From: Neoechinorhynchus agilis
Lineage: Eukaryota; Animalia; Acanthocephala
Reading direction: 5' to 3'
Assembly (NCBI GenBank): GCA_051530055.1
Contig: CM121341.1
Coordinates: forward strand, 6,922,784-6,986,783
DNA: 64,000 nt
The notes under the pieces: generated by a model
Databases searched by the model: none
Told to the model about the DNA's origin: nothing
What the model saw: the letters and a program-made list of their open reading frames with translations, nothing else
Shown here: piece by piece, positions 1 through 64,000 of the stretch
How the letters are laid out: every line of letters starts with the position of its first letter
Numbering within the stretch: the stretch's first letter is position 1
Position numbers and translations under genes: made by a program

Positions 1-477
1 AAAAGTGTCGCTTCGTTCACTTCATTGACATTTATCAAAACAGACATACAGCGTTCATGCATCGATCGTTTCCTTCTTCATACACGCAGAAAATCAAACT
101 GTGTTGGTGCCGAAAGTTGAGATTCAAACTAGATCGCTAGCGAGATTCTACCTAGCAATCGTAAGCTCATTATAGCACTCAACGAAAAAAATGGACTCTA
201 AATATTCTACTAACAAACTTCTCCGTGTACAGCAGAGCGATTGCAGCAATCGATAATCTCGTGATTTGTGGATCGTTTTTAATGTGGTTAGAAGCCGCTC
301 AATTGATCGATATGAATGATTCAACAAAGTGCTCCGTTCCACTTGGTATCATTTTCAGTAGCTCGATGCAGTCGAATTGGATCCTTTTGGCCGCCAATGT
401 CGATGTGCTCATCACGTCGCATTAAAGACATAGAATGAAATGATATTTAAATCTCGCCTTCTTTCACTTCGCAACGA

Positions 478-1410
478 AAAGTTATCGCCTCTACAATTTG
501 ACTTCTGACCCAGATTTTCTGCAACCGATTCCCTACTTTGCATTTATGACACGCCCCTACGTAACCTTGACAATAATCCCTCCCACGTCACCCGTCTCAT
601 TCAACTTGATTTATCGAATGCTTTCGACCCCGTGGACCATGCGCTCCTCCTCAGATTTTGGTCTCAACTTGTGGCAGATCCGCTGGCTCGAATCTTATCT
701 TCACAATCGCAAACAATACATTCACTGTTCTCAAGATGCTGTGCTGTCACCACTTCTCTTTAATATTTTTCTAAACAACCACAAACCTCTCTTCTCTCAA
801 TATGCCGACTATATCATCCTCATCACCCATTCACCACCTCGCCTCTCCTTGACCTCTAACAAAATCACACACATAAACGATTTCTGCACCAATCACAAAA
901 TCCGCCTAAATTTCTCCAAATGCTTCGAGATGATCCTCTCAATCTCCTGCAACCCCACATTCCCCCTGGGTCTCGCACATCACACTTTTCTCCTCAAACG
1001 CCTCCGACATTTAGGAATCCCTTCACCCGACCTCTACAAATTTTACTTCTGCTTTATTTTACCTTCCCTCACCTACGGTTACCCCGTATTTTGCAACCTT
1101 TCCAAATCGCTAATCCGCCGTCTTCAAAATTCCTCATAAAAGAACATCTAACATTTTCACAACTTACTTTTCCCATCTCACCGAATGCTTCGCTACTATT
1201 TTCATGAAACAATCAAAACGGCTATCAACCCTTGAACCACAATTTGAACACAACACTCGTAATCCTAATTCGCTTCATCCTCCATCGACCTCGAACCTCC
1301 CTAAACCTACGCTCCTTTTTCCATGCTGTCCAATCTTCTCTCGGATATCATTACCCGAAATGGTTCTGAAGAAAGACCTACCTTATGAGCGCTCCTGCAA
1401 ACAATAAAGT
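478..1410 (+). mobile_element. Degenerate, internally deleted non-LTR (CR1/L2-like) reverse transcriptase fragment
   Basis: ORF 498..1139 has RT-like motifs LSPLLFNIF, YADY (decayed YADD) and IRLNFSKC; a near-identical copy lies at about 49690-50480. Confidence 0.7.
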
Positions 1411-1700
1411 CCAATTCGAACCAGAACAGACCTTCCAACCCAACCGGATATTCTCAATCGGACGGACACATCCTCACCCGAACGAACCGTCCCCGATTGG
1501 ATAGTTCCTACCCAAATAGACATCCCTCCGACCAGATATTACCACCCGAACGAACCTCCCTCGACTGAATATTCCCATATCAACGGATGAGGACCCAAAG
1601 GTACATGGGTCCTCTTGACCTTTTGTATTTTCAACCACCAACCTTCCTAACCTGATTGGATATTTCCCCGAACGACCGGACCTGTTATAGACTCCAAAAT
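1410..1700. repeat. Degenerate ~40 bp minisatellite tail plus hairpin GAGGACCCA-N8-TGGGTCCTC following the LINE fragment
   Basis: Recurring ggatattc/cccgaacgaacc units; same tail and hairpin in reverse orientation at 28260-28590 and partly at 50510-50585. Confidence 0.6.
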
Positions 1701-2799
1701 CAACTGCCACATTCATTTAAAAAATCAGAATTCTAGTGTTCATGAAGACCCGAAGGTACATGAGTTCTATTCTTTTGGCTTTAAATCGAGATTTTTCGGA
1801 AATCGAAAATCCAATGTGATTAATCCAGTTTCATGAATGAACATAGTTTCGTTTTCTGCAAATTTTATGTTTGTTCGGCGCGTTGGGTCGCCACGCTGAT
1901 TCGCTGCAACAGGAAGCTAATTTTTATGGATTATCCAAACGCCCTGATCCTCCGGATGACAAGGGAGGTGTAGATACGGGCATGGAATGTGATGTGGAAA
2001 AGGTCAATTTAGTTTCTGCTCCTTCTCTTTTTGTGGAGAACCGTATAAATAACGAATAGAAGGAAAGAGTGGTTATAGATTCAAAAATTCAAGTTCTTAA
2101 AAAACGTTTATCGAAGGATGTGATTCCGAGACTCCTAAGATTAAAAGAGAATTTTGGTATTCGTATAAAAAGAGAGGATATGATAAATAAAGCTCGTTCT
2201 CTAGCAATCCTAAGCTCATTATAGCACTCAAGGAGAAAAAACAATTGAATTGTATGTGCTTGAGACTTAAAATTGTCTAAGGCTCTTAAACGATAGGAGG
2301 AAATGTTGCAGAAATGCTTACATTTTCATCGTGTTCATGACATTGAAAAAACAACAAGATCTCAAAATGTTACGTTTAATCAAAAGGATAAAAACAGTCG
2401 TGATCTGTGCTGTTTTTCATTTCTGTTATACGTTTATCCGCGTACCATTCAATAACGCTTCCAAGGACTCCCAGAATATCGTCTTTTCCCAATGAAGATT
2501 TATTGGATGCTAATATAGCCGTCGCTGCTTCACTATGGCCATATTTGGCAGCAGCATCCATTTGCGCCTGTAGAATATCAGCTGCAGCGATCCCTACATT
2601 TCCATTGAAGAGCTCACAGTCTAACTGAACTGCGGGACATTTGTTGGATAAATCAGTTGAATCGGATGATAAATCACCGGTGCCACTCATATCTGCAATC
2701 GGTTTTTTGTCTTTTAGACAAATAATCACTTCGATGGATCGATAGTGACAAAATAAGGGCAGGACTCTCCAAGGAATACTTCGACCGAAGAATGAGGAT

Positions 2800-3070
2800 G
2801 TTCCTTAGATTCAATGTTCGAATTGCACTCTACCTCATATGTGGGACAAACGAACAATCTAAAAAGAAGGATTGCTGAGATCAAAAGGTCTGATGTGAGC
2901 TCGGCAATATGGCAGTGGGCATGAAATCAATTTTGATGGCGTCGAGGCGACAGAGTGACCATGGAAATCATCTTGATCCAGCAAACAGATACTTTTTTGT
3001 TCGATCAGCAAAACTCAATCTGCGAGTCCCACCGGATAAACTATTTGACAGTGCTTCTTTTAAATTGTAC
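2800..3070 (+). mobile_element. Degenerate GIY-YIG endonuclease fragment (Penelope-like element 3' part)
   Basis: Translation SYVGQTNNLKRRIAE resembles the YVGQT..L..R..EH motif; interrupted by stops. Confidence 0.5.
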
Positions 3071-4393
3071 AATGAAGAAGGCCAACGAAAAGGCCGAAAG
3101 GTTTCAATATAAATCTATTTTCTGAATCAAACATCACTAATTGAAACTATAATGAATAATTTCTTTACAATACTTCTCAAACAAGTAATCGTGCATGACA
3201 TTTTAAAAGCGCACTGAGCGGTTTAAACTTTTGGAAATGTGTAATTCTATCGATTGACCGATTATCACTAATTCGAATCCGAGTTTGTTGAAATGGCCGC
3301 GGGGTTTGGCGATGGTCCCTTATAACGACCACCATTTTCAATCGAATTAGTGATATCAAAAACGTTGAGTGGTTTAATTTACGATTTTAAAAAACAACTA
3401 TTATTTGAGACTCTTCATTTCGTCTCTTCAAGAATCACCTTCAAAAGATCGTCAATTTTTTAAACAGTTTCACTCATAACTTCGAGCCCAAACCCATTTT
3501 TTAACGTTCTTCGTGTCCAAAAGAAGAATCATTCACTTGATCGCTACACTCAAATGCCATTAAGCTGAATTTTAATCATGTAAAGAAAATCCTTCGGGAT
3601 CATAGAGTTTGAATTGTGGTGGTGGTGGTGATAATCCACACGAACCCGAGCCACAGAACATAAAAAAATTGAAACTTGATTAGTATGAATTTCTTTGCTA
3701 CTTGAAACTAAGAAGCGATCAGTTTCATTGGGTAATTTAGACGCCTAATCAACAGCAAATCCTTTTAATAGTACTTCAATCGGTATTTCGTTATTATTGA
3801 TCTTGCAAATCAAACCGAAAAACGAAAGAGGTCGACAATTTCCAACATAAATTCCCGAAGAAGGAAATTTTTGTGAATATTTTGAGCGGTTTCAAAACAT
3901 TTTGCATCGAATTTACACCGTATTAAAAGAAACACCGCGACAGCTCATAGAAACGTCGCATCGAATGCCCAAATTTAAGAAACCTTTGCAAAAAAACTGG
4001 TTGTTATTAAAAGATTTGTTTATGACTTTTAATCTTCGCTTAATCCTCGTATTAATAACGTATCGCGAATCCTTTCAAAGTTGAATTAGTTTTAATAATG
4101 TGTGGCATTGAATTTCTCTAAAAAACGAAACCCCTGATTTTGTTTTTTTTCTTGAAATTCAATGAGTTAATTTTTGAATAAGTAATCCGTTTTCAGCGAC
4201 TTTTTAACGGTTTAATTCAAAAAATCCATGAGATAAAATACAATTTTAAACAAACATTTTTTTTCTGAAGCAAGGAATGTGTGACTCATGCAACTGAAAC
4301 CGTTACGCTTCGTAAAAGAAAGATGCGTACGGAAAAAAAGAACTTTTTATTGTTAGCTTAAATGAGCAACCCTGAAAAAGCGGACTGACTTAA

Positions 4394-7300
4394 ATGGAAT
4401 CAACATTTTTCCTAAGTTCATCGAATGAGCACAAAGAAAAGGTCAGACGCTTTGAAATGTATTTCTTATATCGTTTGTTTAAGGCTTAACAATTAAAGGA
4501 ATTTTGGTTAAATTCGATTGTCTTTGGCCCAATCTCCTGCCTTTTTTATCAAGAAAACATTCGGGTTTAACCAAAATTCCTTTAAATTTTCCGCCAGTAA
4601 ACAAACATCAACTTTTCTCATATCAATCGACCCAATGAAACTGTTTGATTAAAGGCAGTTATCAAAAGAGAAACACCGAATTTGAACGTACAGTCTCAAA
4701 GTCAAGATCTAATACAAAACGAAATAAAATTGGACAATATGATGCTAAATGTTTGCTTCCGTATCGACGGTCTTAAAATGGATATTCTAGGAGACATGGA
4801 AATCACGAATTTCCGAATACGATGTCGGCAACTGACAAAAAATGCTAAAGTCGAAGAGGCGGTTAAAGCATTTGAGACATTTTACGGCAAGCACCAATAC
4901 ATTTCCTTCTTTGATATTCCATTCAAAAGTATTTATAGGATATTCAGATCGAATTCAGGCAAGTATTGATGAAGAACTTTGAGTACAAATTGATTGTTTT
5001 TTATAGATCCAACGAATGAAAACGCTGATGACAGAATGGCAATCTTTACAAAGGTCAAATAGGCATCTTTTTTTGATTTATTTAAATTGTTTCGTTAAGA
5101 CATTTCGCTTTGTTCTGATTTATCGCCTAAAAAATGATCGTGATTCGTGTAAACAATTTTCAAATGTAAGAACACGATTTCATTTTCCTCACGGACCGGT
5201 TTATCGAAGTGTTCCGATGTAATTGTGAGAACCGTAAAGAATATAGGAGGATGCGACTGTATCCGGGATTATGATTACGTCAAAAACGGGGAACGAAAAT
5301 CATTTATCAACTTGAGAAGGTATACTAATCCCCTTGACTGGGATGTGGAGTTAAAGAATTGCAATGCTCATGATTATTGGGCTGTGGATTTACGTGCCTC
5401 AGCGCCTATGAGCATCGAAATGAAACGGTAAGAACCTTTTTTTTACAAAATTACATTTTGCCTATAAAAACAACGAATCCCGTTTTTTACATAGTGCTCG
5501 AAACCTGAATAGACCGAAAATCAGTCCATCTTCAAATTCTATCAATGAAACAAACGAAATTTTTTAAATGATTTTCCTTTCTGAAAGTCGAAGAAACCCA
5601 TTTTTTTCACAATCGCTTATTTGAACTATCTGAAAAGTTTATCGACACGGTTCCTCAACTCATGAATCCTGAATGTGATTAAATTCTTGGAGAAGTCTGA
5701 AGTTGAAATCCATGAAACATGATGATTCCGAATCTGATACAAACGAGAAATATCTCAATGTTTTCTATCCGACAAAGGATTATGACCACCAGCACCACAT
5801 CTTAAACTCTATCATCCCAAAAGATTTTCTCTCTCGGTGATTAATAAAATATTTTCCATCCGACAAAAGATTATGACCACCAGCACCACATCCTAAATTC
5901 TATCATCCCAAAAGATTTTCTCTTTCTCTCGATGATTAATAAAATATTTTCCATAAGGCAAAGGATTATGACCACCAGCACAACACTTTAAACTCTATCA
6001 TCCCAAAAGATTTTCTCTTGGGGACAGCATTCGCCAACGTACAATAAAATATTTTCAACCAGGCAAAGGATTATGACCACCAGCACCACATTTTAAACTC
6101 TATAATCCCAAAAGATTCTCTCTCGATGATTAAGATTTTATTCGAGATGCGATGACTATAAAATCCTCATTTGGATAAAATGTATTTTGATCCTTTAGAA
6201 TATTTTTCATCCTGGCAAAGGATTATGATTACCAGCACAGCACTTTAAACTCTAACATCCCAAAAGATTTTCTCTCTCTTTCTCGATGATTAATAAAATA
6301 TTTTCTAACCGGCAAAGGATTATGATCACACCGCCACATTTTAAACTCTATAATCCCAAAAAAGATTTTATCTAAAAACGGTATCAAATTCCTAAAAACG
6401 TCTTCTTCAAGAAATTAATTGTCGATTCCATCGCAAATCTTAGAAAAAACACAAACCAAACCCGTCACGGCTCTTCATTTAAGGAACTATTCTAATGATC
6501 AGATTAGTAGACTGGATACGCCACAATTGCGATCACAAAGGTATCGAGCGTCGAAAAGTGGATTAAAAATACGGGACTCGATAAGGTATGATTTAATCAT
6601 TATCAGAAACCAACATTTTTCCTTTGAGACCACAATCAGAGCGAAGAGCATCCTATCAATTCCCAAGGTGAGCCGAATCGCTAATAATCCGTCTGTATTT
6701 ATCGAGGCCTCCTCATAAATGATTTCTCCACAAAAGGCTACGTGGATCAAAACAATTTATAGGGAACATACAGAAAAGTAATAAATTCGATCTTAGCGAC
6801 AAATTCGCTTTTAGAGCTTTCGGGGGTCGTAGGCGTTAAACCCGGATTAATCTCTAAAGACTTTAAGCGACTTAATTGCATTTAGAGCCTTCGGGGGCCG
6901 TAGGCGTTAAACCCGGATTAATCTCTAAAGACTTTAAGCGACTTATTTGCTTTTAGAGCTTTCGCGGGTCGTAGGCGTTAAACCCGGATTAATCTCTAAA
7001 GATTTTAAGCGACTTATTTGCTTTTAGAGCCTTTGGCGGTCATAGACGTTAAACCCGGATTTACGACTTATTCGCTTTTAGAGCTTTGGGGGGTCGTAGG
7101 CGTTAAACCCGGATTAATCTCTAAAGACTTTAAGCGACTTATTTGCTTTCAGAGCCTTCGGGGATCGTAGGCGTTAAACCCGGATTAATCTCTAAAGACT
7201 TTAAGCGACTTATTTGCTTTTAGAGCTTTCGCGGGTCGTAGGCGTTAAACCCGGATTAATCTCTAAAGACTTTAAGCGACTTATTTGCTTTTAGAGCTTT

Positions 7301-10300
7301 CGGGGGCCGTAGGCGTTAAACCCGGATTAATCTCTAAAGACTTTAAGCGACTTATTTGCTTTTAGAGCTTTCGGGAGTCGTAGGCGTTAAACCCGGATTA
7401 ATCTCTAAAGACTTTAAGCGACTTATTCGCTTTTAGAGCCTTTGGCGGTCATAGGCGTTAAACCCGGATTAATCTCTAAAGACTTTAAGCGACTTATTCG
7501 CTTTTAGGGCTTTCGGGGGTCGTAGGCGTTAAACCCGGATTAAGCTCTAAAGACTTTATGCGACTTATTCGCTTTTAGAGCCTTTGGCGGTCATAGGCGT
7601 TAAAATCGGATTAATCTCTAAAGACTTTAAGCGAATTATTTGCTTTTAGAGCTTTCGGGAGTCGTAGGCGTTAAACCTGGATTAACCTCTAAAGACTTTA
7701 AGCGACTTATTCGCTTTTAGAGCTTTCGCGGGTAGTAGGCGTTAAACCCGGATTAATCTCTAAAGACTTTAAGCGACTTATTTGCTTTTAGAACTTTTGG
7801 GAGTCGTAGGCGTTAAACCCGGATTAACCTCTAAAGACTTTAAACGACTTATTTGCTTTTAGAGCTTTGGGGGGTCGTAGGCGTTAAACCCGGATTAATC
7901 TCTAAAGACTTTAAGCGACTTAATTGCATTTAGAGCCTTCGGGGATCGTAGGCGCTAAATCCGGATTAATCTCTAAATCTTTAAAGATTGAACCTGGCGA
8001 AGAAATAAAAATGATTTCGGTTGTAAAATCCGATATTTCAAATGCCTAAAAACTTGCAAACAACCTCGATCAAAAGGCGTACAAGATTATGCCTCCGAAA
8101 ACAATCAGACTTTAAAACCGAAATCATTTTAATTTCTTCGCCATATAAAACAACCGATTTGGAAAATCAATAATCACTTGATATTGCAACATCTGAAAGA
8201 ATATAAATGGATATTTGTGGAGCATTTGGGTGTATTTTTTCTAATGGATAATTCGAGTGTCCGTAAGAAACTCTTTATATCTCTTTTTTGGGCCTTATCT
8301 TTAAAAATCCATAGGAGAATAATGGGTAAAACAATATTTCTCCAAGGAAAATCCATTGATTTGTTGAGAAAAAGCCCGGTAATTCGACGGTACGCCTTAA
8401 GGTTAAACTTTATGGGTTTATTTGGGATTTTAAGAACTCAAATTTTTCAATCAAATTACGTTTATTCTTCAATTTCCCTTTAAACCCAACATCATTTGGC
8501 GGCACAGCTTTTATATCTCAAGACCATTTTGCCACTAAAGATCCGCAAATCATTAGTTTTAGAATCGAAGAGGAACTAAAAGGCAAAACTCGAATTTAAA
8601 AGTCCTTTAAAGATCCATAGGAGAATAATGGGTAAATCAATATTTCTCCAAAGAAAATCCATTGATTTGTTGAGAAAAAGCCCGGTAATTCGACGGTACG
8701 CCTTAAGGTTAAACTTTATGGGTTTATTTGGGATTTTAAGAACTCAAATTTTTCAATCAAATTACGTTTATTCTTCAATTTCCCTTTAAACCCAACATCA
8801 TTTGGCGGCACAGCTTTTATATCTCAAGACCATTTTGCCACTAAAGATCCGCAAATCATTAGTTTTAGAATCGAAGAGGAACTAAAAGGCAAAACTCGAA
8901 TTTAAAAGTCCTTTAAAGATCCATAGGAGAATAATGGGTAAATCAATATTTCTCCAAAGAAAATCCATTGATTTGTTGAGAAAAAGCCCGGTAATTCGAC
9001 GGTACGCCTTAAGGTTAAACTTTATGGGTTTATTTGGGATTTTAAGAACTCAAATTTTTCAATCAAATTACGTTTATTCTTCAATTTCCCTTTAAACCCA
9101 ACATCATTTGGCGGCACAGCTTTTATATCTCAAGACCATTTTGCCACTAAAGATCCGCAAATCATTAGTTTTAGAATCGAAGAGGAACTAAAAGGCAAAA
9201 CTCGAATTTAAAAGTCCTTTAAAGATCCATAGGAGAATAATGGGTAAATCAATATTTCTCCAAAGAAAATCCATTGATTTGTTGAGAAAAAGCCCGGTAA
9301 TTCGACGGTACGCCTTAAGGTTAAACTTTATGGGTTTATTTGGGATTTTAAGAACTCAAATTTTTCAATCAAATTACGTTTATTCTTCAATTTCCCTTTA
9401 AACCCAACATCATTTGGCGGCACAGCTTTTATATCTCAAGACCATTTTGCCACTAAAGATCCGCAAATCATTAGTTTTAGAATCGAAGAGGAACTAAAAG
9501 GCAAAACTCGAATTTAAAAGTCCTTTAAAGATCCATAGGAGAATAATGGGTAAATCAATATTTCTCCAAAGAAAATCCATTGATTTGTTGAGAAAAAGCC
9601 CGGTAATTCGACGGTACGCCTTAAGGTTAAACTTTATGGGTTTATTTGGGATTTTAAGAACTCAAATTTTTCAATCAAATTACGTTTATTCTTCAATTTC
9701 CCTTTAAACCCAACATCATTTGGCGGCACAGCTTTTATATCTCAAGACCATTTTGCCACTAAAGATCCGCAAATCATTAGTTTTAGAATCGAAGAGGAAC
9801 TAAAAGGCAACACTCGAATTTAAAAGTCCTTTAAAGATCCATAGGAGAATAATGGGTAAATCAATATTTCTCCAAAGAAAATCCATTGATTTGTTGAGAA
9901 AAAGCCCGGTAATTCGACGGTACGCCTTAAGGTTAAACTTTATGGGTTTATTTGGGATTTTAAGAACTCAAATTTTTCAATCAAATTACGTTTATTCTTC
10001 AATTTCCCTTTAAACCCAACATCATTTGGCGGCACAGCTTTTATATCTCAAGACCATTTTGCCACTAAAGATCCGCAAATCATTAGTTTTAGAATCGAAG
10101 AGGAACTAAAAGGCAAAACTCGAATTTAAAAGTCCTTTAAAGATCCATAGGAGAATAATGGGTAAATCAATATTTCTCCAAAGAAAATCCATTGATTTGT
10201 TGAGAAAAAGCCCGGTAATTCGACGGTACGCCTTAAGGTTAAACTTTATGGTTTTATTTGGGATTTTAAGAACTCAAATTTTTCAATCAAATTACGTTTA

Positions 10301-12319
10301 TTCTTCAATTTCCCTTTAAACCCAACATCATTTGGCGGCACAGCTTTTATATCTCAAGACCATTTTGCCACTAAAGATCCGCAAATCATTAGTTTTAGAA
10401 TCGAAGAGGAACTAAAAGGCAACACTCGAATTTAAAAGTCCTTTAAAGATCCATAGGAGAATAATGGGTAAATCAATATTTCTCCAAAGAAAATCCATTG
10501 ATTTGTTGAGAAAAAAGCCCGGTAATTCGACGGTACGCCTTAAGGTTAAACTTTATGGTTTTATTTGGGATTTTAAGAACTCAAATTTTTCAATCAAATT
10601 ACGTTTATTCTTCAATTTCCCTTTAAACCCAACATCATTTGGCGGCACCTCTTTTATATCCAAAGACCATTTTGCTCCTAAAGGATCCGCAAATCATTAG
10701 TTTTAGAATCGAAGAGGAACTAAAAGGCAAAACTCGTTCTTTTGTATACTCAAAACAAGTTCCAAAAACTCACTGGCTTCACCTCGCGGAAATGACCGAC
10801 GAACGGAAACCGCCGGTGAGTCCATTTATTTTCTTATCCGAATACTAAGTTACAAATAGACGTGGCATTTCTCGCACCCAGATTCAAGGGCGAGTCTAGT
10901 GACACTGCCAAGACCGTCCAACTACGTTGTAGTCGATGATGAATCCAGAGATGATATGGATCCGGATATCGTCAGTATTGCGACTATTGACGAGGATGCC
11001 GATTCCTCGAAAGGATTGAAAGGAATGCATATTAAGTTAAAGAAGCGTCTTCGGGGAAATATCGAAAGCGCTAGGCGCACAAAAGATCGCCTCGTTTCGA
11101 CTGGATCGACTTCTGACTCGCGTTTCCAGCTTACGATCGATTCAATAATCACTCGGAATTCACCGATGGATTCATATGCAGCTGTCTATAAGAAGTAAGT
11201 GGCTAGTTTTTAAAAAAAAGCGGATATACCTCCAACACATTTTCAATTCACCATCATTTCATTGTGGTTAGTTTAGGTTTCTGGCGGATGCAGCAGTTCC
11301 AAACGAAAGTTCAATGGTTATGGCGGATTTTTCGAATGAACAGTCAGTATTTGTGAATCTGTCTACATTTCCGTGCAGTTGCAAAAAACTACAAACGTCC
11401 TACCAGCGATTGTTAGACATTTGTACCAAAAACGACGACTTGGAGGCTAATAGTTCATACCAGCAGCAATGGTTGGGACGTCTAGCTAAATCTAAGTGGC
11501 TTCACTACGTTAGTGCACTGCTTGAGATATCTCGTCGATGTGCTGATCGAATGACACTCAATTTCTGCAATGTATATCTTCTTGGAAGTGAAAATGACTT
11601 CTCTTGTGCAGTGGCTTCACTTGTTCAATTGATCCTACGACCGCAGACGCGATCGCTTGATGGAATCTGTTCACTCATTTGTAAAGAGTGGCGCTCGCAT
11701 CCTTTCATTGACCGATTAGTGTCATTTGTGGACGAAAAGCGTAGCTGTTGTCCAGTGTTCCTTTTATTTCTGGACTGTGTTCATCAATTAAAGTTTCAAA
11801 AGATCTTTCATGACCTTTAAAAAAAGATCGTTTGGCATAATGTATCAAAATCCCGAATCATTTGAGGCATCTGAGATGTTTCTGAGACAATCCTGGAGTG
11901 CGTGTGTATCCGGATACCCCGTAATAAACGCCAACGATCATGAAGATAGCCAAGACGAACCCATGTGGGCTATTTTCGATTTTGACAAATACCTCACACC
12001 CATCACTTGTGCTTCTCTCCGGAATCCTCTTTATCCTTCCACTAACACCGAGACTCATTCAGCACTTCAAGTAGACAGTCGACTGTACAGCATGAGATTG
12101 TGGACTGAGTGCTTTTGTCGTCGTCAGTTCTTAGTAGACGACGAAATGGTCTGTTCGGACGAAGAACTGAAGAGTCTTTGCGTTCAACTTGAGTTAGCAA
12201 AGGAATGTAAACGAAAATTGGAACAGCAACAAGTTCCATTTACTCGCGAGTCTAAGCGAAAAGGTAACAATAATGATACAGAACCTGTGTGCATGTTGGT
12301 TGGAATCACTGAATTATAA
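4394..12319 (+). CDS. MTMR12: Myotubularin-related pseudophosphatase, MTMR10/11/12 type (spliced)
   Basis: Exons ~4394-4441, 4655-4958 (GC donor), 5007-5053, 5100-5165, 5210-5427, 10707-10816, ~10860-11194, ~11279-11789, ~11839-12319. PH-GRAM GDMEITNFRI/DIPFKSI; DWDVELK; SCAVASLVQL without the CX5R catalytic motif; PVFLLFLDCVHQL. Paralogue assignment among MTMR10/11/12 is uncertain. Confidence 0.82.
4493..4585. mobile_element. MITE-like foldback with perfect 20 bp inverted repeats, both ends TTAA
   Basis: TTAAAGGAATTTTGGTTAAA (4493-4512) is the exact reverse complement of TTTAACCAAAATTCCTTTAA (4566-4585); lies in MTMR intron 1. Confidence 0.7.
5740..6350. repeat. Degenerate tandem repeat, ~5 copies of aaggattatgaccaccagcaccaca...aaactctatcatcccaaaagatttt
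   Basis: Motif recurs at irregular 105-170 bp spacing inside the long MTMR intron. Confidence 0.85.
6803..7980. repeat. 71 bp satellite, ~16 copies, with internal inverted repeat
   Basis: Unit cttttagagc...taatctctaaagactttaagcgacttatttg; TTTAGAG/CTCTAAA inverted pair in each unit. Confidence 0.95.
7995..8143. mobile_element. MITE-like element with 28 bp terminal inverted repeats
   Basis: TGGCGAAGAAATAAAAATGATTTCGGTT versus AACCGAAATCATTTTAATTTCTTCGCCA, one mismatch; no clear target-site duplication. Confidence 0.65.
8310..10736. repeat. 306 bp tandem array, 8 copies
   Basis: The actcg anchor ends at 8592, 8898, 9204, 9510, 9816, 10122, 10428 and 10736. Confidence 0.97.
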
Positions 12320-12570
12320 AGAACTTCGATCATTGGCCACGTAGGTGTCTGAATATTTGAGATCGTGGTTTATATCCTGGACAACCGGACATCACAAAAA
12401 AATATATACTAGCATTATAGTCTATACTTTTCGACTAAAAGAACACCAAGTTAGCACGACGGGATTTTGATAACTTTATATTGAGAAAAACTGTTTTTAA
12501 AGTTTTCTTCATGGAAATCTCGAACGCTTAAATATCACTGCGTCGTCAAAAAAAAAGATTGCATGATTTA

Positions 12571-15500
12571 TTATTTTGAAATTCCATCGATTGAGAATGG
12601 ATGTGCTTCTGTATTAAAAACGAAATGGTCCAAAGACAGAACATTTTCGTCGCAGAATATCAAATAAATGTACTTGAGGGTCTCGGAAAGGAAGAAGCTC
12701 TGTTGAACATCGTCTTTGGCTGAATTCGTCTTATATACATCCCTCAATCCGACGAAACCACCAGTGTCCACGTGACAAAACTGAATGAGCGCTTTCACAA
12801 CATCCCATGCCCATTCCCGGTATTTATGATCACCGGTCACCCTAAACAGATAAAACAAAGATTCAACATACTCGGGTCTTAATATATAATGCTTTGAACC
12901 CATATTTGGCATTGGAATACCTTGAGGAGAAACCTGGAATATCTCCGGTCCTAAATGAACACTCGTGCTCTCGTATCCTCGCCGACACATCATAGTGAGA
13001 TCCTTGGCTAGTTGAGACCAATAGTCAGAAGTGCCTTGTTTAGAACGAGTTTGGTTGTATGCCAAAGCGTAGAGACCTCCAGAAAAACATGCCAAATGTT
13101 CCATGGTGTTACGAAATCGACCGAAATCTTTAACCCCAAAATAAGCTGAGTCGTTATATCTTCGAAGTAGCTCCTTTTCAATGCTTGACATGGCATCAAC
13201 GTAAATGTCGAGTTGGGTTTGGTTCTTTTTATTGCCAAGAAGGTATACTTTAAGAAGGTATTCGTAAAAACTGTCACCCGATGCACCAAGGCTCAAATGA
13301 CCGTTACAATTTGTTCGTTCGTTAATCGGAATAAAATCGTTGTACAGCCCTGTTTCTGGAGATCGGTGCTTATAGTATATTGGAAGAGTAAAGGATTATA
13401 GAAGATTCGGCTTAATTAGTCTAAAAAATCTGCAATATTTTGTTTTTTGGACTAAAAAGACGCAATATTGTACGTATTTCTCACGAATAAGCTCAAACCT
13501 ACTCGAAATTCAGACTGTTTCTAAAAGTTCCAAATAAATTAGCGTTTTTAAAACGGCAACTTAGTGCTATTAAATGCAAATTTGAAAGTCAAGAACAATT
13601 GAAAGCTCTTTTACTCCTCGTTATGCGGTCAAACTGTTCTCGGATAGCATTGGCGTACTTAGCATCTCCCGTCAGTTTGGATAGATACTCAAACTCGAGC
13701 GATAATGTTCCACATTCACTAAGCACGACACAATTCGTAGACAATCCATTTGCAATCTGAGACGATAAGTCAACGTTTGATAGAAACAGTTTGGCTTCTT
13801 TATTGTACGCACCTAGTAGAAGATCTCCGACGAGTGTGGCTTTTTCCAACAAAATCTGATCATTTCCTCCTCGTAGAGTATAAGCACTCAAAAGACCTCC
13901 AAGGATCCGGATCGTTGTCTCAAACACTGAAATCGAACCAGCGATTTTTTCAGGATGGAAATGGTTTTTGACCCACTCCAAACCGGTTTCAAATTCCGGC
14001 ATAAGATCGGCAATGATCAAAGTATCAAGGGAATCAATCAAAGTAACACCCAATGTTCCTCGTCTTCCGAACAAATGAGAATTAAAAGGGCTCCGTTTGA
14101 TTGGGCAAACTTCATTAGCGTTTATGTCAATACTCACGAATGTGGACCAAGCATCTTTGATCATTTCTCGGACGTATTTGTGACGATTTAAATGTGTTTG
14201 AAGATTAATGTTACAAAAATAACATTTGTGCCTTGTGATCCGATCAAAAATCGTTCAATTGACTAAGAAATCATCTTTTTTTTAATGATCAAAATGGCAA
14301 TAATTTCAATTTTATCGACTAAAAACGCGAAGATTTTAAAGGGAATTTGAATAATAAATTTCTAAAAGTGTTTGTGAACGATGAGAAAGCGGATGATCTT
14401 CAATAAAAACGAGACGTTAAGAAACAAAAATAACATTTGTGCCTTGTGATCCGATCAAAAATCGTTCAATTGACTAAGAAATCATCTTTTTTTAATGATC
14501 AAAATGGCAATAATTTCAATTTTATCGACTAAAAACGCGAAGATTTTAAAGGGAATTTGAATAATAAATTTCTAAAAGTGTTTGTGAACGATGAAAGCGG
14601 ATGATCTTCAATAAAAACGAGACGTTAAGAAACAAAAATAACATTTGTGCCTTGTGATGCGATCAAAAATCGTTCAATTGACTAAGAAATCATCTTTTTT
14701 TAATGATCAAAATGGCAATAATTTCAATTTTATCGACTAAAAACGCGAAGATTTTAAAGGGAATTTGAATAATAAATTTCTAAAAGTGTTTGTGAACGAT
14801 GAGAAAGCGGATGATCTTCAATAAAAACGAGACGTTAAGAAACAAAAATAACATTTGTGCCTTGTGATGCGATCAAAAATCGTTCAATTGACTAAGAAAT
14901 CATCTTTTTTTAATGATCAAAATGGCAATAATTTCAATTTTATCGACTAAAAACGCGAAGATTTTAAAGGGAATTTGAATAATAAATTTCTAAAAGTGTT
15001 TGTGAACGATGAGAAAGCGGATGATCTTCAATAAAAACGAGACGTTAAGAAACAAAAATAACATTTGTGCCTTGTGATGCGATCAAAAATCGTTCAATTG
15101 ACTAAGAAATCATCTTTTTTTAATGATCAAAATGGCAATAATTTCAATTTTATCGACTAAAAACGCGAAGATTTTAAAGGGAATTTGAATAATAAATTTC
15201 TAAAAGTGTTTGTGAACGATGAGAAAGCGGATGATCTTCAATAAAAACGAGACGTTAAGAAACAAAAATAACATTTGTGCCTTGTGATCCGATCAAAAAT
15301 CGTTCAATTGACTAAGAAATCATCTTTTTTTAATGATCAAAATGGCAATAATTTCAATTTTATCGACTAAAAACGCGAAGATTTTAAAGGGAATTTGAAT
15401 AATAAATTTCTAAAAGTGTGTGAACGATGAGAAAGCGGATGATCTTCAATAAAAACGAGACGTTAAGAAACAAAAATAACATTTGTGCCTTGTGATCCGA

Positions 15501-16260
15501 TCAAAAATCGTTCAATTGACTAAGAAATCATCTTTTTTTAATGATCAAAATGGCAATAATTTCAATTTTATCGACTAAAAACGCGAAGATTTTAAAGGGA
15601 ATTTGAATAATAAATTTCTAAAAGTGTTTGTGAACGATGAGAAAGCGGATGATCTTCAATAAAAACGAGACGTTAAGAAACAAAAATAACATTTGTGCCT
15701 TGTGATCCGATCAAAAATCGTTCAATTGACTAAGAAATCATCTTTTTTTAATGATCAAAATGGCAATAATTTCAATTTTATCGACTAAAAACGCGAAGAT
15801 TTTAAAGGGAATTTGAATAATAAATTTCTAAAAGTGTTTGTGAACGATGAGAAGGCGGATGATCTTCAATAAAAACGAGACGTTAAGAAACAAAAATAAC
15901 ATTTGTGCCTTGTGATCCGATCAAAAATCGTTCAATTGACTAAGAAATCATCTTTTTTCTAATGATCAAAATGGCAATAATTTCAATTTTATCGACTAAA
16001 AATGCGAAGATTTTAAAGGGAGAACCTCGCACATTCAAATCTACACTCGTGTACAACCGTCTAAGTTCAGAGTCCCGAGTAACGTTAAGATCCAGCTTCG
16101 CTGGAGTAAAGGTCCGAACTCCTCGAAGTCGTCTTGGTTCATAAGGATTACTATTCGATTGATCGCTATTGCTCAATAAAAGAAAAGTGAACACAAACAG
16201 CGCTGTCGTGAACACGGCCAACATCTTCAATCGATCGCGACGAACTCGTAAAACCCGCAT
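12571..16260 (-). CDS. MAN1A: Class I alpha-1,2-mannosidase (GH47), type II membrane protein
   Basis: N-terminal TM segment; FETTIRILGGLLSAY, GDSFYEYLLK, HLACF, LRPEYVES, QQSFFLSETLKY, FNTEAHP; introns ~16025-14167 and ~13606-13349. Confidence 0.9.
14213..16021. repeat. ~210 bp tandem array, ~8.6 copies, in mannosidase intron 1
   Basis: aacatttgtg anchor at 14221, 14432, 14640, 14850, 15060, 15270, 15478, 15688 and 15898. Confidence 0.97.
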
Positions 16261-17684
16261 TTTGAAAGTCAATAAAATATCTTAAATTGAACATGTTTAG
16301 AAAAATAACAACCAGCAGCAAATATTTGGAATGTTTCAATTCTTGGGAGCTAATATCTGTGGCGGCAATGCATTTACCACCGCCACCACTACCGAACCCT
16401 ATGAGACTTCCACATAACTTCGAGAACTGAATGGAGTATTCTAAAGTTCTTTAAACTAATAAAACACCGAAACATTCGCTTCCAAAAAACTTTATTTTTA
16501 ATTCTAAATTTTCAATTCGTAAAGGGGTTTAAACCCGACAACATTTTAAAGTGATTTTGTTGTTGTTTACACAAAAAAAGGTGAAAAACCCACCGAAGCT
16601 TCTCGACACGGTTTTTTCTGGACGTCCTCGCCAACAACAACATAAAAACGACTCGAAATTCGTCACACCAAGAACTCGTGTTCTCTTCACGGCGATTACA
16701 CCAAGTCAACGATTAAAAAACCTTCTCACAAGTCCCGAAAAACACTCCGAAATTCATATCTTTGTCTATGAAACCGTTTTAGCCGGCTTGCCCGACTCCC
16801 GGATAAAATCTGTTTTATTGAATATTTGAAAGGTTTTTTACCGTGTAATTTTCTCGATTATTTTTCCACGGAAATGGCAGGAAGAACACCAGTAAAGTTC
16901 GTTCGTATTTAAAATCTCCACTAAAACGCGAAGGTGAACTTGAAAGTCATTTTAGTTGTCGGAAAGAGATAAATACTCGCTTACGTAAAATGTTTTCGAG
17001 CTTTACACGAAAATAAAATTTAATCCAACCGTTTGATGAGTATATCTAAGGCGAGATGTGTTTACGATTCACAAATCGACATTTTGGAGATTTCTCGCTT
17101 CGTTTTTAAATAACGAGTCATTTGGGATTTTCTTCAATTAAATTTTTATTCTAAATCCAATTTATACGCGTGATATTTACTGGGATCCCCTCATTTTATT
17201 TTCCTGAATTCTTATTCGTCAATGCACAATTATTGCAAATTATACTTCGCATTAGGAAATTTTCTAAGCAGACTTCTAAAGATCTTCGGCCTTGCAAGTG
17301 TCGTGGTTGTTTGTGATTCTTTCTTAAAAATTTGGCGTAACGATTGAGTTTTGAACATTTGGGTCAAAATTTGGTTAGAATTTTACAGCCGGACTTGAGA
17401 CCGTTCTCCTTCTTTCGAGAGAGAAATACGTGAATGAGATTTCGTTCTGAACAATCGGAAACGAAAATATGAATCGATCGATGATCGGTTGCAAATAAAA
17501 TCAGAATCCTCCGAGAGGGAAGGATTTGTGCTCCTTCTTATCAAAAGCGTTTTTATAACACGTTCGTCTTTAAAAAAAGGAGATTTATCAAATTTTTTGT
17601 GCTGTTGTAACGATAAAAAATATTCATTTCCGAGATATTTCGCGTGGAAACGGAAGTTAAGATTTCGAGAAAAAACTTTGATTG

Positions 17685-18412
17685 AGTATGGAAGCATTTT
17701 GGCTTTTTTTATTAAAAATATTGCTCAAATTTGAGAAACAATTCAAGAAAAAAGCCGTAAGACGGCGAAATTTCTCTTAAATTAAGATTTTTTTTATTGT
17801 TACGGCAGTCCAAGAGTGCATTTTTGAGAAAAAACTTTGAGTATGGAAGCATTTTGGCTTTTTTTATTAAAAATATTGCTCAAATTTGAGAAACAATTCA
17901 AGAAAAAAGCCGTAAGACGGCGAAATCTCTCGGAAATTAAGATTTTCTTTTTATTATTACGGCAGTCCAAGAGTGCATTTTTGAGAAAAAACTTTGAGTA
18001 TGGAAGCATTTTGGCTTTTTTTATTAAAAATATTGCTCAAATTTGAGAAACAATTCAAGAAAAAAGCCGTAAGACGGCGAAATCTCTCGGAAATTAAGAT
18101 TTTCTTTTTATTGTTACGACAGTCCAAGAGTGCATTTTTGAGAAAAAACTTTGAGTATGGAAGCATTTTGGCTTTTTTTATTAAAAATATTGCTCAAATT
18201 TGAGAAACAATTCAAGAAAAAAGCCGTAAGACGGCGAAATCTCTCGGAAATTAAGATTTTCTTTTTATTGTTACGACAGTCCAAGAGTGCATTTTTGAGA
18301 AAAAACTTTGAGTATGGAAGCATTTCGGCTTTTTTATTAGAAAGATTCCTCAAATTTGAGAAACAATTCAAGAAAAAAGCCGTAAGACGGCGAAATCTCT
18401 CGGCGACAAAAA
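17685..18412. repeat. 157 bp tandem array, ~4.7 copies
   Basis: gagtatggaagcatttt recurs every 157 bp; identical ORFs repeat in the ORF track. Confidence 0.95.
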
Positions 18413-20009
18413 TGGCAAAACGGTAGTAAATACGTTTTAAAATAGAGAATCCAATTGAAAAAATTTATCAAAGCCACAAAAACTGTAGAAATTATTCAAC
18501 TCTTACATTTGGGGCATCATATTTAAGAAATCGAACCGTGCATAAGAGAATCGGCTACTCTCTAATCCTTTGTTTTTAATTTTCGATTATACATTAGTAT
18601 CGACTTTATTGAATCTAACTGGAAATGTTGAATTGGTCGCTGGGTTCCATGGGGGTTGCGAGGCTGCTGGGAGGGTAGGAATCAGGTTTGGGATCGCCCA
18701 CAGACCCCCCTTCGAATGCGATTGAGCGCCTCCGAGGTCTGTGAGTTTGCCGAGAGGCCCTGAGTGTATGCGATTTAAGATAAATAAGAAGACAAACTGT
18801 AAATGGTCATAGAAAGGATTTTCTGAATACCTTTTTTTATCCGCAATTATCCACTAACTTGGGAGTACGATAACGAGTACCTTGATGAGATGGTTTTCTC
18901 AGAAACCACCTTCTACGAGTGTACTCGCGATTGTTAGCGCCGCAACATAATAGATCTCTCTCTTCTCCATCGTTACCTCACGGAAAACCGAATAGCAACC
19001 AAATTTTGCTATTCCGTTTTTGTTCTTAATAAATAAACAAATTTATACAATTCTCGTTTTATTATTGATTACATGAATCCAAATGGAACATTGAATTGGC
19101 TGGTCTTCAAAGCTTGTCTTCGGAGTCTATTCTGTTCAGAAGAACAAATTTAATGTTTTCATCCATTGCTATGTTGTGGATTTCAGTAAAGATTCAGTGA
19201 GCCAGTCGCAACGTTCCTTATTTTTTGCGAATAGTAATGGTGTTCTTGTGGGAAATTGGAACAATCAAAAAAGTTAATATATTTATGATATTTAAGAATT
19301 CAAATGATTGCATTCGAGCGTAATTTTCGCTTTATTCGAATCTGTTTTTTCAAATACTTTTACAGGGAAACAATAAGAATTTAAATACAGAAATCGTTTG
19401 AAAATAGAAAACTTCAAGTATGCTACATAAATACGTTGACCACGTCCGGCGGAAACTTAAATGTAGGAATCAATATAAAGTGTACGTTTGTGAATATTTT
19501 CTAGCATTAAAAATGCTAAATTTTACACTTTGTCGTTGGTCATTCCGCATTTAGAATGAATACCATTGAAGTTTTTTTTTCGTTATTTTTCTCAAATTCT
19601 ATTCTAACCTCTGCTCCTTTTTCCTTATTGCCCAATTTTCTCACGGATATCATAAACCGAAATGAAACTGATTGAAGATGCGTCCCCATAAACTCTCCTC
19701 GATGCGAATAACCAAACAACTTTCCCACTAGACCGAACCCGTCATCCACTCAAAAATCAATAACCACATTCAAGAAACCAATCATTTGATGCTCTTATTA
19801 TAATGCTAAATGTATGAATACTACAAAGGTCAGAAATTACAATTCATCATCGAATCAAATCTGATCTATTCGTTCTCCTGTCTTAAATAAATCATTCAAA
19901 TGCAAACAAATTATGTATGAGCACTCGTTAAAATTATGCATTAACTAATTAGAGTAAGCGTTAAACCGGGCCAAAAACCTCAATTAAGTTTCTTTTGCAC
20001 ATTACAAAG

Positions 20010-22310
20010 ATTGAAAATTAAAAGATTTTGATGAAAATCCTTATATAGAGCGAAAAAGGAGATTTTTCTATAAAAAAACTATAAATTCCATCCAATTGTT
20101 CCTTCGAATGGATGTGTATTCTCAATGGCGAATTGTTACACACTCGGCTTTTATTATTGAAATCTTCATTGCAATTGTTTGAAGGCCTCAGCCTCCTTCT
20201 CAAGCATTTCTTGTAAGTTTTTAATTTAAAAACTTAATAATAAAGCTGGGAAAAACTATAAAAGTCAACTTGGTGTCAACATTTTCCTGAGTCATTTGTC
20301 TCGCTCTCTCACAACGCAAGCGCATACGTTTCTAAATCTCAATTCTTTGAACAAAAACAATGGATAATGAACAGCAAACGCTCAATAGTGGTATTGAAAA
20401 TTAAAAGATTTTGATGAAAATCCTTATATAGAGCGAAAAAGGAGATTTTTCTAAAAAAAACTATAAATTCCATCCAATTGTTCCTTCGATTGGATGTGTA
20501 TTCTCAATGGCGAATTGTTACACACTCGGCTTTTATTATTGAAATCTTCATTGCAATTGTTTGAAGGCCTCAGCCTCCTTCTCAAGCATTTCTTGTAAGT
20601 TTTTAATTTAAAAACTTAATAATAAAGCTGGGAAAAACTATAAAAGTCAACTTGGTGTCAACATTTTCCTGAGTCATTTGTCTCGCTCTCTCACAACGCA
20701 GAGCGCATACGTTTCTAAATCTCAATTCTTTGAACAAAAACAATGGATAATGAACAGCAAACGCTCAATAGTGGTATTGAAAATTAAAAGATTTTGATGA
20801 AAATCCTTATATAGAGCGAAAAAGGAGATTTTTCTATAAAAAAACTATAAATTCCATCCAATTGTTCCTTCGAATGGATGTGTATTCTCAATGGCGAATT
20901 GTTACACACTCGGCTTTTATTATTGAAATCTTCATTGCAATTGTTTGAAGGCCTCAGCCTCCTTCTCAAGCATTTCTTGTAAGTTTTTAATTTAAAAACT
21001 TAATAATAAAGCTGGGAAAAACTATAAAAGTCAACTTGGTGTCAACATTTTCCTGAGTCATTTGTCTCGCTCTCTCACAACGCAGAGCGCATACGTTTCT
21101 AAATCTCAATTCTTTGAACAAAAACAATGGATAATGAACAGCAAACGCTCAATAGTGGTATTGAAAATTAAAAGATTTTGATGAAAATCCTTATATAGAG
21201 CGAAAAAGGAGATTTTTCTATAAAAAAACTATAAATTCCATCCAATTGTTCCTTCGATGGATGTGTATTCTCAATGGCGAATTGTTACACACTCGGCTTT
21301 TATTATTGAAATCTTCATTGCAATTGTTTGAAGGCCTCAGCCTCCTTCTCAAGCATTTCTTGTAAGTTTTTAATTTAAAAACTTAATAATAAAGCTGGGA
21401 AAAACTATAAAAGTCAACTTGGTGTCAACATTTTCCTGAGTCATTTGTCTCGCTCTCTCACAACGCAGAGCGCATACGTTTCTAAATCTCAATTCTTTGA
21501 ACAAAAACAATGGATAATGAACAGCAAACGCTCAATAGTGGTATTGAAAATTAAAAGATTTTGATGAAAATCCTTATATAGAGCGAAAAAGGAGATTTTT
21601 CTATAAAAAAACTATAAATTCCATCCAATTGTTCCTTCGAATGGATGTGTATTCTCAATGGCGAATTGTTACACACTCGGCTTTTATTATTGAAATCTTC
21701 ATTGCAATTGTTTGAAGGCCTCAGCCTCCTTCTCAAGCATTTCTTGTAAGTTTTTAATTTAAAAACTTAATAATAAAGCTGGGAAAAACTATAAAAGTCA
21801 ACTTGGTGTCAACATTTTCCTGAGTCATTTGTCTCGCTCTCTCACAACGCAGAGCGCATACGTTTCTAAATCTCAATTTTTGAACAAAAACAATGGATAA
21901 TGAACAGCAAACGCTCAATAGTGGTATTGAAAATTAAAAGATTTTGATGAAAATCCTTATATAGAGCGAAAAAGGAGATTTTTCTATAAAAAAACTATAA
22001 ATTCCATCCAATTGTTCCTTCGATGGATGTGTATTCTCAATGGCGAATTGTTACACACTCGGCTTTTATTATTGAAATCTTCATTGCAATTGTTTGAAGG
22101 CCTCAGCCTCCTTCTCAAGCATTTCTTGTAAGTTTTTAATTTAAAAACTTAATAATAAAGCTGGGAAAAACTATAAAAGTCAACTTGGTGTCAACATTTT
22201 CCTGAGTCATTTGTCTCGCTCTCTCACAACGCAGAGCGCATACGTTTCTAAATCTCAATTCTTTGAACAAAAACAATGGATAATGAACAGCAAACGCTCA
22301 ATGGTGGTGA
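20010..22310. repeat. 383 bp tandem array, 6 copies, each containing the proximal upstream region and ATG of the Kv gene
   Basis: aacaATGgataatgaacag at 20360, 20743, ~21126, ~21509, ~21893 and 22276. Confidence 0.97.
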
Positions 22311-25089
22311 TAAACGACGGAATGAGCTTTATGCTCGACGACTCGCGTTATTCTCCTTATCAACAAGCTCCGATCATGGCTACGATACGGTAACAGCGTC
22401 AGGAGCCGGCGGTGGTCATAAACGAAACAAATCATCGAGCAGGTACTTCTTATAACTTTTCTGTAGATAAATTTTTGTATGTTTTATATGGTGGAAAATT
22501 TGAAGTAATTTATCATGTCCGATATTTCGCAAAAAACCCTGTGCTTCGCTAACGATCTTTCATTGCGAAAAAACTTCATAACTTTATTGTTTCTCTATAC
22601 TTCAATAATTGTGATAAAGGCACAAGATTTTGTTGAAATATAGGATCCAATAAATTACTTCCATAAATTTATGTCATATCGAGAGAAAATCCATATCGGG
22701 ATGGTAAATTTTGATTTGTGGTGAAGATAATCACCCGGTTACGAATCATTTTATTCTTCTAAAATATTTCGAAAGAGAGGAAATATCGCCTGATCAATCG
22801 TTTAAAAAAGCTTTTAGTTATAACCAAAGGCGAGGCACCACAAGTCAAAACATAAATTTATATTTTCTTTTTATTATTTTTGCCACTCCGGATTTAATTT
22901 ATTTCCTCGATATTTCACCTCCCGGATAATTCCGATATTTCCTCAAAGTTTGTCATTGTGAATTAATTCACAATGACAAACCTTGATAATTTCGGAAATA
23001 AATCAGTGTAAATCCGGGATTGCAAAACTACCAAAAAAAATATATTTTCTCCTGAAGACAATAATCCAAGACAATTCGTATTGGATATACGAGTTCATTA
23101 GCTTTGAGAGGTAGTTTTAGTTTTATCTGCTAAAAGCAGGATTTTTACTTTGTAAAATATCGTGGTTTTAATGGTTAATTTAACAATCTCACTCTCCCTA
23201 TCAAAGTGATCGAATTTGTTCAATACAAAAAAGTAGGAAATAACTGTGTTGAAAGCCAGTAAATATTCAAACACAATAATGATAATTTGCAGTGCTTCTT
23301 TAATGAGACATCTCTGAATAGGCAATTTTATGATTGATAGTGTAAAAATTGTAAGATGGATTAATTTTTCATCACTGGATTAAAGGTTGAAACTTTACTG
23401 ATTCTCGTTTGTTTAGATTCCGGATGTTTTCCGAAAGTCCAAGCATGGAGGATTCGTTCTCCACCTTGCCTCCAAGTCCAACGACAGGCGATCGTAGAGT
23501 GACTCCTCAGCCTTTAAGTTCGTTCCAAAAAACCCAAGAACGACTCCGAACAATATCTCAGGTTCATAAGCTACGAACGTCGACTTCCACATTTAAATGG
23601 CTTATTTCACAAAGCTTGGTAAGCGGAGAATCTTCGCGACCATACGATCAAGTGGTAAACATAAATGTATCGGGGATGATTTTCTCTGTTTATAAATCGA
23701 CATTAATGCGACATCCCGGCACTTTATTGGCAGATAGTGATAATTTGGAAGAGTATTACATTCCGGATAGAAATATGTACTTTTTCGATCGACCACGATT
23801 ACCGTTTGCAGCGATCTTGTCCTTTTATCAAAATGGAGAAGTTAGAAGACCGCCTTCTGTGAGCATAAAGACGTTTCTGCGTGAACTTGACTTTTTCCGG
23901 ATTAAAGGGGATGCATTTGACCGGTTCATAAGGAGTATTTGTGGATGTTTTCGGCAGAAGGTTTACCGTCTTCAATCTAATCCAACATTTAAAGCTTTTC
24001 ACCTACATATTCGGTAATTCTAAATGAACCTTGTATTTAAAAAAAATGGATGCGAGTTTATACTTTTAAGTTTTGCTCGATATGAGGTTCGATTAGATAA
24101 ACTGTAGAGTTTTAAGTTATTTGCGTTCTAAAATTCGGTCTCCACAAAGTCACCATAAAAGATGAAAAGTTGGATACTCTTTTCAGCGCACCGGAATTAC
24201 CAGAAAATCGAAAAAAGGCGATAATCTTCGCTGTACTGGACGCCCCTGAGTCCTCACTTCTCTCACTTTTTATCTTCGTAGTGCGGATAGTAATCATATT
24301 GTTCCTCGCGGTACTCCCGTTCTTCGGCGAAATTAATAACGGGCTTCAGCAAAGTACAATTGGAATCTGTAGCTCAATCGGAAGTACAATACTTTTAGTC
24401 GATTTAATTATAAGATTTGCGATCCGTCCATCATCCAAATCATTCTTCACTTCATTTTACAATATTTGTGACCTTGCTGGAGCCGTGGCCTTTATCGTAT
24501 CGGTCATCATGGTCATAATTGAGACGGAAATATGAGAAACGAGCTCTTTGAAAAATCTTAAATTTCTGGCTGTAAGAATGAAACGAAAATAACAAACCTT
24601 ACTCCTGCTCCATTCCGAATTCTCCAAGTATGTCGACTAGTGGAAACCACTAGACTTTTTCGATCGCATATGGGCATTTCGGTAATCAAAACGCTTCGTT
24701 CGTCCTCAATCGAAGTGCTTGCAATATTGGGAATTATAGGAATAATGTCTGTATTTTTTGGAGTATTGATCTATTTTGCTGAACTAACGGCTCCTGACAA
24801 CTCATCAAATCTTAGCAATGTCGGTGATGGCGTTTGGTTTGCATTGATTACGATAACCACTGTTGGATATGGAGAAATTTCACCGTCTACGATACTCGGT
24901 CGAATCATGGCGTCCTTTTGTGGAATCATCGGTGTGCTCATCATTGCAATGGTCGTCCCGGTTGTATCAAATTTATATCAAGAGTTCTACGATCGGCAAA
25001 AAGACGCTAAAATGTTTGCAGATGATATAATTAAAGAAAATTGGTTCATGGCTCCGAACAAGATAGTGGAAAAGGAGGTGAAAAAATAA
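22276..25089 (+). CDS. KCNA: Shaker (Kv1)-type potassium channel subunit with degenerate S4
   Basis: Exon 1 22276-22442 (phase 2, matching the TTTAG|A acceptor at ~23416); T1 domain YFFDRPR..F.AILSFYQNG; pore WFALITITTVGYGE; further introns near 23935-24171 and ~24510-24576. Confidence 0.88.
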
Positions 25090-25510
25090 AACCACTAAAT
25101 TAGAAATCTTTAGTGCTCTATGTTCGCTTATGCCTCGTTTCAGATTTAAACCAGGAAATTTCAAAGCTAGAAATATGTGTGACTTTGAACAAATACTTTT
25201 TATCAAGCCGTTTTTACTTTGATTTTGTATAAAACTTTTTGCATTCACTCTAAAAAACTGAATTGCTCGTCCTTGCTAAACTATGTAACTTTATTTACAA
25301 ACCATGAGAAAAAGTGTATTACAGACAGTCAATCTTTAAAAAAAAGAGACTCCAACGGTTGTCTTTTAACTTGCATTTTAATCTCGTTCCGTTTCCGGTA
25401 AATCGAAATCTAAACTTATCAATAATCAAGCGGATTATTTTTCGCGGCAACGTTGCCGAGGTGATTATTTTGCTTTTAAACTCACCATTACAGATATGCG
25501 AATATTCTCA

Positions 25511-25774
25511 ATGAAGTTTGCTTTATTAATGGTATTAAGTTGTTTGCTACTGGAAACCCTGCTTGCCCGCTACACAACGAGTGAAGTGCTCGTAATCGAC
25601 CGTAGGGCGATTCAGGAGCCCCGTTTGGACAAAAGAGAAGACAACACTGCCGGTGAGAGAACTGGAAGCCCCAATATAGTTCACCAAGCAAAGGAATCGG
25701 CAACGAAGTTGTTCAAAGGTTGGGTCGATTATTGGAAGAAAGGAATGTCGGTTTTCACGAAACCTCCTAAATAA
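25511..25774 (+). CDS. Small secreted precursor (neuropeptide- or antimicrobial-peptide-like)
   Basis: Hydrophobic signal peptide MKFALLMVLSCLLLETLLA; dibasic RR, KR and KK sites; AATAAA downstream. Confidence 0.6.
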   Translation: MKFALLMVLSCLLLETLLARYTTSEVLVIDRRAIQEPRLDKREDNTAGERTGSPNIVHQAKESATKLFKGWVDYWKKGMSVFTKPPK

Positions 25775-26205
25775 TTTCAATGTTGATTTTTAAATTTTGA
25801 AAAGTTTTATTTTTTAATAAACGTTGGTGTGTGACCAAGTACAAGGGGGGGGGCTATGTGATTAGAAGAATTATTGCCTAAAAGTCTTCATCACCCGGTA
25901 AATGATTTTTTTATTGATTAAAAACGTTCTGCGAACTGCAAAATCAAAGAAAATCAATTAAAAGAATCACGTTGGACAGAGTTTATACGCTTAAATAGTC
26001 TATCAAATACGATACCACCGAATAAAAATGTTTGTTTTCTGGCGAAGAAATTAAATCCGATGTTTGGGTACAATCTTGTACGCCTTTTTTTAACAAGGTT
26101 GTTAGTTCGGACAACCCGTATGAACCATTTAATCTTCAAACAAAACTGTTTGTGTTTCTAAGGTAACCCTAAGATCCAAATTTCGACTAGTAAACTTCCA
26201 ACTCA

Positions 26206-27510
26206 ATGCAAATAATGACTTCGAAAAAGTACAACAAATTGAGCGTTAGGCATTTGGATCTCGAGGGCAAACGGGTTCTGGTTCGTGTTGATTTTAACAT
26301 TCCATTAGACAACAAACAACAACCTACCGATGAGGCTCGAATCGATAGCATTATCCCTACGATTTTACTGATTAAATCTAAAAAACCACGTTATATTATA
26401 TTGATAAGTCACCTAGGAAATCCCGTGGGTCGCGATTTAACCCTAAGCCTATTTCCGGCAACCCGACTCCTTGCATTTAAACTAAAGGAACGTATTAGAT
26501 TTATAAACGACTGCAGAGGCAGTTGTGTTATAAGGAATGTGAATGAAAGTCCGAATGGAAAAATCATTGTATTGGAGAACTTGAGATTTCGTTTGGAAGA
26601 AGAAGCAAGTGAGTTTGATGCGAATGGATCGCCAAATAATAGAGTAAAAAAGTTCAGACGTTTTCTCTCCTCGCTTTGTGATATTTTTGTTAACGACGCT
26701 TTTGGAGTTTGTCATCGATTGCACAGTTCGATTGTTGGAATTGATGTTCCATTGAGAGCGACGGGTGTTTCAATGGAGCGGGAATTGGAGTATTTAGAAG
26801 CGTTGACAGATAAACCTAGTAGACCATTTTTGGCGATAATCGGTGGTGCTAAGGTTGAAGATAAAATCAAACTCCTTTATAATCTCGTTGAGAAAGTGGA
26901 TGTAATCATCCTTGCAGGGGGATTAGCGTTCACATTTCTACGAGTTCTAACCAACATGAATATTGGAAGCAGTTTGTTTGATGAAAAAGGAGCGGCAGAG
27001 GTTGACCGGATCATGAAAAGAGCGAATGAAAGGGAAGTCAAAATCCACTTACCGATTGATTTCGTTTGTTTGAGCACTGGTCGAGTAGTCGTGGTCGATG
27101 AGGATGATGGAATAAGCGACGGATTCACCGCAATGGACATTGGACCGAATAGCGTGGACACTTTTCGAGATGTAATGGGGGAAGCGAAGACTGTGTTTTG
27201 GAATGGCCCCGTCGGTGTTTATGAAGATCTAAGGTTTAGCCATGGAACGAAGCATTTGTTAAAGTCCATGGCAGAGGCCACTAAAGATGGAGTTTTGACG
27301 GTTATTGGAGGAGGAGACACGGCCGCAGCAGCCGCTGCTTTCGGTTTCACATCCACTTTATCTCATGTAAGTGCGGGAGGTGGAGCAACTTTGGAATTGT
27401 TACAAGGAACTGAGTTGCCCGGAATATCCATTCTGACAGATGCTGTGAATCTCGAGCATAAATCGGGCTCGGTGCCCGTGAAGCCAACGTTGAAAGCGCA
27501 TGCAAAGTAG
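26206..27510 (+). CDS. PGK: Phosphoglycerate kinase, intronless and divergent
   Basis: RVDFNIP, LENLRF, NDAFG, IGGAKV, FWNGPVG and IGGGDTA motifs. Confidence 0.95.
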   Translation: MQIMTSKKYNKLSVRHLDLEGKRVLVRVDFNIPLDNKQQPTDEARIDSIIPTILLIKSKKPRYIILISHLGNPVGRDLTLSLFPATRLLAFKLKERIRFINDCRGSCVIRNVNESPNGKIIVLENLRFRLEEEASEFDANGSPNNRVKKFRRFLSSLCDIFVNDAFGVCHRLHSSIVGIDVPLRATGVSMERELEYLEALTDKPSRPFLAIIGGAKVEDKIKLLYNLVEKVDVIILAGGLAFTFLRVLTNMNIGSSLFDEKGAAEVDRIMKRANEREVKIHLPIDFVCLSTGRVVVVDEDDGISDGFTAMDIGPNSVDTFRDVMGEAKTVFWNGPVGVYEDLRFSHGTKHLLKSMAEATKDGVLTVIGGGDTAAAAAAFGFTSTLSHVSAGGGATLELLQGTELPGISILTDAVNLEHKSGSVPVKPTLKAHAK

Positions 27511-28259
27511 AACGTTCAAATGGGTAATATGGTGTATTTTGTTAAAAAATTAATAAAAAAAGCGTGGATATGAGAAAAACAGACATTCATAAATAATTAT
27601 GCTAAAGAACTCCCTTTTTTGTGGTATGTGTCAACTTTTCACGGTAAAAGAGAGAATTTTTTTGAGAGCCAGAGTTCATACCACTGAGAAGGAAATAAAA
27701 CCTCATATGATTAAAATTATAGATCAAGGAGAGAATGTTCAATAGTTGTATTTAATTTTTAGCATATTTGAGGGTATACGAGAACACAAATTGTCTCATA
27801 GACGAAGTCCTCCGACCATGGACATTATCACGCGCATGCTGAGGAAGGTTATCGGGCAAGTGAGCTGTCCTTCTTAGAATCCGGCGCAATTTTGGAGCGT
27901 TCCTGTAGACCAATCGCATTTCTAGAACTGTCTCTTTTAGGAGCCTTCTTATGTCCTTTGTGACCTACTCGCTTACAAATGGGATCCTGAGGATCGTTAT
28001 CATTATTCTTTTCCTTCTTCCCCGAACGTCCGCACATCGATTCCGTTCTTATTTTCCCGATCGCCATAGCCGTTTTGAGCGAACATTCTGTTCACAACCT
28101 CAACAGCAATCCTTGTAGTCTCCGTCGAAAATGATCAAATCTTTGCAGTCTTATGTAGATCGCTCATCGCCTAAAGAATGGCGAGAATCTCGATGGATGG
28201 CTCTTGTAAAACTTACAGTACCATTCATCTGTGGAAGGGTTAGGAGTCCGCCGGGTTGA

Positions 28260-28830
28260 ATAGGAGGACCCATGTACCTTTGGGTCCTCATGAGCATTCG
28301 GGTTCAGAGTTGTTCAAAAAAACGTATCCGTTAAGATGGGAATATCCAGTCGAAGGAATGTCCGTTCGGGTTTGAATATCCAGTTGGAGACGGTTTGTTC
28401 GGGTTTGAATATCCAGTCGAAGGGATGCCCGTTAGGATGGGAATATCCAGTTGGAGACGGTTTGTTCGGGTTTGAATATCCAGTCGAAGGAATGTCCGTT
28501 CGGGTTTGAATATCCAGTCGGAGATGGCTCGGGTAAGAATATGTCCGTTCGTTTGAGAATATCCGGTTGGATTGGTTGTTATTGTTTTCTTTAGAGCTTG
28601 TGAGGTTGCTCCTTTCTCAGAATCATTTCAAGTTCTGATATCCGAGAGAAGATTGGACAGCATGGAAAAAGGAGCGTTGGTATAGGAAGCTGCGAGGTCG
28701 AAGGAGAATGAAACGAATTAGGATTGCGAGTGTTGTGCTCGTGTGAAAATGGTTCGATATGTGGAAGAAATTGTGGTTCAAGGGTTGATAGTCGTTTTGA
28801 TTGTTTTATGAAAATGCTCCAATTCATCCA
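28260..28830 (-). mobile_element. 3' fragment of the LINE-derived family with minisatellite tail
   Basis: 28591..28827 translates to KQSKRLSTLEPQF...LLFPCCPIFSRIS, as at 1204 and 50291. Confidence 0.75.
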
Positions 28831-28867
28831 CTTTAGAGGTCTCGCTGTAGGACAATATCTCGATATC

Positions 28868-29471
28868 TCAGTTTAATCCGTTTTTCTGAAATGTGTATGG
28901 AAAAACGTACTGTGTCTCCAGATCGTCCACAGGAACCGAATGGAACCGGATTATTTCGAAAGGATGATAGTGAAGAACGAAGTATGGAAATGAATTCCGT
29001 CCATCTAAAAATTGTAAGATCGAAATAGTTCAACGCTTACACCCGAGAGCTATTGCGTTTACTCCTGTGATGCATCCAATGATCGAAACGTATAAGATGC
29101 CCAAGATTAACGGCCCTGGGTATCGGGTCTCCAAGCTAAATCCACTCCTGCAAACGAGAAACGTCCACAATAATGCGGCCTTAAGATCTACGGCGAAAAG
29201 ATTGCTCGATACCAAAGGAAAGTTCAACCTTTATGGTTTTGAGACTCATGGGCTTGATGTTTAAATGCACAATTTCTTCAGGTATGGAAATGGGTTTTAA
29301 TAGCAAGTCCGAGGGTTGGCTGCAGGGAACAACAACCATTTTTGAACGATCTGTCCGCACACATTTCCGAAAAATGGATTTAACTGAGGTATGTGGACGA
29401 CTCTCACACACGGGAGACGTCCGATGTGAACGGGTTCTTTGTGTGGAATGTTTACTATTGTTCCTTCTCAT
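28868..29471 (-). CDS. Putative small membrane protein, 3 exons, unidentified
   Basis: GT-AG introns 29228-29180 (49 nt) and 29040-29005 (36 nt) join three frames in phase; hydrophobic LILGILYVSIIGCITGVNAIALG. Confidence 0.5.
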
Positions 29472-29522
29472 CTCACCAAACTGCCGATCTTTTTTTGAAG
29501 AATTGACAATTCGTTATTATCA

Positions 29523-30159
29523 ATGAGCTCCTCTAAGAGTTGTAAGCTGACCAAACAGAATCTTCGTGCTTTGATAAGATCCCAAATGAAAAAACTGTCT
29601 TTTGAAATGAAGCAGAAACAATCAGCTCAAATTTGCGATCAAATAAAATCAAATTCTATTGTACGGAACGCTCAGAAGATTGGTGCGTTCATGCCCACTC
29701 AAAATGAACCACAAATAACTCCAGTGATCGAATGGCTACTGAGAATGAGCAAACGGGTTTATGTGCCTAAAATGACTGACAAAAATCGAATGATCATGAC
29801 CGAAGTAGACAATATCGATACACTAAGTCATTTGGAGCACAATGAGTTTGGCATTGAAGAACTCACTTCGTTCACTCGAGTTTTTGAAGTCGGTGAGCGT
29901 ATGGACGTGCTATTGATTCCTGGTCTTGCCTTTTAAAGTTGGTAGTCGATCGCTTTTTGCGATCGACAATCGATTTTCTCAAAGTCTTAATCGGCTTGGA
30001 CATGGAAAAGGTTGCTACGATCGATGGATCGCACGTGTCAAACGCTGGAATATTCGTTGGATTATCGGAATAGGATTTAGCGTTCAGTTGGTCGAAGACA
30101 TACCCACTGAAAAGCACGATTTTGGAGTTAATGAATTGATCATCGGTAGTGAGTCTTGA
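29523..30159 (+). CDS. MTHFS: 5-formyltetrahydrofolate cyclo-ligase, interrupted by a 43 nt non-GT-AG insertion
   Basis: R..IR...K N-terminus, VYVPK, D.LLIPGLAF | SQSLNRLGHGKGCYD, IP.EKHD. Confidence 0.88.
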
Positions 30160-31202
30160 ATATAAAAATCTAGATTTTATCGAGGTTTAAAAAAATATGA
30201 TTCGATTACGTCGAGATTTTCAAAGATGAAATATAACGGTTGAACATTGTTCTTTGATTTAAAAGACCCCTTCATTCAATTTTATCTTGCACTGTTGATC
30301 GATTGGACATTTGTAAGTATTTCTTAAATGAAAGCCGAAGAACACATTTAAACATTGGTATATTTTCGAAGCCGTAGATAAACTTATGAGTTTATAAGTG
30401 TCCCGAGGGATTATGGGATTCCCAAACATAAAGTATTTACAATTCCAGCAATCTATTATCGAATTAGGTTAAAACTAACAAGGGGCATGCTGTTTACTCG
30501 TCGTTTTCTCCCTTTAAACTAATGCCAAATCGAGAACCGGAAAAGTCGTAATAGTCGCTGGAATGTTGGACGAATGATCGAACTTATTGTAGCCGCAAAT
30601 GTAGATAAAATTAAAAATTAGTTCTCTCGGAAAAGCAACATTTTCCTTTTTATACTTTGCTCTATGAAAAGATCAAAATGCGTCAGTGATTTTTCATGTG
30701 TATTGTTCAGTTTTTAATCTTTTTAAATCGGAATATAGCCTCGTTTGTGCCCAACATTCGCCGCAAATATATTGACATGGCAAAACTGAATATTGACCGA
30801 TATAATTTTTCGGCTTTCACCAGCTCAAGTGGACGACTAGATGATTCGCATTATAAATTATGCCCTGCTTAGATCACAGATATCGGTATTTGCCATTTTA
30901 TTGTTTCTTAATTCTTTATGATGTGATCGTTTGAATGATTGCAGAAGATATTCATTCTAACAAGTCTTTATCTGGAAAAAGTAACCACGACTTTCATTTT
31001 CGGGAATTTAGATATATTTAGCAATAGAAGCATTAAAGTCAATAAAGAATTGTGCGATGAGTTTAGGAGATTATAAATAAAAGGCGCCAAGTACATTGAG
31101 CGACTTTTCGATATTATTCAAATCTCACGTCCTTTACTCGTCTGATAAAATTAAGAACTTGTGATTTTTAGTGGCCTTGAAATGTAGAATATTTTCACTA
31201 GT

Positions 31203-31640
31203 TTAAGTTTTTTTGCATTATTGCTTCAATCTTCCCAATCTTTTAATAAATTTAAGAACTTTGTGCCGAGTTTTTTTGCATTATTGCTTCAATCCTCGAA
31301 ATCTTTTAATAATATTAAGAACTTTGTGCCTAGTTTTTTTTGCATTATTGCTTCAATCCTCCCAATCTTTTAATAAATTTAAGAACTTTGTGCCTAGTTT
31401 TTTTTGCATTATTGCTTCAATCCTCCCAATCTTTTAATAAATTTAAGAACTTTGTGCCTAGTTTTTTTGCATTATTGCTTCAATCCTCGAAATCTTTTAA
31501 TAATATTAAGAACTTTGTGCCTAGTTTTTTTTGCATTATTGCTTCAATCCTCCCAATCTTTTAATAAATTTAAGAACTTTGTGCCTAGTTTTTTTGCATT
31601 ATTGCTTCAATCCTCCTAATCTTTCAATAAAATTAAGAAC
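31203..31640. repeat. 63-64 bp tandem array, ~7 copies, two unit variants
   Basis: ttttgcattattgcttcaatc repeated; variants ctcccaatc and ctcgaaatc. Confidence 0.95.
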
Positions 31641-32070
31641 TTGTGCTTTTTGATGGCTAAATTGCAACACTTTCATTAAAATTCAAAACCATTAAGAAGA
31701 GATGTTTCGGGATGATAGAGTTGTAAAAGACCGCCCACTGTTTTTATGTGGGGAACACCAAAACATGAATTTTTACAAATTCTTCATTTTTGTTACTAAA
31801 AAAATCTTGCTAAGATTGTGTGTGCCTCCGAAAGCAATTCATTTTAAATTTTGTTTGAATATTTGTCGATCAATAATAAAAAACCTTTTTTTTATACGAC
31901 TAAAGTAAACTTCTATAAAATGCTTCTAAATTTCTATAAGCGAGACCTTTTAAGAGATTTCTTTTACCTTGATCAATATGGACGAATGAGCAACCCAGTC
32001 AAATCCAAGTTCATATTACCATGGAAACTGCTTAAAATCGTTTTGAATCTCTCCATTTTGATTAGGGAAT

Positions 32071-32910
32071 ATGCGGCCACTTCATCAACGTTCAATAAGA
32101 AGCGGTCAAAGAGTCTGTCGCATTCCGATGAACATCTTCTCATGTATGAGCTATTATGCTCGATGTCCAGGTAACTGGTGTAGCCTTTTTATTGCATTCG
32201 TTGGATTATTCTGGATTGCCATGAGTCCCAACGCTGCAGATATTTGTTATCGTTCAACTCTTCTATTTCCAGTCATTTACACATTACGAATCCTGTGGAT
32301 AGGCGAACAAGCACCGATATATACCGTTGAACGGATGGTCATCTATTGGTTATTGGTGATCGTTTCCTTTTTGTTTGATCACTTTGCAGGATTTCTACGG
32401 CCCAACCACGGACAACCAATTCCGTTATATTTTCTTATTAAAACTCTTATATTGACGTGGTGTATGATTCCTGACTACTTCAACGGTGTTCAATTTCTAA
32501 AGGATTTACGAGATGGTCTTTTAGGTTGTCGGTGGGACATTGATGGACAAAGTATCGCTGATAGTACTGAAGATATACGGACGTCTCCAAATGAATCAGA
32601 TAGGACCGTTTATTTAAAAAACTCAAGTGACAATGTGAATTTAGAAGTTAAATCAGCAGAGCAAGAACACAGTGAGAAGCGTGAAAATCAATCGATGGAA
32701 AATCAAACAGGGCAACGTACTTCATTTACAGATATGGGGAAAACGAAAACAATGAAAACACAAAATGAAGAATTGAAATCAAGTGAAGTCAATCGAACGC
32801 CAAGCAAATTGCTTAGTCTAGCGAACATCAGGAACCGGAGGAGCAAACAGAACATTAGAAGTAAAGATTCCATCGAAATAACGAGTAGAAACGAAAAGAC
32901 GAACGTTTAG
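32071..32910 (+). CDS. REEP5: REEP5/6 (TB2/DP1/HVA22, Yop1)-like ER-shaping protein; start uncertain
   Basis: FP.IYTL, YWLL, P.Y.LIKTLIL.WCM.P..FNG pattern. Confidence 0.7.
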   Translation: MRPLHQRSIRSGQRVCRIPMNIFSCMSYYARCPGNWCSLFIAFVGLFWIAMSPNAADICYRSTLLFPVIYTLRILWIGEQAPIYTVERMVIYWLLVIVSFLFDHFAGFLRPNHGQPIPLYFLIKTLILTWCMIPDYFNGVQFLKDLRDGLLGCRWDIDGQSIADSTEDIRTSPNESDRTVYLKNSSDNVNLEVKSAEQEHSEKRENQSMENQTGQRTSFTDMGKTKTMKTQNEELKSSEVNRTPSKLLSLANIRNRRSKQNIRSKDSIEITSRNEKTNV

Positions 32911-33653
32911 GTTGTAATATATGTAGACTTTTGATAAAATCCCACTTTTGGTTCTTTTCAGTAATACAGCTCCGTATACTAGGAAAAAAATTGACGAATA
33001 CATTCTGAAAGTTGCACGGTGCAAATAAAATTGAAATAAAGCTTCTGTTCGTATGCAAATTACATAGATTTCTTTGAAATCGATAAAAAATTTGTTATTT
33101 TCAATGGCTACGTTTAATGTTTAAACATCTCCTGGACGATTTTGTTTAGTAATAAAAACCCACGGATTTTAGAGCTGGACGAGATTCATGGATTGAACAG
33201 AATAGTTAAGAAAATAAAAGATTCTCCAATGAAGATGGGTCTTTGTGGGTTTTTTTAACCATAGCATTTTCTAATTTAATAGCAGTCCGGTTGAATAAAA
33301 TGATTATACAGCCGTCAAAGTGTTAAAATTCTTAATCGTGTATAAAACCGAAGATTAATTGTCGGATTTAATATTAAACATTTTGAGTTGAAATCTTTAG
33401 AATGTGGTTTCGTGTGGATACCGTTAAATTTATAAGAATTTAAGCAAAATATCTTACAAATTTAGACACCATTATGACTGTTCGAAATCGTAAGCGGCAA
33501 TACTTGGGAAGATTTTAGGGACCGAGGTGATAAATTCGCGAGTATTTAAATGATCGGAACGCATTTGGTCGGTTTTCGAACGAGTATTCTTAGCATTCGA
33601 TTTATTTATAACCACCAGAACCGACATTTGTTTTTGGAGATTGTTGTCTACGA

Positions 33654-36123
33654 TCAGCTCCAAGTTAGTGGATCATCTCTCCAGAAATTAAACGTATTGA
33701 ATTCGCTAGGTCCAATAAGGCGACCCGAAAGTGGCGGGAAAAGATGATCGACGATCTCATGAAGACTATGATAGGTGGTCGAATTCGAACGCGATAGATA
33801 TTCTTGGGAAACTATACCACTCGGATTGATGGTGAAGATACGCGAAACTGGAATACCAACGGCGGTATAGGCGTATTGATCGTTAACTCGGTTACCGAAT
33901 CCAGCATAGAATGGCTTTGAAGGTTGCGGAAATAGTGAAGCCACTTCTTTAAGACAACTGATTTTGAATTCCTCCGGCTTACGAATAATCACTTCTTTAT
34001 AGAGACAGTTAAACAGTGATTCTGGTGATAAAAGAACGGGTCCTTGTGGAAGATGAAAGCCTTTTTGGTCCAGACGTTCAAGGTAATCTCTCGTAATTGA
34101 TGCTTGACCAATAGTCCTCGCAGTCAAGTAAATGAATTTGTATCCGTTATTTTCAATAGCGCAGAAAAACTGAGCTATTCCGTCGTGAGACCAGTCTTTT
34201 CCTACTAAAGGTAAGATTTGTCCAATAACATCTGATCGAGTAATAGTGCCATCAATGTCCGATACAACAAATCTATCGTTCTCGTCGAACAGAAATATGC
34301 TGGATTTGAGGACAGCCGTTCCTTGAAGAGCAGTTATAACTTTAAAGCAAACGGTATTTTTGCCATGGTTCAGTTTAATAGAAGCTATTTCATCCGACGT
34401 GAGTTTCAGTCGCTTCTGTGGACATTTATCACAAACTCTCTGAGGTTCTATCGAATTCTTTGGCGATTCTTCAGTTAGACTAGAATGACGGCGAGCCTGA
34501 ACCGGAACGTGTAGTTGTTCTTCACGTGTCCTATATTCATTCTTAGATCTTCCGAAAATCCACCAATATCCTGAACTGGGCGTTTGAGAACCTTTTCCAG
34601 CCATCGGCATGTATTGACTTATTAGGTTTTCAAGAGTGCCTTTAGGAATTGGACGTTTATAGATGAGCGCAAAAAGGATAATCGGAGCAGCGGTCATCCA
34701 GTTATAGTAACGGCCATTTATTCGAAATACAAGACGAGTGTTATTAAAGCGAATAATGTCAGGATTGCGGATGAACTCTTCTTCAGTAACTAAATGTTTA
34801 TCGAATAGTTCAGAAGTGATTCCGCCGTCCAAACTACCACATTGTGATATTGCGATATTTTCAAGGACACTTTGGACGTCTTCTATTCCGTTGTTTAGCG
34901 CTTCGACTTCATTCTCGGTTTGAGCAATGTCGTCCAAGTACAATTGAGCAGGCGTCGTCGTCGTAGATTCCGATCCGTTGGTCGTTGGATTTGCTCTTGA
35001 GAATAACGGACGGAATATACTGAACACGGATCCCGATCCCTTACCGGCAGCATTGGATTTCTGTTCTGGTTCTGGTTGTGTTAAAAGCAGGAATTGGCCC
35101 GCCAAAGGAATGTGGGCGACAAAAAGGTATATAGATTTCTGATTATTTTAGGAACAATTTAGTCCAAGATGCGAACGAAATAAGTCGCATGTTCCAAAAA
35201 AATACAATGCGAAAATCGCGAATTTCAGCGATAATGAAGTTTGCTATTTTGGATGGGTGATATGAAGAAAAGAATCACTCTGCCATTTCCTGATCTGATC
35301 CAAGCGTATTTCGTGGGAGTTGCCATATTTTGGCATATACAATCGATATCTCTTCATGTAGGGACTTCAGATATTCCTTTGCATCATAAAGTTGTGTCTT
35401 TTCGTCGAGTACTTGAGAAACATCAGTGAGCGAGTCATTGCTGGTCAAGAGTTCGATAGAAGGCTCTGAGACCGCTCTTCTATTCGAATCGACAAACATC
35501 GATATCCGTTGAAGTTGCGATCCTTCTCCAGTACTTGAATGACCTGCCCGTTCGAGAAATCCGTCACTCATATACCTGTTAAGATTACATGAAACGGTGT
35601 AATCATTTTTGAGCAACTTTGTTGACATTTGACTGGGCTCAATAACTCGGTTATTATAATCGATAAAGTCTATCTCGGTATCCGAATACGATCGAGACCG
35701 TCGATTGGTTTCACCGTCCTCTAGAGCGCGATTAGGCTTTACTCGTGTACGTCGCTTTCGTTTTCTACCCCTAAAACCATTCCGTCTTCGTCTCCAATTT
35801 TCATCGACAACCTTCTTGACAGATTTGGATTCCAAATCATCCTCACCATTTCCCATACTCTTTTCAGACTCATCAGCTGTAGCGAAATAAGCGTCTCCAT
35901 TATCACCGAGAACCATGTTCAAATCAACCGGCTCGTCATTTACACTCACGAAAACCTTTTTGCCGGTTGATTTGAGAACGTCTATTTTTGAGAATCGAAC
36001 ATAAAATGGACTTGCCGAGTACGATCCATCGATGTGACGAACCGCAATTATATCGACAACTCCGTTCAGGTTCGATTGGTTAATTTGACCAGGAAACCAA
36101 TGGAGCCAACTACTTAGTCTCAT
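33654..36123 (-). CDS. LPIN: Lipin phosphatidate phosphatase; one intron near 35.1-35.3 kb with uncertain boundaries
   Basis: NLIP domain (DIIAVRH.DGSY..SPFYVRF), middle domain YYNWMTAAP, C-LIP with intact SDIDGTIT and AGFGNR. Confidence 0.93.
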
Positions 36124-38329
36124 GTAACTGTACGGACCCCAGAGCCGGAATCCTTCTTCAATCTCAAAAGGTTACGACAATTCATCATCGTCCTTAATGT
36201 CACATTGGTAAAATGACTGATGAATTTTAAAATAATAAACAATCGCAAAAACAACACAAAATCAGCTTCATTTGAAAACAAAGACGAATATGTATTATAT
36301 TTGTGGGATTATTATCTTTTTGGGGAAAATAGAATTTCTTTTGGTAGATTTGCAACATTGAAAAAACCCGAAAAATCGGTGAATTTATATCCCATCAAAA
36401 AACTTCATTTCCGTATAGGCTATTATCGATCCCAATTCTGAGATTTGGTTCACTAAAAAGATTGAACTTCTTAAAAACGGGCAAAATGAACTTGACGACC
36501 AAAGTAGGTTGCAATCGTTACCAAGATATTGAGACCCAATGACTTTAAGTGAACGCAAATGCGTAAAATTTGCGACAAATACTCGAGAAAATCTCATATT
36601 TCGTTGGGAAAAATCCTTCAAATATAACGTTCAACGATTTCTTGATAGTCTTTATCCATAAAGTAGATATTTTTGGTTTTCTATTCAAAAGATAAGACTA
36701 GGTCAAATAGACCAAATAATGATTAAAAACGGAATTTATCCTCCGAACTGCAGCGTTGCCCTCCTCTGATTCCCTTTCAGATAACCGAAGAAAAGCTTCC
36801 TGACGAAGACGCAAGGCGTCGAAAATTTGAAGTAACAAATAAATAAAACACCCATTTTCCGTTCGATAATAAATCTGGAAAGCTTCTAAGACTAATATTG
36901 TTTCAAATAATTAGTCATATCGGAAATAACTGCAAATTATAAGCCATTAATTTTGAATGGCTATTTTCAAGATGGACTAAAATCAAGATACCCGATTTCC
37001 ACCGACCGAAATATCGGACTTGGTAAAAATCACCTCAATTTTTCCTCCACCATAAACAAAAATACGAGCAACCGTGGTTATTTTCGGTTGTCGTAGGCGA
37101 CTTTGAGAGCAAAATGTCCAGAATATTCAGGTATAGAGAAGTTGAAATTTTAGGTCGAGAAAAGATTATTCAATTTTTAAACCTAAAAAAAAGAGAGCAT
37201 AGTCAATGGCGTATAAAGTTCCTCCAGAAACATTTTCTTTTCGGAAAATGAACATCAATGGATACAATTCGATTAATAATCTTTTTAAGATTTGATCCAC
37301 CGCGACCACGAGAATCTTCACAATTTTTATAGACGTTTATCAGTCTTGTGACAACTTTGATAAAAAAATTTAAAATTTCTGCGGCAGGAAATGTTCGTAA
37401 TTTGCACGAAGATGAATCAATTAACTATCGAGCCATTTTTATATGGATCACATCACTCAAGCAAACTAAGCGGAAAAGAATATAACAGCGAAATCAAGAC
37501 GTGTTCGTCGCAAAAAAACCTAGTTGTCGATCCATTATTTTGTTTTTTATGTTCTGAACGTGGCCCAAAATCTCAAATGGTGCATTTAAGACCATCTGAA
37601 AAAAAAGAGTTGTTTTATGGCGTCGAATTTTTTTAAAACCAAAATCATCATTCAATTTCTGTAGGCGCCATAAAACAACCACTTTATGAACAGTTCAATC
37701 TTCAAAGAAACCCGATAAAAGTCATGGAACGTTTTCAAAAATGGCCAAAAATGAAGGAACTTCTTGTAGAATGGGAAAAAGCGGTTTCTTAGTTTGTGAT
37801 AAAAGAAAAGACGTCGAAAACGACTTTAAGAAATCTAATGATTAGCGATAGACCTCAAAAAATCGGAATCTAACGAAAAAAAGTGACGAACGAATTCGAA
37901 AACAGAATAAGTTGTGAAATTATCGACGTTTCCAATCACACGTTCGAAAAAAAGATCTATCCACAAGACGGCAGCAACTCACCTTGGAAAAAAACAAAAA
38001 CTCCTTACCACAGTTGAGAGAACATCTTCCGAGGCATTTGCACTCATTTAAAGCTCACAAAAAACCCGTCAAATATACCAAGTTTGATTACGTCGATTGA
38101 ACCGCCCAATGGAAAAGGTTCTCGATTTCCTCTCACGACTTGCGATCCAGCAGCTTCCTGTTGCAGCGATCCAACGCGGCCATCAAGGAAGCTGCTGAAC
38201 AAACATAACATTTGAAGATTTGTATTCTAAAAATGTTTGAAGATCTTTTTTGTCAAGTTCTAGATTTAAAACAGAAAATTCTTTTTTTAGAAATTTTAGA
38301 TTAAATCGTCCCCGGACGCTGACCGCATT

Positions 38330-38860
38330 TCCTCGTTGGATTACGAGGCAACCTGTGCCCCACACCAGTGCCGATGCGGAATAAAAGTTGACGTGCTCGG
38401 GAGACATGGACTCTACTGCAAGAGATCGAGCGGTCGTTTCCCAAGGCACGCAGAGCTCAACGCGATCATTAGCAGAGCTCTGAACTCGATCCACGTTCCA
38501 ACCATCCTGGAGCCCAATCACCTCTGTCGCTCGGATGGTAAGCGTCCCGACGGTATGACCGTTTTCCCTTAGAAAGAAGGGAAGAGTCTAATTTGGGACG
38601 CAAAATGCGTGGACTCACTCGCCCTGTCCAACCGGCAAGATGCTTTAGCGGAGACGGGAGGAGCAGCGAGTGCCGCCGAAAGGAGGAAAGCGGAGAAATA
38701 CAATGAGCTCAAACAAAATTACATTTTCCTTCCTTTCGGCGTGGAAACACAAGGGGCGCTGGGATCTTCGGCACGAAGCTTTTGTGCCGAACTCGGACGG
38801 ACGCGAGAGGATTTTCTTGATCCAAAGAATAAGCCTCGCAATCCAACGAGGAAATTTTTT
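38330..38860 (+). mobile_element. Degenerate C-terminus of an RLE non-LTR retrotransposon (CRE-like): zinc knuckle plus PD-(D/E)xK nuclease
   Basis: HQCRCG..VD.LGRHGL.C, RH.ELN.II.RAL, DGKRPDG, FLPFGVETQG; contains stops and frameshifts. Confidence 0.8.
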
Positions 38861-39975
38861 AGAAATTGTTTATTTGAAAAACTGTTCATCTTAAATACAA
38901 CAAACTGAATTTTCGAAACAATGGATGTTCTTATCGGAACTTTGAGCGCTTGGATATTTAAAAAGATTTACCATTGTTTGATTCTGGAATTATTACTCGT
39001 TTTCGTACAATCTTTTCTAAAGTAAATACGAATGAGTTTTAAACTGTTTCTTTTTGAAGTATATCTCGAAAAAAGACTTATTTGGTTGCCGATGGACGAT
39101 TCATCGATTTCAAATCTTGAAGTGTTTCGAGGAAGAAAATATTGCCGTGAGTTGAGATAAAGAATTATCCGAAATAAGAAGATGGACCGAAATAAGAAGA
39201 TGGAGAATAAGGAAGGAAATAAAGATCTTCCTTGTCATTGAATACACAGATATATGAAATTTGTAAGGCTTTTCAAATGAAAATAACACAATTTTTCGAA
39301 GAACGACTCCTAACCAAAGTTACACAATTCATTTTCCCGTAGATCGCACGTGAAATGATTCAAATTAAAATCAGGCTCCAGTTTTTTCGAATGAAAACAA
39401 CATTTTTTATTGCATCAAAAATGATAATTCATCTTTAGGTGCAAAAATATCGCTTGTTTATTATGATATTTGTTTATCGATGTTCTTTTTTTAAAAAGAG
39501 TTTATCATATTTGAGTTTTGTTCAAAAAAAACTCTAATTTCTGTATGTTAATCTCGATTGCTAGCACTGGAAAAAGATTCAGTCGTATATTTTCAGACTT
39601 TTGGGCTTTGTTTTTACCGCTAACCTTTCAAATCGTCCTTAAATTGTTTAGAATAATACACTAGACTTGCACGATTTCATTAGTAGATTCTTCGCCTAAA
39701 AAATGTAATGCAAATCGATGTGATGGCTCATGGTTACTAAATTACTTTATTTATAGCGAGAATTATCACATAATTGATTTATTTGACAATTTTCGGCCTT
39801 CGCGTGTTCCTACTGAAGAAGGAATACGCTAAGACCGAAGATTTTTAAATCAATTATTTAATAATTCTCGCTTTAAAAAACTAATTGATGAGCATCTTTA
39901 CGGTTACTAAATTCTTTTTTTTCGCGATGCTTCTTTTGATGATCAATAGTTTAAAGAAAACGTTTGTTTTTCATC

Positions 39976-41208
39976 TCACAGATTGATGACTCGACTGAGC
40001 TTTTGAAGCCGAGTTAAAAGTTCATCGCCTTTCTTGACTAATTCGCCATAAGCTTTACTCTTAGTGTCTGGTCTGGTCGTATTAACAACACCATCGACCC
40101 GATTCAGTTTACAATTCAGTCTCTCCGTTGAAATGAGTCTCGACAGCTCCCGATCAATAAACTCTTCACTTACACCGAACGCATTGGCGAAAGCCGCAAT
40201 TCCTATGCTGCTATAAGAGCGCAGTTGCTGTTCATACGCCTTGATTCTCATTTCTCTTACGTAATATCGATAATGAATCCCGAAATATCGATCAAGCTTT
40301 AGAGCGCGCTCAACCGAACTTAAATGTTTGAAGAATGTAGCGTAATTGCATTCATAGAAAGATTGGATGAATCCGGAGAGTACTGGGTTCGAGTAGAGAA
40401 CCTGCTTTACTTCGCTGTTCATCATAACGCGTTTCTTCAGATCAGGACGATCGAGGGCGATCATGGCCAGCAATACAGTGTATCCCACGAATCTATTAAA
40501 CTGAAGAACTTCGTAGCAACTATAAGTAGAAATCGTCTCAAGAAACAAATTAACTGCGGATTTGAAATCCCTTTGAACACTGAACTGAATAATGGCTTCA
40601 TAGACTTTTAGGCGCGTTTTCTGGTCCCAATCACCGGCGCCTTCCAACATCTTCTTTCCTTTCTCGAGTAATCGAATGATTTGCCTCGGATCACTGGTTG
40701 GCCATTGAAAGAGCAGGATTCGAATGCGGAATATAATTAGGTCGAGACGGCGAGCTAGAGCACTATTAATAACAAATGCTTTTCCTTCACATTCATCCAA
40801 TAAAGCGATCGCTTTCTCAAAATCACAAATTTCACAGAGAAACTCGATTTTGGCGAAATAAGCGTCACGAACGTCACTTTCTCCAAGGTTTTCCTGGGCG
40901 TCTTTGAGTTTCACGTCGAGCGCTTCGAGGCGCTCGATGTTTTTTGCCAGCATCAAATCATGAACAGATTTGTCGATCTCGACAGTGGGATCGTTGCATA
41001 GACCGACCATTCCCTTGGATTCTATTAGGCGTTTAAGTTCTAAGCGAGCTGTTTTACCCTCCTCGGTTTGCGGTTCCACTATAGCAATAACGTGTTTGAT
41101 ATCCGCTATTACCAAGTCCGGCACTCGAGGAGTCGTTTCGGGGTCTTTTGTCTCATCTTCGATTGGTTTGGACAAGTCTGACCGAATCAAGGCCTCGATT
41201 GAGAACAT
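39976..41208 (-). CDS. PSMD6: 26S proteasome regulatory subunit Rpn7, intronless CDS
   Basis: AQENLGESDVRDA, GDWDQKTRLKVY, YYVREMR, LNCKLNRV.GVV.T.RPD. Confidence 0.96.
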   Translation of the reverse strand: MFSIEALIRSDLSKPIEDETKDPETTPRVPDLVIADIKHVIAIVEPQTEEGKTARLELKRLIESKGMVGLCNDPTVEIDKSVHDLMLAKNIERLEALDVKLKDAQENLGESDVRDAYFAKIEFLCEICDFEKAIALLDECEGKAFVINSALARRLDLIIFRIRILLFQWPTSDPRQIIRLLEKGKKMLEGAGDWDQKTRLKVYEAIIQFSVQRDFKSAVNLFLETISTYSCYEVLQFNRFVGYTVLLAMIALDRPDLKKRVMMNSEVKQVLYSNPVLSGFIQSFYECNYATFFKHLSSVERALKLDRYFGIHYRYYVREMRIKAYEQQLRSYSSIGIAAFANAFGVSEEFIDRELSRLISTERLNCKLNRVDGVVNTTRPDTKSKAYGELVKKGDELLTRLQKLSRVINL

Positions 41209-41408
41209 CTGAAGAGAATGGACAATCTTAAATCCTTTAGAAACATGAACTAATCTACGTTCACACAACTGTCTAAAATGGTAACCAAAGTGTAGTATCT
41301 TTTACGATTAGAACAAAAGTGAAAACGTTGATTTTATAAATCAGCAGAATTAAACGACCATTGATTCGTGCCCAGTTCACAATCCCACCAGTGCGTAATA
41401 ATGCCAAT

Positions 41409-42327
<919 letters not shown>

Positions 42328-43294
42328 CTAGAATGAGTTTTTTTCTGCGGAAACTAAGCTTTCTCTGAGAAATTCTGTTCTGCAGACGTAGAACAAATGA
42401 AGAACCAGGTCATTGTGAGTTGCATAGGTAGTCAGTAATTGTTTAAAACAATGAGCTCTGTCTAAACTATTAGTCATCGACAGACAAAATCTCTTCGGGA
42501 TAATCGAAGTAGAATTGCGGTGAACATGCTCACATCTTCAGGGCATGATATAATTTAAAATCAAATATGTCACGTCCTAGAAATTCCCTTCAGGACATCT
42601 ACGGAGTCTTCAAAAATACTAGAAAATCACTTATCCGGATTTGTTTTGCTTTAAAAACTTTAGTGCGTTTTTTGAGCGCAAAACGCTTAAAGGGGATTTT
42701 GTTTTTAGTTGTGAACTGTTCAAATTCGAAGGGAAAGCTCAACGTATTTAATATAGAAACAAAAAAGTGAAACGTCTTCAGCTAGCGAACAAAAACGAAC
42801 GTGTGCAATAAAGTACAGAGTTCAAATAAGTGATTATTTTCACCAAAAGTATACTAAAATTATGTAATTCTCCCTCGATTTTGATTTTCTAAATCTGTAT
42901 AGTTTCCATCTTTAAAACTAAATACATTACAATGGGTTTTCGGTTATTTTCGGAAACACTCTCAGAAATGAGTTTTCATTTATTACCATCCACCCCGAAC
43001 CTAACAGCGTTCACGTCTTAATTTCAATGCGGTTAAGATAATTCTACAGATTTTCAATGATATATCGTTTCAATTTAGATAAATCGATATAACCCTTGTA
43101 TGTGTGATTAAACGATGTTTCTTTTAAAAAAATAAGCCCAGTCAATTCGGAGAAAAAAAACCGATTTAGCATTTATGATTATTTGAATTTTGCATTGCCA
43201 TAAGCTACTAAAATCTATGACATGAATCGCTCGATTAATCAAGTTTGAACCGGAAAAAATTGTACACTATTGCGCTATTCAGAAAAAACCAAAG

Positions 43295-45610
43295 TCAATC
43301 AACATCCTTTTTTTCAGTATCATTCGATTCAGCTACCTCCGCCAATGGTTCCTGAGTAGATGAAATACCTTTTTCGTTATCTCCATAGATTAAGCGAAAA
43401 CTATCAATAAAGTATTGATTTGGATGAGTGATCGCGGGTGCTTGTGTATAATCGTCGATGCCATGTTTGACGGCGAAGAAGTGTTGACATGCGAGCTGAA
43501 AATGCTTATTAGCGCCTAAAGAACAAATCTAGATTCAAAAATGGAGTTCTAATTGGTTATTATTGGCTTTTTAACATTGATACCTGATCTAGTGCTTGTC
43601 CATTAATACCGGCACCTTCCAATCTTTGTCTAAGAGCGTCCGCATTCGTGTGTTTAAAGGGACATCCTTAAAACGCATAAAGTGTATTTAGTTAAAGATT
43701 TTCGCATGAAGCTCACCATGATAATCTCCTACACTCGGTGGATGATCGGTGATAATCTTCAGACAAGAATATGGAGTATAAGATGTCCGTTTCCCTTCGT
43801 GGCCGTAACTGTGCCTTATATTGTACCCATGCTCCCGCTCAAACTAAACGCAAGATACATCGAGTTAAAGAGATTTGTGAGTGTTTGAACACCTTCTTAG
43901 AATCCATTCCATATTTGTCTACGAATTCTCCTCTAAATAGTTTCAAATTTTCTTCCAATGGTACACCAATTCCTGCATTGATAGATTCGTTGGAAAACTC
44001 TCAAATCACATATCAAACGTAGTTCTTACCCTTTAAATATAGCCAATAATTAAGACGACCCTGGTGTCTCAGATGATGATGTGTTCGTAAAGCTTGGTGG
44101 AGATTTGACATGCATGGTGGATAACATTTAGCACTCAAATCGTCCAAGTGCTCACACTGAATGTTGTCCACAGAACTTCCTGCTTTCAGTTTCGAGCAGT
44201 TTACACCCGAAGTGATTCGAGTGAAAAATTTGGTAAGTCGAGGATTCTGAATGGATACTATGGGCGCTTTACGGGAACAAATCTAAAACCAAATGGGAAA
44301 TTTTCGAGCGTTAATCTCGAACAAATTAGAATCGAGACTAAAGTTTTTTAAAAAAACTGAAATAACTTACCACAAGAGATTTGCTGAGATTCGCTCTATA
44401 CTTTGAAGCAATAACAGATACCATATCAATGGAGGGTACAAAGGCGAATCCTTTATTGATGAACACCTTCCTTGATCGAACCAAATCAATCACTTCTGTA
44501 AAATATATCTATGAAATAATCCCTGAAACTTATCAATCGGAAATTTTAAATACCTTATAGAAAGATGTGGACGAAAATGTGGTCACCTTTGACATTATAG
44601 GATTTGACTGTGAAAGCTGAGGAGCGAATCGGCATTTAGTTTCTTCGCTTATCTAAAATTGCTTATTTGTTAATACACCACATACAACATTCATTTCCAA
44701 TTTTTAGGCATTTGTAAGATGAGTGGAAATGCTACAACCAACGTTTACAACGAACCCTGATCGGTCGTAAATGAGATCGAAATTAGAAGATGACTTTTCT
44801 TTACAGATACGAACCCATAGAAGAAAAAAGTAAATCGAAAATGTTGGAGCAAGTTTTCTATGTGCATTAGTAGTAAAAAAGGTTGCTATTTCCGCTATTC
44901 GACCTTACGCTTCTCCGGGCAAAAGACTTTTCTAACTTTTTGAGAATACCAAGACACAAAGTAGACCACCATTTCATATCCGTCAATACAAATCGGCATC
45001 AGAATCGTGAAATATGATTTAGCCGAAGTGTAATTAATGAAATACATACCCGTTCGTAATTTAGTCTATAGTGGCTGAAGAACTTTAAAAGGTTCCTATT
45101 GACAAGCCTGTACTGAAATCGATAGCGAAATAATTCGCATTCGTGTTGAAGAATCCACCTTCGTCGGTCCTCGCTATAAACAAATTAAACGTCTTAAAAA
45201 TCTGTACATAGAACTAACCTTGTACAATACGCAAGTCTTAGAGCGTAATGAGATATTATATCGATCCTTATTTCATTCTTTAGATCGTTTTCATCTCCTT
45301 TTATCCCAGTCCAAACCTTCACAAGTGTAAATGGAAGGAAATTGATACGGGAAAGCTCAGAATCGATAAATGAAATATAAGCAGGACTGTCTCGCTTCAT
45401 GTTCATATTGGCTCGTTCAAATACTTTAAGGACTTTAATCGTCAGGTCGTTTGTCAGACGATTTTTGAGCTAATAAGAAAACTTACCCAAAAGACGTTGT
45501 CTAGCGTATTCTTTGAAAGCAGACATTAGAATGAGGCCCGTTGGAGCAATGTCGTACATTTGTAACGGAATCGTTGGAATTGACGATGATTGAGGCAAGT
45601 ATCTTGTCAT
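43295..45610 (-). CDS. PRIM2: DNA primase large subunit, ~9 GT-AG introns
   Basis: [19 protein letters not shown]...[30 protein letters not shown]. Confidence 0.93.
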
Positions 45611-45624
45611 GTTGATCTATTATA

Positions 45625-46940
45625 CTATAAAAAAAATAGGTTTTTTGAACTTGAACGAGAGTGCCTTTTGGCCAAAAATGAACGAAAGCGCTCGATACTT
45701 GATAAATCCGAGATTTCTAGATAAAATCCGTGATGGAAATGACCGTCTTTCATGAATCTTATTTAAAAAAAGACCAAAATAGCCAAAAAAAGGTGGATTT
45801 TACTTTTTAGATTGTCCAAAAATACACATAGAAGACTCTAAGAATAATAGAACGCTTCAAGAATCCCGATTCGACCAAAAAGAATATTTGTTTTCCTTTG
45901 ATCTATGATAAAAAAATGGGTTTTTTGAACTTGAACGAGTGTCTTTTTGGCCAAAAATGAATGAGATTTTGTAGATAAAATCGGGGATAGAAATGATCGT
46001 CTTTCACGGATCTTATTTAAAAAAAGACCAAAATACCCAAAAAAGGTCGATTTTTCTTTTTAGATTGTCCAAAAATACACATAGAAGACTAAGAATAATA
46101 GAACGCTTCAAGAATCCCGATTCGACCAAAAAGAATATTTGTTTTCTTTTGATCTAAAACAAAAAATGGGTTTTTTGAACTTGAACGAAAGTGTCTTTTT
46201 GGCCAAAAATGAACGAAAGCGCTCGGTACTTGATGAACCTGAGATTTTGTAGATAAAATCCGTGATGGAAATGACCGTCTTTCACGGATCTTATTTAAAA
46301 AAAGACCAAAATACCCAAAAAAGGTCGATTTTTCTTTTTAGATTGTCCAAAAATACACATAGAAGACTCTAAGAATAATAGAACGCTTCAAGAATCCCGA
46401 TTCGACCAAAAAGAATATTTGTTTTCCTTTGATCTATGATAAAAAATGGGTTTTTTGAACTTGAACGAGTGTCTTTTTGGCCAAAAATGAATGAGATTTT
46501 GTAGATAAAATCCGTGATGGAAATGACCGTCTTTCACGGATCTTATTTAAAAAAAGACCAAAATACCCAAAAAAGGTCGATTTTTCTTTTTAGATTGTCC
46601 AAAAATACACATAGAAGACTAAGAATAATAGAACGCTTCAAGAATCCCGATTCGACCAAAAAGAATATTTGTTTTCTTTTGATCTAAGACAAAAAAATGG
46701 GTTTTTTGAACTTGAACGAAAGTGTCTTTTTGGCCAAAAATGAACGAAAGCGCTCGGTACTTGATGAACCTGAGATTTTTAGATAAAATCCGTGATGGAA
46801 ATGACCGTCTTTCACGGATCTTATTTAAAAAAAGACCAAAATAGCCAAAAAGAGGTTGATTTTTCTTTTTAGATTGTCCAAAAATACACATAGAAGACGC
46901 TAACAATAATAGAACGCTTCAAGAATCTCGATTCGACCCA
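45625..46940. repeat. Tandem array of ~250-290 bp units alternating long and short (higher-order repeat), ~5 units
   Basis: ttttttgaacttgaacga at ~45651, 45921, 46171, 46450 and 46703; units 2 and 4 share a deletion. Confidence 0.9.
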
Positions 46941-47284
46941 TAATTTAAAGCCCTGATTTCCGAGCGAAAAAATATTTTCTTTGAAAATTCGAAACCTGAT
47001 TTACACTTGGGGAATAAGAATGTGTTTTATGAAGACGAAAAACACTAATTAATAATGTTTTTATTAACAATCTAGAGAAATACCTCCAAGATGATGTGGT
47101 GATCACATCGCTGCTCGTATGGATCATAGCAGTAAAAGCCGCAGATCGTTAGTTATCGAGATAAACTACTAAAAACTGATTGCTAGAGATCAATCAATTT
47201 TTTAAAAGTTTTGTAGCATTCTTCGAAAATTCAGGAATTATCAACAAGAAAGAACTGCGTTAGGCGTTTGGGTTGAATGACTAA

Positions 47285-47560
47285 AGTCCCTGAGAAGTCG
47301 ATGTTGGCTTTTGAATTAGAGTTTTTTATTTAGATTGATTTAATCGATAATGAATAGTAAAATGATTTTTTGACTAGAAGTCCCTGAGAAATCGATGTTG
47401 GCTTTTGAATTAGAGTTTTTTATTTAGATTGATTTAATCGATAATGAATAGTAAAATGATTTTTTGACTAGAAGTCCCTGAGAAATCGATGTTGGCTTTT
47501 GAATTAGAGTTTTTTATTTAGATTGATTTAATCGATAATGAATAGTAAAATGATTTTTTT
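47285..47560. repeat. 94 bp tandem repeat, 3 copies
   Basis: agtccctgagaa.tcgatgttggc repeated. Confidence 0.9.
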
Positions 47561-47668
47561 GTATGACGGAGGAATTGGACGTAATTTATACAGTTCAATT
47601 TTTAAACAGTGAAATAATCGCAGTCGGTCTCAACGTAGAAGGGAAACTTTATTTGATCAATTCTTAAA

Positions 47669-47759
47669 ATTTCGTCCGTCTCGTCGAAATTCTTCAGATC
47701 TTTATCTTTTTGGTCGAAACAATTTACGGTCTAAAGAAGTCCGATGAGACGGACGAAAT
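47669..47759. repeat. Foldback with ~30 bp inverted arms (26/30 match)
   Basis: ATTTCGTCCGTCTCGTCG... versus ...CGATGAGACGGACGAAAT. Confidence 0.75.
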
Positions 47760-48093
47760 ATTGAGTTAATAGAATTAATCTCTATTTTCCCAATCACCAA
47801 ACAAAATGTTGTTGCTGCGATTTACCATTTAAAAAAACCTCGGCTTTAATTGTCTCAATGACGAGAGAGGTTAAAAAATGTAGCCCATTTTCTTAACTCT
47901 GCAAAAAAATTCAATAATTGATGGAAGGCATCTTTGTATTGTTTAGTATAGATTTTTCCAAAACGTTCCGGAAAAATCTATGTATAATAAAAAAAATTAA
48001 ATATTCAATAAATCAATGGACCAAGTACATATTATTTGAGATAAAAGTTTTCAATGGGTAGTGTACAATTTCCGCAAAGAATTTCTATTAAAG

Positions 48094-49068
48094 ATGCTCT
48101 CTCCGATCACTTCATCCAAGATCTTAAAATACGTGGATCCTCTGATGATACGACTTTACGACCGGGTTCAATCCCTCGCTCTAAAAGACGACATCTTGGT
48201 CGTTTCTCGACTTTTGAGTGGCATTAGCGTCATTGATGTATCCAGTGAGAGTTTAGTGAAACACATTCCAGCCGAGGAAATGACTTGTTTGACAATGGCA
48301 TCTTCTCCGTCTTCCCTTATGATTGCCCTTGAGGATTCTACAATAAAAGTAATAAATTGGAATAGTATCAAATCAGATCAGTCATCAACAATCAATGCCA
48401 AGCAATTTATCACGTCCATGGAAGCGCGATCAGACGATAGTGTTTATGTCGCTGTAAATTCAGGAATCGAACATACTATCGATCAATACGACCTTCGGAC
48501 AGGTGAGTGTACTAGCAAACTCCTTGCCCATTCAGACATTATCAATCGGATTCGATCTATACCAAACGAACCTTTCATGGTGATGAGTGTAGGAGAAGAT
48601 GGTTTGTGTGGAATGTGGGACACTCGAACGGGACAACTCGAGGCGTCCATTGTTCCGAACGAAATGAGCGAAGTTACACGGTACGCAAAGTGGCTCAGTT
48701 GTCTTGATATCAGCTATGATGGCAAATTCTTTGTTGTTGGAGGTGGTCCACAAATGGCTATATTCGATGTCCGTGGACTTATCAAAGGTCCAGTGAGTGT
48801 ATTCAAAGGTGACGCTAAGTTTTGTCCTTACGTTGGACATTTCACTGATTCGGAAATCGTGGCCGGTGGAGCTTCCGGTGAGTATGGTCTGTACAGGATG
48901 GGAATGGACGGAAATTTAATCGGCCGTGGGACCAAGTGTTCAATGCTGGTCGTCACCGATATCGTTATGGATACTCAAACGAAGATGACCATGTGCGTCG
49001 GAGGACTAAGTCCGACCGTCGACGTGTTCAACAACCTCGCATACATGTCTCACTCTTTTAAACTTTAA
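48094..49068 (+). CDS. THOC6: THO complex subunit 6 (WD40)
   Basis: YDLRTG...L.AHSD, SVGEDG...WD.RTG, KWLSCL......FVVGGGP pattern. Confidence 0.75.
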   Translation: MLSPITSSKILKYVDPLMIRLYDRVQSLALKDDILVVSRLLSGISVIDVSSESLVKHIPAEEMTCLTMASSPSSLMIALEDSTIKVINWNSIKSDQSSTINAKQFITSMEARSDDSVYVAVNSGIEHTIDQYDLRTGECTSKLLAHSDIINRIRSIPNEPFMVMSVGEDGLCGMWDTRTGQLEASIVPNEMSEVTRYAKWLSCLDISYDGKFFVVGGGPQMAIFDVRGLIKGPVSVFKGDAKFCPYVGHFTDSEIVAGGASGEYGLYRMGMDGNLIGRGTKCSMLVVTDIVMDTQTKMTMCVGGLSPTVDVFNNLAYMSHSFKL

Positions 49069-49689
49069 TAAATTCTCTGTTCTAATGAGACACAGAAAAA
49101 AGAAACCACCTATTATCGTAAGAAATAACTTCTTTTCAAGTATCCATTTGTTTAAACCTTTTTTATCTAATGTATACAGTTTTATTTAGGCACACAGCCA
49201 ATCGGTAGTGATTGAATCACTACGGTTGCGAGTTTGTACATTGCTCCGGATCCTCAGATACCTCCTGTGGGGGGGGGAGACGATAGAAATCAATGAGTTT
49301 CCTCCTCCTCCCTTCGGCGATCGTAGATTTGAACCTTTTTGACCCACTAAAACAAGGATTCGTGGCTGTCCAGGATTTTAGCTAGGTCAGAAAACGATGC
49401 CCTGAAAGTTTTTTCAATCTCAGCGCCAATCGATTCAGCTTCTTAGAAATATGTTGAATTTTAGAGATTTGCACTCTAATTTCATGTATCCTCCTGTTCC
49501 TCTTAAGTGGATAAAGTCACTAGAATCGTCCGAAAACAAGAAATTCTGGATGCAATGAAGAAAACAATCGATTGGCGAGATAATTTCACTTTTGAATCGT
49601 GGTCATAATCATCCTCAGGATAAAAGGCATTCTGTTGTTAGATATATTTCAAAAACGGAAACCTGTCCTCATTGGTTTAATAAGTAACA

Positions 49690-50500
49690 TCGACAATAAT
49701 CCCTCCCACGTCACCCGTCTCATTCAACTTGATTTATCGAAAGCATTAGACTCCGTAGACCATTCACTCCTTCCCCGGACTGCTCCGATTTTCGTCTCAA
49801 CTTATGACAGATCCGCTAACTCGAATATTGCTGTCACCACTTCTCTTTAATATTTTTCTAAACAACCACAAACCTCTCTTCTCTCAATATGCCGACTATA
49901 TCATCCTCATCACCCATTCACCAACTCACCTCTCCTTGACCTCTAACAAAATCACACACATAAACGATTTCTGCACCAATCACAAAATCCGCCTAAATTT
50001 CTCCAAATGCTTCGAGATGATCCTCTCAATCTCCTGCAACCCCACATTCCCCCTGGGTCTCGCACATCACACTTTTCTCCTCAAACGCCTCCGACATTTT
50101 GGAATCAATTAACCCGACCTCTAAGAATTTAACTTCTGCTTTATTTTACCTTCCCTCACCTACGGTTACCCCGTATTTTGCAACCTTTCCAAATCGCTAA
50201 TCCGCCGTCTTCAAAATTCCTCATAAAAGAACATCTAACATTTTCACAACTTACTTTTCCCATCTCACCGAATGCTTCGCTACTATTTTCATGAAACAAT
50301 CAAAACGGCTATCAACCCTTGAACCACAATTTGAACACAACACTCGCAATCCTAATTTGTTTCATTCTCCTTCGACCTCGCAGCTTCTTATACCAACGCT
50401 CCTTTTTCCATGCTGTCCAATCTTCTCTCGGATATCAGAACTTGAAATGATTCTGAGGAAGGAGCAACCTCACAAGCTCTAAAGAAAACAATAACAACCA
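49690..50500 (+). mobile_element. Second copy of the degenerate LINE RT fragment
   Basis: LIQLDLSKALDSVDHSLL plus sequence nearly identical to ~700-1400. Confidence 0.75.
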
Positions 50501-50899
50501 ATTCGCCCACCACCCGAATGAACATTTCTTTGACCGGATATTCAAACCCGAACGAACCGTCTCCGACTGGATATTCCTATCCTAACGAATACGCATTTTT
50601 TGAACAACGACCCCCGACTGGGAACAATTAAAAATACAAGGCACGTTTCACATAAAAACAATAAAAATTCGTTAATACATAAAGTGAATTGAACACTTTG
50701 TCACTTTATCCAACCGTCGCATAACTGAGTATGAATTAATTCCAATTAAGCGGCCACAACCGCTGTGGACCCTCACAACCAACCCACGCTCCCTTTCTAA
50801 CATAAGCATTCATTTTGTATTTTTTACCGATAAACGTATTATAGTATTCTTCGAATTAAGCTCTAGACGAAATGACTCATGAGGTCGAAGAATATCTCG

Positions 50900-53800
50900 T
50901 GTAAATGCCTCCTCTGGGACGCCACTGTGTCGATAAACTCGAGGCCAGCAATCTCAAGTTCTCGGTGGTTCAAGTGGAGGTGCAGTGAGCGCTTCGGAAG
51001 GACGGAAAACGACGAAATACCTAGATTTAGTCCATGAGTTTGTGCCTTTTGGGGTTGAGACCTACGGATCTCTTGTTAGCGAGGCTCTTCAACTTCTGAG
51101 AGATCTGAAGCCTGTGAATGGCCAAAAACAATCAGTGTGGGCATCTCGTCGCAAGAGTTCAAAGCTCTCTCTTATCAGACTCAAGCGACGACGTTGTCCG
51201 TGCCAGGTTGTTGGCAGTCTCCACTGGAGAATCCACGGTCCCGCTGGCATCCGAGGGTACTCGCCGACGAGGCAGTACGGGTCCGGGTTTCAATGAGACG
51301 AGGACAACCGATGTGTCATCCCCACCGTTGCCGCTACGGTACAAATATGGATTCATCGGGACGTCGTGGTCTCATCTGTAGAAAATCAGCCGGCAGATTC
51401 GCAAGACATTCCGAAATTAACATGGTGCTGAGCCGGGCACTTATTTTGGAACCTGTAAACCTCTGTAAGGACGACGGGCGTAGACCTGATGGGGTGACCG
51501 CACCGGAGTGTAAATGCCTCCTCTGGGACGCCACTGTGTCGATAAACTCGAGGCCAGCAATCTCAAGTTCTCGGTGGTTCAAGGTGGAGGTGCAGTGAGC
51601 GCTTCGGAAGGACGGAAAACGACGAAATACCTAGATTTAGTCCATGAGTTTGTGCCTTTTGGGGTTGAGACCTACGGATCTCTTGTTAGCGAGGCTCTTC
51701 AACTTCTGAGAGATCTGAAGCCTGTGAATGGCCAAAAACAATCAGTGTGGGCATCTCGTCGCAGGTTCGCTCTCTCTTATCAGACTCAAGCGACGACGTT
51801 GTCCGTGCCAGGTTGGCAGTCTCCACTGGAGAATCCACGGTCCCGCTGGCATCCGAGGGTACTCGCCGACGAGGCAGTACGGGTCCGGGTTTCAATGAGA
51901 CGAGGACAACCGATGTGTCATCCCCACCGTTGCCGCTACGGTACAAATATGGATTCATCGGGACGTCGTGGTCTCATCTGTAGAAAATCAGCCGGCAGAT
52001 TCGCAAGACATTCCGAAATTAACATGGTGCTGAGCCGGGCACTTATTTTGGAACCTGTAAACCTCTGTAAGGACGACGGGCGTAGACCTGATGGGGTGAC
52101 CGCATTTCCGGAGTGTAAATGCCTCCTCTGGGACGCCACTGTGTCGATAAACTCGAGGCCAGCAATCTCAAGTTCTGGGTGGTTCAAGTGGAGGTGCAGT
52201 GAGCGCTTCGGAAGGACGGAAAACGACGAAATACCTAGATTTAGTCCATGAGTTTGTGCCTTTTGGGGTTGAGACCTACGGATCTCTTGTTAGCGAGGCT
52301 CTTCAACTTCTGAGAGATCTGAAGCCTGTGAATGGCCAAAAACAATCAGTGTGGGCATCTCGTCGCAAGAGTTCAAAGCTCTCTCTTATCAGACTCAAGC
52401 GACGACGTTGTCCGTGCCAGGTTGTTGGCAGTCTCCACTGGAGAATCCACGGTCCCGCTGGCATCCGAGGGTACTCGCCGACGAGGCAGTACGGGTCCGG
52501 GTTTCAATGAGACGAGGACAACCGATGTGTCATCCCCACCGTTGCCGCTACGGTACAAATATGGATTCATCGGGACGTCGTGGTCTCATCTGTAGAAAAT
52601 CAGCCGGCAGATTCGCAAGACATTCCGAAATTAACATGGTGCTGAGCCGGGCACTTATTTTGGAACCTGTAAACCTCTGTAAGGACGACGGGCGTAGACC
52701 TGATGGGGTGACCGCATTTCCGGAGTGTAAATGCCTCCTCTGGGACGCCACTGTGTCGATAAACTCGAGGCCAGCAATCTCAAGTTCTCGGTGGTTCAAG
52801 TGGAGGTGCAGTGAGCGCTTCGGAAGGACGGAAAACGACGAAATACCTAGATTTAGTCCATGAGTTTGTGCCTTTTGGGGTTGAGACCTACGGATCTCTT
52901 GTTAGCGAGGCTCTTCAACTTCTGAGAGATCTGAAGCCTGTGAATGGCCAAAAACAATCAGTGTGGGCATCTCGTCGCAAGAGTTCAAAGCTCTCTCTTA
53001 TCAGACTCAAGCGACGACGTTGTCCGTGCCAGGTTGTTGGCAGTCTCCACTGGAGAATCCACGGTCCCGCTGGCATCCGAGGGTACTCGCCGACGAGGCA
53101 GTACGGGTCCGGGTTTCAATGAGACGAGGACAACCGATGTGTCATCCCCACCGTTGCCGCTACGGTACAAATATGGATTCATCGGGACGTCGTGGTCTCA
53201 TCTGTAGAAAATCAGCCGGCAGATTCGCAAGACATTCCGAAATTAACATGGTGCTGAGCCGGGCACTTATTTTGGAACCTGTAAACCTCTGTAAGGACGA
53301 CGGGCGTAGACCTGATGGGGTGACCGCATTTCCGGAGTGTAAATGCCTCCTCTGGGACGCCACTGTGTCGATAAACTCGAGGCCAGCAATCTCAAGTTCT
53401 CGGTGGTTCAAATGGAGGTGCAGTGAGCGCTTCGGAAGGACGGAAAACGACGAAATACCTAGATTTAGTCCATGAGTTTGTGCCTTTTGGGGTTGAGACC
53501 TACGGATCTCTTGTTAGCGAGGCTCTTCAACTTCTGAGAGATCTGAAGCCTGTGAATGGCCAAAAACAATCAGTGTGGGCATCTCGTCGCAAGAGTTCAA
53601 AGCTCTCTCTTATCAGACTCAAGCGACGACGTTGTCCGTGCCAGGTTGTTGGCAGTCTCCACTGGAGAATCCACGGTCCCGCTGGCATCCGAGGGTACTC
53701 GCCGACGAGGCAGTACGGGTCCGGGTTTCAATGAGACGAGGACAACCGATGTGTCATCCCCACCGTTGCCGCTACGGTACAAATATGGATTCATCGGGAC

Positions 53801-54130
53801 GTCGTGGTCTCATCTGTAGAAAATCAGCCGGCAGATTCGCAAGACATTCCGAAATTAACATGGTGCTGAGCCGGGCACTTATTTTGGAACCTGTAAACCT
53901 CTGTAAGGACGACGGGCGTAGACCTGATGGGGTGACCGCACCGGAGTGTAAATTCCTCCTCTGGGACGCCACTGTGTCGATAAACTCGAGGCTAGCAATC
54001 TCAAGTTCTGGCCGGTTCAAGGTGGAGGTGCAGTGAGCGCTTCGGAAGGACGGAAAACGACGAAATACCTAGATTTAGTCCATGAGTTTGTGCCTTTTGG
54101 GGTTGAGACCTACGGATCTCTTGGTAGTGA
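50900..54130 (+). mobile_element. ~610 bp tandem array (~5.3 copies) of an RLE retrotransposon C-terminal fragment
   Basis: Anchor near 50900, 51510, 52115, 52727, 53339 and 53947; encodes decayed CHPHRC...GL.C...GRF.RH.EIN, DGRRPDG, WDATV, FVPFGVETYG. Confidence 0.88.
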
Positions 54131-54535
54131 GGCACAGCAGACATATCCCTGCCCGCATTTTTAGGCTCCTATGTGGGAAGCGCAGTTCAGCGCATTTTGA
54201 AATCTACTTATCGTATTGATAGGCATTTTGAAGAGGGAATCAGTGAGTAATGTACACTGACCAACTCCGGTCGCCAAAAACAATCAGTGTGGACCTCTCG
54301 TCGCAAGCATTCGGGCGACAATTGAGGACGGCAAATAATTATGTTTACATCTTCAAAATAAAGCGAATAACTTCTACGTATGACGCGCGTTTAAAAGTGA
54401 CGTCACAATGCACGGAAGAATCTAATTAAAAAAATCGAAAAGTTTATCCCATTACGCATTTTTTTAAAACCATATTTGGTTTAACGCTCTTTTTTGGAAC
54501 ATTTTTTCACGGTTATTTCAGATTGAACGACATTG

Positions 54536-57500
54536 ATGTCATCTGACAATCGACTATCATTGACGGGTGCGTTCAATACGGGCTAAAAAACGCCAATAAA
54601 GAGTTTTGATGACTTTACGTTTTTAGTTATATCGGAAGACACAGGAAACTTGGGATCGTTTGGAAGTGTTTCGGATCAAGAGGTAATTCAGTAGACAATG
54701 TCAACAAATGCATCCGCCCGGGTTTCTCCCCAATCGCTCAACGATGATGTTCCGTTGAAACCAACGTTGGTGCGATCTATTTCTTCTCCCCAATGTGACG
54801 AAGACCACCGTCCCATTTCTTGTCCGTGTTCAATGAGCCTTTGCAGTCAAACCGGCTATCTTCTCGTTGCTTCCGCTGATGAACGTCTTGTGGTTTACGG
54901 ACTCGCTCAACCTAGCATAGCTCCTAACCACTTTGAAATCTACCGAAGACCTCAACGTCGACGGAAACGACTCTGCCATCGTCCATTGGTCAAATGGAGC
55001 TGGCATACTAGCCGTAGTGACGTTTTTGCTTTAGCTGTCAATGGATCCGGTCCAGCTGGAGTTAATTTCTATCGGAAATGTGAAAACGGAGACATTGTGA
55101 GCATTAGTGCGGCACCGAGTTCTTTAAGCACTCGAAGACCATCCGTTTTCTCTTCTTCTATCCTATTGTCCACTAATAAATACGTCACTGCTATGGATTG
55201 GTCCAGCATTGCTCAAAACTATTTCGCTTCGTCGTATTCTGACGGATTCACGTTCGTATGGGACTACCGGGATGTTCAAGTACCGTTTTGTCGGATAAAT
55301 GCGTTTTGGCCCGTCGTCCGATCTCATTGGAGCTCATTTAATAGCAATCTGATAAACGTAGCAGCCGGACGACGAGTGTTAGTCTATGATATACGGAACA
55401 CCGGACGCCATTTGACATGTATTGACACGGACCACGACGAACTCGTTGATATGGACTGGAATCGGTTTAATCAGAACCGAGTGGTCACCGCCGGTCGCGA
55501 CGGGAAAATCAAATTATGGTACATCTCACGAATGGGCACCTACAAGCGATGTACTATTCAATTGCTTCCTAATACTAAGAAAAGTCGAATTGATCGAGTC
55601 TCATTTTATCCAGGATCGAACACTGTTGTGGCAACAACCACTTCTTCAAAACGATCAAATCGTGGAGCTTTTGATGACTACACTACACGTCTTAATCTCA
55701 TCGACTTTTCGTTTCCTCCGAGTGGACCAGCCAGCTATAGCGTTAGAGATGTCGTTGGGGCCAGTGGAAGTGGTCGTCTGATCGATTTCGAGTTCTACGA
55801 GGATCCAAGTGTAAATTCTGCTCAACCGGATTGCTATTCGATCCGATCATCGTCTTCCGATATTCAATCGATCAATCAAAGCACAACTCAAATGGTCACA
55901 TGCAGCACTGATGCGATCCTAAGACTCTGGCCACCTTTAAGTATTATGAACGAAGTCCTTCCAAAAACCGATTGGGCCCCGTTCCTTGATGAAAACATCC
56001 GATCAGGAAACCTTCGGTCTCAAGACGGTCCTCCTTCTTACGAAGATGATCAGGACTCACCGACATGCAAAACCGTCCCCACAAACACGGATGATATGGT
56101 TCGACTAGAACTGTTAGCCATACGAAACTCCCAGTTCCCTTGCCTCAAACTTCTCAAATTTACTCGAACCTATTGCCAATTTCTTGTTCAAATTGATGTT
56201 CAAAGCAATGTCATTCTAAAAGCAGATTATGGGCCTGTCATTCATAATCATAGATTTGATTTTCAACATACGAGACGAATAGAACCCGTGTTCACATTGT
56301 CTGAACCTGTACCGATTCATGGCGTTCTTTTAAGAGCTCAAGAGTACGCACGGTCCATAAATAGTCCTCGATTTTTGGTGACTTGTCTTCGTGAAGTCTC
56401 AAAAGCTCTTTTGGCCACTTCTACGGTGACTAAGTCTAACGATCCGGTCAAGAAACGAAATGCACAACAATACGATCGATCCTTTGTCGTCTGTAGAAAT
56501 GTTGATCGATCATTTAAGGTAAAACGAGAAAAAATGATCGATCTTCATTAGACGGTCAGGTCTCCATTACAGTGGCGCTGTTTCTGGACTAGTAACGTGG
56601 ACATGGCAAATAGTTAAGGATGATGACGAAGATGGATGTACGGGACGGAGAAGTTCTGTGAGTTCTACTGGTAGCTCAACAATACCCACACACTCGGCCG
56701 CAGGAAATGTTCGACGGGCACCCGGAACTTTCAAATATTTATTATGTACAAAGGATTTGAGCGCTTTGAAAATTGGAAGACGACAACTTATAAGAACCTT
56801 TTTGATCTCTTTTTTTAGGATTTCGTCCATGGAAATTAATCTACTTTTCCTATTTCACACATTCTCGTGATTTTGCATCAGTTTTCTAATGCTTTCTCAC
56901 AGTTTCTTGGATTGTATTCGGGAAAGAAACTAAATTCGTAATTGTTCTGGCGCAACTTTACTCTTAACTTCCACGCGATATTGATTTATTGTAAATTTTC
57001 TCGACCACCAGATCCGATCCTCTTCAGACATCCTTTAAAAAATTCGTTTTAGATTAATTGGTGCTTACATGAAAGGAACTTGGGTACCCGGGGCCTCTGA
57101 GGATTCCGCCAACACTCAAGGAAGTGTGAGATCACTTTCGAGGGAAGTTAAGAGTAAAGTTGCGCCACAACAATAAATAATGCTTTCTCACCTACGAAAA
57201 TGATTTCTTCTTCTTCTTCTTCAACTAGTCCAAATCTTTAAGTCGTCTTACGATTACTATTGCCTTACACATGCGAGGAGGGTGAGAAACTAAAGCTTTC
57301 TCTAAACCGCGAGGAATTTATCCGCGAAAATAATGTTCCTGATCTTGTACCTCTTAAACAGGACCAACGTCTTCATCAGATATGGATGATATTGAAGAAA
57401 ATTGCTTCGTGTACCGAACCAACTTGTTCAACGTGGTCACCGGCGGAATACAAATTCATTGACAAAGTCCTTACTCATTACAGTCAGAAAAACGAATATT

Positions 57501-60500
57501 TGACGGTGGTCCTAATATTGGCGGCATCTCGTTTGGTGGCAGACGAAGCTTTTTTCGATCGTTTTCGATCTTATCTTCCAATAGTAGAACGATACGCTGA
57601 TCAGTTATACCAATGGTCGTTACATAATCGACACGCTGAACTCATTAAACTTCAACTTTGTGTCCTCTTTCAAGGAGTTCATTATAATGTAAGATTTGTA
57701 GCTAACGCATGCCGAGAAGGTTACGTGAGTAGAAATGAGAACCAACATTCCTTTTTTTGCTCTAATGTCTCCGAAGAGAAAAAAAGGATTGTTGGTATTC
57801 ACGGAACAATAAAAGTATTCGAAAACAAGGAGGTGCAATGTACACATCGAGGTCCAGTGAACGGCAAATGTCGTCGGCGTCACTTCCTTGCTCAAGTAGT
57901 GACAGTATGACTGATCGTCTAAGACGTCTTCATCTTCAAGCATCAACTTCTCAAACTCTGAATAGACAATATTCTATCGACTCGAGTCATGGCTTTCTTT
58001 GTTTTGTGTGCAGACAACCCGTCCGCGGTCACATTATATGCTGCGTTCATTGTGGTCACGGTGGTCATGCCCAACATTTGGCTCAATATTATTTAACGAA
58101 AAAACTCTGTATTTGCGGGTGTATTTGTCAATCTTTCTAGAAAAGAAAAATCTTTTTTAGGTGGACGGCAGTGGTAGAAACAAGAGTCCGAAGAAATCGT
58201 TCACATTTCTTAAGAAAGGAGAAGGTATTGCTAGGTTTAGAAATCCAGTTATCAAAAACTACGAAAATGAGGTAAGTCTTGAATCTTTTATGTGAAACGA
58301 TACCCTTTTTGCCTTCAAAAGGATGAGGATTTTTTTCTTATTAAGCGCGACCATGCTTCTTGGAACGATAATCAATATTCCAAAAATATGAATAGTGTGG
58401 AGAATAGGACTTTTGTTAATATGGACAAGCAAGACGATGGAAAGGTAAGTACTTTTCACGTTGGAAGCATTGCAGCCCAAGTTAACTCTATGTTCTGATC
58501 TTGAACGCTCTAAAATCACACTCTTTAATGGTTTTTCTATGTTCAAGTTGAATACTCGATTAAATTGTCGGTCTCCTCGTCCATTTTCTCGTATTTCAAA
58601 AAAGTTCGTAACTTTTGGAGACAATTTGATAAGCGTAATATCGCATAATTTTTTTCGGTTTTCTTTGATTGATTAAGATTAACGCTCTGTTTTTTCTATG
58701 TTCAAGTTGAATACTCGATTAAATTGTCGGTCTCCACGTCCATTTTCTCGTATTTCTAAAAAAGTTCGTAACTTTTGGAGACAATTTGATAAGCGTAATA
58801 TCGCATAATTTTTTTCGGTTTTCTTTGATTGATTAAGATTAACGCTCGGTTTTTCTATGTTCAAGTTGAATACTCGATTAAATTGTCGGTCTCCGCGTCC
58901 ATTTTCTCGTATTTCTAAAAAAATCTCATTTTTTCGGTTTAGATTTTTCCCATTTTTCTTGTGTCCAACCGATTTATATAAGAAAGCTCTAATGGTTTTA
59001 CTACCATTAAAAAATATCCAATTGATTTGAACGAGCTATCAAATGAGAGAGGCATTTGAGGTGCCTGTTGCTTTCTTATCAGTCTGAATATCACACGTTT
59101 CGTTCCGTGTGCACTAAGCTCTATATATGTGTGTGTGTGTTTGTGTCTCAGAAGCATACTCTTGCAGTGCCAATCTCGAAGATTCCTTCAAAATGTTATT
59201 CCCACTACTAACTTTTGGATTTGTTTGTTGTGGACTATGCGTTGACGACGATGCAGTTCGGGTTTACAACAATTTTGCCGAGATCCGTACACCGTTTTAT
59301 GGATCTCAAACGTTTCTTGAAAGTGATTGGGATTCCATAGACGTGTCGCATCTTAAGCTGGATCATTGTTCTGACGGATACGCTCTCAGATTTAGCGTGA
59401 AGACAACTAATGCCGAAGACCAAAAAGTTGTTGTTCGAACGTCCACTGGTGTCAACATGGTTGAAAAACTGAACGCTACGCTTGTTAATGCATTAAGCAG
59501 CCTTGTCCGAGATGACCAAACCGGTCGGTATTTCTATGTTGCAAAGAATCAGATCGAGTATTATACAAAACCTTCGGAAAAAATCGTGTTGGTTTCATCT
59601 GAAGATGCGTCGTGTCTTAGTCCAGTACTAACGTACGTTCAACGAACTCTGAAATGGTGGAGTCAACATTTCCTTTCTATTGGACCGGACGATTTAGACA
59701 GGGCCCAGTTCACTACTTGGGCAAATGTTCAAAATCTCGGAAAATCAGATATCAATACGACGAATCTTGAGCTAATCACGGGAAGTCACTCGAGTTCATC
59801 TCGATACTCATATCGTAAACACCAATTCGGACCAGAAGGAGATGTTCTTGAACTACGATCTGTCGGTGATTCGAAATGGCGAACAGCGAGCGAACTTCAT
59901 GGCTTGCATGTGTATCCAGGAAGACCAGCTCACATCGCAAGTAAAGAGACCTATAGATTTCCTCTCATAAAGTGCCGGATATTGTTTAAACGAATCGGCG
60001 AAATTAGCCAGTGGCTTGCTGGATCTGGGAAGATTACAGGAGTGTTCAGGCGAACGTATGTGCTTAATAGCACTGATCACTATATCCCAGAAGGTCTTCT
60101 AATTATAGAAGAGTCTGATAGAATTGTCGGCGAGACCAATATGGCCAACACTGCTTCTTTAACTGAACGCAAAATTATCCTTTCTTCTGATGAAGAACTT
60201 AGATACACTCGAATCGCTCGTGTGGAATCACGACACTTATCCAGCACAGCCGAGTTTAGTGCCGGCAATATTACTAATTTAAACATTGACTTAGAGTAGT
60301 TTCTTCTCAAGTTAAAGTCTTCTACTCTCTCCGCCCCCCCATTAAGAGACTGAACTGCTCATAGAGTTTCAAAGTTTGAAAAAACAATTCTCGGTTGATG
60401 TTGTCTATGAAGAAAACGTCTACTCGGATAATATCGTCGCAAACTGCACACTATTGGAACCTAATATTCCCAACCTGGTTTTGGTGACCAAAGAAAGTTC

Positions 60501-62067
60501 AAACTTCAAAGTTTCCACCCGTCTTGAACCCAATTCAACGCGTAAAATCGTTTTATCGGTGTCTTTGCTCGGTGCTTATTTTAAGTAAATTTACCAAGTT
60601 TTTAAAATATGCTGCTTTTGTGGGCGTTTAATCGATCAATTAGAAAATCGTTTTGTATTTAGATGTAATCGATATTGGGTCTGAATGGTTTTCTTATATT
60701 TTTTATAAAGAATATTTAAAATAACAAAGTTAAGCGTTCTTCGCTTTTTTTTCGGAAGGCGTAATGACAAAATAGCGCCATAATAACATTTCTTTAGGTC
60801 AACGAAATTGAACAGATCGATGCGAGTCTAAAAGAATGGGACGTTTTATCCGAAGATGAATTGGATGCAGAAACGGAAGGATTGAGTAAAGAAGCAAAAC
60901 AAAGGTTGAACGATTGGTTCAATGCGAATATGCCGGAAAAAATCACAATTGATAAATCAAAATCCAGAGAACAATTAGAGACGGGATCGCTGCAGAAAAC
61001 GCTAAAAACCAAGATCGCACAATTGGAGCAGACAATGAATGCATTTAGTCGCGAAAATCGAGTTTTACTTAAGTTGATGCGGGATAATGAAGAAGCAAAA
61101 CATCGTTTACAAGAAGATCGAACGGTTTTCGAGAAGCAGCGAAAAGTTGAACTTGAAAAATTTAAGGATTGGAAAAAACGAGAAAATGAAAGGTTGGAAG
61201 TCAAGTTTGAAATTGGTTCGAGCTCTACGGCTAATATGAATTTTTGATACATAAGTTTCGTAGTTAAGTTGATAATGGAAGGCAGGTTTCCTTGATGTTT
61301 AGTTATATTAAGGAACAAGTTTTTCTTTTTTGAGATTCGCGTCTTTTATCTCTCTCTAATTAAGATTGACAAAAGAGAATGAAAAATTGGAGGAGAAGGT
61401 TAAGCAGATGAAATCTGAATGTACTAATGGAGAATATGTGAAGCAGATAGAGTCGTTGAACAGTCGCATAAATGGACTTAAGTTGGAGATTAAACAGAAG
61501 GAAAGAAGTTATGTTATGAACGAGAGCAAACTCAAAACGAAGATTGTTGAATTAGAACGCGAAAATGGAGAATTGAAAGGTAGAGCTAAGACACTTGAAA
61601 CGCGAAGAAATGAGTTGGCGAGTAAATTAAATGCGTTACAACGCGAGATGGTCGATTGATTTCTTTACGTTCACTTCGAACTCGATCGATTATTTCACTT
61701 AAGATCAGAGAAAACAAAGTCCGAGAAGAACTCAAATGCCCGTGCTCAAGAAGTATCGCTACCTGACAAGAAGCCGATCTCTTCTGATTCGTCTGTTCAA
61801 AAGACTGCATCGCTGGATATGATTCTTGAAAGACAGTTGCAAAACGGTGGAAAGGAGATTAGACTGAGTGATGGCAGTCGAACGGTAATCGACACAAGTG
61901 GAATAGTAATCACGGAAACGAGTGAGGGCGATCGATTGATCAATTATCCTGACGGGAGAAAGGAGTATCATACTGAAAACTATCGCAAGAAGATATATCC
62001 AAATCAAAGAACAGTAATTGAGTACAAAGATGGTCGAATTGAAGTGCAGTATGATGAAAAAAAGTGA
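54536..62067 (+). CDS. CENPJ: CENPJ/SAS-4/CPAP centriole protein; hosts two nested same-strand genes
   Basis: Exons 54536-54566, 54627-54682, 58161-58271, 58322-58444, 60798-61192, 61365-61650, ~61711-62067, all GT-AG and phase-compatible; FLKKGEGIARF (PN2-3 motif), CPAP-like coiled coil, TCP10/G-box C-terminus. Exons 1-2 rest on splice and phase logic only. Confidence 0.82.
54698..58140 (+). CDS. WDR59: GATOR2 subunit WDR59 (Sea3) inside CENPJ intron 2
   Basis: WD40 repeats, RWD-like region, YSGA and DLSAL motifs, YADQLYQW, C-terminal C..C....RG....C..CGHGGH..H RING; introns 56493-56559, ~56.85-57.05 kb, 57154-57242, 57725-57786. Confidence 0.85.
58530..58920. repeat. ~160 bp tandem repeat, ~2.5 copies, in CENPJ intron 4
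   Basis: ttttctatgttcaagttgaatactcg repeated three times. Confidence 0.9.
59193..60588 (+). CDS. Secreted DUF4140/DUF4139-like protein inside CENPJ intron 4
   Basis: Signal peptide; VRVYNNFAEIR; LTY....LKW; WA.V.N....D.....LELI.G; probable intron 60296-60374. Confidence 0.62.
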
Positions 62068-62227
62068 AGAGATTGGGAGTTAAGAAACACAATGATCGTT
62101 CTTAAAGCCCCCTTGAAAGCAAATAACGTCCGCAACATCTAATCTACCCTTTAGACAAATATTCTCAATTAATATAAAATTATTCGTCATACAAGTAAGT
62201 AAATTAACATTAAACATTTTAAAATAT

Positions 62228-63930
62228 TTAGCGAAAACGGCCTTTATGCTGGCCATTAATATGCCTGCCCATCCTCCTTGTAATCAGGTTCATCCTTAGC
62301 TTCTCTCCTTCCTCGGTTGTCGCTACCACGTTGGCAGCATTGCCTCGTTGTACTGCGAGCGAGATATTTTGTGTGGATAATGAACACAAAAGTAACGAGA
62401 TCGTGCGATTCCAGAGGCGGAGAAAGTGTACTCGGTTTCCAACGAGATTACTTCGACGGTCGAAATTAAACATGGAAGCTGCTTAACTCATTTAGGAATA
62501 AATCTTGAAAAGGATTTTGGAAAAATGTATTTGTTAATCGCTAACAGCACCTATGAGCGATGGGGTGCTCGTCTTAATCAAGAGAATTCAGAAATATCAG
62601 AACTTGCTTTGGATCGAACTCTGTATGCTTTTGAACACGTCCCAGTTAAATCACGAACATTCCTGATTGACATATTCTATGTGAGTTGTAAATTTAAGCT
62701 TCCACCAAAATATGCGAGTTCTCTCACTTCCACGGTGTGCGTTTGGTTAAATTCAATATGACAACGATTGTGATATGGATTCCTTAAAAACACAGTTTGC
62801 GTGGAAGCAAAAAAATTAATTTTTAAGTTTTTTTTCCTGAAAAATTAAGACATAAAAGCATTTCCGAAGTGTTTACTTTTTAAAACATCAATGGTTTCTA
62901 AATACGCTTAATATCTCGGGCGTTTTCATCATATTAATGATCCAACATGAACACTTTGATGAGTAAATGGCGATTATAGATTTATAAGGCGTCCGCGCTA
63001 AATACGACTTCTCACCTCTCTCGAGAGGGTTTTCTCGGCAATCAATTTATCCTGTTGGATGCAATCCATCGTTTACTTGGTCTTCCTCGTCGGAGATTTC
63101 CCGTTACTTCCAGTTTCTCCGTGCTGCTTCACACTTGGAAACTTTATCGTTCGAGAGCAACCTTGCAGACGTCGAAGATCGCCGTGAGTTGTCTTAGTTA
63201 TCTTAGAACTTCGTTTTCGTTTGACAACGTACTTCCCGGCCCGGTTGAAAAAGGAGGAAGTGGAGGGTTGGCATCATTTTATTTATTTAACACGGCAAGA
63301 TAACAATTAGGGTTTTTCGTTAGTCTAGAAGTTATCGTTGGTCCTTCGTCTGCTCTATTGGACCTCAAGTATTAGGTCGATCTCAGGCAACCTCGGAGGC
63401 CCAAAAGACCAGATTAATCTTTTATCCTGGTAGTATTACTTTTCTTTATCCATTAACAAATTGCCTTTTGTAAAAAAAGTGTGTGCATCATTGAATTCCA
63501 ATCGAATTGTGCGGGAGCATTGTTCGCTGAAGTTAGGGTTAGAAGGAGAGGGAAAGTAGAATACTTGTTCATTAGATATAAAGAACTTACCTTTATTAGA
63601 AAATGAAGGGAAGAATAAGATTTTTCCCAAAAATAAGCGTGAGAGGAAGGATAAAAGAGGCTCATAAGATTATAATTTGATAAAAGTTTATGATGCTTAT
63701 TAAAACATCTAAAAAAGAAGGCAAACCTAAGTTCAGGAAGGCGACCTTTCCCGAAAAAACAAGCCTCCTATGAGAGTTTTTAGAACGGGTAATATAATGT
63801 TCGACAAAATATCTCGCTGGCAGTACAACGGGGCAATGCTGCCAGCGTGATGGCGACGGTCGAGGAAGGACAAAAGCTGGAATTTGGTGGGAGGTGGTGA
63901 ATGTAAAGAAAAGTAACCAAATAGAAAACA
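62228..63930. mobile_element. Scattered decayed RLE retrotransposon fragments in both orientations
   Basis: ISLAVQRGNAA at ~62330-62370 (minus) and ~63820-63870 (plus); LPGPVEKGGSGGL RT-like motif at ~63230. Confidence 0.55.
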
Positions 63931-64000
63931 ATACTGCCTAAAAAAATCGAGTGTATAAATTCCTTAAATTTCCGCCATAAAAAAAATTCTTAAATTAGAC

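Follow-up and report, generated by a model that had tools for sequence, protein, structure and literature searches.

How can a complete gene be expressed from within an intron of another gene on the same strand, when that intron leaves it almost no sequence of its own? Selection is held to disfavour nesting on the same strand, since the signals of the inner gene interfere with those of its host. In the stretch of 64,000 nucleotides from the acanthocephalan Neoechinorhynchus agilis analysed here (the window), the original prediction had placed WDR59 inside an intron of CENPJ, and all of its coordinates hold: CENPJ exons at 54536-54566 (beginning with the ATG) and 54627-54682, a WDR59 ATG at 54698 after 15 nt, a WDR59 stop at 58140, and the next CENPJ acceptor 20 nt further on. 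Collision of signals is extreme with margins of 15 nt and 20 nt, but every worm examined makes both mRNAs. Our RNA evidence consists of the assembled contigs of four public runs (X1-X4) at this one locus. The runs are likely those of PMC12690905, in which case the RNA was poly-A captured from single worms. The contigs are Logan contigs; at branch points these lose short tips such as a leader or a poly(A) stretch.

The host is a reduced CENPJ/SAS-4 gene, which encodes the tubulin-binding motif FLKKGEGIARF and a G-box (Tcp10_C). Its features are the following.

54522-54566, + strand: CENPJ/SAS-4 exon 1, with 14 nt of 5' UTR and the ATG at 54536 (translation); joint 54566/54627 in four RNA runs
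54567-54626, + strand: CENPJ intron 1, 60 nt, GT..AG, RNA joint
54627-54682, + strand: CENPJ exon 2, ending GAG/GTAATT, RNA joints on both sides
54683-58160, + strand: CENPJ intron 2, 3478 nt, GT..AG, with the whole WDR59-like gene inside
58161-58271, + strand: CENPJ exon 3, with the tubulin-binding SAC motif KKSFTFLKKGEGIARF
58272-58321, + strand: CENPJ intron 3, 50 nt, GT..AG; joint 58271/58322 at RNA depth 110-203
58322-58444, + strand: CENPJ exon 4, covered by RNA contigs
58445-60797, + strand: CENPJ intron 4, 2353 nt; joint 58444/60798, where a loose contig end behind 58446 matches the window from 60800 onward
60798-62067, + strand: CENPJ exons 5-7, coiled coil and G-box, stop at 62065-62067; RNA supports the start of exon 5, and the inner boundaries are predicted

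The predicted splice over the whole of WDR59 was found. Junction 54682/58161, which skips 3478 nt, is present in the RNA contigs of all four runs (depth 121.7, 81.9, 89.8 and 152.5), as is the other predicted splice, 54566/54627. The acceptor of intron 2 is TTTTTTAG, with its last base at 58160. Exon 3 encodes FLKKGEGIARF and lacks an in-frame ATG, as had been claimed. The motif FL(K/R)(K/R)GEG(I/L)ARF is common to more than 40 CENPJ homologues, and Pfam PF25779 gave a partial match in exon 3 over its positions 49-66 (E 5e-4) at a score just below the cut-off (20.6 against 22). The G-box was recognized by PF07202 (Tcp10_C) with 42.4 bits against a cut-off of 36 (E 5e-11); among 121 homologues, the named ones are CENPJ/CPAP, and the coiled coil matches CENPJ homologues at 4e-8 and 4e-9. 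A profile of the LID segment, which lies upstream of the SAC motif, was built from 41 homologues and gave no score on exons 1-2 or on any frame of 50000-58160; by eye there is a weak likeness (SFGSVSDQE to TFEELLEEQ).

The guest is a WDR59/Sea3-like gene of 945 aa on the + strand, running from the ATG at 54698 to the stop TAG at 58138-58140 and occupying 3443 of the 3478 bases of CENPJ intron 2 (99.0%). Its parts are as follows.

54698-56493, + strand: coding segment a, WD40 propeller and middle region, within RNA contig 54655-56497 without gaps
56494-56548, + strand: hairpin intron 1, 55 nt, non-GT-AG, with a 4-nt TAGA ambiguity; joint in four runs; fold z -4.0
56549-56766, + strand: coding segment b, RNA contigs, frame kept
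56767-57257, + strand: hairpin intron 2, 491 nt, non-GT-AG; joint in four runs at depth 16-33
57258-57739, + strand: coding segment c, RNA contigs; a single alignment to the Pomphorhynchus laevis protein P0001 spans the following junction
57740-57798, + strand: hairpin intron 3, 59 nt, phase 0, ends AA..AT; fold z -6.2
57799-58140, + strand: coding segment d, C-terminal RING-like zinc finger and stop TAG

The spliced coding sequence has 2838 nt and a single stop. Pfam WD40 propellers were found in segment a, and the best natural full-length PDB matches of the propeller are human WDR59 104-219 (E 4.6e-8) and yeast Mtc5/Sea3 (9.6e-7). The C-terminal zinc finger matches human WDR59 907-967 in the PDB with an E value of 1.2e-5, and WDR24 more weakly (0.018). 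P0001 is the P. laevis orthologue of WDR59; the guest is collinear with it and with human WDR59, and the C-termini of guest and P0001 are 48% identical, with a common Cys/His pattern. The Pfam search of the guest returned no hit to the central RWD domain. The guest is an intact, expressed WDR59/Sea3-like GATOR2 gene. We have here a real same-strand nested pair, in which the whole WDR59 coding sequence lies in one CENPJ intron, itself spliced out as a single GT..AG unit. In the public annotation the two genes are wrongly fused into one call of 1095 aa (WDR59-CENPJ), an error with consequences for orthology and for counts of lost genes in this reduced parasite.

The guest had also been thought to contain several internal splice sites that the host would have to skip. 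The three introns are not canonical. All of them pair end to end, intron 2 through terminal 14-nt inverted arms in addition to an internal 39-nt inverted repeat, and each is excised precisely and in frame in the RNA contigs; for intron 3 the spliced form was seen in X3 and X4 and the retained form in all four runs. Since these introns are non-GT-AG hairpins, no canonical splicing is seen within CENPJ intron 2, and the host spliceosome need not skip canonical internal sites. The WDR59 data also provide support at the RNA level that the odd hairpin inserts found across this genome are removed from transcripts.

We then considered how WDR59 obtains its ends. As had been predicted, room for a promoter and a terminator of its own was not found inside intron 2, where the ATG is preceded by 15 nt and the stop followed by 20 nt, so that the start and end signals of the two genes have to be shared or to overlap. 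The elements in the two margins are these.

54687-54694, + strand: TTCAG/TAG/ (AATTCAGTAG), two candidate leader acceptors, at 6 and 3 nt upstream of the WDR59 start codon, read from the sequence
58141-58160, + strand: spacer AAAAGAAAAATCTTTTTTAG, 20 nt, holding the host acceptor tract, likewise read from the sequence

The candidate acceptors (54691 and 54694) lie without a pyrimidine tract and overlap the CENPJ donor region. AATAAA and ATTAAA are absent near the WDR59 stop; AAGAAA at 58144-58149 is a possible weak poly(A) signal, and a separate WDR59 3' end within intron 2 would be impossible except in this spacer.

RNA contigs 54655-56497 and 57258-58188 run unspliced across both margins of intron 2 with 0 mismatches. 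The assembly is thus contiguous there, which excludes the misassembly that had been named as a way for the nesting to fail. The branch at the host donor lies 30 nt (k-1) past the start of the first of these contigs, and the last one covering the guest reaches 28 nt into CENPJ exon 3, so that RNA molecules cross both margins; the RNA graph joins WDR59 to CENPJ exon 2 and to exon 3 in all four runs. These margin-crossing contigs could be nascent CENPJ pre-mRNA. The WDR59 depth itself was 34-55, against 1-6 in CENPJ intron 4 (about 10-fold the intron background), and amounts to about one-third to one-half of the CENPJ junction depth, as for a stable and probably poly(A)-selected RNA. The contig depth of CENPJ exons 1-2 (94, 84, 72 and 128) was not above that of the spliced-junction contig (122, 82, 90 and 153), which leaves little room for WDR59 mRNAs that contain exons 1-2, these values being contig means affected by the drop of coverage at 5' ends. 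At the other side, the depth of exons 3-4 minus that of the junction contig varied between runs from -11 to +113.

The 5' end of the host mRNA proved informative. Loose contig ends before 54522 in X1, X3 and X4 (three of the four runs) carry a leader, TCGAATATTTAAAAACTTACAAGCA, together with two variants, joined at the following site.

54500-54521, + strand: pyrimidine tract and acceptor (TTATTTCAG), where a leader of 22-25 nt is joined to CENPJ exon 1

A search of the window for the leader at up to 3 mismatches gave no match. The leader is identical at 16 of 22 positions to that of bdelloid rotifers, GGCTTATTACAACTTACCAAGAG (PMC3795323). RNA contig depth upstream of 54522 was zero, that is, outron RNA was absent, and the bin arithmetic closes exactly. 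The non-genomic 22-25 nt sequence is most simply a spliced leader and, since it is joined at an AG acceptor and has no match in the window, a spliced-leader route is possible in this animal; the evidence comes from one gene, CENPJ at its exon 1, a thin basis for a general process of trans-splicing here. The papers on acanthocephalans consulted here make no mention of trans-splicing, and the CENPJ leader seems to be the first direct indication of spliced leaders in this group. For WDR59, the accounting of bin 54548-54721 leaves zero unexplained contigs and none with a leader, which is uninformative because a short tip at the branch is clipped.

Taken together, we propose as the likeliest mechanism that one promoter region feeds both genes and that mutually exclusive processing sets the output, a proposal for which we judge the chances to be nearly even, with the balance slightly against. 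A promoter region upstream of 54522 would serve CENPJ and WDR59 alike. When the leader is added at 54522, exons 1-2 would be kept, donor 54682 would pair with the acceptor at 58160, WDR59 would be lost in the lariat and CENPJ mRNA would result. When the 5' end is instead made at the TTCAG/TAG acceptors (54691 or 54694), the host donor would go with the outron, so that host intron 2 would become unspliceable and a WDR59 mRNA with 54698 as its first AUG would arise. Its 3' end would lie either just inside CENPJ exon 3, through the weak AAGAAA at 58144, or, via the later exons, at the host poly(A) site near 62240. The term operon-in-an-intron switch is a plausible description. The more specific form, in which one leader-trans-spliced unit yields either CENPJ or WDR59 mRNA and cis-splicing of the 3.5-kb intron competes with leader addition a few bases past its donor, we hold more tentatively, as a possibility with rather more against it than for it. 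If true, a centriole-duplication mRNA (CENPJ) and a nutrient-sensing mRNA (WDR59) would come from one unit, and if the choice is made on one precursor, the locus would be a compact natural model of cis-splicing in competition with leader trans-splicing or 3' end formation.

The strongest of the alternatives, which we nonetheless consider unlikely, is that WDR59 has its own internal promoter within the first 160 nt of the host, with a start in exon 2, and that the two genes are separate overlapping units whose tight fit is the end state of compaction. A CCAAT/AATAAAG stretch in CENPJ intron 1 (54592-54603) could speculatively be such a promoter. No ATG was found in exon 2 in any frame, nor anywhere in 54539-54697; as exon 2 and the 15-nt spacer lack one, any start after 54538 makes the WDR59 ATG the first AUG. 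The depth of exons 1-2 agrees with such a start, and CENPJ intron 4 holds a second same-strand gene (ORF 59193-60299) which seemingly has a 5' end to itself, as a contig beginning at 59170 is adapter-capped. However, a transcript starting in exon 2 retains the strong donor GAG/GTAATT, and one would expect this donor to be joined to exon 3 with loss of WDR59. Moreover, a pile-up of starts or an adapter-capped end at 54627-54697 was not reported in the RNA contigs, and the promoter motifs are by-eye readings.

Translation of WDR59 from a CENPJ mRNA that retains intron 2 seems to us distinctly improbable. Ribosomes would read a 32-codon upstream frame (MSSDN...DQEVIQ) to its stop TAG at 54692-54694 and re-initiate 3 nt on, at 54698. 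The linkage of exon 2, WDR59 and exon 3 in the RNA graph is what this predicts, the upstream frame is in the same frame as WDR59, and separate ends are not seen in the contigs. Re-initiation 3 nt after a frame of 32 codons is usually inefficient, however, and an extra 34-55 would be expected on the depth of exons 1-2, where the excess over the junction is not observed; the unspliced crossing reads may again be nascent host pre-mRNA.

That the WDR59 signal is only unspliced CENPJ pre-mRNA or lariat from a decaying gene, as the three frame-breaking hairpin inserts in the assembly and the assembly in X1 and X2 of only the form retaining the 59-nt insert might suggest, is scarcely credible in view of the roughly 10-fold excess over CENPJ intron 4 in probably poly(A)-selected RNA, the precise in-frame excision of the inserts and the intact 945-aa ORF whose propeller and RING align with P. 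laevis and human WDR59. Equally remote is an artefact of misassembly or of a paralogous CENPJ copy behind junction 54682/58161: the evidence consists of RNA contigs on this window, but in four individuals the GT..AG ends fall exactly where they were predicted, both margins are spanned by independent unspliced contigs, and a representative search returned only one G-box protein from this genome (P0002).

We finally compared the locus with known systems, beginning with the relative P. laevis, where synteny had been expected to be informative. There WDR59 stands alone, with TTTCAG 2 nt before its ATG, and the nesting is therefore not common to that relative. The unc-60 locus and the cholinergic locus, in which unc-17 lies in the first intron of C. 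elegans cha-1 and, in flies and mammals, VAChT lies inside ChAT (PMC3875643; PMC3053374), likewise have a complete same-strand guest in an early host intron, with one mRNA or the other chosen by processing of the 5' region common to both. There the common 5' exon is joined to the guest by cis-splicing, and the guest is flanked by spare intron sequence and ends at a poly(A) site of its own. At CENPJ/WDR59, by contrast, the RNA contigs contain no joints from donors 54566 or 54682 to an acceptor before the WDR59 ATG, where the only acceptors lie 8-11 nt past the host donor; the margins are 15 and 20 nt, the upstream host exons are coding, and the two proteins belong to unrelated pathways. Drosophila same-strand nested guests tend to lack canonical introns (PMC3814207), and WDR59, likewise entirely within a host intron, has no GT-AG intron. 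The Drosophila guests, however, have promoters and terminators of their own and sit in long introns, whereas WDR59 fills 99% of its host intron. Spliced-leader operons with nearly no spacer (Ciona, Oikopleura and the C. elegans SL1-type) have co-oriented genes 0-60 nt apart, which are resolved when a leader joins the acceptor immediately ahead of the second ATG (PMC7986045). According to the same paper, rotifers have no reported operons; the present locus, if the leader-trans-spliced form of the proposal is true, would be the first operon-like unit in Syndermata. Here a leader is carried by the host mRNA. In those operons the downstream cistron receives the leader, whereas for WDR59 there are candidate acceptors, and the "upstream cistron" is here no more than exons 1 and 2 of a gene that resumes after WDR59, so that resolving the guest destroys the host message. 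If WDR59 is indeed an operon cistron embedded in a CENPJ intron, each primary transcript would yield one product only.

We read the sequence from 53800 to 59600 again and recomputed the junctions, and all coordinates of the original prediction were borne out: a WDR59-like gene lies within intron 2 (54683-58160, 3478 nt) of a CENPJ gene on the same strand. The features of the pair are as follows.

54522-54566 (45 nt), + strand: CENPJ exon 1, with an ATG at 54536
60 nt between exons 1 and 2, + strand: CENPJ intron 1, GT..AG
56 nt ending at 54682, + strand: CENPJ exon 2, terminating in GAG followed by GTAATT
54698, + strand: WDR59 ATG, 15 bases past exon 2, start of the long reading frame
56494-56548 (55 nt), + strand: WDR59 hairpin intron 1, removed in RNA
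56767-57257 (491 nt), + strand: WDR59 hairpin intron 2, removed in RNA
57740-57798 (59 nt), + strand: WDR59 hairpin intron 3, removed in RNA
58138-58140, + strand: WDR59 stop TAG, closing the final coding segment
58161, + strand: start of CENPJ exon 3, 20 bases after the stop (spacer AAAAGAAAAATCTTTTTTAG), reading VDGSGRNKSPKKSFTFLKKGEGIARF...; no in-frame ATG in this exon

Transcripts were examined in four public RNA runs (X1-X4), in all likelihood the poly-A-captured single-worm libraries of PMC12690905, probably BioProject PRJNA1223661. The runs contain about 90% of the words sampled from 54400-58400, and their contigs were placed on 54200-59400. The predicted junction between 54682 and 58161 (GT..AG), which skips 3478 nt, was present in all four, with depths of 121.7, 81.9, 89.8 and 152.5. 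The GT..AG joints 54566 to 54627 and 58271 to 58322 (50 nt) were likewise found in 4/4 runs, and a loose end after 58446 corresponds to the window from 60800 onward, giving 58444 to 60798 as the next CENPJ splice. Contigs 54655-56497 and 57258-58188 traverse the margins of the large intron unspliced with 0 mismatches, so the assembly is correct there and the misassembly that could have refuted the prediction is not borne out. Binned depths recomputed from the listed contigs matched the observed values exactly; for X1, bin 54548-54721 gave (93.7x77 + 121.7x26 + 54.8x67)/174 = 80.8 and bin 58028-58201 gave 82.8, both equal to observation, which leaves these two bins without unlisted contigs. The nested pair is real and extreme. 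A stem joining the two ends of the 3478-nt intron was considered and rejected (duplex -58.4 against -49.6 ± 5.9 for shuffled sequence, 27 of 300 shuffles being equally good).

Concerning the host, the final coding block (61819-62067) matches Tcp10_C at 5e-11, over the Pfam cut-off, and a HMMER scan with 61702-62064 against 1.84 billion representatives returned 121 hits, the named ones including 'centromere protein J-like' (Ciona), 'Centrosomal P4.1-associated protein' (Lottia) and similar. The motif FL(K/R)(K/R)G(E/Q)G..RF, which reads FLKKGEGIARF in CENPJ exon 3, occurs in more than 40 of these 121 proteins, and their coiled coil is matched by exons 5 and 6 (4e-8, 4e-9). The gene is reduced, with 29 residues (exons 1-2) ahead of the exon bearing this motif compared to 100-450 in other animals. 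Exon 2 resembles the CPAP LID segment by eye only; a profile of 41 homologues scored nothing on exons 1-2 or in any frame of 50000-58160, and the assignment was dropped. Contigs that measure 1439-1440 nt from 58159 would place the end of the CENPJ mRNA near 62235-62260, after ATTAAA.

The four RNA-supported segments of the guest join into 2838 nt, 945 codons with a single terminal stop. Among natural full-length chains, the N-terminal propeller is best matched by human WDR59 residues 104-219 (4.6e-8) and yeast Mtc5/Sea3, and the C-terminal zinc finger resembles human WDR59 907-967 (1.2e-5) and, more weakly, WDR24. A search of 5.8 billion proteins yielded a single close relative, from the acanthocephalan Pomphorhynchus laevis (885 aa); the two align over the propeller and, in one stretch running across the third hairpin junction, over the C-terminal 210 residues. 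Contigs encoding 600-aa and 617-aa WDR59 products were sought for extra 5' sequence, and neither is on record.

Even allowing for the ambiguity of the joints, GT..AG ends are lacking in all three RNA-removed segments of WDR59, and canonical splicing is thus not seen within the 3.5-kb host intron. The 55- and 59-nt introns form end-to-end hairpins (fold z -4.0 and -6.2), and the 491-nt intron carries a pair of inverted 14-nt arms, set in from its ends by 4 and 2 nt, as well as a 39-nt internal inverted repeat. RNA contigs show all three excised with exact joints that keep the frame. Excision of the two short inserts is partial; for the 59-nt insert, removed and retained forms occur in X3 and X4, and in X1 and X2 the retained form alone was assembled. 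The 'spliced' forms may instead represent presence/absence polymorphism of the inserts in DNA. Differences between contigs and assembly at 57205-57213 and 57778, all within hairpin inserts (a 3-nt deletion in three runs, two substitutions in one, and AA added to an A run in 4/4), are either polymorphism or homopolymer assembly error. Same-strand guest genes in Drosophila tend to be intron-free (PMC3814207), and a WDR59 without canonical introns is in line with this.

In three of the four runs, the exon 1 contig departs from the genome right at the acceptor TTATTTCAG and extends 5' of 54522 with non-genomic letters (TCGAATATTTAAAAACTTACAAGCA; AATATTTAAAAACTTACAAGCA; ACGTATTAAAAACTTACAAACA). This leader of 22-25 nt, joined between 54521 and 54522, has the form ...TATTTAAAAACTTACAAGCA, with variants, and can also be written ...AAAAACTTACAAG(C/A)A. 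Contig depth is zero over 54374-54521, and the leader 22-mer is absent from the 64-kb window even when 3 mismatches are allowed. One variant agrees at 16/22 positions with the bdelloid rotifer spliced leader GGCTTATTACAACTTACCAAGAG (PMC3795323). On the basis of this one gene, spliced-leader trans-splicing of CENPJ is the simplest reading, and it may be the first direct sign of the process in an acanthocephalan. Acanthocephalan trans-splicing was not reported in the literature searched, and papers on the N. agilis genome and transcriptome and on syndermatan reduction make no mention of introns, trans-splicing, operons or nested genes. An EST study of the monogonont Brachionus found no leader (PMC1925144), and rotifer operons are unreported (PMC7986045). 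With a leader 15-mer at up to 2 mismatches, the sole match in the window was a minus-strand tandem array at 20010-22308 (383-bp x6 units, 99% matches), each unit having TTAAATTAAAAACTTACAAGAAATG, with a 14-mer in common with the leader, and then a 13-codon ORF. As no GT donor follows the match, the array does not readily pass for a leader RNA gene; it might instead derive from a leader-bearing 5' end that was reverse-transcribed and amplified.

How the WDR59 mRNA is made was considered next to these data. Guest RNA depth is 34-55 throughout, compared to 1-6 in host intron 4 and zero in the outron. At the host donor, the first guest contig starts 30 nt (k-1) ahead of the branch, and the last one reaches 28 nt into CENPJ exon 3; some RNA molecules therefore run across both margins. 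We tentatively prefer a precursor shared by WDR59 and CENPJ, with leader addition at guest acceptors. The leader would be joined after TTCAG or the adjoining TAG (54691/54694), which would remove the host donor; the host intron could then no longer be excised, and the RNA would become WDR59 mRNA. The acceptor-like TTTCAG 2 nt upstream of the P. laevis WDR59 ATG (9980-10003 of its locus, L001) slightly favours the shared precursor. A start site of WDR59's own, in host intron 1 or exon 2, is rather unlikely, even with the complete lack of ATG in exon 2 and the spacer that would suit it. Retention of the whole intron in host mRNA, with re-initiation at the WDR59 ATG after a 32-codon upstream frame that ends 3 nt 5' of it in the same frame, is improbable, as it would add 34-55 to exon 1-2 depth, whereas that contig (94/84/72/128) is not deeper than the junction-only contig (122/82/90/153), a comparison that weakly favours the other two explanations given that coverage drops at mRNA 5' ends.

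On the 3' side of the guest, AATAAA and ATTAAA are absent. In the 20-nt spacer, a T run comes after AAGAAA (58144-58149), a combination that could direct cleavage just within CENPJ exon 3. Alternatively, WDR59 RNA runs on to the host poly(A) site; since CENPJ intron 3 is completely removed and intron 4 is nearly without coverage, any such run-on must use host splicing. Exon 3-4 depth minus the junction contig (-11, +42, +113, +16) has a mean close to guest depth and is too noisy to decide. The proposed operon-in-an-intron switch is partly supported, the junction across WDR59 being borne out. With the genes nested in this way, processing towards one mRNA must exclude the other.

The surroundings hold further features. 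On the same strand, CENPJ intron 4 (58445-60797) holds another gene, whose ORF (59193-60299) has a signal-peptide-like start and gave no Pfam hit. Its RNA depth, up to 309, exceeds that of the host, and an Illumina-adapter-capped contig start at 59170 in one run points to a transcription start of its own. Upstream of this gene, at 58529-58922, lies a 159-bp x2.5 tandem repeat. Just upstream of the CENPJ promoter region, 50985-54164 is a GC-rich (~50%) tandem array of ~610-bp units, in which one pair of overlapping ORFs (MSASEGRKTTKYLDLVHEF...) recurs at least 5 times; this family is expressed from other copies, as RNA contigs show by their loose ends at 54205-54332. Between the array and the leader acceptor lie 190 nt of unique sequence, which include the palindromic, CRE-like TGACGTCA (54398-54405), a candidate promoter element of the CENPJ/WDR59 unit.

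The synteny check that had been proposed was run in P. laevis alone, where WDR59 (L001 10001-12712) is free-standing and has hardly any intron sequence, with 885 aa encoded in a span of 2712 nt, and its stop is overlapped by AATAAA (12700-12730). Within 10 kb on either side, tblastn found no CENPJ exon or piece and the SAS-4 motif was absent in six frames; the nesting is thus not common to the two acanthocephalans examined. The P. laevis CENPJ locus was not located, and the best 10 of the 121 G-box hits are from other animals. Gene calls on GCA_051530055.1 (CM121341.1) merge WDR59 and CENPJ exons into 1095 aa (window 54698-61659); the region 54698-62761 corresponds to 2880-10943 of locus L002. 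The separate G-box call (P0002, 152 aa) has a doubtful 71-aa extension via a 62064-62547 intron, against which transcript length speaks.

No paper on 'alternative operons' was found among CC-licensed literature. The closest known arrangements are the cholinergic locus of C. elegans, where cha-1 houses unc-17 in its first intron and the two genes have a 5' exon in common (PMC3875643), unc-60 of the same species (PMC3053374), and the leader-resolved operons of tunicates with almost no spacer (PMC7986045). Unlike in the two nematode loci, no common exon is spliced to WDR59 and no spare intron surrounds it. Compared to tunicate operons, the 'upstream cistron' here consists of the two first coding exons of CENPJ, which resumes after WDR59.
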